A stretch of DNA of 64,000 bases from a virus, in IMG/VR virus record IMGVR_UViG_3300034108_000811, positions 5,660 through 69,659 of that record. One strand, given 5' to 3'. Below are positions 1-64,000 of the stretch, piece by piece (the first letter of the stretch is position 1; each line of letters begins with the position of its first letter). The notes beneath the pieces were generated by a model. The model saw only the letters and a program-made list of their open reading frames with translations. It searched no databases and had not been told where the DNA came from. The position numbers and the translations under genes are program-made.

Positions 1-1
1 A

Positions 2-190
2 AAAGATGCTGCTAAATATAAGAGATTTGTAGGTCCTTTTACATGGAATTTTACATTGAGTCACCCAGCTAGCGCTGCTTACAATCATACAGATTGGGAT
101 TCTGAAGGAGTGTTTACAAAGGTGAATAAAATACTCAAAGACAACAATGGATGGGAAATAGATTGGCTTTATGAAGAGCCACCATTTTAA
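2..190 (+). CDS. ung: Uracil-DNA glycosylase, C-terminal fragment (5' end outside window)
   Basis: Manual translation from base 2: KDAAKYKRF...LSHPASAAY...FTKVNKILKDNNGWEIDW...PF*; HP(A/S) motif and F..vN..L....I.W tail of family-1 UDGs; TAA at 188-190. Confidence 0.65.
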   Translation, partial: KDAAKYKRFVGPFTWNFTLSHPASAAYNHTDWDSEGVFTKVNKILKDNNGWEIDWLYEEPPF

Positions 191-201
191 AACAAAACAA
201 T

Positions 202-531
202 ATGAATTTAGTAAAAATTGAAGACTTATTAGTAGGAGATGAGATTTTATATGCCTCTGGCAGTAAGTTAATTAGAGCAAAAGTAATTAGACCTATTGCT
301 ACCAAAGATATGTCTAAGCGCTGGCATAAATTAGGAACGACATATTATAAATCAATTAAATGTGAAATAGAAACAGAGATAGTTACTACTAGTTATCAAG
401 GTAGTGGTGGTAGTAAAGCTTACACTTACAAACGTAAAATTCACAAACATACAGGAAATTACAATGAAACAAAATACGTAGATTTAAATGAAAAAGACAT
501 TTATTTATTAAACAGAAGAGTGTATGACTAA
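202..531 (+). CDS. Hypothetical protein, 109 aa
   Basis: ATG after A-rich leader; overlaps next ORF; no recognised motif. Confidence 0.7.
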   Translation: MNLVKIEDLLVGDEILYASGSKLIRAKVIRPIATKDMSKRWHKLGTTYYKSIKCEIETEIVTTSYQGSGGSKAYTYKRKIHKHTGNYNETKYVDLNEKDIYLLNRRVYD

Positions 532-925
532 TTCAACAGTAAGATATGGAGGACAGCTAGAGATAGGTGACTTCATAGCAATAGCAGACCAAGGACATAT
601 AACATTAGGATGGTATGTAGGAAGAGGAGATGGAACAATACAATATTACTATTATGAACAACCAGGAGATTCTTATGATGGGTATAATGAATTCTTAAAT
701 AACCCGTCTCCTGATAAATGGGAGGTTAAACATTATGCCAAACATAAAAAGTTTTCTTCCAAACTTATATACAAAGGATATATATACGGATATGGAGCTA
801 CACCAAATAGCAAACGTGTAATAAAAATAGACAATCCAGAATCACTATTTACAAACGCTGAAGACTTAGAAGCATATAACAAATCAAAACAAGCATTACT
901 CACATTAAATTTTCCACTAAAATGA
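524..925 (+). CDS. Hypothetical protein, 133 aa
   Basis: Overlap-coupled to neighbours; SH3/KOW-like start LEIGDFIAI. Confidence 0.7.
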   Translation: MTNSTVRYGGQLEIGDFIAIADQGHITLGWYVGRGDGTIQYYYYEQPGDSYDGYNEFLNNPSPDKWEVKHYAKHKKFSSKLIYKGYIYGYGATPNSKRVIKIDNPESLFTNAEDLEAYNKSKQALLTLNFPLK

Positions 926-3234
926 TTTTAGAAAAACAAACAGACGCACTGGTTTATGAAAACGGAGAAGTAGAAGAAAGTATAGGTATGTCCCTAGACC
1001 TTGATTCTGCTCAGATTTTGATGCAAATGTTGAGCAAAAACCTGTATTCAGATGCAATTGGTTCAACAATTAGAGAATGTGCAAGCAATGCGCTTGACAG
1101 CCACAGAAGAATTGGAAAAGGAGACACTCCTATTATTGTTGGTTTAACTGCCACAGATCAAGGAGGATTTGAGTTCTCTGTAGAAGATTTTGGTATTGGC
1201 TTAGATGCTGATGATGTAAAGAACATTATTAGCAAGTATGGTAAGTCTACCAAAAGAAACAGTGCTACAGAGCTTGGTATGATGGGTCTTGGCTTTAAGG
1301 CACCTCTTGCCTATACATCTAGTTTCTATTTTGTATGTCGTAAGGATGGCATAGAGAGGAAATATATGATGTATGAAGGAGAAGATGTTAACACTATTGA
1401 CCTTATGTATGAGCAATCTACACAGGAACCTAATGGTGTAAAGGTGATTGTTCCTATATCATATAAAGATAAATCAGAATTTATTAAGAAGATTAAGGAA
1501 CAATTGGCATATTTTGAGAATGTCTATTTTAGTGTAGAAGGTGTAGATAATGATTTTAGTATATACAGACACGAGAAGTTTCAGTTCTCTGGACTAGCTT
1601 ATGATAAGAATCTGCACATCTGTCTAGATAATGTCTACTATCCAATAGACTTTGATAAGCTTGGGATTTCAAGTATTAATATTCCTTTAGCTCTAAGATT
1701 TAGCCTTACAGATGGTATATTTCCTACACCAAATAGGGAATCTATTAGATATACACAGGAGGCTAAAGATAAGATTCGTCAGCGCATTATTGAAATAGCA
1801 GATGTTCTTGTATTAAAATACAATGAATCATTGGTTGAGGCAGAGGATTTTATGACTGTTATGAAACATCTCAAAGGAGATGATAAAATGGTTGTTTTAA
1901 CCACTATGGAAGTTTCTGTAAACATTAGACATTTAGTGAGTTATTCTAATATTAATCTTGCCACTCCTACATTGAAAGGATTTTCATTAATTAACATTGA
2001 TACGCTTTATAGGAATAAAGACTACATCTTTTCTAATTATTCAAAGACGCATATTGTTTCTAGCAAAACAGTGAGAGAGAATAAAGGATGGAAAGATTTA
2101 GCCTTTTGGGATGTAGAAGATAGAAAGATGTTTATAGCTAGTCATACAATCTCAGGAATAAAGAAAGAATATATAAAATCTTTAGTTTCTGCTGCTGGAA
2201 GATGGAGTGAAAAATACATTGTAAAAAAGAAGCATAAACCAATACCTTTGTTTAAGGGAGATGATTATACATGTTATTATAACATGTTAAAACTTAAAGA
2301 CTATCCCAAATCCCAATGGAGAGCTGTAATTACAGAATTCCAAACTATTCTTCAGAGCATGATTGATAAATATTTTATCAACATAGACACTCTTGATATT
2401 CCTCAAGATTTTATTGATGCCAAAGCTAAACTTAAAGTGTTAAAGACTGGCTCAATAAAAAAAGACAAGAGGAAAAGACTTGAGGGAGAAATAGTGTGCA
2501 AGATTGCATATAGTCTTGAAAAATGGGTAGATGGAAAGAATTGTAAATGGGTGAGTGAATCTTTTGATATGTCTAAATTTCATACAAGAAAGAGATTGAT
2601 GGTGTATGGAGAGGCTAAAGATGCAGGAACTATGGATTTTTGGTTTAAACCTCTTAAATCAGTTGTAGATTTTGCTACATTCAGTGAAAGAGAGCTCAAA
2701 AAGGTAAAAGATTTAGAAATACACAACCTAATTACAATGGAAGAATTCATGAAGGGAAAAGACAAACCTTTTCAAAGGCTTGTTACATTTTGTTTAATTG
2801 ATAAGCTTATGGATGAGAATGATAGTTTATTTATACATAGAGAGTATATTAAGGACATATCTACTAACTTATACGATAAATTAGAAATGTTACGTACATA
2901 TCGTAAGAATAATAATGTTAACATAGATAACAGCGTAAGAAATATTATTATTGAAAAGGGCATAGAACTATCTGCTTTTGATACAACTGTGTATTCAGAA
3001 TATGTCTCTGTAAAAGCTATGTGTGAGAAGTTTCCATTCTTGGAAGTGCTTATGGAAGGAATTAAATCTTACAGCAAGTCAGATAACACTATAATAATCA
3101 AATCTATTATTGACCTTTTAAAATACAATAAACATAGAATAGACTGGAAGAATTACAAAATAACACTTAATGAAGACGTTCCTTTAGAGCAAGTGTTAAC
3201 ACAAGACACAATAGATGAATTAGTAAACAATTAA
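922..3234 (+). CDS. rIIA: rIIA-like protein with N-terminal GHKL (HSP90-type) ATPase domain
   Basis: Motifs IRECASNALD, EDFGIGL, GMMGLGFKAP, PNRESIRY; immediately upstream of an rIIB-like gene. Confidence 0.85.
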   Translation: MILEKQTDALVYENGEVEESIGMSLDLDSAQILMQMLSKNLYSDAIGSTIRECASNALDSHRRIGKGDTPIIVGLTATDQGGFEFSVEDFGIGLDADDVKNIISKYGKSTKRNSATELGMMGLGFKAPLAYTSSFYFVCRKDGIERKYMMYEGEDVNTIDLMYEQSTQEPNGVKVIVPISYKDKSEFIKKIKEQLAYFENVYFSVEGVDNDFSIYRHEKFQFSGLAYDKNLHICLDNVYYPIDFDKLGISSINIPLALRFSLTDGIFPTPNRESIRYTQEAKDKIRQRIIEIADVLVLKYNESLVEAEDFMTVMKHLKGDDKMVVLTTMEVSVNIRHLVSYSNINLATPTLKGFSLINIDTLYRNKDYIFSNYSKTHIVSSKTVRENKGWKDLAFWDVEDRKMFIASHTISGIKKEYIKSLVSAAGRWSEKYIVKKKHKPIPLFKGDDYTCYYNMLKLKDYPKSQWRAVITEFQTILQSMIDKYFINIDTLDIPQDFIDAKAKLKVLKTGSIKKDKRKRLEGEIVCKIAYSLEKWVDGKNCKWVSESFDMSKFHTRKRLMVYGEAKDAGTMDFWFKPLKSVVDFATFSERELKKVKDLEIHNLITMEEFMKGKDKPFQRLVTFCLIDKLMDENDSLFIHREYIKDISTNLYDKLEMLRTYRKNNNVNIDNSVRNIIIEKGIELSAFDTTVYSEYVSVKAMCEKFPFLEVLMEGIKSYSKSDNTIIIKSIIDLLKYNKHRIDWKNYKITLNEDVPLEQVLTQDTIDELVNN

Positions 3235-3242
3235 TCACAAAA

Positions 3243-3275
3243 GGGGGGAATACATACAATCCCCCCACATTTTTA
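3243..3275 (+). terminator. GC hairpin between rIIA and rIIB (weak terminator or processing stem)
   Basis: GGGGGGA-atacatacaa-TCCCCCC followed by acattttt. Confidence 0.45.
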
Positions 3276-3293
3276 ACAATTAAATAATAAAAC

Positions 3294-4661
3294 ATGAAGT
3301 TTAGTCTAAACTGGTTTAAATCCAAAAAACAAGAAGAATTACAAGCATTGAAAATTGAAGAGCAAAAGCTTAAAAATGCCTTACTTTTTAAGGAATTACA
3401 TTATGAAGAAAATGAGACTCCTAGTCTTCCTGTTGCCCCTAACACACCTTACAAGAAGGTGAAACTAGTAAACAATGTCCTCACTGTATTATTACATGAT
3501 GGCACTATTCTTAGTAAGAGCAATGCATCTGCTGATGATTATTACATAGTGAAAGATGCAATCACTGAAGATGAGATTCTTGGTGTAATGGTGGTTAAGG
3601 AAATAAGAGAGGAGAGAATTGCAAAGGCTAAAGAATATGAGAAAGCCAAAACACTTAATAAAGGACTTAAAGTTCTTGAAAGTACAGGAGACTTTGTTGT
3701 AGATGGTAATTCTGTCTATCTAAAAGGAATTAATCGTTCTCTACCACAATTGTTAGTGGAAAGATTTCTTCTTATTGTAAACGAATATGATGGAAATTTC
3801 AACTATCTTCAAGAAAACGTTGAATATCAATCACTTAAGCGCTTCTTTATGTGGTGCTGTCTTAATCCAAGAGCAGAAGTGGCTAATGAGCTCTATCGTT
3901 TCTTAATGGAGAACAGCTTCCGTATTACAAAACAAGGCTTCTTTGTAGCTCTTAGAAACGTGGTGACATTACAGACGGACAATGAGATAGTTAAGTTTGT
4001 AAGCAATGCTTATAACAAGGTGAAAGCTGTTTGGAAGAAGAATCCAGACAACTATCGTGTTATTGAGAATAATGGAGCTTATTCTATTGAAGCTGTAACT
4101 GCAAATCCTCGTGGGACAATTGTTGGTAACTTAACATCTCTCTATCTAGACCTTCCAAACATGGCAGAGAATAGATTTACAGATGATTGGACTAGGACAT
4201 TTGACATCAGAATTGGTAAGGTGGTGAATATGCCTACAGAAGCTTGTAACTGGAGTACACAAGATTGTGCTGCTGCAGGACTTCATTTTACTAGTGACCA
4301 AATTCACTATGTAGGATGTGGTGATCAGTCTGTACTTGTTCTTATTAATCCTATGAAGGTGGTGGGTATTGGTCAGCATAAGGGTAGATGTTATGAATAT
4401 TTACCAATTATGGCTGTTCCTCGTGAGGAAGCTACAGAAATTCTTCATGACCTTGATTTTGACACTCTTGAGCTAGATGAAGATTATGCAATTCGTGAAT
4501 TGGAAGATTTACAAGAGAAAGCACAAGATGGGTTTGCAGTGGAAGCAAGTAAGCATGAATTCAACATGCCTGCAATTTCCACAATAGAAGTGGAAAAGAT
4601 TGTTGCCAGTCTTGATGAAATTAAGAAAGATATTTCAAAAAGAATTGTAACAATTAAGTAA
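3294..4661 (+). CDS. rIIB: rIIB-like protein
   Basis: NP...ELYRFL...ITKQGFFVALRNV, CAAAGLH, VLINPMKVV, KGRCYEY pattern of rIIB; follows rIIA. Confidence 0.8.
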   Translation: MKFSLNWFKSKKQEELQALKIEEQKLKNALLFKELHYEENETPSLPVAPNTPYKKVKLVNNVLTVLLHDGTILSKSNASADDYYIVKDAITEDEILGVMVVKEIREERIAKAKEYEKAKTLNKGLKVLESTGDFVVDGNSVYLKGINRSLPQLLVERFLLIVNEYDGNFNYLQENVEYQSLKRFFMWCCLNPRAEVANELYRFLMENSFRITKQGFFVALRNVVTLQTDNEIVKFVSNAYNKVKAVWKKNPDNYRVIENNGAYSIEAVTANPRGTIVGNLTSLYLDLPNMAENRFTDDWTRTFDIRIGKVVNMPTEACNWSTQDCAAAGLHFTSDQIHYVGCGDQSVLVLINPMKVVGIGQHKGRCYEYLPIMAVPREEATEILHDLDFDTLELDEDYAIRELEDLQEKAQDGFAVEASKHEFNMPAISTIEVEKIVASLDEIKKDISKRIVTIK

Positions 4662-4703
4662 ATTTGTAGTGTGCTGGGGGACATATTGTTCCTCGGCACA
4701 CTA
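4659..4703 (+). promoter_or_regulatory. TAAATTTG -7 element immediately followed by a long hairpin
   Basis: TAAATTTG 4659-4666 overlaps the rIIB stop; inverted repeat tagtgtgctgggggaca/tgttcctcggcacacta 4667-4703 followed by a T-rich run. Confidence 0.55.
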
Positions 4704-4717
4704 TTAATTTTTATTAT

Positions 4718-5122
4718 ATGAAGAAAAATGCTACAAAAAGAAAGGCTAAACCAAGAGTTACATCTGTCAAAACAAGGAATTCTAAAACAATGACAGAAAG
4801 TGCATTTTGGTCTTTCATAAGAAGTGGATTAAGACAGAAAAGCAGATGGTGGAAACCTATTACAGAATGTAAACTAAAAGCTAAAAGAGCTTATAAAGGA
4901 CCTAATAAAAGACAAAGGTTTGAATATCAATGTAATACGTGTAAGCTGTGGTTTGCAGAAAAGCATATTAATGTAGACCATATACAACCTGCAGGAAGCT
5001 TAAACTGTGCACAAGACCTTCCAGGATTTGTAGAAAGACTATTCTGTGAAATTGACAATCTTCAATGTTTGTGCACTGACTGTCACGACAAAAAAACAAA
5101 AGAAGAAAAATTAAAAAAATGA
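4718..5122 (+). CDS. HNH endonuclease
   Basis: CNTC...VDHIQP...NLQCLCTDCHDKKT. Confidence 0.85.
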   Translation: MKKNATKRKAKPRVTSVKTRNSKTMTESAFWSFIRSGLRQKSRWWKPITECKLKAKRAYKGPNKRQRFEYQCNTCKLWFAEKHINVDHIQPAGSLNCAQDLPGFVERLFCEIDNLQCLCTDCHDKKTKEEKLKK

Positions 5123-5358
5123 GTGAAGACAATATTGTAATATCAGTTAATAAAAGGCCCTCATTTACAGAAATATGGTATGAAGGGCAAGTGGAATATG
5201 GAAAAGAGAAACATAAGTTTTGGCTAATACATCCTCAAAACCCTGATGACAAGGGAGAACATTATGAAATAGAAATACGATGGTTCTTCCAAAGAGTGCC
5301 AAAAGAAGTGAGAGCTCTCTATCCAAAAATTATAGAATCTTATAAACAAACATTATGA
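5119..5358 (+). CDS. Hypothetical protein, 79 aa
   Basis: ATGA overlaps on both sides. Confidence 0.7.
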   Translation: MSEDNIVISVNKRPSFTEIWYEGQVEYGKEKHKFWLIHPQNPDDKGEHYEIEIRWFFQRVPKEVRALYPKIIESYKQTL

Positions 5359-6416
5359 TTACAGGACAAATGAAGACAGAAGCTCTATATAGAGCAAGTA
5401 TGCTTGACAGTTCTTCTAGCTTGAAGGATTTTAGTCAGGATAGAAAGAAATATTATAAAAAATACATTGGTTCAGAAGAACTACCAGAAGAAGAGGAAAC
5501 ATTAGCCCTTACAATGGGAAAGCTTGTAGAAACCTTACTTATGGAACCTGAGCTGTTTGATGAGAAGTTTTACATGTCTGCTTGTGCTAAAACACCAACA
5601 GACAATATGCTTAAGTTTGTAGAGGCATTGTACAGAGAAACAAGAGATTGTACAGATGACCAAGGAAATGTTACAAGAAGCTTTGAAGACCTTTCTAGAC
5701 TTGCATTTGCAGAGTCTGGGTATTCAGGAAAGGGTACAGGTAGTTATGAGAATGCTATTAAGAAGTTTGCTGGCTCAGATGCTGAAATCTATTACAATGA
5801 AATCAGAAAGGTGAGAGCAAACAACTTAACAGTGGTTACAACAGATAATGTAACTAATGCTGAAAGGATTGTGGAAGGCTTAAGAAATAGTCCACATACG
5901 AAAGACATCGTAAATCTTGTAAACAGTTCTAGATGGACAGTGTATAATCAGCTACAAGTGGAAGGATATGTTGTAGATGGACATAAGTTTAAGAGTATGA
6001 TGGATAAGGTGGTTATTGACCATGAAAAGCAAACAGTACAAGTGTATGACCTAAAATGCACATGGAATGTGGAAAACTTCCTGGAAGAATACTATCTCTA
6101 TCGTAGAGCATATATTCAAGCTTTGTTATATTACAAAGCAGCTATTCATTTTATGAATAATACAGAAGAGTTACGTGGCTATCGTGTAGAACCTATAAGA
6201 TTTATTGTTTGTGATAGCACTAATTATTATGCTCCTCTTGTTTATACGTTGAGTGATAAGGATTTAGAGAATGCGTATAATGGATTTACCTACAAAAATA
6301 AGAACTATGTAGGTGTAGCTGAGTTGATTGAAGATTTGAAATGGGCATTGGAGAACAATGTGTGGAATGTTTCAAGAAAAAATAGTTTGTCGAACGGGTT
6401 AGTAAATATTATGTAA
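5355..6416 (+). CDS. PD-(D/E)XK exonuclease (RecE/exonuclease VIII-like)
   Basis: SSSSLKDF, MGKLVETLL, KSMMDKVVID...YDLKCT, YIQALLY motifs. Confidence 0.8.
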   Translation: MITGQMKTEALYRASMLDSSSSLKDFSQDRKKYYKKYIGSEELPEEEETLALTMGKLVETLLMEPELFDEKFYMSACAKTPTDNMLKFVEALYRETRDCTDDQGNVTRSFEDLSRLAFAESGYSGKGTGSYENAIKKFAGSDAEIYYNEIRKVRANNLTVVTTDNVTNAERIVEGLRNSPHTKDIVNLVNSSRWTVYNQLQVEGYVVDGHKFKSMMDKVVIDHEKQTVQVYDLKCTWNVENFLEEYYLYRRAYIQALLYYKAAIHFMNNTEELRGYRVEPIRFIVCDSTNYYAPLVYTLSDKDLENAYNGFTYKNKNYVGVAELIEDLKWALENNVWNVSRKNSLSNGLVNIM

Positions 6417-6998
6417 ATGGAGTTTAAAAAAACAATAACAACCGCTTTTATAGTTCCTACATTAGGAATTCCTAAAGAACAATTAAACATTAATGATTTT
6501 ATTAATGGGTATTCTAAAGATGCAGGTAGAGAGGTACAATATGAAAATTGTATATATGTATTATTTCGCCCATCTAATGTAGATAGATTTAGATTGTTCT
6601 TAGAAAAAGAATATGAAAGGGTAAAAGTGGTGGATGATTATGACTACGAAGGAGGATATGTTATAGTGGTTTATGAGCTTGATAAGAAATACAGCAAGGA
6701 CTTTAGTCTTGTTAGACAAGGCAAGTATTCTAAAACTTCTAAACAATTTCAAGAGCAATTCTCAAAGATGGTTAAAATAAATACAGGTGGTAACAATTTT
6801 AGAGAAGATGTAAGTTTGCAATATCGTGTATTTACTAAATCAAAAGATCTTGTTGAATATTGGGAAAACAGACTTGATATAAAGATTGATGAAGACCAAG
6901 AACTTTGGAACGGATTTCATGAAGAAATGGAAACATTATACATTGATAAAATAAGAGAAAATGATAAACAATCAATTGGTGAAAGAGCTAATAGCTAA
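6417..6998 (+). CDS. Hypothetical phage protein, 193 aa
   Basis: Abuts nuclease gene; no recognised function. Confidence 0.75.
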   Translation: MEFKKTITTAFIVPTLGIPKEQLNINDFINGYSKDAGREVQYENCIYVLFRPSNVDRFRLFLEKEYERVKVVDDYDYEGGYVIVVYELDKKYSKDFSLVRQGKYSKTSKQFQEQFSKMVKINTGGNNFREDVSLQYRVFTKSKDLVEYWENRLDIKIDEDQELWNGFHEEMETLYIDKIRENDKQSIGERANS

Positions 6999-7164
6999 AT
7001 ATGGAGAAGCTACCATCACTGTTTATTGCAAAATAGAAGCAGATAAGAACAGATTGGCCAGCAAGGATTTTAAAACATCAAATCCTAATGATCCTAATGA
7101 GTATGAATATGAAGCTCAATGGTGGGAAAATAAGTATAAAGAGTTAACAATCAATCAATTATAA
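6961..7164 (+). CDS. Hypothetical protein, 67 aa
   Basis: Fills gap in a dense operon. Confidence 0.6.
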   Translation: MINNQLVKELIAKYGEATITVYCKIEADKNRLASKDFKTSNPNDPNEYEYEAQWWENKYKELTINQL

Positions 7165-7166
7165 TT

Positions 7167-7553
7167 ATGAATTTAAATGAAATGCTGGATGAACATCCAA
7201 AGAGTGCTGCATTATTAAGAGAATGGTTTACTAATAGACTAATAGAGTCTATAGAAGACATGGAAGAGTTTCAACAAGAAACTGCTGAACTTATGAAACA
7301 GCATCTCGTTAGTAATGAAGCTGTTAGTAACATAATTCAAGATAATGTACGTTCTTTGTTTGACTTCTTTGATGAACAAGAAACATACATCACTATAACT
7401 AGGAACTATTTAGCTAGTGCTTTTGAATGGGATATTCAAAGTGTAAGAGAACCTGATTTACAATCATCACCATTTGTTAAGTTTTCTTCTAGAAAGGAAG
7501 CAGAAATGAGTGCTGTTTATGATGCATTTAAAACTTTGGAGGCTACATTATGA
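7167..7553 (+). CDS. Hypothetical protein, 128 aa
   Basis: ORF in operon context with ATGA overlap downstream. Confidence 0.7.
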   Translation: MNLNEMLDEHPKSAALLREWFTNRLIESIEDMEEFQQETAELMKQHLVSNEAVSNIIQDNVRSLFDFFDEQETYITITRNYLASAFEWDIQSVREPDLQSSPFVKFSSRKEAEMSAVYDAFKTLEATL

Positions 7554-7780
7554 GAGATGAGATAGTTGAAAAGGTGGTGGATAAAATGTATGAAAGAAGT
7601 CAATATGGAATAACCCATTATGGCACTACATTAGAAAAGAATAATACAGACAATTTCTTCAATCATGCTTTGGAAGAAGCTATGGATTTGAGCCTATATT
7701 TAATGAAAATAATGGATGTGGTTAAAACCACTCCTAATGACCAAGAATTAGGTGCAAAAATAAGACAAATGGTTATGTAG
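7550..7780 (+). CDS. Small all-helical protein, possibly MazG-like NTP pyrophosphohydrolase
   Basis: RSQYGITHYGTTL...HALEEAMDLSLYL with an EExxD acidic helix; adjacent to RNR. Confidence 0.5.
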   Translation: MRDEIVEKVVDKMYERSQYGITHYGTTLEKNNTDNFFNHALEEAMDLSLYLMKIMDVVKTTPNDQELGAKIRQMVM

Positions 7781-7794
7781 AATCTTTGTAAATC

Positions 7795-7841
7795 TTTGGA
7801 GAATAGAGGGGTGTTATGTATATTTGCACCCCTCTATTTTT
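7795..7841 (+). promoter_or_regulatory. Bacteroidota-type promoter for nrdJ embedded in an inverted repeat
   Basis: TTTG 7795-7798, 20-nt spacer, TATATTTG 7819-7826; flanking arms aatagaggggtg/cacccctctatt. Confidence 0.65.
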
Positions 7842-7864
7842 AAACAAATTAAAACAACAAAATT

Positions 7865-8843
7865 ATGGATGTAGGATTGGAGACATTGAGTTCTCTTACG
7901 GTTTTTAGTAAATACGCTAAGTATGTCCCTGAGTTACAAAGAAGAGAAACTTGGGAAGAGATTGTAAACAGGTATGGAAAAATGATGATTAACAAATATC
8001 CCAAGCTAAAAGGACAGATTGAAACAAGCTTAGGATATATTTTAGAGAAAAAGGTGTTGCCCTCTATGAGAGCATTACAATTTGCTGGACCAGCTGCAGA
8101 GGTGAACAATAGTAGGATTTATAACTGCTGTTTTCTACCAATTGACAGCTTACACAGTTTTAGTGAAACCATGTTCTTATTATTAGGTGGTACAGGTGTT
8201 GGGTATTCTGTACAAAAGCACCACGTTGAGCAACTTCCTGTTATTAAACGACAAGAAACTTACAAACAACGCACCTATTTGATTGAAGACTCTATTATGG
8301 GATGGGCTGATGCTGTAAAGGTGTTAATGAAGTTTTATTTTGAGGGTGGGTATAAGCCTAAATTTGACTTTAGAGCTATTCGCCATAAAGGAGCAAGACT
8401 TGTAACAGCAGGTGGTAAAGCACCTGGTCCTGAACCACTTAAGATATGTTTAACACATATTGATGCTATTATGGAGCGTAAAGAAGATGGTAGTAAACTA
8501 TCTCCTTTAGAATGTCATGATGTGCTTTGTCATATTGCTAATAGTGTTCTGGCTGGTGGTATTAGAAGGTCAGCTATGATAAGCTTGTTTAGTCATGATG
8601 ATGAGGAAATGATTACGTGTAAATATGGTAATTGGTGGGAATTGAATGAACAGCGTGGTAGATCTAATAATTCAGCAGTTTTAGAAAGAGGTGCTGTATC
8701 AAAATTAGAATTTGATGCTTTATGGAAGAGAATTGAGCTCTCTGGAAGTGGAGAACCTGGAGTGTATTGGACTAACAATTTAGATTGGGGCACCAATCCA
8801 TGTTGTGAAATAGGACTTAGACCCTATCAGTTTTGTAATCTCT
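7865..8843 (+). CDS. nrdJ: Class II (B12-dependent) ribonucleotide reductase, exon 1
   Basis: LPSMRALQFAG, YNCCF, GGIRRSAMISL, GEPG, TNPCCEI, FCNL; frame is broken by the intron at 8844. Confidence 0.93.
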
Positions 8844-9041
8844 AAACTTTATGGAGATTTAAAACTCTGAGAATTGCTGGAAACTCTGACCACATAATGG
8901 TGAAGACAATCAGCAGCCGAGCCTAGAAATAGGAAGGTTCAACGACTAGTCGAAAGACGTACACTCAAGTGAGTGGAAGCACAGAGCCCCTGAAAAGGGT
9001 GATGATATAGTCTGAACAATATAGAAATATATTGATGAAAA

Positions 9042-9073
9042 TTTGGAAATCTCGAATAAGTTTTGTAACTTTG
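9042..9073 (+). promoter_or_regulatory. Intron-internal promoter for the homing endonuclease
   Basis: TTTG 9042-9045, 20-nt spacer, TAACTTTG 9066-9073, ATG at 9089. Confidence 0.6.
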
Positions 9074-9088
9074 TAAAAATACAAAATT

Positions 9089-9544
9089 ATGAGAATAAAT
9101 CGAGAAGGTTATAAAATATCTGAGACAGAACGAGAATGTACTAATTGTGGTACAATGTTCTTAAAAACCTCAAAAACAGTAACTCTTTGTAATAAGTGTA
9201 ATTCAGAACGAGTAAAGTGTACAGATCCTGAATCAAAAATGTTACAACGAGCAAAAGGTCGAGCTAAACTAAAAGGTTTAGAATTTGATTTAACTGTAAA
9301 AGATATTATTATACCAAAATATTGCCCAATTCTAGGTTTAGAATTGATTTGCAAAACAGGAGTTTCAGGAGGACAAAATAATTCTCCAGCATTAGATAGA
9401 ATAGATTCAAAAGGGGGCTATACTAAAACTAATGTAAGAGTTATTAGTCACTTAGCAAACATGATGAAAAGTTGTGCTAGTAATTCTGAAATGATAAAAT
9501 TTGCAGATTGGGTTAATAAAAATATTCCAAAGGATTCTGATTAA
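9089..9544 (+). CDS. Intron-encoded HNH-family homing endonuclease
   Basis: Zn finger CTNC..CNKC; CPILG...PALDRIDSKGGYTKTNVRVISHLANMMK; lies 3' of the intron core. Confidence 0.85.
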   Translation: MRINREGYKISETERECTNCGTMFLKTSKTVTLCNKCNSERVKCTDPESKMLQRAKGRAKLKGLEFDLTVKDIIIPKYCPILGLELICKTGVSGGQNNSPALDRIDSKGGYTKTNVRVISHLANMMKSCASNSEMIKFADWVNKNIPKDSD

Positions 9545-9571
9545 GAAGTAACGCACTTAATTGAACATATG

Positions 9572-10482
9572 GTGAGGTGAATGTAAGCAATGTAACTAGT
9601 CAGGAAGACTTGAACAATCGTGTTTCTGTTGCTGCATTCTTTGGAACATTGCAGGCTGGATTTACAGATTTTCATTATCTGCGTCCTATTTGGCAGAAAA
9701 CTACACAAAAAGATGCTCTCTTAGGAATAGGAATGACAGGTATTGCTAGTGGGGAGGTGTTAAAATACAACCTTCAAGCAGCTGCAAATGTTGCTAAACT
9801 AACCAATTCATTAGTTAGTGAGATGACAGGTATTAATGAAGCAGCTCGTATTACATGTATTAAGCCTAGTGGTACAACATCTTTGGTGTTAGGTACAGCT
9901 AGTGGTATACATGCTTGGCATGCTCCTTTCTATCTACGTACAATGCGCTTTGGAAAGAATGAAGACATTGCTAGCTATCTAATGGTTAATCATCCAGAAC
10001 TAGTTGAAGATGACCAACTTAGACCAAAGGACACAATATGTGTACGCATTCCTGTTAAAGCTCCTGAAGGTTCTATATATAGAACAGAGACAGCTATTGA
10101 CACCCTTGAGCGTGTTAAGAAGTTTTCTCAAGAATGGATTAAAGAAGGACATCTTAATGGAGACAATACACATAATGTAAGTGCTACAATTTCTATTGAT
10201 AAGGATAGAAAATATGATGCTTTATTTGGTGTAATTGATGAATGGGAAGTTGTAGGAGAATGGATGTGGGAGAATCGTGAGCATTACAACGGTTTGTCAG
10301 TGCTACCCTATTTTGGAGGAAATTACGTACAAGCACCTTTTGAGGACATTACAGAAGAAGAATACAATAAAAGAATAGCTACATTACATTCTGTTGATTT
10401 AACTCAAGTGAGAGAAATGGAAGATGTTGTTGATTTTGGCCAAGTGGCAGCTTGTGCAGGTGGTGCATGTGAAATTAGTTAA
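9572..10482 (+). CDS. nrdJ: Class II ribonucleotide reductase, exon 2
   Basis: LLGIGMTG, TCIKPSGTTS, HNVSATIS, YVQAPFEDIT, C-terminal ACAGGACEI redox pair. Confidence 0.93.
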
Positions 10483-10486
10483 AGCT

Positions 10487-10552
10487 ATGCATGACAATCT
10501 TGTACAAAACATAATCAACTCAGTTTACATTAGTATTAAAAATAATAGATGA
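10487..10552 (+). CDS. Possible 21-aa peptide MHDNLVQNIINSVYISIKNNR
   Basis: ATG 4 nt after the nrdJ stop and upstream of the terminator; too short for the ORF track. Confidence 0.3.
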   Translation: MHDNLVQNIINSVYISIKNNR

Positions 10553-10581
10553 GAGATTTGTTTTAGTCTGTGTTAATAATA

Positions 10582-10620
10582 AAGCCCCTAATGTTTCTAC
10601 ATATAAGGGGCTTTTTTTTT
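10582..10620 (+). terminator. Rho-independent terminator after nrdJ
   Basis: aaagcccct...aggggcttt stem followed by a long T run. Confidence 0.8.
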
Positions 10621-10669
10621 GTTTTTATATAGACTATTTCGTATCTTTATCACCCTAAAAAAATAAATT

Positions 10670-11701
10670 ATGGCAAAATCAAAAGAAGCTCCAGAGAGCA
10701 AAGGTAAATTTCAAGATGCTTTAGACAAGCTTAACAAGACGTATGGTGTAGGAACAGTTCTTACATTAGACAGCAAAACCACTGGTAACTATGACATATA
10801 TAGTTCAGGAAGTGTAGGTTTTGATTACATCACACTTGGTGTAGGAGGATTTGTAAAGGGAAAGCTTTATGAACTTATGGGATGGGAAGGTACAGGTAAG
10901 AGTACAATATGTGGACATTTAGTTGCTGAGTGTCAGAAGAAGGGAGGTGTAGCATTATATATAGATGGAGAGCATGCATTAGACAAGACATATTTCCAGG
11001 CTTTAGGTGTAGACACTAATAAAATGCTTGTTGCTCAACCAAGTTGTGGAGAAGAAGGATTTAATGTTGCTATGGAGATGATTAACTCAGGAGGAATTGA
11101 CCTTGTTATTATAGATTCAGATTCATCATTGATTCCTAAGAGACAGCTAGATGGTGATGTAGGTGATAGCACTATTGGTTATAAAGCTAGACTTAATAGT
11201 AATGCCTATCCAAAGCTTAAGACAGCTCTTTCTGATAACAATGTTTGTGTTGTTGTTATTAGTCAATATCGTGAGAAGATAGGTGTTATGTTTGGTAACC
11301 CAACGACAACACAAGGAGGACATGCTTTAAAATTTTATTCAGACATTCGCATAGAAGTGAGTAAATTATTAGCTAAAGAGGGAGATGTAACTTATGGTAA
11401 TCTTACAAAGGTGAAAGCCACCAAGAATAAAATAAGTCCTCCATATAGACAATCTAGTTTTGAAATCATCTATGGACAGGGAATTGATAAGGTGGGAGAG
11501 ATTTTAGAGCTTATTAACACGTATGAGGTGGGTAGGAAGTATGGTAAGACAATGACATTTGAAGATGTTAAATATGACCTAGAAGAGTTTAAGAGTATGC
11601 TTATGGACAACCAAGAGTTTTACGACAGTATTAAACAAACCATCCTTAATAAAATATGGAAAACTGTTGACACTCAACCAGTTGAGAATGAACAAGTGTA
11701 A
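10670..11701 (+). CDS. recA: RecA recombinase
   Basis: GWEGTGKST Walker A, YIDGEHALD, VIIDS, QYREKIGVMFGNPTTTQGGHALKFY. Confidence 0.95.
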   Translation: MAKSKEAPESKGKFQDALDKLNKTYGVGTVLTLDSKTTGNYDIYSSGSVGFDYITLGVGGFVKGKLYELMGWEGTGKSTICGHLVAECQKKGGVALYIDGEHALDKTYFQALGVDTNKMLVAQPSCGEEGFNVAMEMINSGGIDLVIIDSDSSLIPKRQLDGDVGDSTIGYKARLNSNAYPKLKTALSDNNVCVVVISQYREKIGVMFGNPTTTQGGHALKFYSDIRIEVSKLLAKEGDVTYGNLTKVKATKNKISPPYRQSSFEIIYGQGIDKVGEILELINTYEVGRKYGKTMTFEDVKYDLEEFKSMLMDNQEFYDSIKQTILNKIWKTVDTQPVENEQV

Positions 11702-12083
11702 AACATGTGGCGGAAATTGTGACAAAGAATATTGTTTTGGGTGCAAACCAAGAAAGCCATTAGCTCAGAGAAAAATGTTGGTTAATACCTACAAAAAGGG
11801 GAATGATGTGGAAAATAAACAACAAATGCATGAATTTTTCCAATTATTATGGAAAAAATTCCCTCATTATTCTATGATTAGTGGAAAATATTTAGGAAAT
11901 GAACCTTTAACAATATTCTTTCATCACATTTTACCAAAAGAAAAATATCCACAAGCTTGTTTAGATGAAGAAAACATCATAATTTTGACTCTTGAAGAAC
12001 ATGAACAAGTGGAAATGGACATGTATAGATTTGAAGAAGTGAACAACAAACGTAATTATTTAAAAACCAAATACAATTTATGA
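11667..12083 (+). CDS. NinG/HNH-like nuclease with N-terminal Cys cluster (start may be the later Met, MNKCKTC)
   Basis: CKTC...CFGC; FHHILPKEKYP...ENIIILTLEEH. Confidence 0.6.
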   Translation: MTLNQLRMNKCKTCGGNCDKEYCFGCKPRKPLAQRKMLVNTYKKGNDVENKQQMHEFFQLLWKKFPHYSMISGKYLGNEPLTIFFHHILPKEKYPQACLDEENIIILTLEEHEQVEMDMYRFEEVNNKRNYLKTKYNL

Positions 12084-12367
12084 ATCAGTTTTTTTACACA
12101 AGGGTGGAAGGAGAAAAGACCTTTAATGACAGTTTTAATGTTAATTTAGTTATTCGTTCTGTAGAGAATGAAGATGGAACAGTGTTAGTGTTGCTTAATG
12201 ATTTACATGAGCGCTCTCGTGAAGTTCCTGATATTAATGTTAAAACAAACAAGGTGGTGGGAATGAAACGCCAAAGAGATGTATTTCAGAGTGAAATTAC
12301 ACTAAGTAAAGAAGATGGAATTAGATTTAAAACTTTAAACGAAAAAGAATGGAATTTAAGAAACTAA
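12080..12367 (+). CDS. Hypothetical protein, 95 aa
   Basis: Overlap-coupled ORF. Confidence 0.7.
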   Translation: MNQFFYTRVEGEKTFNDSFNVNLVIRSVENEDGTVLVLLNDLHERSREVPDINVKTNKVVGMKRQRDVFQSEITLSKEDGIRFKTLNEKEWNLRN

Positions 12368-12636
12368 GAGGCAATCGTGTATATTTAGAATTGCCCAAGA
12401 AAGAAGAAAGTAAGTTAGTTGTTGATGAAAACACTAAAGAAGCATTACAAAAGGAGATGTTAAAGAAGATGTCTAAGCTGAATGTGTATGCTGTAGGTGA
12501 CCTTGTCACTGATATTATCCCTGGAGATGATGTGTTAGTTGACCCAAGTGCTCTCAGTAAAAGTCTTATTATTCCTCTGTCTGATGAAAAAGATGTATTA
12601 TTAGTGTCACCTTTTGATATTATACACGTATGGTAG
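12349..12636 (+). CDS. groES: GroES-like co-chaperonin
   Basis: KKLRGNRVYL...VYAVGD...IIPGDDVLV...DII; 95 aa. Confidence 0.75.
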   Translation: MEFKKLRGNRVYLELPKKEESKLVVDENTKEALQKEMLKKMSKLNVYAVGDLVTDIIPGDDVLVDPSALSKSLIIPLSDEKDVLLVSPFDIIHVW

Positions 12637-13400
12637 AAAATCTTCCATTTATTAGTGCGAAGTGCATAACTTATGGAAGGGTGGAAATGTTGGAGGAAAG
12701 CTTACATAGCTTCCTCCAGCAAGACTATCCTGCTGATAAGTGTGAGCTTGTAATCGTTAATGATTATCATCTGCAGAAGCTTAAGTTTGATCACCCACAG
12801 GTGAGAATATACAATCTTGATGAAACATTCTCCACTATAGGAGATAAAGAAAACTATGCTACAGAGCTCTGTAAAGGAGACATCATATGTCAATGGGATG
12901 ATGATGATGTAGCTACTCCTTGGCATTTGAAGAATGTAGCCAAATATTTCACTGATGATGTGAATATTATGCATTGGAACCCAGGTGTGTTCTATAATGG
13001 TGATGGTATTACAGACATCAGATGGATAGGTAATTCTGGTATTGTTTTTCGTAAATCAGCCTGGAAAGCTATTGGAGGACATCCTATTGAGAATGCTGGA
13101 TATGACATGACATTTATAGAGCGTTTACATGCTCATGGAGGAAGACTATTTGCTGAACCTCCTAAAGAAGAAGCAAGTTGGTTCTATATGTGGGGTGGAA
13201 GAGGCTATCATATGTCTGGACAAGGACATGACAAAGAAGGCAGTCCAAATGTTATACAGAGGCATAGTATGCATATAGAGAACATGAGAATGCAAGGCAA
13301 GATTCCCACAGGAGAAATAGAACTAAAGCCTTATTGGAAACAAGATTATCAACAAATATTAAAAGACTATGTTAGTAGACTTCATAATCCCAACATATAA
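12630..13400 (+). CDS. GT-A fold (GT2) glycosyltransferase
   Basis: ITYGR, QQDYP, ELVIVND, QWDDDD, GYD. Confidence 0.88.
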   Translation: MVENLPFISAKCITYGRVEMLEESLHSFLQQDYPADKCELVIVNDYHLQKLKFDHPQVRIYNLDETFSTIGDKENYATELCKGDIICQWDDDDVATPWHLKNVAKYFTDDVNIMHWNPGVFYNGDGITDIRWIGNSGIVFRKSAWKAIGGHPIENAGYDMTFIERLHAHGGRLFAEPPKEEASWFYMWGGRGYHMSGQGHDKEGSPNVIQRHSMHIENMRMQGKIPTGEIELKPYWKQDYQQILKDYVSRLHNPNI

Positions 13401-13935
13401 CAGACCTGAGCTGTTAAAATGCATGCTACATTCCTTAGTTGCTCAAATAGAGCCTGATTGGGGAGCACATGTTGTTATAGACAACCCTGATGATGTAGAG
13501 AACGTTAAGCTTGTAGAAAGCTTTAATGACAAACGCATTAGATGGTCAAAGATGGACAAGCGTTATAATGACTGGGGACATACACCAAGAGAATATGGTA
13601 AACAGCAAAGTGAGGCTGATTACATTATTATGACAGGAGATGACAACTATTACACTCCTAATTTTACAAAAGAACTTGATTCTAGAGCAATTGATAATCC
13701 TGGTATGATATATTGGGACATGGTGCATTCTCACTATCATTATGCGTATTTTAAATGTTTTCCTGGTGGAGGACAAATAGACATGGGAGCATTTGCTACA
13801 CGTAGAGACCTTGCCCAACAAATTCCATTAGGAACAGAATATGCAGCTGATGGATGGTTTGTTGAGCATTTTAAACAAAAATTTCCATACGAAAACATTG
13901 CAAGAATAGACAAAGTGTTATTCGTTCATAACTAA
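13369..13935 (+). CDS. GT2 glycosyltransferase
   Basis: IIPTYNR, GDDNYY, ADGWF, LFVHN. Confidence 0.88.
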   Translation: MLVDFIIPTYNRPELLKCMLHSLVAQIEPDWGAHVVIDNPDDVENVKLVESFNDKRIRWSKMDKRYNDWGHTPREYGKQQSEADYIIMTGDDNYYTPNFTKELDSRAIDNPGMIYWDMVHSHYHYAYFKCFPGGGQIDMGAFATRRDLAQQIPLGTEYAADGWFVEHFKQKFPYENIARIDKVLFVHN

Positions 13936-13940
13936 TTTAT

Positions 13941-14162
13941 ATGATAGTACAAACCATTCATGAAATCCTCAATCCATTTGATGTTGAGGTGAAAGAGCTA
14001 GGCTATGGTGTAGCTCTTTTTTTAATTGCTGGAAGTATACATAGTAATCCCCAGTTTATTATTAGATTTTATAAAACAGGAATTCTTCGTACAGTGGACC
14101 AAAACGATATTATAGTTTATGGTAATCCAACAGCAGGAGAATCTTTAATACCAAAACAATGA
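13941..14162 (+). CDS. Hypothetical protein, 73 aa
   Basis: Within the operon; ATGA overlap. Confidence 0.65.
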   Translation: MIVQTIHEILNPFDVEVKELGYGVALFLIAGSIHSNPQFIIRFYKTGILRTVDQNDIIVYGNPTAGESLIPKQ

Positions 14163-14740
14163 TATTAACAGAAATTGCCAATAAGAATGGCACAGATAAA
14201 GGAACAGAGCATTATGAAGCTCATGGGTATACAGATCATTATGAGAAATATATTCCTTCTACAGGAAACTACACTCTCTTAGAGATAGGTGTGTGGCATG
14301 GGGATAGCCTAAGGATGTGGAAGGAATACAATCCTGAAATGAATTTACATGGTGTGGACATTGATCCAAGAACGACAAATTATGTTTCTCCAGATGAATT
14401 TAATATACATATAGGAGACCAAACAGATGAGAAATTCTTAGAAGATGTTGTTAAGCTTACAGGTCCCCTTGATTTTGTTATAGATGATGGAAGCCATGTA
14501 GGAGAACATATTGTAAAAAGCTTTGAAATCCTATGGAAACATGTAAAGCCTGGAGGTTATTATTTCATTGAAGATTTGCATGCAGGACAAGCTGATGCAA
14601 TGAATACAAGTATAAAAATACTTGATATTATAGATGCTATGAAACCCCATCATGATCATGACTTAGTGTGGATAACTCCAAATATTATTTATACACGCTT
14701 TGCTGTAAACAATAAACTACTAATTTTAGAAAAACCATGA
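14159..14740 (+). CDS. Class I SAM-dependent methyltransferase (MycE-like sugar O-methyltransferase)
   Basis: GTDK, LLEIGV, GVDID, GDQ, VIDDGSH, PGGYYFIEDL. Confidence 0.85.
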   Translation: MILTEIANKNGTDKGTEHYEAHGYTDHYEKYIPSTGNYTLLEIGVWHGDSLRMWKEYNPEMNLHGVDIDPRTTNYVSPDEFNIHIGDQTDEKFLEDVVKLTGPLDFVIDDGSHVGEHIVKSFEILWKHVKPGGYYFIEDLHAGQADAMNTSIKILDIIDAMKPHHDHDLVWITPNIIYTRFAVNNKLLILEKP

Positions 14741-15393
14741 CCCCAATTCCTGTAATAATAAACAATAGAAACCTTCTAACATGGCCCAAAGCTATGGTAG
14801 AGAGAATAAAACAATTTAAGGGTGTGGGAGAGATTATTATTGTAGACAATGATTCATCCTACCCACCATTATTAGAATGGTATGCTACTAATCCTTGTAG
14901 AATAGAGAAGCTTGATAGGAATGTAGGAATGGCTGCTCCTTGGTTAGCAGGTGTAGTGGCTAGGCTTGGTGTAGCACATTATGTTGTAACAGACCCAGAT
15001 ATGGGGCTAGCAGAAACTCCATACGATGTTCTTCTTCATCTAAAGGAGAAAATGCAAGAGCTTAATCTAACAAAGATAGGACTAGGACTAGACTGGCAGA
15101 GAGTGGAGAGCAAATCTCCTTATTATCAAAGACTCCATGTATACGAGAAAGATAGATGGGAGAAATCACGCATGGTGGATGGTGTGGCACTAGATGTACA
15201 AATAGACACTACATTTGCTTTATACGCTATAGGAAACTATTTTATAGGAGGTGCGTCTACAACATTTCCATATGTAGCAAGACATCTTCCTTGGGAATTC
15301 TCTATAGAAGAAGCAAGAAACAATGAGGAATTTCTGTATTATATACAGAATGCCACATCAGCCTCTTCCTACAAAACAATTGTAACGCTGTAA
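14737..15393 (+). CDS. GT2-like glycosyltransferase
   Basis: IIIVDNDSSYPPLL, YVVTDPD (DxD), IDTTFALY, ARHLPW. Confidence 0.78.
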   Translation: MTPIPVIINNRNLLTWPKAMVERIKQFKGVGEIIIVDNDSSYPPLLEWYATNPCRIEKLDRNVGMAAPWLAGVVARLGVAHYVVTDPDMGLAETPYDVLLHLKEKMQELNLTKIGLGLDWQRVESKSPYYQRLHVYEKDRWEKSRMVDGVALDVQIDTTFALYAIGNYFIGGASTTFPYVARHLPWEFSIEEARNNEEFLYYIQNATSASSYKTIVTL

Positions 15394-15395
15394 AT

Positions 15396-15428
15396 AAAAA
15401 AGCCCTCGTAATTGAGGGCTTTTTCTTT
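15396..15428. terminator. Bidirectional intrinsic terminator between the convergent arms
   Basis: aaaaaaGCCCTC-gtaatt-GAGGGCttttt, with A run before and T run after. Confidence 0.9.
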
Positions 15429-15435
15429 ATCGAAA

Positions 15436-15510
15436 GCTTCTTTAAGGGACCTACTCTAGAATAGGTGTTCACAACCTGAGTGTGCAGTTCTTATGAGATG
15501 CAGGAGAAGC
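15436..15510. ncRNA. Candidate structured RNA element (multi-stem junction), family unknown
   Basis: Closing stem gcttct/agaagc enclosing accta/taggt, cac/gtg and tgca/tgca hairpins in a non-coding gap. Confidence 0.3.
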
Positions 15511-15512
15511 GA

Positions 15513-15650
15513 TTATTTTGACAATCTCTTTGATTTGAGAGGCCACATTTTACTTTTCAGTCTGCTTTTTGTATCACCTTCTTTCATGTAATTATCCTTA
15601 GGCTTAGGATTAATCACTTTAGGTGCTTTCTTTGGCTTTCCTGATTTCAT
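15513..15650 (-). CDS. Small Lys-rich protein, 45 aa (not in ORF track)
   Basis: MKSGKPKKAPKVINPKPKDNYMKEGDTKSRLKSKMWPLKSKRLSK*; abuts the upstream stop. Confidence 0.7.
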   Translation of the reverse strand: MKSGKPKKAPKVINPKPKDNYMKEGDTKSRLKSKMWPLKSKRLSK

Positions 15651-15863
15651 TTAACAACCCTTTTTCATCATTCCACCCTTTTTCATCATAGATGCACCGT
15701 AATTAGCTTTCTTTGTACCTTTAGGTACCATAGAAGCAGCTTTACCACCCATTTTCATTTTTGTACCAGATTTAGCAATAACACCACGACCTTTTAATAT
15801 ATCAGCCTTAGTTACTTTACCATCCTTGTTTAAGTCAGGAAAACTTTTTTTCATTTTTGCCAT
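15651..15863 (-). CDS. Small basic protein with an EF-hand/dockerin-like loop
   Basis: DLNKDGKVTKAD followed by repeated MKxGG-like units. Confidence 0.75.
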   Translation of the reverse strand: MAKMKKSFPDLNKDGKVTKADILKGRGVIAKSGTKMKMGGKAASMVPKGTKKANYGASMMKKGGMMKKGC

Positions 15864-15875
15864 GATTATTTAGAT

Positions 15876-16499
15876 TTAGATTTTAATATGTTTCCAAGTT
15901 TTACCTCTATGAATATCTTTTATAGAGTAATAACTCAGTTCAAGTTTATCTGCTACTTGTTTAGGAAGACAACCACTTGCCAATTGTTTTTTAATTTCAA
16001 CTACTTGTTCATCTGTAAGCTTAGCCATTTTATGACTAGAACCAGCTTTCCAATTTTTTGATAAGTTCTCTAGATGTTTGTTCCTATAAGTTTCATCTTT
16101 CCAGTTTTCTTTTTGAGAAACTGACTTTTTGAGTTTAACTTCTTCAGTTCTCTTTATTCCAAGGTTACTACCAGCAATCTTGGCTACATTATAATGTGGC
16201 TTTAGATTGTCAATATACTCTTGTTCTGTTTTAAGAATCTCCTCAGTAGGACACTCACAAATAATCTCAAACCTAAAGTTATCCTCTCCATGCTTATTCA
16301 CTGCTCTGATTAACTTTACACATGTATTTTTACCAGAACGTATGTCGTGGATGTGAGTGTAATACCTTTTTATCAGATTATTTGTACTTCCTATGTAGAA
16401 CTTATCATCAACATCATTAGTAATTTTGTAAATAACTCCTCCTTTTTGCTTCTCGGAGAAGTATTTCTGTTTACTTTCATTACTAATGGCTAATATCAT
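15876..16499 (-). CDS. Free-standing GIY-YIG homing endonuclease
   Basis: VIYKIT...FYIGS...R, EQEYID...YN; C-terminal AKLT..QV..I...GKTWKHI helix-turn-helix. Confidence 0.9.
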   Translation of the reverse strand: MILAISNESKQKYFSEKQKGGVIYKITNDVDDKFYIGSTNNLIKRYYTHIHDIRSGKNTCVKLIRAVNKHGEDNFRFEIICECPTEEILKTEQEYIDNLKPHYNVAKIAGSNLGIKRTEEVKLKKSVSQKENWKDETYRNKHLENLSKNWKAGSSHKMAKLTDEQVVEIKKQLASGCLPKQVADKLELSYYSIKDIHRGKTWKHIKI

Positions 16500-16663
16500 T
16501 TTTCTTTAGCTTTAATCTTTCTCTCCTGAGTTAACATAGCTTTTGTAGGGGCTTTAGATTTAGCACCAGTTTTTTTATTCTGGGCTGCTTTGCTCCTCAA
16601 ATTATCCCACAATCCACGTTGTGATGTAGAACCATCTTTACGTTTTAACATTTGTTTTGCCAT
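16496..16663 (-). CDS. Small Lys-rich protein, 55 aa (not in ORF track)
   Basis: MAKQMLKRKDGSTSQRGLWDNLRSKAAQNKKTGAKSKAPTKAMLTQERKIKAKEK*; ATGA overlap with the GIY-YIG gene. Confidence 0.75.
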   Translation of the reverse strand: MAKQMLKRKDGSTSQRGLWDNLRSKAAQNKKTGAKSKAPTKAMLTQERKIKAKEK

Positions 16664-16675
16664 AATATTAAGTTT

Positions 16676-17005
16676 TTAACACTTCCACTTTCTCAAACTC
16701 TTATTAATTCTGCTGTTAGGGTCATTAGCAGTTTTTGCACTTGTAAGCTTTTTCTTCATACCTGACATCCTAGCACAAAATGATTTCTTTCTAGGACCAC
16801 CCTCAGGTTGAGGAGCTTTAAGACCAGGCTTTCCTGGATTGGCTTTGTTATAAGAAGCTCTACCCTTAGCATTAAGTCCTCCAGAAGGATTCTTTCCTTC
16901 CTTTCTTTGCCATGCAGGTGTAGTGCCACCATTCTTTAATGATGTACCATCTTTTTTAATAAGAGGACCATTAGGAACACGTGTAGGTTTCTTAATAGTA
17001 GCCAT
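16676..17005 (-). CDS. Basic phage protein (DUF6321-like)
   Basis: AWQRKEGKNPSGGLNAKGRAS...RKKSFCARMSG...SRINKSLRKWKC. Confidence 0.75.
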   Translation of the reverse strand: MATIKKPTRVPNGPLIKKDGTSLKNGGTTPAWQRKEGKNPSGGLNAKGRASYNKANPGKPGLKAPQPEGGPRKKSFCARMSGMKKKLTSAKTANDPNSRINKSLRKWKC

Positions 17006-17007
17006 TG

Positions 17008-17157
17008 TTATTTCTTTTTAGCAGCTATTTTCTTAAAAGTTTTTGCTAACGCTTTAGCTTTACCAGTGCATCCAGGCTTTGTGATAGGCGTACATTTACC
17101 TTCTGTTCCTCTTTTCTTAATAGAGGCTGTAGCTTTTTGTATCCATTTCTCTGCCAT
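17008..17157 (-). CDS. Small Lys-rich protein, 49 aa (not in ORF track)
   Basis: MAEKWIQKATASIKKRGTEGKCTPITKPGCTGKAKALAKTFKKIAAKKK*. Confidence 0.75.
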   Translation of the reverse strand: MAEKWIQKATASIKKRGTEGKCTPITKPGCTGKAKALAKTFKKIAAKKK

Positions 17158-17161
17158 GATG

Positions 17162-17293
17162 TTATTTCTTTTTAGAGCCAGTCTTCTTACCAGCTATTGT
17201 ACGTTGTTGCACCTTTGTAAATGCACCTTTAGGATCTACCATAGGAGCTTTTGTTTTCTTAGTGAGAACACCTCCTGCTTGAGCTTTTTTCAT
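17162..17293 (-). CDS. Small Lys-rich protein, 43 aa (start revised from 17395)
   Basis: MKKAQAGGVLTKK...GSKKK*; the longer call overlaps the upstream gene. Confidence 0.7.
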   Translation of the reverse strand: MKKAQAGGVLTKKTKAPMVDPKGAFTKVQQRTIAGKKTGSKKK

Positions 17294-17303
17294 GTTTAAT
17301 GTT

Positions 17304-17546
17304 TTATTTAACCACTGATAAATTATTGAATGGTTCTGCTTCTTTAACAACATCAGCTTCAACAGCTTTAGCCATAACATTTTCAATTGCATCATTAGCT
17401 CTACTAGCTAAAAGAATTGTAGAGGCTTCTTGTGTGTTAAGAACAGAGCGAAGCGTGTTTAGAATTAATCCAAATTCGTGTCCTGTAATTTCAAATTTGT
17501 CATCAGGACTCCATGTATACTTTTTTGATGGGTCATACGTTGCCAT
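17304..17546 (-). CDS. Hypothetical protein, 80 aa
   Basis: Preceded by TACATTTG (- strand, 17573-17580). Confidence 0.75.
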   Translation of the reverse strand: MATYDPSKKYTWSPDDKFEITGHEFGLILNTLRSVLNTQEASTILLASRANDAIENVMAKAVEADVVKEAEPFNNLSVVK

Positions 17547-17591
17547 AAATTATAATTTTGGTTTTAAAAAAACAAATGTAAAACAAATAAA

Positions 17592-17879
17592 TCAAATATC
17601 AAAATCTAATTCAAATGTTATTGTTGCTGAACTTTTTATAGACTTACTTAAGCTTAGCTTTATTTGGAAAATGTTATGTAGTTTTAATATCTCCTCCAGA
17701 AGCATGTCTGTATACATAGGAACTGATGGAGCTAGTCTAAAATGATAGGAACGTGGGTTCTTTGTTATCTCCAATGCACAAAGTTCATCCACTGATTCTA
17801 TAACTGCCTGAAGATGATTGAAATATATCACCTCATTATCTGGCATCACCTCAGGAAAAAACTTCTTATTTACTGTCAT
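17592..17879 (-). CDS. Hypothetical protein, 95 aa
   Basis: TAATG overlap with the upstream gene. Confidence 0.7.
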   Translation of the reverse strand: MTVNKKFFPEVMPDNEVIYFNHLQAVIESVDELCALEITKNPRSYHFRLAPSVPMYTDMLLEEILKLHNIFQIKLSLSKSIKSSATITFELDFDI

Positions 17880-18295
17880 TAACTCAGAGTTAATAAATAT
17901 TTTGCTTTTGCAGCTTCTCCAGATAGAGACTGGGCAATGTTCTCAATATCAGGCATTCCATTGGAGGAAGCATATGATTGTAGTTGAGTGGAGAATGCAA
18001 GTAAATTACCCACTACTGTATTAGGAACTCCTGAGGCGTAATTAATGAGCATTTCATGCTTTACAGCCATTGGTCTTTTTCCTGAATACCCCATCATTTT
18101 TTCTACAATCTCATCTTTGAAATCAAACACTTTGTCATACAAACCACCAAGAGCTTGGTGTTCTGCATAACTAGTTGTCTGCCAATGCAATAGATGCAAT
18201 TGGTCAACAAAGTGTGTTAGCTTTGATGCAACTAAATCTAAGCTTAGCTCTCCTCCTGAAGAGCTAAGCATATCCTCTGGAAATAAAGATTTCAT
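17879..18295 (-). CDS. Ferritin/Dps-like four-helix protein (DUF5856-like); start revised to MKSLFPED
   Basis: LHLLHWQTTSYAEHQALGGLYD...DEIVE...KYLLTLS. Confidence 0.8.
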   Translation of the reverse strand: MKSLFPEDMLSSSGGELSLDLVASKLTHFVDQLHLLHWQTTSYAEHQALGGLYDKVFDFKDEIVEKMMGYSGKRPMAVKHEMLINYASGVPNTVVGNLLAFSTQLQSYASSNGMPDIENIAQSLSGEAAKAKYLLTLS

Positions 18296-18462
18296 TAGGT
18301 GGTTGTTGTAGTGGTGGTGGTATAATTGCAGCATTCATAGCCTTGAATTTCCATCCACTTACCTACCTTGGGCATGTTCTTTCTCAGAATAAGGCTTCCA
18401 GCTACAATTCTTCCACTTCCATCGAAGCGAACATAAGCTTTTAAAGGACGAGCGTTTGACAT
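18295..18462 (-). CDS. 55-aa protein ending in a poly-Thr tail (not in ORF track)
   Basis: MSNARPLKAYVRFDGSGRIVAGSLILRKNMPKVGKWMEIQGYECCNYTTTTTTTT*; TAATG coupling to the next gene. Confidence 0.75.
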   Translation of the reverse strand: MSNARPLKAYVRFDGSGRIVAGSLILRKNMPKVGKWMEIQGYECCNYTTTTTTTT

Positions 18463-18472
18463 TTTTTAATAA

Positions 18473-19507
18473 TTAATAGGTTAGATTATATTTAATAGAT
18501 AGGTCTTTTAACTTTTGTGCGTAATATCCTGTACACATTTTCTTAGACCTTTCATCGTTTAAAACATCGTTTAAATGTGGGTCTTGCGTAGGGTCTTGTC
18601 CTGTATGGTATTTACCCTTATAGAACATTTTGATAGGAGGTTGATCTCCACCTGCTGGCATTTCAGTTCCTACAGCTCCTGCATTATGAAGGATGGGGTG
18701 GTCTTTAAGTTTCTCTATTGGATCAGGAGCCCAAGAAAACCCCATTTCAGGAACTATCTTAATCTCTTTTTCTCTTAGTACAAGATTCCATAGAACAGCC
18801 CACATATCTGCACACCAACTTTGAAATCCTCTGTCTTCACTTTCAAAAAACTCCTTGTTTATCTTCAACAAGTAGTTTCTAATAACTATACAGTCTGTAA
18901 TCACCTTGTTCCAGAAAGCAGCATCAATGTTCTTTAATAGATATTGAGCCCCTCCAGAATCACTGTTTATTGCTGTTAGTTGTTCTCTAGATACACCTAC
19001 AACACTTGCTATTTCAGCAAGCACGTCTCTAGTTTTGTATTCTTCTAGTTTCTCAGGAAGAACATCTCTCTCCTTACTATCAAAATAATCAACGTTTATG
19101 TAGCTTAATGTATCAGACAAATAGCACACATCATCATCTATAAACTTTTGAACATCAAAATGTTCCATAAAAAGAACATCTGAATCACAATAGAATATTG
19201 CTTTATTTGCTAATTCTGGATGTGCCTTCCAATGTCTCCAAAGAGTGTATGGTCTAAGAACAGGAATATAGATTCCTAACAAAGAACTAATCTTATCTTC
19301 ATCCTTGTAGAAATGGAATTCAGCTTCTGGATAGAGGTCTATCACTTGCTGCCATTTTGGATTCTTTTCTCTGTAATTAGGAATAAATATAAGCACAATT
19401 GCTTTATCACTCTCTCCTCTGTTCTTTAAGCTTTCAAGCCATAGATGCACTTGCCATGTGTAATACGTGTCATCTGGTTGTACGCAGACATACTTAAAAT
19501 CCTTCAT
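18473..19507 (-). CDS. GT-A glycosyltransferase resembling plant peptide O-glycosyltransferases (HPAT GT95 / SERGT GT96)
   Basis: YYTWQ..LWLES, RPY, YCDSD (DxD), GGAQYLL, WCADMWAVLW, ILHNAG. Confidence 0.6.
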   Translation of the reverse strand: MKDFKYVCVQPDDTYYTWQVHLWLESLKNRGESDKAIVLIFIPNYREKNPKWQQVIDLYPEAEFHFYKDEDKISSLLGIYIPVLRPYTLWRHWKAHPELANKAIFYCDSDVLFMEHFDVQKFIDDDVCYLSDTLSYINVDYFDSKERDVLPEKLEEYKTRDVLAEIASVVGVSREQLTAINSDSGGAQYLLKNIDAAFWNKVITDCIVIRNYLLKINKEFFESEDRGFQSWCADMWAVLWNLVLREKEIKIVPEMGFSWAPDPIEKLKDHPILHNAGAVGTEMPAGGDQPPIKMFYKGKYHTGQDPTQDPHLNDVLNDERSKKMCTGYYAQKLKDLSIKYNLTY

Positions 19508-19538
19508 ATATGTAATTATTGGTTTATAATTTGAGCTT

Positions 19539-20216
19539 TTATGCTCCTCTGAATCCTGTCACTGTTAAATATACAACACCACTAGTTGTTGATGTAGGTA
19601 TTAAAAAGTTAAGATTTGCATCAGGTGCACTTCTCAACGGTGTAGGGAACTCAATGCTTTGAGGAGTAGTAATTGCTGTAGTTGCAAGCCTTAATCTAAA
19701 CAACACTCTATAACTATTAGCAGCTGTGGCTGCAACAGATGGTGCAAGATTTGAACCAAATATAGAAGCAGAGATGTTATATGTTGTTGGAGAACTAACG
19801 TCAGTTACGTAATAAAGAGTGTTTGTTGTAAGACCTGTACCTCCAGTGAGAGTGTTATAAATAACAGTGTCTCCCACCTTCAAGTCATGAGGAGTGGTGG
19901 TGGTTACAAGTCCTGTACCTGTAGCAATAGAAGATACAGACAAAAGTCCATCTAAAATAAGTAAGAACCCAGCTGCTCCAAGTGTATCTGTACTTAATAT
20001 AACAGAGGAAACATAGTTTCTAAGACCATTATTTTGTGATTTTGGAACAAGTCCTTGAACTGTCACCACTGTACCAGCAGACTGTACCACTGTTGAATAA
20101 GCTGTATCTTTTGCAGGATTTGAATAAGCTATTGAAGAAAGTCTTTCAACAGCCTTAGCTACATACCATGTGTTTGTAGCTTCAACACTCTGTCCTATTT
20201 GTCTATTTGGTATCAT
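19539..20216 (-). CDS. Putative virion structural protein, Thr/Ser-rich beta domain
   Basis: TTTPHDLKVGDTV...GLTTNTLYYV module typical of phage tail proteins; own promoter TATATTTG (- strand, 20237-20244). Confidence 0.6.
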   Translation of the reverse strand: MIPNRQIGQSVEATNTWYVAKAVERLSSIAYSNPAKDTAYSTVVQSAGTVVTVQGLVPKSQNNGLRNYVSSVILSTDTLGAAGFLLILDGLLSVSSIATGTGLVTTTTPHDLKVGDTVIYNTLTGGTGLTTNTLYYVTDVSSPTTYNISASIFGSNLAPSVAATAANSYRVLFRLRLATTAITTPQSIEFPTPLRSAPDANLNFLIPTSTTSGVVYLTVTGFRGA

Positions 20217-20246
20217 ATTTAATGTTTTGTATATTGCAAATATATA

Positions 20247-20369
20247 TTATTTTCCTTGTCCAATATATTTACTTTTGGATTTATCCTTTGGACCCTTGCT
20301 TTTTCTAGCTTTTCCACCTTTTCTTTTACCAAAAACTGTTTTTCTAGAATCAACTGCTCCCTTTTTCAT
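20247..20369 (-). CDS. Small Lys-rich protein, 40 aa (not in ORF track)
   Basis: MKKGAVDSRKTVFGKRKGGKARKSKGPKDKSKSKYIGQGK*; ATGA overlap with the amidase. Confidence 0.7.
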   Translation of the reverse strand: MKKGAVDSRKTVFGKRKGGKARKSKGPKDKSKSKYIGQGK

Positions 20370-20902
20370 TTTCTATATTGATTTAATGTTAAAGCTATTT
20401 TACGAGCAATTCCATGTTTATTAGATTGATAGAGCTTCATATCTAGAGCATTTGATAGAAAACATGCTTCAAGAAGAATATTTTCAGCTCCAGGTCTCAT
20501 CCAACCAAGAGTTTTTCTTGCACTCTGAGATTCAGGTCTTACACCTCTACTTTTAAAACCAAATATTGTAAAGCATTTAAGAAGCTCTAGTCCTAATGTT
20601 CTTTCAAAGCTAGAAGACTGGTCAGGAATAAACACTTCTGTTCCTTTAGCATCTGGACCAGCAGAGTTCCAATGTATGTCTAAAAGAATATCACCTGTGG
20701 TGAATTTACCTCTGAGCCATAAAAGAGTTTGTTTAAGAGCATTCTTATCATCATCTACTAAAGCGCTGATTCCCAATGCTTTAAGCTCAGCTACAATTAA
20801 GTTTCTGAGTTCTATTGCTAAGTCACGTTCAATGTAGCCATTTCCTGAAGCTCCAGGATCTACACCACCGTGTCCAGCTGATAGGATGATTTTTCTAGCC
20901 AT
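20366..20902 (-). CDS. Endolysin, N-acetylmuramoyl-L-alanine amidase (Amidase_3); start revised to MARKII
   Basis: SAGHGGVDPGA, E, DIHWNS, GTEVF, ILLEACFLSN. Confidence 0.92.
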   Translation of the reverse strand: MARKIILSAGHGGVDPGASGNGYIERDLAIELRNLIVAELKALGISALVDDDKNALKQTLLWLRGKFTTGDILLDIHWNSAGPDAKGTEVFIPDQSSSFERTLGLELLKCFTIFGFKSRGVRPESQSARKTLGWMRPGAENILLEACFLSNALDMKLYQSNKHGIARKIALTLNQYRK

Positions 20903-21128
20903 TGTCTTCAGGAGTTTCACTAAAAAAGTTAGAAATAAACTTACCAACTATAGCAACAATCATTACAATAGTTCCTGCAACAGGATGTCCATTGAGTACA
21001 ATTATAGTGCCGCCAAATGTTCCTGCAGCAGCTAAACTATCACCCAACACTCTAAGTCTCTTAGGTGTAGGGGCAAAATAGTATTTCCAGCCAAACTTAG
21101 TTTTCATTTCTTGATTTTTAATTTCCAA
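20895..21128 (-). CDS. Putative holin (two TM segments)
   Basis: PTPKRLRVLGD followed by two hydrophobic helices; directly upstream of the endolysin. Confidence 0.7.
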   Translation of the reverse strand: MEIKNQEMKTKFGWKYYFAPTPKRLRVLGDSLAAAGTFGGTIIVLNGHPVAGTIVMIVAIVGKFISNFFSETPEDNG

Positions 21129-21724
21129 TAACTATCAATTCCATAAACTACTGTTCCTTGTGTGGATATTCCTACATTAGCTCCAAAGAGCTGATCTTTC
21201 TTTGTCTTTAGCATTACACCAGCTCTAACCTGATTGATTAGAGCATTTTGACTAGCACCTATTCCACCACCTATATAAAGCTGATTTTTAGGCTGTTGGT
21301 GAATTGTTATGGTTTCTTTGATGATGGGATATTTAACCTTCACCTCTGTAACCCTACCTATAATTAGGTTCTTTTGAACTGTATCAGTTATTTTTACGTA
21401 TCCATTCGTATCAATACGTATACTGTCTGAATGTATGTTCTTTGCTAACAGTTCTTTTACCACCTCCTGATACTGTCCTACTAATTTATTGTAATTGGTG
21501 TCAGGAATGTAGTGGTTTATAATAGTGTCATGTGATGTTATCTGTATTGTCTTTATAACACTTGGTTTACTAGCTATCAAGGAATCCTTGACAACCCATA
21601 CTGTATCTCTTTTGATAGAAGGAGGAATTACATCTTTTTCACCCCCACCACATCTCTGTAACAAAATCACTGTCAAGAGAACAAGAACAATGAAATTGAG
21701 AACATTAGACTTTATAAAATCCAT
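21104..21724 (-). CDS. Putative spanin-like envelope (lipo)protein
   Basis: N-terminal hydrophobic helix ending LLQRC; C-terminal amphipathic beta strands; located in the lysis cassette. Confidence 0.6.
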   Translation of the reverse strand: MDFIKSNVLNFIVLVLLTVILLQRCGGGEKDVIPPSIKRDTVWVVKDSLIASKPSVIKTIQITSHDTIINHYIPDTNYNKLVGQYQEVVKELLAKNIHSDSIRIDTNGYVKITDTVQKNLIIGRVTEVKVKYPIIKETITIHQQPKNQLYIGGGIGASQNALINQVRAGVMLKTKKDQLFGANVGISTQGTVVYGIDSYWKLKIKK

Positions 21725-21725
21725 A

Positions 21726-22073
21726 TTATTTCTTAATTGTTGTATACACTCTCAGAACAAATTCAGCTGCCATTACAATAAATCCTAAAACAGCAAGTAT
21801 CCAGTACACTTTCTTTTTAAAATCCTCAAGTTCTGCCACCTTTTTATCAAGAACGTGAATTCTAGTCTTTTCAATATGTATAATCTTTTGATCAAAGGAT
21901 TCTAAAAGTTTAACAAATCCACCCTGTTTTGTCAAAGCATTACCCAAAATGGCATCCACCACTTGTGTAAGCTTTGTATCCATAGAAGTGAGTTTCTCCT
22001 CCATATCTGTAAGACGTTGGTCCATGCTTTTAAGTTCATCTTTTACTTGTTCTTCAAAATGTGTTGATTCCAT
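21726..22073 (-). CDS. Coiled-coil protein with C-terminal TM helix (lysis accessory)
   Basis: Heptad N-terminus and VYWILAVLGFIVMAAEFVL. Confidence 0.65.
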   Translation of the reverse strand: MESTHFEEQVKDELKSMDQRLTDMEEKLTSMDTKLTQVVDAILGNALTKQGGFVKLLESFDQKIIHIEKTRIHVLDKKVAELEDFKKKVYWILAVLGFIVMAAEFVLRVYTTIKK

Positions 22074-22175
22074 GAGAAAGGTTACATTGTAGGGAGTTTA
22101 AATAAAAAAACGCTAGTCCTTATTGAAAAGAATATAGCGCAAGTGTAATTAATATAGCAGAGAGCTGCATTTACG

Positions 22176-22223
22176 CAAATTTATAATTTAATTTTGAAAC
22201 TACCAAATATTTATTTAACTTTG
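22176..22223. promoter_or_regulatory. Divergent Bacteroidota-type promoters
   Basis: - strand TAAATTTG (22176-22183) toward lysis genes; + strand TTTG 22193-22196 and TAACTTTG 22216-22223 toward GT4. Confidence 0.65.
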
Positions 22224-22229
22224 TTCATT

Positions 22230-23147
22230 ATGAAAATACTCTACGTAGCTCCACATTTATCTACAGGAGGCATGCCTCAATACCTGTATAAGCAAATTAG
22301 TTATTTCTGTAAAGAACATCAAATTGAAGTGGTGGATTACACCAATTCAGGAGGTGATGCATTTGTTGTACAGAAGAACAGAATCAAAGAGCTTGTACCT
22401 GTACACAACCATATTCTTATGGAAGTGTATGAAAGAATGGCTCCTGATGTAATTCATTTTCAGGAGATTCCTGAAACATTTCTTCCTTCAGATGTTCTAG
22501 AAGTTCTATTTTCTATAGATAGAAAGCATTTTAACATTGTTACACCACATAGTTCAACTGTTAACCCAGACACTATTTCCTACCATCCAGACAAATATGT
22601 ATTTGTTTGTAAGTGGAGCCAGGATAGGTTTGCCCATTTAGCTGTAGATAGTGATGTGTGGACCTATCCCACAAAACTCCATATATATGATAAAGCTAAG
22701 GCTAAAGCAGCTGTAGGCTTTCGTGAGGGAAGTAAACATGTCCTTCATGTAGGACTATTTACACCAGGAAAAGATCAAGCAGAGCTGTTTGAAATAGCTA
22801 GAAAGGTGGTTGGTCTTCCTATTCAGTTCCATTTTGTAGGTAATCAGGCTAGTAATTTTGAGCACTATTGGGGCCCATTAATGGAAAACAAGCCTTCTAA
22901 TTGTATTGTTTGGGGAGAAAGAGATGATGTAGACACCTTCTACAAAGCTGCAGACTTGTTCTATTTTCCTTCTAAATATGAGCTATACCCCCTGTCTTTG
23001 CTAGAGGCTCTGAGCTACAATCTTCCCTGCATGTTTAGAAAGCTTCCTTCTTATTTAGATGACTTTGATAAAATGGAAAATGTCACATATATTACAGAAA
23101 ACGTGACAGAAAACAAATCTCTTCTTCTTAAAACCCTTCAATTATGA
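22230..23147 (+). CDS. GT-B (GT4) glycosyltransferase; start revised to MKILYV
   Basis: PHLSTGGMPQ, HVGLFTPGKDQ, ADLFYFPSKYELYPLSLLEALS. Confidence 0.9.
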   Translation: MKILYVAPHLSTGGMPQYLYKQISYFCKEHQIEVVDYTNSGGDAFVVQKNRIKELVPVHNHILMEVYERMAPDVIHFQEIPETFLPSDVLEVLFSIDRKHFNIVTPHSSTVNPDTISYHPDKYVFVCKWSQDRFAHLAVDSDVWTYPTKLHIYDKAKAKAAVGFREGSKHVLHVGLFTPGKDQAELFEIARKVVGLPIQFHFVGNQASNFEHYWGPLMENKPSNCIVWGERDDVDTFYKAADLFYFPSKYELYPLSLLEALSYNLPCMFRKLPSYLDDFDKMENVTYITENVTENKSLLLKTLQL

Positions 23148-24259
23148 GCATTTACAACAACCTTGTAAAAAACCAATCTGCAGTTAATAACCGTGTAGAA
23201 ATCATTTGTCACTTTGTAGATGGACCTTATTTAGAAATCCTATCTCCTATATCTGCTACATATGTTGTAAAATTCATAGATGTAGATAAGAACCTAGTGG
23301 TGTATGAAACTACCATTAATAATAACAACTGGTCAAAAGCTTCCACCAAATACTTTGTTAATTGGAAGATAGAAGTGTACCAGAACAATAAACTTATATA
23401 TGAACATGCATATAATGCTGCTGGTAAGAATGTTTACATCTCCATAGAAAGTTCTTCTTTGGGAGATGGTCTTGCCTGGATGCCTTATATTGAAGAATTT
23501 CAGAAAATACATCAATGTAATGTAATTGTTAGCACTTATTTAAACCATCTGTTTGAGAACGAATACAAATCAATAAAGTTTGTAAATCCAGGAGATGTAG
23601 TGGAAAACTTATACGCTATGTATAAAATAGGGTATTTTTACAATCCAGAAATGGAACCTGTTCTTCCTCATACAATTCCTCTTCAGAAACAAGCTTGTAA
23701 CATATTAGGTATTATTTATAATGAGGTTAGACCAAGAATAACCCATGTTCCTAAAAATGTATATGATTTAGATAAAACTATAACAATAGCTACAGAATCA
23801 ACAGCTGGATGTAAACTTTGGACAAATGAGGGATGGCAAGAGCTTATTAATTTTCTTAATCAACAAGGATATACAGTGATTAATGTCTCCAAAGATGGAT
23901 TTCCTTATGAAGGATGTACAGTGATACCATTTGACCCAACGCTTCAAGCTCCTATGGATGCAATAGCAAGTAGCAAATTGTTTATTGGACTTGCTTCAGG
24001 AATGAGTTGGCTAGCTTGGGCTCTATTTGCGCCTGTTGCAATAATATCAAACTTCTCAGAAGAAGGACATGAGTTTTTCTCAGAGATTCGTATTACAAAT
24101 ACAGATGTTTGTCATGGATGCTGGAACAGTCACCGCTTTAAATTTGACAAAGCAGATTGGAATTGGTGTCCTGTTAACAAAGGAACAGACAGACAATTTG
24201 AATGTCAGTCTTCTATAAGCAGCCAAATGGTTATTAATCAAATACAAAGATATATATGA
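23144..24259 (+). CDS. Autotransporter O-heptosyltransferase-like protein (TibC/AAH, GT9-related)
   Basis: FVDGPYLEI and KYFVNWKIEV N-terminal domain, SLGDGLAW, KLW...W, FIGLASGMSWLAWAL, Cys cluster CHGCWN...WCP...FEC. Confidence 0.85.
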   Translation: MSIYNNLVKNQSAVNNRVEIICHFVDGPYLEILSPISATYVVKFIDVDKNLVVYETTINNNNWSKASTKYFVNWKIEVYQNNKLIYEHAYNAAGKNVYISIESSSLGDGLAWMPYIEEFQKIHQCNVIVSTYLNHLFENEYKSIKFVNPGDVVENLYAMYKIGYFYNPEMEPVLPHTIPLQKQACNILGIIYNEVRPRITHVPKNVYDLDKTITIATESTAGCKLWTNEGWQELINFLNQQGYTVINVSKDGFPYEGCTVIPFDPTLQAPMDAIASSKLFIGLASGMSWLAWALFAPVAIISNFSEEGHEFFSEIRITNTDVCHGCWNSHRFKFDKADWNWCPVNKGTDRQFECQSSISSQMVINQIQRYI

Positions 24260-24939
24260 ACATAGACAATTTCATATGGGAACCAATCTGCTATCCAGGC
24301 TTTAAAGAAACTGTTATAAAAGAAATCTTTGATGATAGGTTGTACGAAACCTTCTTTCTAGTTGAAGAAGGTGATGTAGTTTTTGATATTGGAGCCAGCC
24401 TTGGACCATTTACATATTCTATTCTACCTAGAAAACCTAAACATGTATTTGCTCTTGAGCCAAGCTATGAGGAATTTAAAACCCTTGTTCTTAATACACG
24501 TCATGGAAATGTTACACACATCAACAAGGGAATATCAGACTTTGTAGGTGAAATGCATTTCCAATATGCCTTTGATAAAACACATAAAATGTATGCCACC
24601 ACCTTTAAAACTATTATAGAGCAATATGGAATTCAGAAAATAGATTTTCTTAAGACAGATTGCGAAGGTGGGGAGTATGATGTGTTTAACATTGACAATC
24701 TATTATGGATTAAGAACAATGTTAGAAAGATTGTAGGAGAATGGCACCTAGGAGAACAATGGATGAAGAGCAAGTTTAAAGCTTTCAGAGATGTCTACCT
24801 AAGAGTTTTTCCTAATTATAGAATCTTGTCTGTGGATGGAGTGGAAATCACCTCTCAGTTGTGGAGTGATGATTTTATTTCTCATTATACAGAAGTGATT
24901 ATATTTATTGATAATACAGTTATTTCCACGTCCCACTAA
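24256..24939 (+). CDS. FkbM-family methyltransferase
   Basis: VFDIGASLGPF, ALEP, IDFLKTDCEGGEY, IVGEWH. Confidence 0.88.
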   Translation: MNIDNFIWEPICYPGFKETVIKEIFDDRLYETFFLVEEGDVVFDIGASLGPFTYSILPRKPKHVFALEPSYEEFKTLVLNTRHGNVTHINKGISDFVGEMHFQYAFDKTHKMYATTFKTIIEQYGIQKIDFLKTDCEGGEYDVFNIDNLLWIKNNVRKIVGEWHLGEQWMKSKFKAFRDVYLRVFPNYRILSVDGVEITSQLWSDDFISHYTEVIIFIDNTVISTSH

Positions 24940-24942
24940 CTT

Positions 24943-25860
24943 TTATGGTATTGCAGTGGCATAAGCGTTTATAAGTATATTAATCCTATTGCTTAAAGAT
25001 GTTAAATTCAAATTCTCTCCAATAGAATAAAAAGAAATTCTTCCGTTATAATATGGACTAACTCCACGACCAAAAACATTTATAGTTTCAGAGAGTGGAG
25101 TTTCGGAAGTCAATGTATTTGTTACAGGAATCCCTGAAATTATTGCATTAACGTTAGATGAGCTGTTTCTTGATATTCCATGAAAGCCCGTTAGTTTTGT
25201 AAATGTAGTGCCAATAACCGAGGTAGTACTTTGACTCCGAATGAAGTAACGACCATCACCTAAGTTAGATATTTGTGAAGTTCCAGCTAAAGAACCTCCG
25301 ACTCCAATTAAACCAACAGTAGACGTCTGAGAGTCTACCGCAGTAACCCAAACCGCTAAGTGTTGATTATTCTGAGGATCAGCGTTGTTGTTTCGGTTGG
25401 TACTGATAAATTTTGTTGTGCCATCTCCAATAGGGCCAATCTTGCGATTATAGTCTGCATTAACAAAATTATTGTTTGTTGGAGCGGTTCCTACCAATGG
25501 AACTAATGCACCATTTAAGGTACGAGCACCTGCAAGAATACAGCAAGCTTTAATTGAGTTCCATATACCATCGCTTTTGCAACCAACCACAAAGTTATTA
25601 ATAGCTACCTTAACACCCTCTTCAAGTGCGGCACCATCAGCGGTTTCCACTGCATTTATATATGTTAAAGCATCTGCATCAAAACTAGAGCCTTTCCATA
25701 CCCCAGCTATTTTAATGTATGGAGTGGTTATTTTCCAAATACCCCCCACTCTTGTGTATGGAGTTGCTAGTTTCCACGTTCCGCTAACTTTTATCCACAC
25801 TTTTACTCCTGCTGGAGCAGCTCCTGACCCTAATGAGGGCATCCTTATTCTTAGTGGCAT
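24943..25860 (-). CDS. Putative tail fibre/receptor-binding accessory protein
   Basis: Three YxKxxGxWK-like repeats, DADALTYINAVE...KSDGIW domain, C-terminal beta-sandwich. Confidence 0.6.
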   Translation of the reverse strand: MPLRIRMPSLGSGAAPAGVKVWIKVSGTWKLATPYTRVGGIWKITTPYIKIAGVWKGSSFDADALTYINAVETADGAALEEGVKVAINNFVVGCKSDGIWNSIKACCILAGARTLNGALVPLVGTAPTNNNFVNADYNRKIGPIGDGTTKFISTNRNNNADPQNNQHLAVWVTAVDSQTSTVGLIGVGGSLAGTSQISNLGDGRYFIRSQSTTSVIGTTFTKLTGFHGISRNSSSNVNAIISGIPVTNTLTSETPLSETINVFGRGVSPYYNGRISFYSIGENLNLTSLSNRINILINAYATAIP

Positions 25861-25872
25861 AGCTTAATAGTT

Positions 25873-26745
25873 TTAGTTGTCTCCTATTAATGGTGGTCTA
25901 TTGATATACGGGTGTGTTGGTAAAAGGCTTGTAATCATTCCCCATTTCCAAGCAAGATACCCTTCTAATATTTGACGAGTGTTGTTGCTGACAATAGACG
26001 AAAGAATTATGACTTCTGCAATGTAACCGACATGCAGAACTACGTTATTACCTGCTGCTCCAATCTGTAAAACAAACGAAGCATCGGTAGCAACTGGAGC
26101 ATTTATGTCCACATTAGCTTGCGTGAGAGTACGATTAATTCTGAGAAAAGATCTGTTAGCAGCCACTCCGTTATTGGGGTCGGCAATTAGGGAAATGATG
26201 ACAGGAGTATTAGCTGGGTGTACGCCATTTGCAGTCGTATTACTTGCAGCAACCTGACCAGTCACTCCTCTTGAGATTTGCGAAATTATCGCATCGTTTC
26301 TCGAAGCACTGGCACGATCGTCGTAGATAATGTAATAACCAGTGTTCGCTGACGCAGCTCCATTGTTCCCAAGCAAAGTGTAAATCGTATTAGGGTCAGC
26401 AACATTTCCTGCTTTCCAGACAGCAAAGACACTTGAGCCATTTGTATTATGAAGAAAATTCCATGTTGCCGCTGTATTAATAGAAGTCAAGTATTGTGAA
26501 CCATTAAAAGAAAGAACGGATTTACCATTTAACTCATTAAGCGTGAGAGTTGGTTGCGCTATACCTGTGCCTTGTGTTACATTTCTTCCAAGTCCACTTT
26601 TATCTCTCCACTCAGAAACTCCCGTTGCAACAGTGATTGTTGAAATATCAGAAGCATCTAACCAAAGTGCAGTTCTTAGCACATCAGGACTCCATAATCT
26701 ATTTTGAATAACTGCTTCATCAACTCTATTTACTCCTCTTGGCAT
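25873..26745 (-). CDS. Concanavalin A/LamG-like tail protein
   Basis: LWLDASD...VSEWRDKSG, GYIAEVII, EGYLAWKWG. Confidence 0.75.
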   Translation of the reverse strand: MPRGVNRVDEAVIQNRLWSPDVLRTALWLDASDISTITVATGVSEWRDKSGLGRNVTQGTGIAQPTLTLNELNGKSVLSFNGSQYLTSINTAATWNFLHNTNGSSVFAVWKAGNVADPNTIYTLLGNNGAASANTGYYIIYDDRASASRNDAIISQISRGVTGQVAASNTTANGVHPANTPVIISLIADPNNGVAANRSFLRINRTLTQANVDINAPVATDASFVLQIGAAGNNVVLHVGYIAEVIILSSIVSNNTRQILEGYLAWKWGMITSLLPTHPYINRPPLIGDN

Positions 26746-26756
26746 ATTGTTTTATT

Positions 26757-27170
26757 TTAAACTATATCCTCATTCCAAGGACGGATGTATAATTCATTAC
26801 CACTTGCAGCAAATGCCACTCCTGCGTTATTAATAACACTTATTCTCATTGAATAGGGATAGAGACGTGCCATATTCACCACAGCCACTTTTGCAGATGC
26901 TCCTGACGTTATAGGAATTACATATTGGTCTCCACCAATCCTATCTGCGGTATCCGTCCCATCGTTATAGGTTACACGAACAGTGATGGAGCCACCTGTT
27001 GAAGGTGTTATGGAACCAAGTTTAATTGTAACTGTTCCATACAAATCTCTATTTGTACTATTATCGTAAGTTACAGCAGTTGATTCTCCTAAGTTAGCTA
27101 GAGAGTTAAGTGTTGTACTTGCAATGTTACTAGACCTTGCTGAAGGTGTTGCCCATTTTGCTATTGCCAT
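26757..27170 (-). CDS. Putative small virion beta-sandwich protein, 137 aa
   Basis: Thr/Ser/Ala-rich; lies among tail genes. Confidence 0.55.
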   Translation of the reverse strand: MAIAKWATPSARSSNIASTTLNSLANLGESTAVTYDNSTNRDLYGTVTIKLGSITPSTGGSITVRVTYNDGTDTADRIGGDQYVIPITSGASAKVAVVNMARLYPYSMRISVINNAGVAFAASGNELYIRPWNEDIV

Positions 27171-27188
27171 AATTGTCTGTTTTTAATG

Positions 27189-27761
27189 TTATTCTCCTGG
27201 TTCTTCTATTGGTGGAGGAATTGGTTCAGATGTTGTTGTTGTAGATGTTGTTGGATTTGGACTTCCACCTGGATTTGCTCCACGTTCTATTCCTACAATA
27301 CGTGCATCTATATTTTGATAATTATTTAATGCTGCCCAACTCTCACCGTATTCTGTTATATCTTTTTGAACAATCAAAGATAGGAGAATTTGTTTAGTTT
27401 GAGAAGATATTATTCCTGCTGTTTCTAAATTATTTGCTATTTCTCCGTATCCAGTTAGGTAGCTTGGGTTGTTCATGTCAAGCTCATCAAATCCGTTTAA
27501 AGCTTCTAGTACATTGACACATAATGCTTTAGTAGGATTTGTACCACTCAAAGATAATTCCTTTATGACAGCATATTCTCCTCCTATAATCAACATTCCT
27601 TTAATGTCTTTACACACTATTGGAACATATTTTTGTACAATGGTTGATGGTTGTTCATTCAATTTATTGGCTATGAACCAATCAGGAACGCTTTCTGATG
27701 TGCCTTCAAAATCATCTTTATGAAGAAGGGCTAGTTCATTAATTTTGTCTATTAGACTCAT
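27189..27761 (-). CDS. Hypothetical protein with PTTSTTTTSEP C-terminal tail
   Basis: Acidic; follows the fibre gene, so possibly a fibre chaperone. Confidence 0.6.
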   Translation of the reverse strand: MSLIDKINELALLHKDDFEGTSESVPDWFIANKLNEQPSTIVQKYVPIVCKDIKGMLIIGGEYAVIKELSLSGTNPTKALCVNVLEALNGFDELDMNNPSYLTGYGEIANNLETAGIISSQTKQILLSLIVQKDITEYGESWAALNNYQNIDARIVGIERGANPGGSPNPTTSTTTTSEPIPPPIEEPGE

Positions 27762-27772
27762 GTCAAACTGTA

Positions 27773-29842
27773 TTACGTATATTGTAAATAAATATCACCA
27801 TCAACACCACCAGAAGGAGCTGCTGTTCCAGATGTAATTATCTTGTTAGCTCCTACACTATTGAAGCTTATTGTTCTTGCAACAGAACCATCAAATGTAC
27901 TTGTAGGAGCATCTCCTGTTCCAGCAGAGCTGAATGTCAATGGGTTAGTGGTTACACCACCACCTGCACCAGAAGTACCACTTGATCCTGAGGTTCCTGC
28001 TCCGCTAGTTCCACTTGTACCTGTTAAACCACTAGAGCCGCTAGTTCCTGCTGTTCCATTAACGCCACTAAGTCCTGATGTACCAGCAGTTCCTGATACA
28101 CCACTAGTTCCAGTAGCTCCACTACTACCACTTGTACCGTTTATTCCAGATGTACCTGAGCTACCAACAGCACCATTTGCCCCACTAGTTCCACTTGAAC
28201 CTGAAGCTCCAGAAGTACCAGATGTGCCAGAAGGAGTTGATGTAATAATAAATAATACATCGTGGTTATTTGGAAAAGAAAATGTAGAGGTTCCTAATGT
28301 AACATTAAGTGTCCAATATGTAGTGAAGTCTGTTTTGGAGGTGACTGTCCAAGTTTGATATTGGAGGTGGTTATTTTTATCTTGAATTGTTATCAATGAA
28401 CCATTTGGAATATTTGATAAGAATATGTCAAGGTTGTTACTAAGATCATCTGTATCACTTATATTTAACTGAGTGGCACTTGCTTGTGTGGCATTGTTCC
28501 AAATTATAAATCCAGATCCTGGGTTACCACTTGTAATAGTGGTTTTTGCTCTATAGTTAAAGAATGAGTTAGAAGACCCACTAGTTCCTGAACTACCTGT
28601 ACTACCAGATGACCCACTACTACCAGACACTCCTGATGTTCCTGAAACTCCTGATGTACCATTTACACCAGATGTACCATTTACGCCACTTGTTCCATTG
28701 GCTCCATTAACACCTGACGTACCGTTTATTCCACTTGTACCACTTACACCCCCTGAACCTGATGTTCCACTAGTTCCACCTCCACCTGATATACTCACTC
28801 TAGCTACACCACCACCAAGGTTGGTCACTGTAGCACCAACAAAGGATAATTGTGATACACTATTTACAGTGGTTGTACCATCTGTAGCTGATAGGGCTGT
28901 ACCTGTACCAGAGCTTCCTGATGTTCCATTAGCTCCACTTGTGCCAGATGTACCAGCACCACCGCTAGTTCCATTAATACCACTAGTTCCACTTGTACCA
29001 GTGCCACCATTAACACCACTAGAGCCACTTGAGCCACTAACACCTGAACTACCTGATGTGCCACTAACACCACTTGTTCCGTTAGAACCATTGATTCCTG
29101 ATGTACCATTAAGTCCACTAGTGCCATTAGCCCCAGATGTTCCAGAGCTTCCTGTAGCACCGCTTGTACCAGTAGCACCAGAAGTTCCTGAGCTACCACT
29201 AGTTCCGTTGACACCAGAAGTGCCATTAATTCCTGAGGTGCCTGATGTTCCACCACCACCTCCTCCAGTGCCTGATGTGCCTGAAGATCCACTAACACCA
29301 CTTGAACCAGAAGTGCCAACACCAGATGTACCACTAGAGCCATTTGCTCCTGCAGCCCCTGATGTACCACTAGATCCACTAGCTCCGCTAGAGCCTGTAG
29401 CACCAGATGTTCCACTTGTTCCTGTTCCTCCACTTGTTCCTGAACTACCATTTACGCCTGATGTTCCAGAAGAACCTGTAGAACCACTAGAGCCTGATGT
29501 GCCATTAGAACCTCCTGCTGCACCACTAGTACCAGAGCTACCACTTGCTCCACTAGAGCCCGTTGCTCCAGAACTACCACTAGTACCTGATGTACCAGTT
29601 CCTCCTGTACCTCCACCGCCCCCAGCAGCAAATGTAGCTTCTATCTTTTCAATAACCACTTGAAGGTTATCATTATTGTTGATTTTTGTATAAACAAGAT
29701 TGGGCCCTTCATAGAACACACATTTTGCATCTAATATGACAGGGCATGGATTTGCACCACAAACAGGGTTTGTGCTACAATGAGAAGGGGGAGCAGCACA
29801 ACCTGCTGTCCCATATGGTAGTATAGATGGAAGTACGTTCAT
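27773..29842 (-). CDS. Collagen-like (Gly-X-Y; GTS/GSS/GVN) fibre protein
   Basis: Long G-every-third-residue runs, Cys-rich N-terminus, C-terminal SGTAAPSGGVDGDIYLQY. Confidence 0.85.
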   Translation of the reverse strand: MNVLPSILPYGTAGCAAPPSHCSTNPVCGANPCPVILDAKCVFYEGPNLVYTKINNNDNLQVVIEKIEATFAAGGGGGTGGTGTSGTSGSSGATGSSGASGSSGTSGAAGGSNGTSGSSGSTGSSGTSGVNGSSGTSGGTGTSGTSGATGSSGASGSSGTSGAAGANGSSGTSGVGTSGSSGVSGSSGTSGTGGGGGGTSGTSGINGTSGVNGTSGSSGTSGATGTSGATGSSGTSGANGTSGLNGTSGINGSNGTSGVSGTSGSSGVSGSSGSSGVNGGTGTSGTSGINGTSGGAGTSGTSGANGTSGSSGTGTALSATDGTTTVNSVSQLSFVGATVTNLGGGVARVSISGGGGTSGTSGSGGVSGTSGINGTSGVNGANGTSGVNGTSGVNGTSGVSGTSGVSGSSGSSGSTGSSGTSGSSNSFFNYRAKTTITSGNPGSGFIIWNNATQASATQLNISDTDDLSNNLDIFLSNIPNGSLITIQDKNNHLQYQTWTVTSKTDFTTYWTLNVTLGTSTFSFPNNHDVLFIITSTPSGTSGTSGASGSSGTSGANGAVGSSGTSGINGTSGSSGATGTSGVSGTAGTSGLSGVNGTAGTSGSSGLTGTSGTSGAGTSGSSGTSGAGGGVTTNPLTFSSAGTGDAPTSTFDGSVARTISFNSVGANKIITSGTAAPSGGVDGDIYLQYT
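27960..29630 (-). repeat. Degenerate 9-nt (Gly-Thr-Ser) coding repeats in two main blocks (about 27960-28240 and 28575-29630)
   Basis: Recurrent ccactagtt/cctgatgta/ccagaagta units with synonymous variation. Confidence 0.85.
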
Positions 29843-30237
29843 TAATACACTATTTTTAAGAATTCGCCTGTACGATAGGTTTGACCAACTGTAAGACCAG
29901 CAGCTATAGCAGCTGCATTGTTTGCATATTCAGGAGCTCCTGTTGGTTCTGTAGATAGAAGAATTCTCCAGTCTGTAGCACCTGTGCCTTTTGTTTGAGC
30001 GTAATACAGGTTTTTGTTTCCTGATGTTCTAACGTAGAGTTGTCCTAAATATAGAGAAGAAACTGCAGGAACAGCTGTTCCAGAGATGGGAACTAGATTG
30101 GTATCAATCTTTTGAAAAGCCACTTGAACAGAGTCAAGAGGGCTAATCTGTGTGTTTGGCAATAAGGTTCCATTGTACAGAATACATAGAGCGTTCTCAT
30201 AAGTGGAACATGTAGGGCAAATTTGTGCGGTTCTCAT
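29842..30237 (-). CDS. Putative virion protein sharing the Cys-rich N-domain of the fibre
   Basis: CPTC...CILYNG; C-terminal YANNAAAIAAGLTVGQTYRTG; promoter TAATTTTG (- strand, 30243-30250). Confidence 0.65.
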   Translation of the reverse strand: MRTAQICPTCSTYENALCILYNGTLLPNTQISPLDSVQVAFQKIDTNLVPISGTAVPAVSSLYLGQLYVRTSGNKNLYYAQTKGTGATDWRILLSTEPTGAPEYANNAAAIAAGLTVGQTYRTGEFLKIVY

Positions 30238-30307
30238 ATAGGCAAAATTAGTTGTTATAAATAGATTTACAATGGGTTATTAATAGAAATATGGTATAAT
30301 ATAGCTA

Positions 30308-33300
30308 TCATCGTATTCCTGATTGAGATTGAACTTTTATACCTAAATCTTTGGCTAAGTCTGGTAAAAACATAGGAATGTAGGTTTGTCCAACATTTGA
30401 AACAGGAAAGGTTTTCATTAGATATTTTATAGGATAGGCTTTCTTTTGCATTTCTTCATCACCAATAGCCATTCCATACATTTCTTTAGAGAAGTTGTTA
30501 ATCAATTTTGTATAGTTGGTAATTAATGTCATGGAAGGAAATATTCCTCTAGAAATCAATCCTTGAATACTTGTTGGGTCATAGAAATACATCAACTCAT
30601 CTCTTAGTTTATCAGTGGCTCTGAGTAAAAACTTATATTGATTTTTAACTACAGGGTCTTCATCATCATCTGGTTCATATGCTTTAAGCGCTAAGAACAA
30701 AGACATTAGTGTTAAAAGAAACACAGTGTCAACCATTTGAGCTTTGATATTAGATCTAACAAGTTCAATAAATTGAGCTTCATCCATTTTTAAATCTTTC
30801 CCTGTTTCTTCTTTGTATTTTTTAGACTTTTCTTCATATAGGGTTTTAATCTTATCTATCATTTTTTTATCGTTTCCAAAGATTGCACCTTTTAAACTAC
30901 CAAGGGATTTAAGTGTATCTTTAGATAAATATGCAAAAATAGTCCTTGTTCTTCCCCACTCATAAGCATCTGAACCAGAGTTGTATTTTAAATCTCCAAA
31001 TCTAACATCCACTTGACGAGGAATCCAACCCTTGAAAACCATAAAAGATTTTCCATATATATTGAGATTGATAAGACGATTATCATCCTCAGATAGATTA
31101 CCTAATGCATCTTTAGTTAAAGCTTGTACCTTTCTTCTTATATCTACAACACTTTCTGATTTTCTTTCTACCCCAGGTATAACAAGTTTACCATCTTCTA
31201 TCTTGCTGAGTTTTAACACTCCTTTTTCCTCAATAAGTTTTTTTACGTCTTCTTCAAATTCCTCATCAAGCTTTTTTCTTTCTTCAACACCAACATTAAA
31301 TCTATTAGCATACTTTTCTAAGTTTCTCACCTCTTCTCTAGCATTTTTAATAACACCATCTTCTACAATTGTGTTCTTAAGAAACGACCAAAAGTTAGTA
31401 ACTTGTACAGCTACATCAGAATTTCTCATAAGACCCATTATAAACTCTTGTACATTCTCCTGACTTAACTGATTGATAGACAGCTTCTTAGCAAGCTGTT
31501 TAGTTTGGTCTTCTGTTAAAGGAAGAAAATAATCTAGAGCAGCAATATACTTATCTCTATTTTCTCCACCCATCATTTTATTTTGGAAAATCCATGTACT
31601 AGAAGCTACAAAATCACTTTTTGTAAACCATTTTCCAGAATTAATAATAGATTGAGCACTACCACCAAAAAGGTTTGATAGAGCAGAAAGAGGGTTTAGT
31701 CCAAGTGTGATTAGCTGAAAGTTATTGTTAATATTGTTTATCACTTTGTTTAAACTTATTTGTCTTTCTGACATGTTTTCATCAAACAATTTAACTCCAA
31801 GCTTATCATTAATTTTCTTTCCCCAATCACCCATTTTACCAAGAAGAACATCAAAGGTTTCACTTTCTAGAAACTTCTGACCATAGAGAATAGCACTTGT
31901 CATATCTTCTATAATCTGGGTGTTTGTAGTGTTATCTCTTGTGTATTCTGTTTCGCCATTAGGTTTAACACGAGTTTTGCCCCACCAAGTGGTAGCTATT
32001 GCCTTTTTGTTTTTCTCTAAGTTGATGAGAGCTCTAGCTTGATATTCAACATCACTAAGATATTTGAATCTTAGAGCCATTTCATTATATAAAGCCATTG
32101 TACGGAAAAGATCTACACTCACTTCTCCTTCAATCTCTGATGTAAAATACTTAGGAATCTTTTGAACAGGTCTACCTGTTTTGAAGTCTAATTTACCCAT
32201 TCCAACATCTCCCTGGTCAACGCTAATGCTTCTTAAGAATTGCTCTCCTAATGATATTTTTCCTCCAATAAACAGTTTTTCAGAAAGTTCTTTTCTCACC
32301 CAAGGAAGAAACACCCTAGTTTCAGCTTTTGATAAATAGCCAAACTCAGCATATTCTTCATTCTTTTTCTTTATATAGTTATAGAACTCTAGAGCTGGAG
32401 CATTTTCAGGTTTATTTAGTTCTTTCCATTCTGGAGATTCCCATTTCTTATTAGGAAACTTTTTAATGTCTTTGTACAATAACCATCCTACAGAGTCAAT
32501 ATAACTAATGTTATATAAATCATTCACCTTATTCTTTTCAAACACTATCTTTGCACGAATTTTAGTGTTAATAGGTTCATTTTCAGGAGTTTCTGCAAGA
32601 AGAATATTCTCAGGCTTGTTTTCTATTCTTAAATGTTCTTTTTCTATCTGTTCTTTTAGATAGGCAGCATAAGCCTCTTTATCAATATTTTCTGAAATCC
32701 ATTTAATATCCTTTTCATCTATCTTCTTTTTTAATGTAGAATAAAATTCAGGAGAATATTCATCAATAAGTTCATTCTTATCAGACAAACTCTCTGTATA
32801 TCTATCCTCAATCTTCTGCAAAGCTTCTTTATATCCTTCAGCAGAAAGATTGTTCTTGTTTTTTTCTAGTTCTGCTATATCATTTTTACGTCTTTCTTCT
32901 CCTTGTTTCTTATAAACCTCTGGCTTTTTTCTAATTATATCAAAGTAGTTACTAAGTTTCAATCCCTTAGATCTAGCCCATTTATCATATCTCTCCTTTA
33001 TTCCAGATAGTATAGAAGTTTCATCTGTTGCATCTGCTTTTGCATAGAACAGAGCTCTGTTAATTTTCTTATATAAAGCTTCTACAGACTTAATTTGCAT
33101 TACAGATGTACTTGAAAACCATTTACCTAGTCCTCTAATTGATCTTTCTGCATTTTTAACTCCTGTAACTCTTTCTTTACCAGCAACAATATCGTTTGTA
33201 AAATTTTCATCCACTTCTTCTAATTCTGATAATAGCATACGAGCCTCATCTACAGAATCTCTCAATTCTTGTTTAAGTGCTTTGTCTTCTTCAGAAAGCT

Positions 33301-35596
33301 CACCACTTCCTATAAATAAGGATTTTAATTCAATATCAAGTTCTGTATAAAGAGTTAAGGAATAAATAGCGTTTTCAACATCACTAGAAAAGTCATTAAT
33401 CACTTTTTCCCATTCTAATCCTGAGAAAGATGTTGGGTCTTTATCTTTAAATTTGCTATTATATTGCTCAATAATAAATCTTACATTTTTGTTATATATA
33501 CCAGCTTGTTCTATAAGAGGTGCTATATTCTGTCTCATTTGAAGCTGCCTGATAGCAAAGAATAAAGCATTCAATTGTTCTGCCTTGCTTTGTTTTTCAG
33601 AAGGAAGAGCCTTCTTTTCAGATATTCCTTTATATATATTGTTAAGTTTTTCAAGAAGTTTATCTATCTTTTTGTTTCCAGTGGGCTCCCTTTCAATTCC
33701 TACAGGAAGTAAATAAGGGTCTAAAATGTTCTTAGTTTCAACATCTCCAATAGACACTCCTAATAGTTGAGGATATATTTTGTTTAGAGCGTCTCCTTTA
33801 GAATAAGTGGCTATGATTGGAATCATTCTTGCTTGTTCAATGTTTTCAGGCTTCACTCCATACATTCTTGAAAGAATGTTTATGTATGCATCCATTTGTT
33901 GTTGCCAAGCATTAATCTTATACCAAGGAATATCACTAGTTTGTTGATACTCATTTAAGCCCATGAATTTCCAGTCAAGAACTGAAATTTGTCCTGTTGG
34001 ACGTATGGCAATAAAATCCACTGTACCTGCTAATCCATTGGCTGTCTTGCTATTATAAATAATTGTTTCAGAAAGAAATCTAGTTTTTCCTCCACCAAGA
34101 TTGTTATTAAAATATAGAAGGCGTTGATAAAGATTTTCTTTTAATGTTTCATACATTGTTCTATCATCAGGATCAATCTGAGAAATATAGGTTGAATCAT
34201 CTAGAGGAACATCTCTTAAATATCCATCTTCATCTACAAATAGTTTAAACACCTCTTCAAAATCAGCATGTCCAGCTGTACCCTTTTCTTTCTTTAAATC
34301 ATTTACAGCTTTGGTCCATTCACTATCTGCTAAAGCTTTGTCTGAAAAAACCTGGTCATACCAACTCTTAACAAGATCTGTAACCCTGGGAATCTTTCTT
34401 CCAGTTGCTTTGTCAAAATAACCATCATCTCCTCTTTTATCAATAGTAAACTTAGAAGCTTTTAACAGGTCGTACAATCTATCTTGTTCAGATTTTTGAA
34501 GAAAATATTCTCCTTCTTCTTCTCTAATATCATCAGCTGTACCAAATTTCTTTCCAGATATAATATCAAATATAGCTTGGTCAAATCCTGATTTGGCAAA
34601 CAATGATGTAATATAATCCAATATTGTTTTCCACCAGCTCTGAACCTTTGCTAATAGCTCAGGTTTTTCTGTAAGACCCTCAGTCTTATTTATAATCTTC
34701 TCTACTAATAGTTTTGCAATAGCTTCTTCTTTAAGCTTTACAACATTAGGTTTTCCATCAATTTGATATTTTGGGTCATTGCCATATTGCTCAAACACCT
34801 CTGACTTAATTCTGTAATCATTAATCTCACTCATGAGCTTTTTATACAGAACAGGATTAGTTTGTTTTATAATAGCCACTACAAAGTGCATTGTTTCTTC
34901 AGGAAGAGCTGTATCTTCTTTTCCTTCAACCACTTGTACAATTCCTTCCATCACCTTTGCTATACCGTCGGAATCTAATTTCTTACCATTAACTACAATT
35001 TGTTTAACTCCTTCATAGTTAACTCCCATATTCTTTAACAAATCTTTAACTAAAGCAATCACTTTAGGTGATGCTGTAGAAGATGGCATTGTTTCTTTTT
35101 GTTCAAAAAGCTGACCAGGAGTGACAGTGGCTTTGTTTGGAGTTATTTCTACAACCTTTACTAATGGATTTTTAGTAGATTTTATAGTGAATAACGTGGG
35201 GTGTTTAGCTGCCAAATCTATCATCAATCTTAGATTGGGTTTAAACACTGTTTCTATTTGCTCTTGGTTATACACCAAGCTTCCTGTGCTAGTCCATCCT
35301 TTTGTAATAAAAACTGCATCTTTATGTTGGCTTATCACTCCCTTCAAAAGAGAAAGAATGGCTTCTTTTGATAAATTGGGGTTTTGCTCAAGAGCAAAGT
35401 TTACAACATTAAACATGTCTTTTTTATAAAACATCATCCATGTTTTAAACTCTTTTACAGAAGGATAGTAGAAATCATCAGATAGTCCCTTTACGTCAGA
35501 GGAATACTTTCTGACAAAAGTTTCAGCTAGTTTCTCTCCATATACACTGGAAAGCTTTTTGAATTCAGGATTGCTTTTATTTATGCAAACACTCAT
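30308..35596 (-). CDS. Large putative ejected virion protein with PD-(D/E)XK nuclease-like domain
   Basis: 1762 aa downstream of the vRNAP; KGTAGH...AGTVDFIAI...VLDWKF...QQQMDAY; degenerate zincin LPEETMH. Confidence 0.75.
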   Translation of the reverse strand: MSVCINKSNPEFKKLSSVYGEKLAETFVRKYSSDVKGLSDDFYYPSVKEFKTWMMFYKKDMFNVVNFALEQNPNLSKEAILSLLKGVISQHKDAVFITKGWTSTGSLVYNQEQIETVFKPNLRLMIDLAAKHPTLFTIKSTKNPLVKVVEITPNKATVTPGQLFEQKETMPSSTASPKVIALVKDLLKNMGVNYEGVKQIVVNGKKLDSDGIAKVMEGIVQVVEGKEDTALPEETMHFVVAIIKQTNPVLYKKLMSEINDYRIKSEVFEQYGNDPKYQIDGKPNVVKLKEEAIAKLLVEKIINKTEGLTEKPELLAKVQSWWKTILDYITSLFAKSGFDQAIFDIISGKKFGTADDIREEEGEYFLQKSEQDRLYDLLKASKFTIDKRGDDGYFDKATGRKIPRVTDLVKSWYDQVFSDKALADSEWTKAVNDLKKEKGTAGHADFEEVFKLFVDEDGYLRDVPLDDSTYISQIDPDDRTMYETLKENLYQRLLYFNNNLGGGKTRFLSETIIYNSKTANGLAGTVDFIAIRPTGQISVLDWKFMGLNEYQQTSDIPWYKINAWQQQMDAYINILSRMYGVKPENIEQARMIPIIATYSKGDALNKIYPQLLGVSIGDVETKNILDPYLLPVGIEREPTGNKKIDKLLEKLNNIYKGISEKKALPSEKQSKAEQLNALFFAIRQLQMRQNIAPLIEQAGIYNKNVRFIIEQYNSKFKDKDPTSFSGLEWEKVINDFSSDVENAIYSLTLYTELDIELKSLFIGSGELSEEDKALKQELRDSVDEARMLLSELEEVDENFTNDIVAGKERVTGVKNAERSIRGLGKWFSSTSVMQIKSVEALYKKINRALFYAKADATDETSILSGIKERYDKWARSKGLKLSNYFDIIRKKPEVYKKQGEERRKNDIAELEKNKNNLSAEGYKEALQKIEDRYTESLSDKNELIDEYSPEFYSTLKKKIDEKDIKWISENIDKEAYAAYLKEQIEKEHLRIENKPENILLAETPENEPINTKIRAKIVFEKNKVNDLYNISYIDSVGWLLYKDIKKFPNKKWESPEWKELNKPENAPALEFYNYIKKKNEEYAEFGYLSKAETRVFLPWVRKELSEKLFIGGKISLGEQFLRSISVDQGDVGMGKLDFKTGRPVQKIPKYFTSEIEGEVSVDLFRTMALYNEMALRFKYLSDVEYQARALINLEKNKKAIATTWWGKTRVKPNGETEYTRDNTTNTQIIEDMTSAILYGQKFLESETFDVLLGKMGDWGKKINDKLGVKLFDENMSERQISLNKVINNINNNFQLITLGLNPLSALSNLFGGSAQSIINSGKWFTKSDFVASSTWIFQNKMMGGENRDKYIAALDYFLPLTEDQTKQLAKKLSINQLSQENVQEFIMGLMRNSDVAVQVTNFWSFLKNTIVEDGVIKNAREEVRNLEKYANRFNVGVEERKKLDEEFEEDVKKLIEEKGVLKLSKIEDGKLVIPGVERKSESVVDIRRKVQALTKDALGNLSEDDNRLINLNIYGKSFMVFKGWIPRQVDVRFGDLKYNSGSDAYEWGRTRTIFAYLSKDTLKSLGSLKGAIFGNDKKMIDKIKTLYEEKSKKYKEETGKDLKMDEAQFIELVRSNIKAQMVDTVFLLTLMSLFLALKAYEPDDDEDPVVKNQYKFLLRATDKLRDELMYFYDPTSIQGLISRGIFPSMTLITNYTKLINNFSKEMYGMAIGDEEMQKKAYPIKYLMKTFPVSNVGQTYIPMFLPDLAKDLGIKVQSQSGIR

Positions 35597-38500
35597 AATC
35601 TACATTTTAACATTTCTATAAACTCTGATTCTTTTATATCAAATGGCACCTCTAACAGTTCATTTATAATATCTTCCATGCTTCCAAGCTTATCTCTATC
35701 TTCCTGTGATAAGGAGTTATAAAACTCACCAACAGTGATTGTTGGTGATGTGGCAGGAGCTCCTTGTTGAGAAGCTGGAAGAGGCGTGGAAGTTTCTGGT
35801 TGAGCAATATTGTTAACTTTATTGCTAATTTCAGAAGGCGTGATTTTAACATTTGCTGATTGAGGAAGAAGTATCACCTCTTTTGAACTTCTTGTAATAG
35901 CTGTATAATACCATCTTGCACTATTCCATTCAGGAGCTACATAGTTTTGATTTACAAACACCTTTTCCCATTGACTTCCTTGAGACTTATGACCTGTAAC
36001 AGCATATCCATAAGTACCTATTATTACAGAAGGACTTAATTTTACGCCTTTTATAGTTCTTATTGCCAATCCAGATGATTGTAATCCATCATATAATGAA
36101 GGATTGGTCTCTCTGATTGATTTTAGAATTTCAGCATGATACATACTTGGTCTATCAAGTGTAGAGAAAAAGAATAAAATTTCTGTTCTACCTATCTCTT
36201 TTGTTTTAACTTCATATGCTTTCATAGGATAGTTTTTAACAGTTCCATTCTTATCAGTGATTGAAATTGTTGTAGACAAATCTGCCCTTTCACTACCTAT
36301 AGAGTCTACAGTGAATGTTTCACCATTAGCAAAGTTTTCACTGTTTGCTACAGACATAACTTTCTCAGAATCAATAAGAATGGCTTTCTCTCCATCACCA
36401 AACTTTGCCATTCTAGCAACCTGGTTCATTATCATTCTTTCATTATTTGTAGCTACAATTCCTATAACATCTTCTCCATCAGCAATAGCTTTTCTAAAGC
36501 TTGATATAAACTCTCCCTTTCCTGATGAAAGTGTAAAGTCTTCCATTGAAACAGATGGTATATATGCTTTTTTATCTTCTCTAGTTAATGTAGCCATCTT
36601 TAAAACATTACTGTCTAAAGACTGTCTTTTCACCTCTGTAAGTTCTGTGCTACCAATCAATTTAGTTCCATAGTTTTCTTGAAACTTGCTAGACCCTTTT
36701 AGAGATGAGAATAATCCAGAGTCTTCTCCTATTTGTTCAAGTTGGAAACCATCTCCTAAGAAAATCACTATATTGTTTCTTCCCTTTGCAGCATTAATTA
36801 AGTCAGACATCAGCTCTTTAGAAATCATAGAAGACTCATCAATAATAATTAAGCTGTTTTCCAAAAGGGCTTTTGGAATCCATTCTCCTGTTTGAGGGTC
36901 AGGTTCTCCATAAATAGATCTATGAATTGTAGAAGTGTTTGCTTTGGCATCGCTTTCTTTGAGTTTTTCATTTAATACAACAACTGCTTTATTGGTAGGA
37001 GCCATGATTAAAACTGGTCTACCAGACATATTAGAATAATTAACCATGTTTTCTACAAGAGTGGTTTTACCTGTTCCTGCATATCCAGCAAGTAGATAGA
37101 AGCTTTGTGTAGAGTCATCAATTAATTTCTGTATATCCAAAAGAGCTTTAGTTTGTCCTGTTGTATATGATAGAGGATTTTTTCTAGTCTCAAATATAGT
37201 GGGTTTTTCATTACCAGCAACAGTTTGTCTACTATTCATATCTACTGTTGGAGCTATTGAAGCACTCCAAATACCAGAAGCATCTTCACGTATATATCCT
37301 TTAGAAGTAAGATAATTAGCCATATCTACTTCACCTATATTATACCCACTAGTATTATCTAGGTGAGCTTTAGTGTCCATAATAAAACGAGCACCAGTAG
37401 CAATAGCTTTATCAATTAGTTTATAAGGACCTTGTAAAACTCCATCTTTTACATTTATAAAACGATTACCACGATTTCCATTAGATGATACATAAATTAA
37501 ATCATCAGATGTGTAGTTACCTGTATTAGCCAATCCCACCTGAGTATAAGCATTCTCCATACGTTGGGTAGTAGAGTCATTACCTCCACCTGTACCAATA
37601 AATTGTGTAGCTTGACGAATCTTAAATAGCTCTTTAGGAAGATGTTTTTTGGCTGATTCTTTTACATAGCCAGGAGCTGTTACAATATCTTCTACAACTT
37701 TTGATGGTGCTTGTTCTGTTGGTTTTGTTGAAACTTCTACTAACTTATCAAAGTTTTCGTTAAACACAATGTTAGAAGGAATTGTTCCAGCAGAACTGAA
37801 CATATTTGCCATTTCTTGTCCTGTATATCCATTCAGATTTTTTTCAGAATAATCAGATACTAAAAACTTCTTGTCTGGATTTTGTTTGGCATATTCATAT
37901 AAGCCTTTTATCTCATTGATAATTTCTTGAGGAGTGCTAGACTTTTCTACGTCATAGTATTTTTTAGTTACAATACCATAAGATTTTCCCTGAAGTCCTC
38001 TAGGTTGTCCTTGTATTGCTCCAAATTTTTCTCTAGCTAACTTAGCAGATCCTGCTCCATGTGTAGGAGCACCTCCTTTAGAACTTCCTATGTTTGAACC
38101 AAATACAAATATTTCATTAGGCGCTAGGCTAACCACTCTACCTTTATATGTTTTTCTTTCTGAATTAGCTTTTTCACCAGTGGATGGTTGTGTAGATTCT
38201 TTAGGTGGCTGTAATAATGGAGGCTGTTTTCCAAGATAGTATTCAACTATACTACTATCAGGAATCTCAGTTTCCACTTTCACTGTTCCATTATCTATTA
38301 CAGACTTAGTAAATACTTCTTTGTGCTCCACAGTGTAAGGATTATCTCCATACAAATTTACTAATTTATATACATATATTGTGTCTCCTTTATCATTTTT
38401 ATATGTTAAAGGTTCGTCATTTACCATCACTTTCTTATATCCATAGACATCATTAAGACTTGGGTCTCCCTTTTGCTTCATTTCAGCAAAGCTTAACTTA

Positions 38501-41500
38501 GTGATTGTCAAGCCCGTCTTCATATCTATCATCTCTCCAGTGGTTCTATCTGTCACTACACGAGGCACCTTTACATACATATATGGAACATCTCCACTAT
38601 TATATTTCTCGTTAAGTTCCAATATCATTCTACTTGTACTTTTCATACCAAGCATTTCTATATTTGGAAATAAAGAAGAATAGTATTGGAAGATGTCAGC
38701 ATAGAATTCACCATACATATCAACTTGATATGTAGCAGGGTCTTCAGAAGCGAAGAAGAACTTAGGCATCACCTTTGGAACAACATCATCATCTTTGAAA
38801 GCATTTCTATGAAAACTTCCTTGTATAAATGCTTCCAATCCATTAGTGGAGTTTAAACCACGAATTACAGGAGAAATAAGAGTTTGCAAGTCTTCAACAG
38901 GAATAACGTTTCTTATTGAGCTCTGAGAGAAATAAGTTCCTTGTAATATGGATAGCTTAACCAAATCATTGTAAAACTCCTTAAGTTCATTATTACTATC
39001 TCTGAGTTCTCTCATCATACCAGTGTTCATATTCTCAGCTTCTCCACCCCTATCATTAATAATAAGCTTTACGTTTTTACCACCCAACATTCTATCTGAA
39101 GAAATGGGAATAAGTCTCTTTAGAACATCCACCTCTGGGTATTTGACTGCCAACTCTCCTAGTCTACTTGCTACACTAGTCTTTGGATCCACCATAAGTC
39201 TCTCCACTTCAGAACCAATACTAGTTTTTGTTAAAATCAGATAGTCTATAAAAGAAGCCTTTATCTTATTAGCTATCTTTTCAAAATCATCATTTGACAA
39301 GTATTCATCCTCAGCATAAGCTTTCATCAGTGTATTCTCTGTAATAAATCTGTATATATCCTGTTCAGTTTTAAATACTGTGCCCATAGCTTGTCTGAAG
39401 GAATTTAACAAATAAGCTTGCTTACCTATGAAAGTTTCTTCTAATATGTTATCTACACAACATATAATATTCTGAGTTCTGGCTTTCTCTGTTAAAAACT
39501 GCTTTCTTGTTAAAGCTTCTCCGCTTCTAAACTTAGTGGTGTCATAGTTAATGGCTTGTGTAAACTTAAAGTTTTGTTCAGCCATCTTTGCATATTTCAA
39601 AAACTCTGTCAGAATTCGTTGTTGCTCAATGAGTTGTGAATTAGAAAGCTTTCCATTCTTGTAATAAGCCTCAATGTTTTCCTCAAGAGTGCTGACATTA
39701 AAAGGAACATCTACTAGTTCACTATCAGGAGTGTAAGAAAATCTATCTCGTATTGCCTGAATGTTTCTTGAATTGAAGAGGCTTCTGATATTCTTATTAT
39801 CAAGCATTTTTACATACTCTACAATAATAGGTTGGTTCAAGAAGTTTATGCCAGATTGCCCAGCACCTATTCTTTCTAAGAACATAGCAGGTCCTACTAA
39901 TAACTGACTTCTGATAACCTTTGACAAATATGGGTCTTTTACAACGTCCACTGTACCAGAAGCATATCCAGATAATCTCTTAGAAATAAACATATCAGTG
40001 CCATCAGCTGTCTTTCTTCCAGAAAGAGAAATGAATTTCTCATTATTTTTCTCATAGCTATTATGCGGAAGATAGACCACTCCATTACCAAGAAGATTTC
40101 TTTCTATAGGTTTAAGAAGGCTAAATCTTCTTGGGTCAATATATGTAGGAACTTTCTGAGTTATAGAAACACCAGTGATGTTTACAGCCACAATACCAAT
40201 CCAGTTTTTAGCCATTTCATACAAGTGACGCATTTCAGTCATGTATGTTCTGTCCAAAATAGATAGTTCACTTTTTGTTTCACCTCTTAACTCAATGATT
40301 CTTTGTGACACTTTTTTCAATCCAGCATCATCTACAGGAGTGATTAATCTTTCAAAAGCTTCAGGAAGAGTTAACAATTCTTCCATAGATTCAAAATATT
40401 CATTCTCTATAGAACGCTTATACATCTCTTTCACCCACTTGTTCTTTATAACAGCCTGAGCCTGAGCATCTGTAAGTTTCTTAAGCTCTGATGTAATCAT
40501 TTCATTAAAATCTGCTGGGTCCATTCCTTCAAGCATAATATCAAGAATTTCTCCATATTTATCCACTAGTTCTTTTGGATCATCTAAACCATAACTAAGA
40601 ATATCAGCAGCCTCTCTTAACTCATTCTTTTTGAATATCTTGTTCTTTAAAATACTATCAAACTCTTTAGAAAAGAATTCTTTTGTTTCTGCTTCTGAGC
40701 CAAGATATTTAACAAGCTTTATATTTCCATTTCTATCTATGTATGTAGCTTTTAGATACATATTCAACTTGTCAATATCAAAGTCAGAACCAGCTTTTGT
40801 AGTGATTTCAGCAGGGACAATAATGGTGTCTCCCATATAGCTTGGTAAAAACCCTTTCACTCTAAACACTTCCATAGAGCTTAATGACTGAGTGGGAATA
40901 CGGAAAGCTACACCTGAAAGAATTTTCTTACCCTCAGGAGAATTGTTCAAATAGTCAAGAAGCGCAGCTTCATTTTTAAACTTACCACCCATCTTCACCT
41001 TGAACCAATGAGGAAGCATCACCTCACAATAAGGAGCATCTTTTGTGTAAAACTTTAATGTATTGTCAGTGAGCGCTACGCTTTTCTTACTTTTATCATC
41101 AAGAGCTTCATACTCTTCTTTACTAATATTTACAAACTTTTTATTTCCTTGCTCATCTTTAATTTGACGAACTAGTTGTCTGGAAGAACCAAGTGGTGCA
41201 AATCCTGTAACAGGAGCTTGAACATGAGGTCTACCATTCACCTTCACTGAAATTATAGACTTGTGAATAAACGAATATACAATATTCTTAATTTGACCAT
41301 AAGAAGGAGATGCTTCAAGAGGAAATATAAATTCTCCATTATCATCCACTTGAATACTGTCTTTAATATTGTCAGAAAGTTCTCTTCTAAACATTTCATA
41401 AGCAAGAGCTTCAGAAATTGCGTTTCCATCAGAAAGAACAAATCCATCTCCTAAGTCTTCAATGCCAAGTTTATTCAAAAGTTCATTATACGCATTCTCA

Positions 41501-44500
41501 TGCATCATGTCCAAAATCTCTTTATTTCTTCTGTAAGCTCTTAACGCTTTGTCACTAACAGGAATACCATTTTCAAACAAGTCTATAGAAACAAGTTTTG
41601 TTGGTTGTGTACCTCTAATCTGTTGCTTATCAGCTTGATATGAAGTTTCCACCTGTACACTATATGCTGACCAGGGCACTCTTACATTATTATTAAACCC
41701 ATCTGTATTAAACTCTCCATTACCATTATAAAGAGAATAAGTTTCATCAGTTCCAAGCTTTCTACCAGATTCTACAATACCATATCCTTTTTTAGAGTTA
41801 AACATTTTTATATAGAAATCCTCAAGTTGTGTCCCTTCAACTAAACTAAAGTAGATGGGCATTTGTGAAAACTTATCAAGAACAAGTTCTATATGATTCA
41901 TTCCATCCTTACTACCTCTTACAATAGGCTTTAATATATTAAGCTTATGTTCAGGAGATGGCTTTGATAGAGTTTTCTTATCAATAGCTTTTAATTTACC
42001 ATTCTCAGGATAGGTGTAGATTCCTTTTTCAGCAAATTTACTTCTTGTATAAGCCATTTGCCATTGATGGAAAGCTTCAGCAGCATCATCCCATTGTCCA
42101 CTCTTTAGCTTAATTTCTTTATAAGTGTTGTCCATTAACCAAGAAGCAGCATCAGCTACGTTAACCTCACCATAAGCTGAAGGTAGAAGATTTGCTAATC
42201 TACTAGCAATCACGTCATCTTTTATAGTGATGGTGTCTGTATGAGATTTGTGTAAATGGTAGCCAGGAGTGTCTTCTGTTAAAGCAACATCCCCTACATT
42301 GTTGTATTTATTATTGAGAAAATTGTTGTATTCATCAGAATTAAAAATAGACCTAGCTGGGGATAAGAAGCTTTTGATACGCTTTAGTTCATCAAGAATA
42401 ATTTCACCATTCTTATCTGAAATCTTAAATTGATAGGGATCACCAAATAAAATCTTATGAAACTCTGTATTGGCAATAGTGTAATTTATGGTGACAAATG
42501 AAAGAATGTTATCAATTCCTTTTTCTGTCATACGACTTTTGTCAAACTTTCTAGATGTAGCAAAGTCACTATCCAACATTGGATAGCTATATAAATCTTT
42601 TTCTCTAGTTATAATTTGACCAGATTCTACAAGAATATTCTTAAGTTTTTCAGTGTTTCTGTCTATATAAGTTTTTACAGCTTCGTTAATAGTAGGTGCA
42701 TTTTCTTTAACATAAGTCATTATAGTTTCTACACTATCACCCTTATCAATCTTACTTTCTATTTCATTAATCGTTTTAGCTGGTAGAATTTCTCTAAACC
42801 ATCTAAGTTGTTTTGCTTTCTTCTCACCTATATTAGCAAGATGTTTTCTATTCTTCCAGTCTGAAGCTAATGCTATTTCATCCTCTAGATAGCCTGTAAA
42901 TACATCATAAACTTGTGACCACGCTCTTCCTGCAGAAACATCATCAAAAGAAATATTGTTTCCAAGAGTCATTAACCAAGGAGTGGAACCATCTCCCTGG
43001 TTTAATACAAAGTATCTACCATTTAGATTTTGGTTAATTTCCTGAGCATATCTATATCCACGACTCATCTTATATCCACTAAGACCTTTTCCAGCATCTC
43101 TATCTCTACCTCCTTGAATATATCCCACCTTTAGTTCTCTTACAGATCTACCCTCTTCGTTATAGAACATTCCTCCGCTCTTTAACACTAAGCTATTTTT
43201 AGAGAATACATCGTTAAGTTCTGGCCTTTGTTGTTTTAGCTCATCTATACTATTAGATTCATTAAATTGATTTTCAAACAGGGAAGGTGCATTATTTTCT
43301 GAATATGACCCCACTTGTGTACCATCAACTCCTATATAAGTGTTTGAAGTTTCATAACTAGAGGCTTTTGCATAAAGCTCAGAGAGAATAGAAACTGGAC
43401 CACTCACTTGAAGTGTTTTACTCTTTACACTATACACTTCTCTATTAGCACCAAAGTAGCTTTTCAAAGAGCTAACAGCATCATCAAACTTTTGCTTCTC
43501 ACTCTTATCATTCATCTTCTTAGGAACATCACTAAGTTTTTGCCATATATCTATAGGAAAATTAATACCTATAGCAGATAGGTAGTCAATTTGTTGTTGT
43601 ACATTTCTAATAGGAAGACTATTAAGAACAGACGTGTTTACAATATATGACCCTATTTGCTTACCACTTTTATCGTTAGCTGCAGAATATTTTATAATAG
43701 AAGATGGATCAGAAGCCATAAGCTTCATGTTCTCAATCCATGCTCTTTCCACTTCTTTCTTAGCACTTTGGAAGTTAGCAGATTGAGTGTATACATTTGT
43801 TCCAGAGATGTATTCTATTAATGCATCTGGTTTTTGTTTTGTAAAGGTTTGCCAGAAGTTTATAAAAAGTCTCCAATCATTTTCATCAAATTGGTCAAAC
43901 TTCATAGTGGCTATCTTGTCACCACTTAATGTAGAAATATCTGCACCAAGTCTCTTCAGAAGAGATATATAGTTTACATCATCTTTGGCAAGCTCAAATG
44001 TTTTGTTTACAGCTTCTTGTACACTTGTTGTATTGCTCAGCTTTTCAAGTATTTGACCAAATGCCTTGCTAAAGTTGATAAGTCTATACCCATTTACAGA
44101 GGACAGTTCAGGCGAGAGTTTACCACCCTTACCTATAATTTGTTCTATAGGTTCATTTTTTGACCTAATCAATGTAGCAAGAACAAATCTAATAGCTGCT
44201 GGGGAAGTTTGTTTCCAATCTATTTTAAATGGATTACCACCATATTCTTTAGAATTATATTCCTCAGTGTTAATATCTACAGCATCGTCAGTGATGGTTA
44301 TGCCTAATGTTGTAAGTTTTTCTTTTGTTTTCTGAATCAATGTGTTAAGTGATTCTTCTGAAAGACGATCTTCTGGTTTTACACTCTCGTAGTATTTTTT
44401 CTTTATATTAGTGAAAATCTCTACACCTGTAATCTTTTCAGGATTAAATATAAGACGTTTGGATTTTCCAAATAAATAAACAGCAACTCTTGCAGTCATG

Positions 44501-47500
44501 TCTTCTACAAAGTCACGAGTTTGCACTTCTGTTAATCCTTCTACAGCTCTATATTCAGCAGCTTTGTTATATACACTAGGGAATAGAAATTCTTTTTTAA
44601 ACTTCCCAGCATCTATATCTTTAAACAATTGTTCCTTTAGAGAAGGTTTAGTTCCAAAACTCTTAAAGAAATCCACGATGGCTTTGAAGAATCTACGTAT
44701 ACGTTCAGACAAAGACCTTGCAGGAAGTTTTCCCACTCTATAATCAGCAAAGTCATCCATTATTCTTTCTTTGATTTGCTGTCTTGTAGCTGTAGCGTAT
44801 TGAAGTTTTTTACCAGAAAGTCTGTCTATAAAGGTGCCACCCTTAGCTCTTTCATCAGCTATAATAGCATCTTGCTCCTCATTAGAAAGCATACCATTCC
44901 ATATAGCTTCTCCAAGCTCATGGTATTCAGTTCCTTTAAGTCCTCCTCTTACAAACTTAACAATGCCCTTTTCAAAAACACCCCATGCTTTTCTTGTTCT
45001 ATTAATCTTAATTACATTCTCCAGTATTTCATAAGGAATATTAGGAGCCACTTCAGCTACATAGTTTTTGAATATAGCTAAGTCCTCTTCTGTAATTCTG
45101 TTATCTTCATCTAGTTCTGATATTTCTCTATAATCATCATCTGTAGGAGGAGCTGAAAAGTTTCCACCAGGAGGAGTGATTGGAGGTTTTTTATCTTCGG
45201 GTTTACCTTCTACTCCAAGTGCTCTCTGATTAATAATGTCTTCATATTCACCTACAGTTTTTGCACCAGACTCTTCATAAGAAAGGAGACTATGCTGAAA
45301 CTCATGCTCAATTACAAATTTCTCCCATGCGTCATATGTTGAAAATGCATCTGCGGAAAGAGCTGTAGCAGAAGAACCATCTTTCTGCTTACGAGGACTA
45401 GTCCAAGCTTTTTCATCAAACTTCTTTTTAAGAAGCTCTCTATTAATAGTAATTTTATTCTCAGTGCGATTGTATTGAGCAGCTCCAGGTTCTCCTGTAG
45501 CTGTTGTAATAGAAGAACTATCTATCACTTGTATACCCTTATAGGTGTAACTAGGTTTAGCTCCTTCTAAAGCAGCTAGTTCTGCATCATATTTAGCATT
45601 GATTTTATCAATAAGCTCTTCATAAGTAATAGCATTAATTTGACTAACTTTATTTGAGAAAGTATTACTAGTTTCTCCTTCTTTTACATCAAAAAGAACA
45701 ACATATGGTTCTGGTGTACCATTATCTTTTAGTAACTCAATATTTCTATCATTAATTACTTTAGCTTCTTTTAACAACTCCTGTCTTCTTCTTTCTATAT
45801 CAGCTATTGCAGCAGAAACTACAGGAGCTGTTGGTGTTGGAGCTACAGGAGCAGCAGGCTGTTCATTGAGAGTTTTTAACTTACTGCTTATTATTATTTG
45901 TGCAAGTGCATTTATTATTTGTTCATCTGAAAGACGAGAAACAAACTCTGGATTTTTATCTTTATACTCTTCTACTAATATTTCTTTCAAACTATTGAAT
46001 GTATCAATAGCAAGTTGTTCTCCTTTATTCTTTCTTTCAATTAAATCCTTTGCACCTTCACTAACTGCTTCTACATTAAAGAATCCTTTTTCCCCAGGAA
46101 CTGCTTTAAATCTCACCTTTCCAAAAGGAGGTTTTAATTCTATGATGTTTTCTTTTTTATTAACAAAAAAGTTACCAACCATTGGTTCTTCTTTAGAACC
46201 AGGAGGAGGTGTTTGCTTAGGAGCTTCTTTTGGAACAGTTTGTACAGGAAGATTTATACCATTTATAACAGCATATTTCTGTTTAAATGAGAGTTTGCCA
46301 TCTGAAGGTTCAGCTATATCAGTGAATAAAGGCAATTCATTAACAGAACGAGATTTACCATCTGGATATTTGTTACTTAATAAGAAAGATTGGTAATTAG
46401 TCCATTGTCTTTCTTCAATCACCACCTTACCATCTGCATCTTTTGTTGTATATAGCTCATAAAACTTATCAAAGAACTTACCATCTAATGTCTTCTTGTT
46501 GATGCTGAAATAAGTGTTCTGAAATTTATTTACTATTTCATCTCTCTTGTCAGCAATTTCTGAAAGACCATATTTAATACCACCAATCTCAAGCTGCATT
46601 GTATCAGTGTTGAGGTTGATTTGGTTAGTTGAGGGGCTAGTTCTGTTACTCCAGAATAGAACATTTGATAGATAGTCAGAATATCTAGTGTTTATTTCAG
46701 GAGTTTTTCCAGCAGCTTGTGCAGCTATTAGCTCGTTAGCCATAGCGTTAATAATCTCATATAGATTTGCAGCCTGCTGTTTAGAGAACTTACTAGACCT
46801 TATAAATGTTAAAGTGTCACCATATTGGAAAAATGGTCTACCCTTAGGTACATTTATACTTTCTCCTTGGTGAGAAATAGTTCCTGTAGATGAGATTTGA
46901 ATAATACCTTTAGTCTTAGAAATTAGGTCTGAAGGAATTAAGACATCACTTACGTAATTTTTATCTGACTCCATAACCTGTTTACCATCCTTATCAAGTA
47001 CAGGATTACCATTTTCATCCAACTTAGGAACAAGAGGTCTTGAAGGAATGCCTCTAGATATTTTGAATTCAAATGCCTCATACTTATTAGGATCAGCTTG
47101 CCAAAAGTCTTCTCTATATTTCTTCCATGCTTTAGAATAAGCTTCTAATGTGACTTGCTGTTCTCCTCTATATCTTGGTTGACCCTTAGAATCTGTTGTT
47201 TTTATTGTAGGCATTGTTTGGAAAATAATCTTTCCAAGAGAAGGAGTGTCTACCCCCACCTTACCTATTCTTTCTCCATTTTGATCTACATAGTGTAAAG
47301 ACCCATCTGTAGCATCTTGTTCTACAAACACTGATGCCATCCAACCATATTCTACATTTGTAGCCTTGTTACCATCATATTCAATGTCTTCCACCTTTGT
47401 AGAAGCGTCTACATTGTAAGACATTTGAACAATACCATTAAGCTTAAGCGCTTCAATGTTTTTATGATTGATGACAATCATTTTCATTCTACCTCTGTTA

Positions 47501-50500
47501 GGATAGAACTTAGCATTATTTAGAAAATATCTTGCACGAATAACGTGTGGTGAAGAACTAATAGGAGCTTCCCATCCATTCTTCTCACCTCCTTCAGATT
47601 CAGTGACAGTAGATATGTAAAAAATAGGAGCATCTTTTAGAGCTGGTTCTTCATATCCACCTGTTTCAAATGACGTTGGAATGTCACCAGAGTTACCAAA
47701 TATAGTGGATAGTTGTTGGTCAAGAGATGACTTGTGTCTACCCATTTTTTCTTCAACACTTTCCACGAGCTCATAACCAGAAAGCTTTCTTGGGTCAACG
47801 TTGGTTATATTACCAGCATTATCTTCTATTTTAAGTGTACCATCAGCATTGATGTCTAACACCTTCACTTTGTTATAGTCCTGAAGACTGTCATTGAATT
47901 CCTCTGCAGCCTCTTGAGCAGTATCTTTGTTAGAAAAGAACAAACTATCTCCATATGGAGTGATTAGTTCATATCTATCGTCAGCAATTTTATTAATCTT
48001 AGCTGGGGAAAGAGCTTCAATTTGATATTCTCTACCTACACTTATTGGTTCTTTCTTCCCTTCTTTATTTGTAATTTCTACACTAGCAACAACAGGAGCT
48101 TCTTGTTCTTCAGGAATAGACTGAGATGCCACTTGTTCGGCCTGTATAAAATATTCTTTAAACCCTTTCTTGTCTGAAAGAGCCTCTATAGCATTAGCTG
48201 CTTTATCTCTTCTAATTCTATCTCTATTAACATCTATACCAATATTGTACATATCGTTAAAAGAATCTCCACTAATTATATTGTCACTAATAGATTTTCT
48301 TCCGCCAATTTCAAAATTGATAATTTTTCCAAGTCCTTTGCTGTCTAAATTCTTGGCCGCAATAGCTAAGTTAATCTTCTCAGACATTGTTCTAAGAGCC
48401 TTTATTCTATCTCTTATTTGTTTCTTATCCTGAGGAGAGGTGAATTCTGTTATTGTAGCTCCAAGTGCAGCTGCTTCTAATTCATATTCATCTCTAAGTG
48501 TTTCAGCCCCATCTTTTCTTAAGATGTTACTTACCAGTTCAGCAGATAGCATTGGATTGATATTCATTTTTAAATGAGCATCATGTTTTTGCAATTTATC
48601 TTCAGAAATATCTTTTACATTATGATAGTAGGCAATGTCTGTTTTATATTGTTCAAATATTTTATAGTTTTCTCTTTCTATTTCCTCTTGTTCATTTGTA
48701 GGATTGGCATAATAATTAAAAGGATTTTTAAATAATAAGTTAACAGAATCTGTAATTTCTTTAATCTTCTCAGCTTTTTCAATCATTGCATCTACATACT
48801 CACTCACTGTACCTTTGTTCTCCGCACTAAAGTTCATCCCAAAGGTTTTTTCAAACTCTTCTTTATCTAAACCTTTCAACATTTTTAGTTGCTCAATTGT
48901 AACATCATGCATACCTGAAGGAATACGAGATGTTACAAAATTAAAGAACATGTCTTCTTTTAGATTATTAAACTTATAAACATCTCCTTTAGATACAGCA
49001 TCTTTCATTTCTGAAGCAATGCCCATGCTATTCAATGTGCTATCATATTTTTGACCAAAACTACCTGTTATGGGAGAATTGTTTAATATATTAATTGCAG
49101 ATTGAGTTCTTTTATCTTTAGAATTGTTTTTTCTAGAATCAATTCTTCCTAATATACCTCCAGAAACAATGGCGCTAATTGCACCAACAATCATATTTTC
49201 TACTCCTTCCTGTTTTCCAAATTGTTCAGAAAGACCAAATCCAGTTGATTTAATTGCTTCATTTAATGTATTCCAGTTTTCATTATTTCTAGGAATAGAT
49301 AAATTTTTATATCTTCTTGTATAATAATCGTATGTACCACGTTCTGCAGCAAACTGCCCACCTTCTTCATACACACCTTCAGCAAGAGCGTTTCCTATAA
49401 CGGGCTTAACCTTCTCCCAAGCTTTATCTAAAAGTTTTTCAGAAACCTTACTTTCAAAAACATCTATAGACCCTTTCTTTAAACCTATTTCACCAACACC
49501 TTCTGAAAATACACCACTCAAAAGTTTACCATCTTTAGCAATCATTGATTTAAAAAGATTGCCAAACTGTATATTATTAGATAGTAGTAATAATCCCATG
49601 TTTATACCAAACCTAGCATTCATACCATTAGTTGCTAAATCTTCTATTTGTTCAGCATCTTTACCAGTGGGGTCACTATTAAAATGTTCTAGTTTATATT
49701 GTCTTGTAAGTTCTTCCTTAATTTGTCTATATCCATCTCTAGATTCTACAGCACTCTCCGTAGCGGTGCTTCCATACATAGCAAGTCCAAATCTAGCACC
49801 ATTTATTATTTTTGCAGACTCAGCAGCATATGCTAAATTCTTTATATTTAGTATGGTTTGTTCTGATTTATTTAATGCTCTAGCTAAGTCTAAAACTTTA
49901 TCTACTTTATTTGTTCCTGCAAAAACTTTATTTAAATACAGAGAAGCTCTTCCTATTTGACTAGCTAACAATGGTATTTCTCCAATACCTCCTGTTATTG
50001 CACCAACAGCAAGGTCTTGCACAAATGCTCCTCCAATTGCTCCAGCAGTGAAACCTAAGTTCTTTAAAACCATGTTTCCCCAGAAGTTTGCTGATCCTGT
50101 AGCGAAAGGAACCATAGCCAAATATGGATGCTCCTTCTCATAATCTGTCATATAATTAGGAAAAGCATCTTCCATGTTTCTAAGAAACATGTCTGTATCT
50201 GATTTATATCCATCTTTTCCAGAAAGTTCTGATACAGAGCCTTTCTTTATTGCAGATATTGCATCAGGTATTGTTGAAAATTGCATAGCAAATGTTCCAA
50301 CAGCTGTAGCTGCAAATTTAACAGCAGCATTGCCCCATTGAGATAGAGCACTTTGTTGAAGACCATATATGTTTTCAAGATTTCTGTCTCTTAAATATAA
50401 ATCATATCTTTTATTCTCATCAAGTTCGCTACCAGGAACCATCTGCATAGGAGAAGCAAATGTAGGTGCACTAGAAGGCATCTTTGAAAAGCTGGAAAGT

Positions 50501-50676
50501 TGGTCAATAGTAAGACCTGTTTTACTATCTCCTTTAGTAGTAAAATTATCAAATCCTCCTAAATAAAGATTTAAAGGTCTTGTATTAGGAGAACCTAAAG
50601 GTTGTTCAGGTAGAGAAGATTGCTCTTTGCTAACATCACGACCCCCATCAAGAAGTTCATTATCAAGTATTGCCAT
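35593..50676 (-). CDS. Giant virion RNA polymerase polyvalent protein (crAss-like), with zincin, macro-like and SF1B helicase domains
   Basis: FRIPTQ...AGSDFDIDKL (40768-40791); HEFQH; GYAGTGKTT, MAPTNKA, IIDESSM, LGDGFQL, HKSQGSQW, YTAITR. Confidence 0.9.
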   Translation of the reverse strand: MAILDNELLDGGRDVSKEQSSLPEQPLGSPNTRPLNLYLGGFDNFTTKGDSKTGLTIDQLSSFSKMPSSAPTFASPMQMVPGSELDENKRYDLYLRDRNLENIYGLQQSALSQWGNAAVKFAATAVGTFAMQFSTIPDAISAIKKGSVSELSGKDGYKSDTDMFLRNMEDAFPNYMTDYEKEHPYLAMVPFATGSANFWGNMVLKNLGFTAGAIGGAFVQDLAVGAITGGIGEIPLLASQIGRASLYLNKVFAGTNKVDKVLDLARALNKSEQTILNIKNLAYAAESAKIINGARFGLAMYGSTATESAVESRDGYRQIKEELTRQYKLEHFNSDPTGKDAEQIEDLATNGMNARFGINMGLLLLSNNIQFGNLFKSMIAKDGKLLSGVFSEGVGEIGLKKGSIDVFESKVSEKLLDKAWEKVKPVIGNALAEGVYEEGGQFAAERGTYDYYTRRYKNLSIPRNNENWNTLNEAIKSTGFGLSEQFGKQEGVENMIVGAISAIVSGGILGRIDSRKNNSKDKRTQSAINILNNSPITGSFGQKYDSTLNSMGIASEMKDAVSKGDVYKFNNLKEDMFFNFVTSRIPSGMHDVTIEQLKMLKGLDKEEFEKTFGMNFSAENKGTVSEYVDAMIEKAEKIKEITDSVNLLFKNPFNYYANPTNEQEEIERENYKIFEQYKTDIAYYHNVKDISEDKLQKHDAHLKMNINPMLSAELVSNILRKDGAETLRDEYELEAAALGATITEFTSPQDKKQIRDRIKALRTMSEKINLAIAAKNLDSKGLGKIINFEIGGRKSISDNIISGDSFNDMYNIGIDVNRDRIRRDKAANAIEALSDKKGFKEYFIQAEQVASQSIPEEQEAPVVASVEITNKEGKKEPISVGREYQIEALSPAKINKIADDRYELITPYGDSLFFSNKDTAQEAAEEFNDSLQDYNKVKVLDINADGTLKIEDNAGNITNVDPRKLSGYELVESVEEKMGRHKSSLDQQLSTIFGNSGDIPTSFETGGYEEPALKDAPIFYISTVTESEGGEKNGWEAPISSSPHVIRARYFLNNAKFYPNRGRMKMIVINHKNIEALKLNGIVQMSYNVDASTKVEDIEYDGNKATNVEYGWMASVFVEQDATDGSLHYVDQNGERIGKVGVDTPSLGKIIFQTMPTIKTTDSKGQPRYRGEQQVTLEAYSKAWKKYREDFWQADPNKYEAFEFKISRGIPSRPLVPKLDENGNPVLDKDGKQVMESDKNYVSDVLIPSDLISKTKGIIQISSTGTISHQGESINVPKGRPFFQYGDTLTFIRSSKFSKQQAANLYEIINAMANELIAAQAAGKTPEINTRYSDYLSNVLFWSNRTSPSTNQINLNTDTMQLEIGGIKYGLSEIADKRDEIVNKFQNTYFSINKKTLDGKFFDKFYELYTTKDADGKVVIEERQWTNYQSFLLSNKYPDGKSRSVNELPLFTDIAEPSDGKLSFKQKYAVINGINLPVQTVPKEAPKQTPPPGSKEEPMVGNFFVNKKENIIELKPPFGKVRFKAVPGEKGFFNVEAVSEGAKDLIERKNKGEQLAIDTFNSLKEILVEEYKDKNPEFVSRLSDEQIINALAQIIISSKLKTLNEQPAAPVAPTPTAPVVSAAIADIERRRQELLKEAKVINDRNIELLKDNGTPEPYVVLFDVKEGETSNTFSNKVSQINAITYEELIDKINAKYDAELAALEGAKPSYTYKGIQVIDSSSITTATGEPGAAQYNRTENKITINRELLKKKFDEKAWTSPRKQKDGSSATALSADAFSTYDAWEKFVIEHEFQHSLLSYEESGAKTVGEYEDIINQRALGVEGKPEDKKPPITPPGGNFSAPPTDDDYREISELDEDNRITEEDLAIFKNYVAEVAPNIPYEILENVIKINRTRKAWGVFEKGIVKFVRGGLKGTEYHELGEAIWNGMLSNEEQDAIIADERAKGGTFIDRLSGKKLQYATATRQQIKERIMDDFADYRVGKLPARSLSERIRRFFKAIVDFFKSFGTKPSLKEQLFKDIDAGKFKKEFLFPSVYNKAAEYRAVEGLTEVQTRDFVEDMTARVAVYLFGKSKRLIFNPEKITGVEIFTNIKKKYYESVKPEDRLSEESLNTLIQKTKEKLTTLGITITDDAVDINTEEYNSKEYGGNPFKIDWKQTSPAAIRFVLATLIRSKNEPIEQIIGKGGKLSPELSSVNGYRLINFSKAFGQILEKLSNTTSVQEAVNKTFELAKDDVNYISLLKRLGADISTLSGDKIATMKFDQFDENDWRLFINFWQTFTKQKPDALIEYISGTNVYTQSANFQSAKKEVERAWIENMKLMASDPSSIIKYSAANDKSGKQIGSYIVNTSVLNSLPIRNVQQQIDYLSAIGINFPIDIWQKLSDVPKKMNDKSEKQKFDDAVSSLKSYFGANREVYSVKSKTLQVSGPVSILSELYAKASSYETSNTYIGVDGTQVGSYSENNAPSLFENQFNESNSIDELKQQRPELNDVFSKNSLVLKSGGMFYNEEGRSVRELKVGYIQGGRDRDAGKGLSGYKMSRGYRYAQEINQNLNGRYFVLNQGDGSTPWLMTLGNNISFDDVSAGRAWSQVYDVFTGYLEDEIALASDWKNRKHLANIGEKKAKQLRWFREILPAKTINEIESKIDKGDSVETIMTYVKENAPTINEAVKTYIDRNTEKLKNILVESGQIITREKDLYSYPMLDSDFATSRKFDKSRMTEKGIDNILSFVTINYTIANTEFHKILFGDPYQFKISDKNGEIILDELKRIKSFLSPARSIFNSDEYNNFLNNKYNNVGDVALTEDTPGYHLHKSHTDTITIKDDVIASRLANLLPSAYGEVNVADAASWLMDNTYKEIKLKSGQWDDAAEAFHQWQMAYTRSKFAEKGIYTYPENGKLKAIDKKTLSKPSPEHKLNILKPIVRGSKDGMNHIELVLDKFSQMPIYFSLVEGTQLEDFYIKMFNSKKGYGIVESGRKLGTDETYSLYNGNGEFNTDGFNNNVRVPWSAYSVQVETSYQADKQQIRGTQPTKLVSIDLFENGIPVSDKALRAYRRNKEILDMMHENAYNELLNKLGIEDLGDGFVLSDGNAISEALAYEMFRRELSDNIKDSIQVDDNGEFIFPLEASPSYGQIKNIVYSFIHKSIISVKVNGRPHVQAPVTGFAPLGSSRQLVRQIKDEQGNKKFVNISKEEYEALDDKSKKSVALTDNTLKFYTKDAPYCEVMLPHWFKVKMGGKFKNEAALLDYLNNSPEGKKILSGVAFRIPTQSLSSMEVFRVKGFLPSYMGDTIIVPAEITTKAGSDFDIDKLNMYLKATYIDRNGNIKLVKYLGSEAETKEFFSKEFDSILKNKIFKKNELREAADILSYGLDDPKELVDKYGEILDIMLEGMDPADFNEMITSELKKLTDAQAQAVIKNKWVKEMYKRSIENEYFESMEELLTLPEAFERLITPVDDAGLKKVSQRIIELRGETKSELSILDRTYMTEMRHLYEMAKNWIGIVAVNITGVSITQKVPTYIDPRRFSLLKPIERNLLGNGVVYLPHNSYEKNNEKFISLSGRKTADGTDMFISKRLSGYASGTVDVVKDPYLSKVIRSQLLVGPAMFLERIGAGQSGINFLNQPIIVEYVKMLDNKNIRSLFNSRNIQAIRDRFSYTPDSELVDVPFNVSTLEENIEAYYKNGKLSNSQLIEQQRILTEFLKYAKMAEQNFKFTQAINYDTTKFRSGEALTRKQFLTEKARTQNIICCVDNILEETFIGKQAYLLNSFRQAMGTVFKTEQDIYRFITENTLMKAYAEDEYLSNDDFEKIANKIKASFIDYLILTKTSIGSEVERLMVDPKTSVASRLGELAVKYPEVDVLKRLIPISSDRMLGGKNVKLIINDRGGEAENMNTGMMRELRDSNNELKEFYNDLVKLSILQGTYFSQSSIRNVIPVEDLQTLISPVIRGLNSTNGLEAFIQGSFHRNAFKDDDVVPKVMPKFFFASEDPATYQVDMYGEFYADIFQYYSSLFPNIEMLGMKSTSRMILELNEKYNSGDVPYMYVKVPRVVTDRTTGEMIDMKTGLTITKLSFAEMKQKGDPSLNDVYGYKKVMVNDEPLTYKNDKGDTIYVYKLVNLYGDNPYTVEHKEVFTKSVIDNGTVKVETEIPDSSIVEYYLGKQPPLLQPPKESTQPSTGEKANSERKTYKGRVVSLAPNEIFVFGSNIGSSKGGAPTHGAGSAKLAREKFGAIQGQPRGLQGKSYGIVTKKYYDVEKSSTPQEIINEIKGLYEYAKQNPDKKFLVSDYSEKNLNGYTGQEMANMFSSAGTIPSNIVFNENFDKLVEVSTKPTEQAPSKVVEDIVTAPGYVKESAKKHLPKELFKIRQATQFIGTGGGNDSTTQRMENAYTQVGLANTGNYTSDDLIYVSSNGNRGNRFINVKDGVLQGPYKLIDKAIATGARFIMDTKAHLDNTSGYNIGEVDMANYLTSKGYIREDASGIWSASIAPTVDMNSRQTVAGNEKPTIFETRKNPLSYTTGQTKALLDIQKLIDDSTQSFYLLAGYAGTGKTTLVENMVNYSNMSGRPVLIMAPTNKAVVVLNEKLKESDAKANTSTIHRSIYGEPDPQTGEWIPKALLENSLIIIDESSMISKELMSDLINAAKGRNNIVIFLGDGFQLEQIGEDSGLFSSLKGSSKFQENYGTKLIGSTELTEVKRQSLDSNVLKMATLTREDKKAYIPSVSMEDFTLSSGKGEFISSFRKAIADGEDVIGIVATNNERMIMNQVARMAKFGDGEKAILIDSEKVMSVANSENFANGETFTVDSIGSERADLSTTISITDKNGTVKNYPMKAYEVKTKEIGRTEILFFFSTLDRPSMYHAEILKSIRETNPSLYDGLQSSGLAIRTIKGVKLSPSVIIGTYGYAVTGHKSQGSQWEKVFVNQNYVAPEWNSARWYYTAITRSSKEVILLPQSANVKITPSEISNKVNNIAQPETSTPLPASQQGAPATSPTITVGEFYNSLSQEDRDKLGSMEDIINELLEVPFDIKESEFIEMLKCRL

Positions 50677-50694
50677 TGTTAACTATTGATTTTA

Positions 50695-53352
50695 TTATCT
50701 ACCATATTTAATAACATCTTCAACCGTAGTGGTTCCTATGCTCCTCATAATACCTTCTAGCCCTGCTGCGTCAACATATCCTTTTTTATTAAGCTCAGAT
50801 TGTTTCCAACCATTAGGTGTGTTAACATACATTAACACTTCAAACAAATCATTATCATCTCCTATATTACTATTTGCACCTTTTACATCCATTCTAACTA
50901 TAGAAGCAAGTGATGTTTCAGCAATGCCTGGAATATTATACCCACTAATATATGCGTTCACTGGGTTATCAGTTCCTGTAGAGTTTGTTGTAAAGTTTGC
51001 ATTACCTATTATTTTTGCTTTAATATCTGTAATAAAATTTGCACTGCCACTAATTGTTTCTGGAAAGAAGTTTCTCATTTCAGTAGAAGAAAGAGGTATC
51101 TTTTGCACCGTAGTTCCGTCATCAAGAGTGAGTACCCCTGTACCACCATATTTTTTTGTTAGAACATACCCAGTGGCATCTTTATTTTTTCCTGCTGTTA
51201 ATTGTTTAATAGTTTCTGGATTAAAATCTCCCATCTTCTTAACATCAGCAGCACCTAGTTGTCTGTATTCATTTATCTTATTATTAATAAGGTTGTTAAC
51301 TGTTTGCATCACTTCCTTATCTTGAGTGTTTAAAGTTCCACTATAAGATTGAACGCTAGGCATTCTCTTTGCTAAAAAGTCATCTTGAGCTGTTGTTTTT
51401 TGTTTATGTAAATCTTCAACTTTTAATTGATTATTTCTATATATTTCTCTAGCTCCCCCTACTATTGTTTTTTCAAAAGGAGTTAAAGGTTGATTTTTCG
51501 CATCTTTAATAAAGGCTACTGCTACAGATTGTAATCTTGTTCCTTTATATCTATCCATGATTACCTTCTCATCAAACTTTACATCTTCTGTGGTAGTAAC
51601 ATAAGAAGGACGACCTATCACTGGATTGTATTTATTTGATGCAACTAAACTAGCAACATCGTATAATTCTTTAGCACTATATTTTACTTGTCCTGATTTT
51701 GTATTAACTGTCCACCCAGGTTCTGTTGATAATAAATTGTCCACTTGCTTATCGTATTGTTCAACATGTTTCATAGAACCTAGAGAAAGGCCATTTAATT
51801 GTGCCTTTGTCATTTCTAAGCTTCTGATTCTTTCAAGAAACAATCTTTTACCATTGTTGTTTATATATGGAGCATTAGGATTTGGGTCTCTTACATATTC
51901 AGCTACCACTTTATCAATTACACTTTCTAAATTAGTAATTGGTTTTCCTTCTTTTGTATACCCTACAACTTTGTCAGGATCTTGCACTTCAGAAAATGCT
52001 TTTCTACCATCAACGCTTTTTATCTGTTGTATGTTATCAGAAGCTTCAGTTATGTCTGCATTTAATTTTGATATATAAGAACCGCTTACATTTCCTGTAG
52101 GAAGAGTGTCAGGACTAACAATTGGAGATTTATCTGTTTTTAGTGTTGCTGCACGATTAGTTATTATTTCTCTTTCTTTTTGTTGATAGCTCATATACCA
52201 CTGTCTAGACTGTTGTCTATAATGTTCAGCAGTGAGATTCAGCTTTTGTCTTTCCATGTCCATTTGAGCATAGGGATTATTCTTATACTCATATTCAATA
52301 GATTCATAAGACATGTCTTTTGCTAAATTGTTTAAATATTTATCTGTATATATTGAATATTTATAATTTAACAAATCTTTATCAGAATTTATTCTTGACA
52401 ACTGTCCATCTCTAGCTTTTTCCAAAGCGTTACTATTCAAAAAGTCTTGACTTGATTTAATCTGTGCTTCTTTTTTAGCCCTATCCGCTGCACTTAGTTT
52501 ACCATTAGTGCTTAGTTCTGCAGTTAAATCAATAACGTTTTTTTCAAGTGCTGTTTTTGCATCTTGATAATTATTAGTTATATCTTTTCTAAATCCATCA
52601 ACAGTTGCATTTCTATAGTGATAGTTAGCAGTGATCATTAATTGTTGTTGGTCTCCTTCATCTAAACTATCTTTAAAATTATTTAGAAGAGTTTGAACAG
52701 ATTTACTTTTAGTTTTAATTTGTAAAATTGCATCATCAGGAATAGGATTACCATCTTTGCCTACCATAATGTTCCCAGCATTATCTCTTTTATAAGGAAT
52801 TTCCACCGTATTATCTAGTTCTTTAATTTTATCTCCTAAGTCTCTAAGTTTTTTATTAACATCTTTATATGGAATATATTTACCATTAAATGAACTAGAC
52901 AAGTTAGGATTATTAATCCAACTATTTATTTCACTGTTTAGCCAATACTCATTTTCAGGAGAGGACTTTCCTTCTTTTATAGCCTCTTCCATTAATTTAG
53001 TTTGCTTTTGAACCTTTTGAGTGGAACTTACAGCATTTTGTATAATAGGGTCTTTTGCAAGTTTTCCCACCATACCCCCTACACTATTAACAAGCTGGAA
53101 GTTGGAGAAGTCCGCAGCAGCTACACCCTTGAGATTGTTACCAAGCTCATTAAGTTTAGATTGTAAGTATAGCTTTTGTTCAGGATGTATTATATCCATC
53201 CCAGCCACTTGGTCTATCTGAGACTGGATTCTTTGATAGCCTGCGTCGTAGCGTCTTTGCTTATCCATACCTACAGATACCATAGCTTCTACGGGAAGCT
53301 GTTGGATGTAGGGATTGAATTTAGGAATTGCAGTGTCTGTAAACGATGCCAT
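50695..53352 (-). CDS. Putative internal virion (ejected) protein; start revised to MASFTD
   Basis: Helical FNPYIQQLP...QRRYD N-terminus; first of three large genes; promoter TAAATTTG (- strand, 53359-53366). Confidence 0.7.
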   Translation of the reverse strand: MASFTDTAIPKFNPYIQQLPVEAMVSVGMDKQRRYDAGYQRIQSQIDQVAGMDIIHPEQKLYLQSKLNELGNNLKGVAAADFSNFQLVNSVGGMVGKLAKDPIIQNAVSSTQKVQKQTKLMEEAIKEGKSSPENEYWLNSEINSWINNPNLSSSFNGKYIPYKDVNKKLRDLGDKIKELDNTVEIPYKRDNAGNIMVGKDGNPIPDDAILQIKTKSKSVQTLLNNFKDSLDEGDQQQLMITANYHYRNATVDGFRKDITNNYQDAKTALEKNVIDLTAELSTNGKLSAADRAKKEAQIKSSQDFLNSNALEKARDGQLSRINSDKDLLNYKYSIYTDKYLNNLAKDMSYESIEYEYKNNPYAQMDMERQKLNLTAEHYRQQSRQWYMSYQQKEREIITNRAATLKTDKSPIVSPDTLPTGNVSGSYISKLNADITEASDNIQQIKSVDGRKAFSEVQDPDKVVGYTKEGKPITNLESVIDKVVAEYVRDPNPNAPYINNNGKRLFLERIRSLEMTKAQLNGLSLGSMKHVEQYDKQVDNLLSTEPGWTVNTKSGQVKYSAKELYDVASLVASNKYNPVIGRPSYVTTTEDVKFDEKVIMDRYKGTRLQSVAVAFIKDAKNQPLTPFEKTIVGGAREIYRNNQLKVEDLHKQKTTAQDDFLAKRMPSVQSYSGTLNTQDKEVMQTVNNLINNKINEYRQLGAADVKKMGDFNPETIKQLTAGKNKDATGYVLTKKYGGTGVLTLDDGTTVQKIPLSSTEMRNFFPETISGSANFITDIKAKIIGNANFTTNSTGTDNPVNAYISGYNIPGIAETSLASIVRMDVKGANSNIGDDNDLFEVLMYVNTPNGWKQSELNKKGYVDAAGLEGIMRSIGTTTVEDVIKYGR

Positions 53353-53430
53353 AATTAGCAAATTTAATATGAATTATTATATATTCCAAGAAGAATAACG
53401 AATTTTGGTAAATCGCTATAACTTAACCAG

Positions 53431-56400
53431 TTAGATGTTTTTAAGGTTTTTTACAATAGTCCCATTTCTAGCAACAGTTTTACTATTAGCTTTTCTTTTA
53501 GTTCCAATTATTTGACCTTGTGCATTGTAAGTGAACTCATAATTAGGATTTAGACCTCCACTACCTCCTTGTCCTACACCACCACTTCCATCCATATCAA
53601 ATTGAGCTAAAGGATTCATGTTCATAGCTCTGAATCTTGGGTCAAAACGGTAGTTATATTGATTCTCATACACCTGTAATGTCCTGTTTTCCAGCTTGTT
53701 CTGAGCATATTTAGCACTAATTGAATCAAGAGCAGCTTGTTTTACAGCTTTTGTATTACTCTTAGCTTGTTCTTGTCTGCCATATTGTGTGTCAAGGATT
53801 CCCAGATTTTGAAGCTTGGCTTGGTTGAGAATGTTTCTATTCTCTCCATACACCCTGTCCTTCATAGCTTGGTTAGCACGGAACTGCTCACCTAACACTT
53901 TCTCATTAGCTCCATATTTCTGAGCATTTAATATTGACTGAGCAGCAGGGTTATATCCTGCCATTCTTTGTTGAGACCTATAATCTGCTTGATTCTGATT
54001 TAGTATATCTTGATATGAAATATCATATGGAACACCAAGTTCAGGCTGGAATGTTTGGGCTCTTACAGGTTCTAATTGATTGCTAGCCAATGCGTTCATT
54101 TCTCCATATAGCTGATTGGGGTCAAGAGGTTCTGCATCTGAAGGTCTTAAATAAGGTAACACTTGATTAGCATAATCCATCCATGAGAGTCCTTTGCTAG
54201 GAGCAATTGTTGTTGTTGGAGCTGTTGTTGGAAATTGAAAGAATCCTGGGTCTATAGTTTTAAGAGGTGTTCCTGGCGGTGTTGGTGTACTCACCTCTTT
54301 AGCAGGCTCAGGAGTTATGATGTTTCTTATCAAATCATGATAGGGACCAGGTTTAAAATCTGATGCATTTTTCTTAGCAATTTTTATCTTTTCTTCAAGA
54401 GTTTTTCCTTTTTTAATTAAATTCACAACATCAGCAGCATCCTGTCCTTGATAGTTTTCTAATCTATCAATTATAGATTTAGCTGCTTCTTTATTAGAAA
54501 ACACACTCTCCACCTTAGGTAACCAGAGTTTCTTATATGAAGATTCATCTTTGAACTCTTCAACTGATTCTGTTCCTAGTGGATTATAGTCTATATATCC
54601 AGGATTTTTAGCTTTCTTTTTATATATTCCATTCTGAGCAATGCCATTTCTAGCAGTGGCAATATCCCCATCATTTGTAATCCTCATTAGCTTTTCTTCT
54701 TCAGAAGAATTAACAGCATTTTGAAGCATTGCCAAATCTTGCGTTTGATTGGCATAGTTCTTAAGCTTTTGGTCTCCCCCATCCATTATAGCCTTTTGTG
54801 TGTTAAAAGAAAGCTTATCAAATGGAGAATTCAAATCCATAGAGGAAAGCTTTGTAGAAGCACCATCCATCATTTTGTTTTGCTTACTGGTCTTTTCACC
54901 TATAAGCTTTGCTGCGTTTTTGAATTTCATACCTGATATAGATTTACCATCAATTTTTTGATTTTCTAATAAACTTGCTAAGCCCTTGTTTATCTTAATA
55001 TTTCCAAACACATGCATACTATCTCCTGCAGAACCACCATCTTTTAGCTTAACAGCAGGTTCACCTCTTTCCACTTCCACCTCACTTTCACCATATGTTA
55101 CACCTATACCTGTGCGTCCTTTGTCATCACTCTGATCATGATACTGACCCCTGAACATCACCATTTCTCCACCATCTGGTAGATAGTGGTTGTAAGCCAT
55201 AGGTTCTGCATATCCACCCCAATGTGTTTTGAGTTCTCCACCCATAGCCATTCTTTCTGTAGACATAGCTTCTTCTGAGGGATTTGTGTATTCTTTCAAA
55301 TGTCCTCCTGCACGTAGGGTGTCCATTGTTCTATCTGGTCTTAATAAATCAGACATTTTATGTTCTCCAAAGGAAGCTATCACTTGAGGTTGCCATGTGT
55401 GGCTAACCCATTCATAATCAGAATCTACCATTCCCCCATCCTTCATAAAAGAAGAATTCTGTACTTGAGAAGCTTGCATACCATTTTGAAAAGCCATAGA
55501 ATTAATATTCCCCATAGCAGCATCCTGAGCTTTCTTTATCTTTTGTGGGTTTTTGTCAAGAGCCATTCCAATTAACTGTCCTCCCACTTGCCCTATCATT
55601 TTACCACCTGGCCCAAAGAATGAACCTATTGTACCACCTATTGTGCCACCAAGATTACCTCCAGCATTCTCACCACCAATAGCTGTAATCAACTGACTAC
55701 CAAAATTTCCAACACCAGCATCTTCTAAACTTCCCAAAACTCCACCATCCTGATATTGTTTCATTCTACCACTATCATTTAATGGCTCATATCCAAGATC
55801 GTCATATAATGTATTAGGAGCATATGTATTAGCTATCTCTGCCCCATTCTTTGCAAGGACATTTGTTCCTACACCATATATAGGAAACTTTTCTTCCCCT
55901 GTCCTTTCTTCCCCTGTCATCTGTTGATCTTCAGGACGAACATATCTACGTTGCACTTCTTCTTGACGTGTTCTGGAAGCTTGTAAAGCTACATCACTCA
56001 CTTGTTCAGCTTGTTGAGCTCTTTCTACAGCTCTCTTCTCTTCTCTCAATGCTTGCACCCCTTCTATAATTTTACCAGCAGAAGGCATTATCTTTCCTAA
56101 TGCACTGTCTAGTTTTGAACCAGGTTTTTTATCTATGTTAGGAGCAGTTTTAGCTGGAGTGTTCTTTGGAGTTTTAAATGAGCTGAAATAATCTTGTGCA
56201 GGCTGTTTAGCAAAGCTTTCCATGTTCTGCATTCCTCCAACTGATTGAGGATCAATGAATTGTGGAGCTGGAGCAGGAGGCATAAGAGCTGTTGGTACAT
56301 TAGGATTTCCCCAAACATTATTACCAGAAGGCATCATGTTTTGCATTCCCCCCACTTTTCTAGGATTCATAAACTGCGGTGGTTGAGCATAATTTACATA

Positions 56401-56625
56401 TCCTTGAGCATATGGCACTTGTGTATTAGGTGCCTGCACACCAAGATTTGGCATTTGGAACTGCTGCATTTTATAAGGAGTTTGAGACTTCATAACTCCA
56501 ACTCCCACTTGAGCTTTCTTAAACTCTTTCTTATGAGCCTTCATAAATGCTTCTTCTGTGGGATATTTCTTGTAGAATTCCTTGTCAGACTTAACACCAG
56601 CTATTTTTAAAATTTGAGCTTTCAT
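53431..56625 (-). CDS. Putative internal cargo protein, 1064 aa
   Basis: FYKKYPTEEAF start, glycine zipper, H...GIGV...EVERGE domain, Q/N-rich C-terminus, many xxxG(G) motifs. Confidence 0.7.
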   Translation of the reverse strand: MKAQILKIAGVKSDKEFYKKYPTEEAFMKAHKKEFKKAQVGVGVMKSQTPYKMQQFQMPNLGVQAPNTQVPYAQGYVNYAQPPQFMNPRKVGGMQNMMPSGNNVWGNPNVPTALMPPAPAPQFIDPQSVGGMQNMESFAKQPAQDYFSSFKTPKNTPAKTAPNIDKKPGSKLDSALGKIMPSAGKIIEGVQALREEKRAVERAQQAEQVSDVALQASRTRQEEVQRRYVRPEDQQMTGEERTGEEKFPIYGVGTNVLAKNGAEIANTYAPNTLYDDLGYEPLNDSGRMKQYQDGGVLGSLEDAGVGNFGSQLITAIGGENAGGNLGGTIGGTIGSFFGPGGKMIGQVGGQLIGMALDKNPQKIKKAQDAAMGNINSMAFQNGMQASQVQNSSFMKDGGMVDSDYEWVSHTWQPQVIASFGEHKMSDLLRPDRTMDTLRAGGHLKEYTNPSEEAMSTERMAMGGELKTHWGGYAEPMAYNHYLPDGGEMVMFRGQYHDQSDDKGRTGIGVTYGESEVEVERGEPAVKLKDGGSAGDSMHVFGNIKINKGLASLLENQKIDGKSISGMKFKNAAKLIGEKTSKQNKMMDGASTKLSSMDLNSPFDKLSFNTQKAIMDGGDQKLKNYANQTQDLAMLQNAVNSSEEEKLMRITNDGDIATARNGIAQNGIYKKKAKNPGYIDYNPLGTESVEEFKDESSYKKLWLPKVESVFSNKEAAKSIIDRLENYQGQDAADVVNLIKKGKTLEEKIKIAKKNASDFKPGPYHDLIRNIITPEPAKEVSTPTPPGTPLKTIDPGFFQFPTTAPTTTIAPSKGLSWMDYANQVLPYLRPSDAEPLDPNQLYGEMNALASNQLEPVRAQTFQPELGVPYDISYQDILNQNQADYRSQQRMAGYNPAAQSILNAQKYGANEKVLGEQFRANQAMKDRVYGENRNILNQAKLQNLGILDTQYGRQEQAKSNTKAVKQAALDSISAKYAQNKLENRTLQVYENQYNYRFDPRFRAMNMNPLAQFDMDGSGGVGQGGSGGLNPNYEFTYNAQGQIIGTKRKANSKTVARNGTIVKNLKNI

Positions 56626-56626
56626 A

Positions 56627-58876
56627 TTATTGATATTTATCTAACCATCCACCCTTGGTTGGTTTGTTATAATTGGTAAAGTTAGTTAATTGGTCCAGCT
56701 TTTCAATAGGCTGAGCATCTAAATTATTTATATTCCCACCAGATTTCATCATAGGATATTCTGTAACAGGCCCTTTGTTGAATTTATAATCTTCTCCAGG
56801 CTGCATCATCATTTGTTCACCATCTGCACCTATTCCTAATACAGGATAGGGTACACCTTGCATTGTTATATTGTTAGAATCTATTTGTGTTATTTCTCCT
56901 GGATGTGCCCATTGTCCTCTGTCATCTTTAATAATGCCACCTTGTTTATATTGCTTTACACCATAATGAGGAAGTATCACTGATTCATTTTTTAAAAAAG
57001 GTCTCTGTATATCTTTTGGTATAATTCCTCTTTTTATTTGTTCATCTATTTCTGAATTAAGGTATTTAGCAATGTCACTTGCTTCATATTCAAAATTAGA
57101 TAAAAACCCCATAGTATTCATTGGTTTATATCCAAGAAATTGAGGATCTCCTTTGTCATATTTAAACACTTGCTTTAATTGTGGAAGATATGAACTGTGT
57201 GATGTGTTTGTACTTCCTGTAAATACATCTCCAGAATTCATTCCTTGTGGAGCAGAACTAACTTTTTTGGAAACATTCTTTAAATTTCCTGAATTTGCTA
57301 GAGTAAGCAATGAAACGTTCTCATTCACTGTTCCAGAGTGATAAGGATAGTTTTGAGAATTTATCATAAATAAATTCTCAAGTTTATTATCAATGTTTCT
57401 CATACCTGTATTCAGTCTCTCTAATATTACAGGCATCGGATTTTTAGTACGAGATGCAATATTACCAGATGCAGAATAAGGTACATCTAAATTTAAGTTA
57501 AGATATTCAGGAGGAGCTGCAAGTTGATTATTTTCAGCAAGTGATTCTATAAAACTTCTAACTTGTGTAGACCTGTCTATATTAGCAGATGATCTTTCTA
57601 CATTGTTAATTGCTGAAGATATGTCTGTCATATCCCAATCAAGTGATTCAGATAAACTTGGATCCATTTGTCTAAGAAGAGCATTTTGTTCCGTTGCAAA
57701 AGTTCTCAAACTACTAAGCTGTTCATCTGAAAGAGCTCTAAAATTAATTGCTCCACCAAGATCATCAGCTCCTTCCCCAATTATATTTGCTACACGCTCT
57801 TCTCCGTAGTGTATTGAGGGCTGGTCTTCAAGATACCTAATTAACACATCTCTATGTCTATAATACCTATCAGCTTCGGCCCTTCTGGAAGGCCTTGTTA
57901 AATCTATAGAAGAAGATCTACCAACAGATTGTTCACCAGCTTCAGAATTTAAAAATAATTGTGCTTCTTCTTTAGATCTGCCAAATACTTTTTGAAAATG
58001 TTCTTCAGGAAGCTTATTTTCTAATGCATATTTCATTTGTCCAGTGTATGGAACATTTGTTGCTCTAAGTCTTCCTATTTCCTGAACTTGTCTAAGAGCT
58101 TTTACATCGTCAATTCCCATTCTTGGTATGTCTGCATTTAAGGGAATTCCTCCTATTCTACCTATTGCTTCTTTTATATTTTTAGCTCTTGGTAAATCAA
58201 CTACAGTTTTTGCTGCATTTTTTAAAGCTGGAGATTTCAATGCACTACCTAATGGGTCAAATCCTATAGCACCAAGTCCTGCTGTCATTGCTACATTTAG
58301 AGCTGCTTCTTGGGGTGTTCTAGAATTACCTAGATTTGAAGCCATGTCTCCAACAAACTTTAAAGGATTGATATAGTCATCAAAGAGTTCTCCTGCTCCA
58401 CCCACACTACCAGGAAACATTCTAAACTTCTCACCTATGTTAAAGTTCTTTTCCTTAAATGTGCCTTTTGTATTTCTTGCTTTTTGTCTTTCTTCTAAAA
58501 TTTGCTTATTATGTTTTTCAGTTGCTATTTTTTGTGCTTCTGAAATACGTTTGTTTTCTTGCCATTCAGTTTCAGTTAAAGGTCTTGGTCTTGGTGCCAC
58601 TCTAGTTCCATCTTGACTAATTGTCTTAGGCTGGAAGTCTAGTCCTTGTTGATAGAATTGCATCTCTTTACCATTCTGTGCACTGGCTAATGTCTTTTTA
58701 GCATATTTACCATTATCAGGAATGTCTCCTGTACGTGCGTATGTGAATCCTACAGAACCAGGAAGAGAGCCTCCCATATCAAATTGTCCTCCCCATGCAG
58801 GACTATAATCACGTCCTACATTTGTTGTTCCAAGGAAACTGCCTCCATTTTCATATTTGTCTAACCAATTGTTCAT
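56627..58876 (-). CDS. Putative internal cargo protein, 749 aa, with WLDKY at both ends
   Basis: MNNWLDKYE...GGWLDKYQ*; GQWAHPG...ITMQGVPYPVLG...MQPGEDYKF..VTEYP domain. Confidence 0.7.
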   Translation of the reverse strand: MNNWLDKYENGGSFLGTTNVGRDYSPAWGGQFDMGGSLPGSVGFTYARTGDIPDNGKYAKKTLASAQNGKEMQFYQQGLDFQPKTISQDGTRVAPRPRPLTETEWQENKRISEAQKIATEKHNKQILEERQKARNTKGTFKEKNFNIGEKFRMFPGSVGGAGELFDDYINPLKFVGDMASNLGNSRTPQEAALNVAMTAGLGAIGFDPLGSALKSPALKNAAKTVVDLPRAKNIKEAIGRIGGIPLNADIPRMGIDDVKALRQVQEIGRLRATNVPYTGQMKYALENKLPEEHFQKVFGRSKEEAQLFLNSEAGEQSVGRSSSIDLTRPSRRAEADRYYRHRDVLIRYLEDQPSIHYGEERVANIIGEGADDLGGAINFRALSDEQLSSLRTFATEQNALLRQMDPSLSESLDWDMTDISSAINNVERSSANIDRSTQVRSFIESLAENNQLAAPPEYLNLNLDVPYSASGNIASRTKNPMPVILERLNTGMRNIDNKLENLFMINSQNYPYHSGTVNENVSLLTLANSGNLKNVSKKVSSAPQGMNSGDVFTGSTNTSHSSYLPQLKQVFKYDKGDPQFLGYKPMNTMGFLSNFEYEASDIAKYLNSEIDEQIKRGIIPKDIQRPFLKNESVILPHYGVKQYKQGGIIKDDRGQWAHPGEITQIDSNNITMQGVPYPVLGIGADGEQMMMQPGEDYKFNKGPVTEYPMMKSGGNINNLDAQPIEKLDQLTNFTNYNKPTKGGWLDKYQ

Positions 58877-59742
58877 TATTTAAACGAAATTTGACTTGAA
58901 CTAATAATAAACTGACTAACAATGTGTATATCACTTCTATCATCAAGAATGTGTCTCACCCTCAACTCTTTGGCTCTAAGGGGTTCTTTCTTAAATGAAC
59001 GCTTAGAATAGTCCATGTTTGTTTGATTTACCTCTTTATCTAGAGATAGGGAAACACATGTACTTGTGAACAGAGCAAGAGATTTGTCTTTTACTAATGA
59101 CCAGAAGGTGTTGTATTGGTAGAAGTTGTCACTCTTTGTATACGTAATTGTCTTACTATCAACGTTATACATTGGATATTTCATATATTCCTTTAGGTTG
59201 TTGATTGGCTTTGGAACCAATGTAAGCACTCCTGAGGATTGTTGTCCATTGTATAGAACAGCTTTGTTAAACCATGCTCCATCTATTTCTATCTTACGAG
59301 CATCATCTGATACACCATCTAAATTAGGAAGGTATTTGTACACCTTTGAATAGTCTTGAACAGATTGTAATATCTGGTCTTGGTATTGATAGGCAAATGG
59401 GTATTCTATAATATAAGGCTGTGTATTGCCATAGAAGGTGTTATATATAGTGGGGTTGGTAAGATGTCTCCATAAACAAGCTGTTTTTGTCTGTGTGTAT
59501 GTAGTGGCAGCAATAGCTATGGGATTGGTTGTTCCTATAGAGAAAGTCTTTTTTAGTTTGCAAGTTCCTGTAGATTCAAGAATAATAACGCTTGTAGCAT
59601 CAGCAACACTATAACTAACACCATTAATTAACAATGCCCTAGGTACATCTGTAGCTATAACAACACCATACTCATCACTAATTGTGAATGGTCCAGCTGT
59701 TGGAGAGCTGCTCTTTAACTTTATGACAATTGTTTTTGACAT
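58876..59742 (-). CDS. Structural protein resembling the C-terminal part of a crAss-type tail stabilisation protein; start revised to MSKTIV
   Basis: LWRH...YNTFYG..PYIIE, FNKAVLYNGQQSSGVL. Confidence 0.65.
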   Translation of the reverse strand: MSKTIVIKLKSSSPTAGPFTISDEYGVVIATDVPRALLINGVSYSVADATSVIILESTGTCKLKKTFSIGTTNPIAIAATTYTQTKTACLWRHLTNPTIYNTFYGNTQPYIIEYPFAYQYQDQILQSVQDYSKVYKYLPNLDGVSDDARKIEIDGAWFNKAVLYNGQQSSGVLTLVPKPINNLKEYMKYPMYNVDSKTITYTKSDNFYQYNTFWSLVKDKSLALFTSTCVSLSLDKEVNQTNMDYSKRSFKKEPLRAKELRVRHILDDRSDIHIVSQFIISSSQISFK

Positions 59743-59753
59743 ATTTTTAATTA

Positions 59754-62700
59754 TTATGAACCACAAGAAACACAAGAACCTGTTGCTGTCATAGAGGAAC
59801 CTGGTCCAAAAGGTTTTTGGAATTGTCTCACATTTATACCGTCAGATATGTAATAAGTTCCATCAACTAAACCATTAATGTTTGCACCACTTATTGATGT
59901 ACATCCACATAAAGTTTGTGTACCAGTGTAAACATATGTTGGTAGAGATGTTCCTCCTGTACTAGTACATGAATTTCCACTTGTTGACGCTATATAGAGA
60001 GATGGTGTAACTGTTGTGGTTGTAGTGGTGGTTGGTGGTACAGTGGTGGTAGATGTTGTTGTTGCAGGAAGTGCACAAGGTCCCAATGGTTCTAAATCTC
60101 CATATACAGAAAGTGTTTCAGGAGGGTTGGCTGTTCTCATACAAACTTGAGCTCCTTCGCCAATTGTACCACCAGGTTGATAGGTGCCATTACACATCGT
60201 ATAATTACCCATCCACTCAAATCCTGTATTATTTATCCATTCTGTGCAATAACTTGTAGTGGTTGTGGTGGTGGTGGAAGATGTGGATGTTGTAGTTGAC
60301 GTAGAACTGCTAGTGGTAGTGGTTGTTACATTACAAGAATTAATTGAAATTATAACACCATTTAACACTCTGAACACTGTATTTGCTGCTTGACTTTCTC
60401 CTGTGAAATACCAGCCATCAGGAGCAGGGGTACAATCTGTTCTTAAACTAGAAGCATATACATAAGACCCAATGAACACTCCTTGATAATACACAATATT
60501 GTATGTAGGAATTACATTTGTGTAAGGAAGTGGTAGAGAGTTTAAATAGCTTACAGCACTACATGCAGCAGAAGAGCTTCCTGTAGATACCACTGTTGAT
60601 GCTGGAGAGAGAATGTCATATCCTGTAAAGAATGCTTCAGGAACTAGTCCTCCAGCTTTAGGACATAGAGTTGTTGTTGTAGTGGTTGTACTAGAGGTGG
60701 AGGTGGAAGTGGTTGATGTGGTGCTAGTGGACGTACTGGTTGTTGTAGAAGTGGACGTACTAGTGGTGCTAGTGGAAGATGTACTTGATGTAGTTGTGGT
60801 GGTAGGAATAGGTCCAAGAACACCAACCAAAGCATCAAATTCATCACAACACCCATTAACTCCTGAATAGAAGAAATTGTTCTCTCCTATATACCAATTA
60901 GGCAGATAGCTGTGAAAACTAACCCAGCTCTTTGTGTTAAAATTGAAAGACAATGTCCAGCCCTTATTACAGAAATATTGTTCATCTGTTAAATAGACAA
61001 CTTGACGTTGTGTAACAGGGAACATTGTAGTGGTGGATGTTGTAGATGTGTTAGATGTAGTTGTAGATGTGGTGGTTAATGGAATTGAAGTGGTGGTGGA
61101 TGTGGTTGTTGTAGGTCTAGGTTGTTGATTTACAATGGTTTCTATGTAAAACTCATTCTTTTTAGCATCGTATTTAATTCCCTTGTTTAATGGAACATAA
61201 TCAAGCTTTGTTATTAATATTCTATCATACCTACTATCATAAACACCATGTAAGCCAATTCCATTGAAATGGTTATCAACAGGAACATCTGGAAAATAAC
61301 GTAGGATTTCAAAGGCTAAATGGTCTGTAAAAAACCTATTAAGTCCTGAACCAAAAGCTGAAAGGTCTGTAGCTTGTGTACCACTAATTAGAAACACTTG
61401 TCCTCTTTTAGCATCTATTGTCACCTGTCCCTGAGGAATCTTTAATAACATCTTATTTTGAGTTCCTACATATCCAAGATCTGTTTCAGCAAAATCTATA
61501 GGAGGAGCTCCTCTAAACATCATAGGGTTTCCTATATAAGCAGCTTGAGGATTACTTGTGTCAATTGTTAACAAGTTGTTGTACATCAACGTCTTATTCT
61601 CAAAACGAGCAAGAACAGCCCTATTCTGTATACCATCTAAAGATGTAAGATTTCCATAATTCTGAGGGAAGTCATAATAAGAAATAGCTCTATATATCAG
61701 CCAACTGTTCACTCTGTTATCAGAATCTATATTCTGTGCATCAGAATAAATAGCTCTGAAGGGATAATAAGTGTAACAAGGTTTATCCCAATCTATGGGT
61801 AGGTTGGTGAATGTGTTCTCTTTGTTTTGCTTAGAGAACGTTACATTGTAATAATAACTGTTGTCCTGAGCAATGGGAACAAATGTTTGTTGCACCCAAT
61901 CATCAGGAATACTTGTACTTACGTGAGGCCAAAAGTCTCCTTCTCTATTATTAAACGCCTGACGAAGATTTACATTATAAGAGCTCTCACAATAGAAGTT
62001 AGGTATTCCATAGGCAAACATATAGAAATACCCATCATAGAATGTTCTATTGGGATTGGAGCTAGCAGGTTGTCCTGGTGTTAATGTTTGACTATTAGGA
62101 CAATCAAAATTGTGAGCTTTGTATGAAATAACGTTAGAAAGAATAGGGGTGATACCACTTACAGAGTTTGTATTAAGCACTGTATAATCCTTCAGAATAG
62201 AACGTGCTGAGTGCCAGTATTTTGGATAGGCTATATTACCAATTTCATCATAGAATATGTCACTATCATCAGGAGCATCCACTCTGTTATCAATAAATAG
62301 AGGAAGCTTGGTTTTATAGGCAAATCTGCTTATAAATGTATCTCCTCCAAACACTGTAGCTGTAGAGGAATTTTCATTGAACAAATGCTGAAACCCTGTG
62401 TCCACTGTTTCATAAGAATAGATTTGTCCATATTGATTAATAAACACATTTTTTATAGAAGCGTAATAAGACACTACAGAAATATCTTTCTCTTTAGCTG
62501 GAGCTCCACAAAGACCTGCTTCTGATATAGTGAATCTTGATTTATCTGTTACAATAGGAATTGTTCCAGACAACATGTTAGGACTATTGTCTGCAAAAGG
62601 AAGGGTGGGTTTATCTAAATCTGTTCTTAGGAAGACAGAAGTTTCTCTTTGGTAGTTGTTGATATTATATGTATCTCCTACGTTTAATACACTTGGAATC

Positions 62701-64000
62701 AAATATCTAGCTATGTCAAGAGGTCTTTGTTTAACTCCTTGATTATCAGGCACTCCTACACCATAATTGTAATCAGCTATAGAGTTGAATGAATAAGCAT
62801 AGTTTTTTCTAGTGATGCCATTGATATAAATAGTTAAATAGGACTGATAGGCTGCAAACATTGCTGCAGCATTAAAGGGGCTAGTTATGCGTCCAATTGC
62901 TGCTGAGCTATCTAATGCATCTCTTTGCGCTTCTTCTGTAAGTAGTTTATATTTGGCGTTATTTCTCACCTCTACAAAGTGAGCACTTCCTTTCCCAAAC
63001 ATTACACTCTCAAGCTTAAGTACGTTCCCTAAGAATGGTTGTCCAAAGGATGTTTCTGGAGAGTTGAATATTTGTCTGTATTTGTCTGTAAATGCAGGCT
63101 GTGGAGTTTCTCCTTTACAGTTAGCACCAGTGACAGAAGGTTCTTTTGTAAAGTTCAAACATCCACCATCACCTTTTGTAGGAGAACTTCCTGGAACCAC
63201 CTTCACTGTTAGTATTGGACAGAGAGGCCATCCATCTATCCATACATTTGTTTTTATTCCTTCATATATATCATTATATGTAACATACGATCCAGCTGCA
63301 AAAGCAAAGAATCCTGGGTTACACACCTGAATTGAATATACATCATATGTAGAAAGTCCCACAAGTCCTGTAGCAGGACCAACAATAACAGGTTTTCCTA
63401 TAGCACATAGTTGATGGTCACCAAGAGTTGTATATCTGATGGTGCTTTGTTTGTTGGTGTTACAATCTGTATATTGTACATCTGCATATGTACCACCTGT
63501 TCCAAATGAGTTAATTGTTATTGTATATCCATCACAAAGCTGTGCAAAAGCATTGTTTCTTAAATTAAGGAATGGGTCTACACGAAGGTCATTATATGGA
63601 TAGTTAGGATAGTAGTAGGTTTGTAAATCTCTTTCGTAGGTGTTAACGTTTCTTAACATTCCTTTGGCAACAATAGACTTGTTTGTTCCTCTGTCTGCTC
63701 TTATTATTTTAAAGCCTACAATCTCATCTTTTTGTTCTTGTGTAAGACTAGAAGAGCCAATAATAGAAATAATTTGCTGTGTGTCCAATTGTACACCAAT
63801 AGGGAATACAGCATCATTTCCCATCACCATTCCTGTAGAGCTTGTAAATATCTTTGATTCGTATGCAGCACTAATGTTAATATCAGGAAACTTATGATGT
63901 CTTATTGGTTGACCAGATAGTTCACCCCATACATCAGTGTTACAAGGATAGGTTTCTGTTGATTCCCAATAAGCAAACTCACCATATTGATAAGGTCCTT
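59754..64000 (-). CDS. Tail stabilisation protein (crAss-type, P22 gp10-like), 5' end outside window, with Thr-rich tracts
   Basis: Frame is open to the window edge (YWESTETYP...PIRHHKFPD); FGGDTFISRF, GVYDSRYDRILITK, WTLSF..WVSFHSYLP. Confidence 0.8.
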   Translation of the reverse strand, partial: GPYQYGEFAYWESTETYPCNTDVWGELSGQPIRHHKFPDINISAAYESKIFTSSTGMVMGNDAVFPIGVQLDTQQIISIIGSSSLTQEQKDEIVGFKIIRADRGTNKSIVAKGMLRNVNTYERDLQTYYYPNYPYNDLRVDPFLNLRNNAFAQLCDGYTITINSFGTGGTYADVQYTDCNTNKQSTIRYTTLGDHQLCAIGKPVIVGPATGLVGLSTYDVYSIQVCNPGFFAFAAGSYVTYNDIYEGIKTNVWIDGWPLCPILTVKVVPGSSPTKGDGGCLNFTKEPSVTGANCKGETPQPAFTDKYRQIFNSPETSFGQPFLGNVLKLESVMFGKGSAHFVEVRNNAKYKLLTEEAQRDALDSSAAIGRITSPFNAAAMFAAYQSYLTIYINGITRKNYAYSFNSIADYNYGVGVPDNQGVKQRPLDIARYLIPSVLNVGDTYNINNYQRETSVFLRTDLDKPTLPFADNSPNMLSGTIPIVTDKSRFTISEAGLCGAPAKEKDISVVSYYASIKNVFINQYGQIYSYETVDTGFQHLFNENSSTATVFGGDTFISRFAYKTKLPLFIDNRVDAPDDSDIFYDEIGNIAYPKYWHSARSILKDYTVLNTNSVSGITPILSNVISYKAHNFDCPNSQTLTPGQPASSNPNRTFYDGYFYMFAYGIPNFYCESSYNVNLRQAFNNREGDFWPHVSTSIPDDWVQQTFVPIAQDNSYYYNVTFSKQNKENTFTNLPIDWDKPCYTYYPFRAIYSDAQNIDSDNRVNSWLIYRAISYYDFPQNYGNLTSLDGIQNRAVLARFENKTLMYNNLLTIDTSNPQAAYIGNPMMFRGAPPIDFAETDLGYVGTQNKMLLKIPQGQVTIDAKRGQVFLISGTQATDLSAFGSGLNRFFTDHLAFEILRYFPDVPVDNHFNGIGLHGVYDSRYDRILITKLDYVPLNKGIKYDAKKNEFYIETIVNQQPRPTTTTSTTTSIPLTTTSTTTSNTSTTSTTTMFPVTQRQVVYLTDEQYFCNKGWTLSFNFNTKSWVSFHSYLPNWYIGENNFFYSGVNGCCDEFDALVGVLGPIPTTTTTSSTSSTSTTSTSTSTTTSTSTSTTSTTSTSTSSTTTTTTTLCPKAGGLVPEAFFTGYDILSPASTVVSTGSSSAACSAVSYLNSLPLPYTNVIPTYNIVYYQGVFIGSYVYASSLRTDCTPAPDGWYFTGESQAANTVFRVLNGVIISINSCNVTTTTTSSSTSTTTSTSSTTTTTTTSYCTEWINNTGFEWMGNYTMCNGTYQPGGTIGEGAQVCMRTANPPETLSVYGDLEPLGPCALPATTTSTTTVPPTTTTTTTVTPSLYIASTSGNSCTSTGGTSLPTYVYTGTQTLCGCTSISGANINGLVDGTYYISDGINVRQFQKPFGPGSSMTATGSCVSCGS

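Follow-up and report, generated by a model that had tools for sequence, protein, structure and literature searches.

A predicted phage GT-A glycosyltransferase family encoded beside threonine-tailed phage proteins

Introduction

The window analysed here is the whole 64,000-nucleotide stretch of DNA from a lake phage. It contains a 344-residue reading frame that resembles a glycosyltransferase. Ten bases downstream (18463-18472) lies a 55-residue reading frame that ends in a run of threonines. An initial annotation, made from the letters of the sequence, proposed that the two are enzyme and substrate and likened the enzyme to the plant peptide O-glycosyltransferases of families GT95 and GT96. 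The ORF list and the sequence confirm the arrangement of the two reading frames. The question raised by this locus is whether the larger protein places sugar on threonine (Thr) runs, and if so, whether it belongs with the plant enzymes. The literature searched yielded no paper on the enzyme family, nor any on phage glycosylation of Thr runs. The features discussed below are collected in Table 1.

Table 1. Features of the window, with position, strand, and the evidence or content for each
Feature	Position	Strand	Evidence or content
DUF5856 gene (Dps/ferritin-like by PHROG name)	17879..18295	minus	PF19174, E 3.5e-13; phrog_858
55-aa protein, candidate acceptor	18295..18462	minus	ORF, conservation, selection, model
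Eight Thr codons of the tail	18298..18321	minus	ACC ACC ACC ACT ACA ACA ACC ACC
344-aa GT-A glycosyltransferase-like ORF	18473..19507	minus	phrog_4417, AlphaFold2 model, structural matches
225-aa protein, immediately upstream of the enzyme	19539..20216	minus	BLASTP to a family-B small Thr-tailed protein
GT9/TibC-like and GT4-like transferase genes	22194-24259		Pfam
1358-aa virion structural protein, second candidate acceptor	59754..63830	minus	phrog_37948 "virion structural protein", E 1.6e-79

A conserved small gene with a threonine tail

The 55-aa protein is composed of a 45-residue N-terminal beta module (..LKAYVRFDGSGRIVAGSLILRK..PKVGKW.EI..ECC), the residues NY, and a tail of eight threonines. 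Its C-terminus reads CCNY followed by T8 (...ECCNYTTTTTTTT). The small ORF ends in a TAA stop codon that shares a base with an in-frame ATG, the likely start of the co-directional DUF5856 gene, in the sequence TAATG. The DUF5856 reading frame itself reaches to 18334 in the program's ORF list.

The codons of the tail are mixed, and the tail is therefore not a simple DNA repeat. Runs in relatives use ACA (605), ACT (539), ACC (326), and ACG (27), and their length peaks at seven residues (130 of 222 runs of at least four). A slippery or repeat DNA element as the cause of the run was ruled out by the mixed codons and by selection on the protein.

Of 80 related loci, 75 have the small ORF downstream of the enzyme (E<=1e-8; 140 copies). 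Over 677 pairs, dN/dS has a median of 0.10 and never reaches 0.5, a pattern of purifying selection. Given this recurrence and this selection, the pairing is far beyond chance, and the sequences mark the small ORF as a real gene. Contigs from two other lake-water studies span the small ORF without differences. Contigs from two freshwater RNA libraries, which may also contain DNA, cover parts of the enzyme gene (18483-18633, 18569-18714, 18875-19025, and 18992-19219) and likewise the DUF5856 gene. None from these libraries covers the small ORF, where absent cover proves nothing.

Relatives of the small protein comprise 957 short and 524 longer sequences, and homologues in public gene sets are annotated as hypothetical proteins. 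The longer relatives have the same 45-residue module and Thr run and carry other domains. P0370, a longer relative with LRR repeats, possesses the N-terminal module and has no Thr run. The isolate-phage collection gave no match to the small ORF (tblastn) or to the region (blastn).

The predicted model of the 55-aa protein has three strands at a pLDDT of ~88 and a tail at ~52. A search of this model against the PDB returned zero matches at Z>=2, which for a 45-residue domain is no measure of novelty. Complex prediction of the enzyme with the 55-aa protein scored 0.00 in two runs, both without controls, and weighs on neither side.

Two further proteins of the window are related to this theme. 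The first 40 residues of the 225-aa protein match the N-terminal helix module (IPsRQIGw..LLWQISKQLE.L) of small Thr-tailed proteins. Small Thr-tailed proteins of family B take its slot in related phages, and one of these (L037:3466-3816) is 38% identical to it over residues 2-41 (BLASTP, E 9e-08). The 225-aa protein has no Thr tail here, only a single T4. A full-length homologue is present in one related locus only (L001), and no Pfam or PHROG family matched. The 1358-aa structural protein, encoded 40 kb from the enzyme gene, has three Ser/Thr linkers in its C-terminal part. Each linker ends in exactly T7 (residues 1048-1054, 1186-1192, and 1267-1273), and T5 runs are present too.

Threonine tracts around the enzyme gene in related phages

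The genomic pairing of the enzyme family with Thr tracts is tight and recurrent. Local clustering of same-strand tracts was measured in 79 related loci with flanks of up to 8 kb. Within the first kb, tract density is 0.94 per kb on one side of the enzyme gene and 1.22 per kb on the other; beyond 2 kb it is at most 0.05 per kb. A tract lies within 1 kb of the gene in 73 of the 79 loci, with none there in the other 6. In the first 80 loci, every Thr-tailed ORF is on the enzyme's strand (148/148).

The isolate sample is made up of 16 phage lineages, taken from 77 records with a homologue 22-35% identical to the enzyme. In all 16, a protein near the homologue (capsid, tail, or small) carries a Thr-rich tail, in 11-12 of them by a strict rule and in the rest as judged by eye. 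The strict rule, at least six Thr in seven residues within 2.1 kb of the homologue, is passed by 11 lineages in the ORF count and by 12 in a six-frame count. The lineages that fail it have looser Thr-rich tails adjoining or near the gene. Tract density in the isolates is 0.357 per kb near the gene versus 0.033 per kb further off. With the lineages taken as independent, the binomial tail comes to 2.7e-08, a value that overstates independence because they are related and synteny can be inherited.

Carriers under the strict rule include the major tail protein of phiFL1A, the major structural protein of 1706, and capsid and tail proteins of iLp84 and R9.1. In these phages, as in RQ1, TPWB06, and bIL285, the homologue adjoins Thr-tailed major tail, capsid, or major structural proteins. 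In Herelleviridae phages, the homologue sits among sigma-factor, holin, and DNA-repair genes, outside the structural block, yet Thr-rich-tailed ORFs flank it. In the two enzyme-bearing records compared, the major tail protein of the bIL285 type has T9-RHD or T8-RHD at its end. Five orthologues of it, 45-56% identical, come from genomes that lack the enzyme (0/5 match) and end without a Thr run. Because relatives in very different phages adjoin Thr-tailed head and tail proteins, the enzyme probably puts sugar on phage proteins, judging by this genomic company.

The proposal of an enzyme-substrate pair stands in part. On comparative genomics, it is favored by the clustering of tracts, by a pairing that recurs in unrelated phages, and by a Thr tail found only in the enzyme-bearing phages among those compared. 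The converse, however, is weak. Of 34 viral records in which a T7 tract lies in frame, only 5 contain the enzyme; among those at least 90% complete, only 1 of 6 does. Among 77 loci, the enzyme lies within 10 kb of a T7 tract on only 4 contigs. Thr runs therefore exist without the enzyme.

A different acceptor is offered by the residues directly before the run. An alignment of 46 copies of the small protein shows C44 and C45 to be invariant, cysteines often precede the Thr run in other small families, and a radical-SAM/SPASM domain, of a kind typical of peptide maturases, is fused to one of the enzyme's relatives. The acceptor could then be the Cys-Cys pair (S-glycosylation, glycocin-like), or the small proteins could be precursors of ribosomal peptides, each made of a leader and a core that is modified. 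This is the least probable of the readings weighed here. The Thr run is the feature common to all lineages, whereas no cysteine lies near it in the tail and capsid proteins of phiFL1A, 1706, iLp84, and bIL285 or in many family-B proteins, and the radical-SAM fusion is only 1 of 24 fused forms scanned.

The enzyme family and its predicted fold

The 344-aa protein belongs to phrog_4417, a family of unknown function (PHROG profile search, E 5.6e-57, residues 5-335 on profile positions 2-290 of 293). No Pfam family matched it at E<=0.1. No PDB chain was matched by sequence, with phmmer or with a profile of 54 relatives. Clustered at 50% identity, the family comprises 726 representatives. Its members are found in Lactococcus and Lactobacillus dairy phages, in Enterococcus and Staphylococcus phages, and in an abundant lake-phage group present in many lake metagenomes. 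Twenty-four longer relatives are domain fusions with Methyltransf_24, GT2, GT6, GT7C, or radical-SAM/SPASM domains.

The three motifs recorded in the initial annotation are present in the order given there, as YYTWQ (15-19), DSD (108-110), and WCADMWA (231-237). They are conserved in the family, where the consensus in an alignment of 54 sequences is YFxWQ, FYxDSDIxF, and GFQSWCADMWAxLWNLW. D108 and D110 are invariant in these 54 sequences, which are 31-78% identical to the query. Y80, Y136, Q229, F257, H274, and K297 are invariant as well. The protein has no hydrophobic N-terminal segment, and its model is globular from residue 4.

The AlphaFold2 model of the enzyme has a pLDDT of 97.5 and a pTM of 0.94. 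VIA-align against 48,161 chains returned 92 chains at Z>=8, and the top 16 rows are all glycosyltransferases. These include the Skp1 alpha-galactosyltransferase (6mw8, Z 14.1), LgtC (1g9r, 13.9), glycogenin (13.9), the UGGT catalytic domain (13.6), WbbM (13.3), and GlyE (5gvv, 12.8). Foldseek concurs, with GT8/GT24-type matches. A BFVD search returned the protein's own family first, then giant-virus GT8-type enzymes. Alignments to GT8 structures cover 218-236 residues at an rmsd of 3.6-4.0 A and 10-12% sequence identity, with ~100 residues of the enzyme outside the aligned GT8 core.

The model has the Rossmann-like alpha/beta/alpha nucleotide-sugar domain of the GT-A fold with a DxD after the central strand; D108-S-D110 lies between strands 103-106 and 111-113. 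The predicted structure marks the protein as a GT-A fold glycosyltransferase closest to the retaining GT8, GT24, and GT6 enzymes. Its structure is of the GT8 type (Z 13.9-14.1), with a DxD in common, but at the sequence level there is no match, and the Pfam profile Glyco_transf_8 gave none at E<=0.1. GT8 enzymes such as glycogenin and the Skp1 enzyme are soluble and cytoplasmic, as is proposed for the 344-aa protein. T4-like DNA glucosylation was rejected because the phage protein is a GT-A enzyme with protein-linked company, whereas the DNA-glucosylating enzymes of T4 are GT-B.

Glycogenin alone among the closest matches modifies a protein side chain. Most of the others (LgtC, the Skp1 galactosyltransferase, GlyE, and UGGT) transfer sugar to sugar, and the fold therefore does not tell whether the enzyme starts a glycan on threonine. 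These matches act on the sugars of glycoproteins or glycolipids (GlyE on the PsrP glycan), and one alternative is that the phage enzyme only extends glycans on Thr-tract glycoproteins. The first sugar would come from another phage transferase, such as the GT9/TibC-like or GT4-like one, or from a host enzyme. The window does hold further transferase-like genes (Glycos_transf_1, E 1.2e-12; Glyco_transf_9, E 7.7e-07; TibC_1st, sub-threshold, E 4.2e-04), and the relatives fused to GT2, GT6, or GT7C resemble multi-step glycan builders. A purely extending role is nonetheless a minor possibility. It is this enzyme family, not the other transferases, that adjoins or nears Thr tails in the 16 sampled lineages. 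In phiFL1A (38.8 kb), 23 of 61 CDS were scanned, a set that excluded the integrase, the tape measure, and most CDS below ~139 aa. None of the 23 has a Pfam glycosyltransferase domain, which leaves gp51, beside two Thr-tailed proteins, as the only candidate glycosyltransferase.

The acceptor might instead not be a protein. Many phage GT-A enzymes alter host surface glycans. LgtC (lipo-oligosaccharide) and WbbM (O-antigen) are among the top structural matches, and Thr tracts are common without the enzyme. The target could on this account be a host envelope polysaccharide, in serotype conversion or superinfection exclusion, or a precursor, and the Thr-tailed neighbors would be a by-product of the gene's position among structural genes. 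Such an acceptor is quite unlikely. Tract density falls ~20-fold beyond 2 kb, the Herelleviridae gene keeps its Thr-rich-tailed neighbors away from the structural block, the Thr run of the tail protein is confined to the enzyme-bearing phages compared, and the enzyme possesses no membrane segment.

Resemblance to plant peptide glycosyltransferases

Placement of the 344-aa protein in plant GT95 or GT96 is not supported as membership, although the resemblance is not empty. GT95 is made up of the hydroxyproline O-arabinosyltransferases (HPATs), whose Pfam profile is PF23452 (cut-off 23.9 bits), and GT96 contains the peptidyl-serine alpha-galactosyltransferase SGT1. The HPAT profile did not match the 344-aa protein at E<=0.1, and none of 85 further relatives matched it at E<=0.01. 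Sub-threshold matches are observed in 3 of 54 relatives (best E 0.012), the only recurrent Pfam signal among them, and HPAT is assigned to 10% of the members of one related Atlas cluster. When the HPAT and DUF7164 profiles were run on the phage record alone, there was no match, and the controls were silent.

A passage of PMC4908140 describes HPATs as related to GT8, and a table there lists the plant enzymes as Golgi/ER membrane proteins. A GT8-like fold is also what the model of the 344-aa protein shows. The initial annotation had treated a best structural match to an unrelated family with non-peptide acceptors as counting against its reading. Here the outcome is clean neither way, since several of the GT8/GT24 matches act on glycoproteins, mostly on their sugars. 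We know of no solved structure for SGT1.

The plant enzymes resemble the role proposed for the phage enzyme in being peptide-directed O-glycosyltransferases acting on repetitive hydroxy-amino-acid motifs. The two are unlike in acceptor and location. The plant acceptors are Hyp and the Ser in Ser-Hyp4, and the enzymes are membrane-bound, whereas the phage enzyme is soluble, with no membrane anchor, and the candidate acceptors beside it are Thr runs without a Pro/Hyp motif. True membership of the plant and algal families GT95 or GT96, with the gene acquired by phages or common to them, would account for the shared motif order, the faint HPAT signal, and the GT8-like fold. With the profile searches and the acceptors against it, it is considered very improbable.

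Proposed role of the enzyme and its tag

The reading favored here, with moderate confidence and from the genes themselves, is that a soluble phage enzyme would O-glycosylate poly-Thr tags. The GT-A enzyme of the uncharacterized phrog_4417 family would act in the host cytoplasm during infection. Nucleotide sugar and metal would be bound by the invariant DxD (D108, D110) and probably H274. The enzyme would then add sugar to the hydroxyl groups of runs of ~7 Thr, which would serve as a portable tag. We infer threonine as the acceptor, a role as glycan starter rather than extender, retaining chemistry, and the donor sugar.

In the lake phage, the nearest such tag would be the T8 tail of the 55-aa protein, with its small beta module and disordered tail. 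The 1358-aa structural protein would probably be modified as well, on its T7 linkers. The 45-residue module carries display domains in relatives and is therefore most likely the docking piece of a virion appendage; the location of the 55-aa protein on the particle follows by inference.

A broader proposal is tentative. The ~7-Thr run may be a portable glycosylation tag of quantised length that a single dedicated family of soluble phage enzymes recognizes. It may be appended to capsid, tail-tube, and fibre-linker proteins and, in lake phages, to tiny anchor-plus-tag proteins that solely carry the glycan. The result could be a modular mucin-like coat of sugar, common to phages of Bacillota, Actinomycetota, and Bacteroidota by way of this one family.

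If the family acts as its genomic company suggests, virion self-glycosylation would be widespread. Heads and tails coated with sugar would matter for particle stability, adsorption, adhesion to mucus or polysaccharide, and the way immune systems recognize therapeutic phages. One soluble enzyme and the short Thr tag that it recognizes would also offer an easy route to O-glycoproteins made in bacteria. Harmless, cultivable systems in which the pairing can be tested directly include the Lactococcus phages 1706 and bIL285.

Comparison with known glycosylation systems

To our knowledge, glycosylated phage particles are documented mainly for a few mycobacteriophages. The enzymes of mycobacteriophage virion glycosylation are not known to belong to the family of the 344-aa enzyme. 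Neither a homopolymeric T7 tag nor small carrier proteins of the anchor-plus-tag kind are known to us from that system. Mycobacteriophage Che8 and its relatives reportedly glycosylate their virions with phage-encoded glycosyltransferases, on capsid and tail-tube proteins (the work of Freeman et al. in Cell Host Microbe in 2023).

The two systems are alike in that a glycosyltransferase, predicted in the lake-phage case, is phage-encoded and associated with capsid and tail proteins. The neighborhoods of phrog_4417 homologues place the glycosyltransferase gene with capsid and tail proteins that bear a putative C-terminal acceptor stretch. The two systems are unlike in their hosts, which for the mycobacteriophages are Actinobacteria, different from those here. 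A passage of a review cites the mycobacteriophage work for "extensive glycosylation" of virion proteins (PMC12582341), and a genome note takes two putative glycosyltransferases to suggest capsid glycosylation (PMC11256854).

The second comparison is with the Ser/Thr-repeat glycoproteins of cells, and it differs from the phage case in its repeats and enzymes. In the phage case, the repeats come in quantised units of T7 and sit on phage proteins; the enzyme family differs as well. Serine-rich repeat glycoproteins of Gram-positive bacteria and mucins are densely O-glycosylated on long Ser/Thr repeats, by cytoplasmic or Golgi GT-A and GT-B enzymes, to give a stiff, protease-resistant stalk. Their glycans are started by GtfA/B (GT-B) or GT27 enzymes, on cellular adhesins or mucins. 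The serine-rich repeat system nevertheless has a likeness to the phage enzyme in GlyE, which is among its top structural matches. In function, too, GlyE is a close analogue: this GT8 enzyme lengthens the glycan on a serine-rich repeat adhesin.

Gene Neighborhood of the Enzyme

The enzyme locus is composed of four minus-strand genes arranged head to tail: a 225-aa ORF, the 344-aa ORF of the enzyme, the 55-aa small ORF, and a DUF5856 gene. The initial annotation placed the poly-Thr small ORF directly after the 344-aa ORF, and this order and the 10-base gap were confirmed in the window sequence. The spacers at 18463-18472 (before the small ORF) and 19508-19538 (before the enzyme gene) are A/T-rich, and neither contains a Shine-Dalgarno-like purine run, which fits a Bacteroidota host. 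The best isolate-phage match to the enzyme (tblastn) is from a Chryseobacterium phage. Other genes of the window include a GT9-like gene with a sub-threshold match to the TibC_1st profile; TibC is a protein heptosyltransferase.

Genes of the enzyme locus and further genes of the window, including sugar-related ones
Feature	Position	Strand	Remarks
225-aa ORF	19539-20216	-	First of the four genes
344-aa ORF (enzyme)	18473-19507	-	Second of the four genes
55-aa small ORF	18295-18462	-	10 bases past enzyme gene; C-terminus ECCNY + T8
DUF5856 gene	directly after small ORF	-	Likely ATG overlaps small-ORF stop as TAATG
Methyltransf_24	14159-14740	+	Pfam; family also fused to phrog_4417 domain in the relatives P0143 and P0165
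218-aa ORF	14737-15393	+	No family
GT4-like gene	22194-23147	+	Glycos_transf_1, E 1.2e-12
GT9/TibC-like gene	23144-24259	+	GT9-like; sub-threshold TibC_1st match, E 4.2e-04
Methyltransferase	24256-24939	+	Second methyltransferase among the sugar-related genes

The source viral record is 69.7 kb with an estimated completeness of 61%, and this lake-water phage is found repeatedly across many lake metagenomes. The window has a G+C content of 35%. Its genes for replication and recombination are T4-like (rIIA/rIIB, UvsX, and a ribonucleotide reductase in two parts), and after them come very large structural genes, among them a 5027-aa ORF. The ribonucleotide reductase occupies two plus-strand ORFs, 7865-8845 and 9577-10482, matching positions 34-401 and 417-696 of phrog_367. 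An endonuclease ORF (9089-9544, phrog_3322) lies between them, and the split resembles insertion of a homing endonuclease or intron. On the minus strand, the stretch 15651-17395 holds small ORFs rich in lysine (49-109 aa) around a GIY-YIG homing endonuclease (15876-16499). One of these ORFs, 109 aa long, aligns with the C-terminal 80 residues of several PHROGs whose function is unknown (phrog_3477, E 1.7e-40). The minus-strand region 30308-58876 holds ORFs of 1762, 5027, 888, 1064, and 749 aa; the four other than the 5027-aa ORF have no PHROG match at E<=1e-4.

Family and Fold of the Enzyme

The 344-aa protein matches no Pfam family at E<=0.1 and is assigned to phrog_4417, a PHROG of unknown function (E 5.6e-57). 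Neither its single sequence nor a profile matched a solved structure. In a set of 5.8 billion proteins, 2662 of 5127 scored candidates are relatives at E<=0.001, and the family comprises 726 representatives at 50% identity. The best 120 of the 2662 are all labeled "hypothetical protein" and carry no Pfam domain. Among 24 longer relatives, fusions are seen to Methyltransf_24 (2), Glycos_transf_2 (3, two weak), Glyco_transf_6 (1), Glyco_transf_7C (2), and radical-SAM/SPASM (1).

An AlphaFold2 model built from an alignment of 54 diverse relatives has a pLDDT of 97.5 and a pTM of 0.94. Compared with 48,161 solved chains, it is closest to retaining GT-A glycosyltransferases of the GT8/GT24/GT6 group: Skp1 alpha-galactosyltransferase (Z 14.1), LgtC (13.9), glycogenin (13.9), the UGGT catalytic domain (13.6), WbbM (13.3), GlyE (12.8), and LARGE1 (12.2). 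These alignments span 209-252 residues at 3.3-4.3 A. In a viral structure library, the model matches its own family first, including LP65 Orf49, and then giant-virus GT8-type proteins. D108 and D110, located between two strands, are invariant, as are Y80, Y136, Q229, F257, H274, and K297. Family, fold, conserved residues, and fusions mark the enzyme as a predicted nucleotide-sugar-dependent transferase. It is predicted to be soluble because the model is globular from residue 4.

The protein had originally been described as a plant-type GT95/GT96-like enzyme. The Y..WQ, DxD, and W.ADMWA motifs behind that description are all present and conserved across the family. Foldseek returned the same glycosyltransferase families as the comparison with solved chains, upholding a GT-A fold and placing the nearest structures in GT8/GT24/GT6. 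Plant-type membership is unsupported: HPAT (PF23452), the Pfam profile for plant GT95, does not match the 344-aa protein. It reaches 3 of 54 relatives below threshold (best E 0.012) and none of 85 more distant relatives at E<=0.01. The profile was also silent against the phage record alone, a search in which its control was silent as well. In the Atlas, one related cluster with HPAT on 10% of its members and a DUF7164 cluster are leads only. One source describes HPATs as relatives of GT8 (PMC4908140) and a second classes them under GT8 (PMC4738400), so the likeness to GT95/GT96 probably reflects common GT8-like ancestry. This likeness may be real at the superfamily level without being specific to GT95/GT96.

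The Small ORF and Its Relatives

The small ORF is a real gene. Among 80 related IMG/VR loci, tblastn locates it 3' of the enzyme gene in 75 (E<=1e-8), and its 140 copies are single in 23 loci, paired in 39, and triple in 13. The median dN/dS is 0.10, with all 677 pairs below 0.5; this covers residues 5-46 of 58 distinct sequences (the window plus the best copy from each of 67 loci with an ungapped full match) and pairs with dS of 0.05-2. In an alignment of 46 copies, C44, C45, and 15 more positions never vary. Two other lake studies yielded contigs that cover the small ORF without differences.

The protein set contains 957 short relatives (30-97 aa) and 524 longer ones (98 aa or more) with the same 45-residue module at the N-terminus. 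In the longer relatives, a Thr run usually comes next, ahead of another domain such as an ice-binding-like domain (PF11999), PF07603, leucine-rich repeats, or a peptidase S74 chaperone, which is typical of fiber ends. Since longer relatives are built this way, the window's protein is the minimal form, composed of module and tag. The module presumably attaches to the particle or to a fiber. The model of the small protein consists of three short strands (pLDDT about 88) with a disordered tail, and no PDB chain matches it at Z 2 or above. In P0382, a 133-aa relative, the module and T7 are followed directly by the S74 intramolecular chaperone. This domain self-cleaves from trimeric fibers, and cleavage in P0382 would yield a product resembling the window's short protein. 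The joining of module and T7 to this chaperone hints that the module forms trimers.

A second anchor type occupies the slot directly upstream of the enzyme gene in related loci, where 44-58-aa proteins consist of a helix module (MAIPSRQIGW..LLWQISKQLE.L) and a Thr run. The 225-aa ORF of the window begins with the same helix module (38% identity over 40 residues, E 9e-08, single comparison), followed by another domain. Its full-length homologue is found only in the closest locus, L001.

Thr runs in 128 distinct Thr-tailed proteins are exactly seven residues long in 130 of 222 runs of at least four, and eight in 38. Thr codons are mixed (ACA 605, ACT 539, ACC 326, ACG 27), and short spacers such as VAP (17) and AAP (9) link the units. 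The run is quantized and selected as protein. The 1358-aa virion structural protein of the window has three Ser/Thr linkers, each ending in exactly T7.

Threonine Tracts Beside the Enzyme Gene

The first 80 loci contain 148 Thr-tailed ORFs, every one of them on the enzyme's strand. In 79 further loci with flanks up to 8 kb, the density of same-strand strict tracts (at least 6 Thr in 7 residues) is 0.94 and 1.22 per kb in the first kb either side of the gene, 0.15 and 0.09 in the second, and at most 0.05 further out. Only one tract is on the opposite strand. Within 1 kb of the gene, 73 of the 79 loci hold at least one tract. This clustering shows conserved synteny, not independent events, because the 79 loci are one phage group.

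Independent cases come from isolate phages. Enzyme homologues that are 22-35% identical occur in 77 records (tblastn) from phages of Lactobacillus, Enterococcus, Staphylococcus, Lactococcus, Clostridium, Arcanobacterium, and Chryseobacterium. Among 16 lineages hand-picked as distinct, a strict tract lies within 2.1 kb of the homologue in 11 (ORF count) or 12 (six-frame count). Tract density is 0.357 per kb within this distance vs 0.033 beyond (binomial tail 2.7e-08, taking lineages as independent, which overstates their independence).

Among the lineages with a strict tract, the phiFL1A major tail protein, whose gene abuts the enzyme gene, ends in ..T5ST6SST7QASSK, and a 331-aa protein of its head-gene block ends in T7QG. 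T9-10HHD ends both the major structural protein and the capsid/protease of 1706, and T7-9 followed by SK or SHV ends capsid and tail proteins of iLp84 and R9.1. Small ORFs with 40-52% Ser+Thr abut the enzyme gene in iLp84 and Bacchae, and MA9V-3 has two upstream proteins with internal tracts. RQ1 and TPWB06 carry T7 blocks on the tail protein and an overlapping ORF.

Lineages outside the strict rule have looser Thr-rich tails, judged by eye. Proteins adjoining the enzyme gene carry VTTTTIAPTTTTSTSQV in FA88 and TTVAP/TTVKP repeats in ENFP1 and SAC12B, and a TJE4 protein 1.7 kb away carries TTTDPVTTTSTT (all by eye). LP65 carries TTTETQTQTQ repeats; one of the proteins bearing them has a structural annotation based on 2-D gel and MS. 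In Herelleviridae, the enzyme gene is outside the structural block yet flanked by Thr-rich-tailed ORFs, so the pairing follows the Thr tails and not the genome module.

Two further features of the tails were observed. In RQ1 (Staphylococcus; L170:7232-7934) and TPWB06 (Arcanobacterium; L171:7161-7923), a T7-9 run ends the major tail protein, and an ORF overlapping it in another frame holds five or six T7 blocks. The arrangement resembles a frameshift that would extend the tail-tube protein by a long appendage of Thr blocks. In loci L084, L085, L168, L083, and L166 (1706, iLp84, R9.1, phiFL1A, and 1_EfsPF36), non-homologous capsid and tail proteins of one phage share their post-Thr residues: HHD in 1706, SK in iLp84, SHV in R9.1, and QG/QR in the two Enterococcus phages. 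This pattern suggests that the tag is either copied as a cassette or read jointly with its ending.

The bIL285 major tail protein permits a paired comparison. Of its 203 homologous records, 9 reach >=95% identity and 194 fall below 60%; among the latter, the 57 listed give alignments that end at residues 135-190, ahead of the Thr run. Five orthologues (45-56% identical) from complete genomes of phages of Ruminococcus, Exiguobacterium, two Streptococcus, and Geobacillus all lack a C-terminal Thr run. The enzyme was found in none of these five genomes by a profile that detected it elsewhere. Two enzyme-bearing bIL285-type records have tail proteins ending in ..T9RHD and ..T8RHD. The Thr tail tracks the enzyme in this small sample of five vs two records.

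The reverse association is loose. IMG/VR contains at least 126 stretches of seven ACN codons, and the enzyme lies in the flanks of only 4 distinct contigs among 77 Thr-tract loci. Of the records from these loci with at least 15 kb and an in-frame T7, 34 were searched whole; the enzyme is present in 5, and in 1 of 6 with >=90% completeness. Thr runs are therefore commoner than the phrog_4417 enzyme, which speaks against exclusivity. The enzyme seems to need Thr tracts, and Thr tracts do not depend on it.

Proposed Role and Comparison with Known Systems

The small ORF had been proposed as the substrate of the enzyme, a pairing that is supported at the level of comparative genomics. The best explanation, which is moderately probable, is that the enzyme is a soluble phage glycosyltransferase of GT8-like fold and O-glycosylates phage proteins at their poly-Thr tags. 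The fold alone does not decide between an initiating and an extending role. In phiFL1A, no Pfam glycosyltransferase was found in the 23 of 61 CDS scanned, a set that excluded the integrase, the tape measure, and most CDS under about 139 aa. Within this set, gp51 is the only candidate phage glycosyltransferase, and it adjoins two Thr-tailed proteins. Its sole candidacy favors an enzyme that starts the glycan, though a host enzyme could start it on Thr-tailed proteins.

A literature search found no paper on the phrog_4417 family or on phage Thr-run glycosylation. The nearest known system is the virion glycosylation reported for mycobacteriophages. Compared with that system, the present phages would have a different, uncharacterized enzyme family, a homopolymeric quantized tag, dedicated carriers built of anchor plus tag, and a much broader range of hosts. 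If the proposed role is true, the present case would be a variant of mycobacteriophage-type virion glycosylation with a new enzyme, tag, and carriers.
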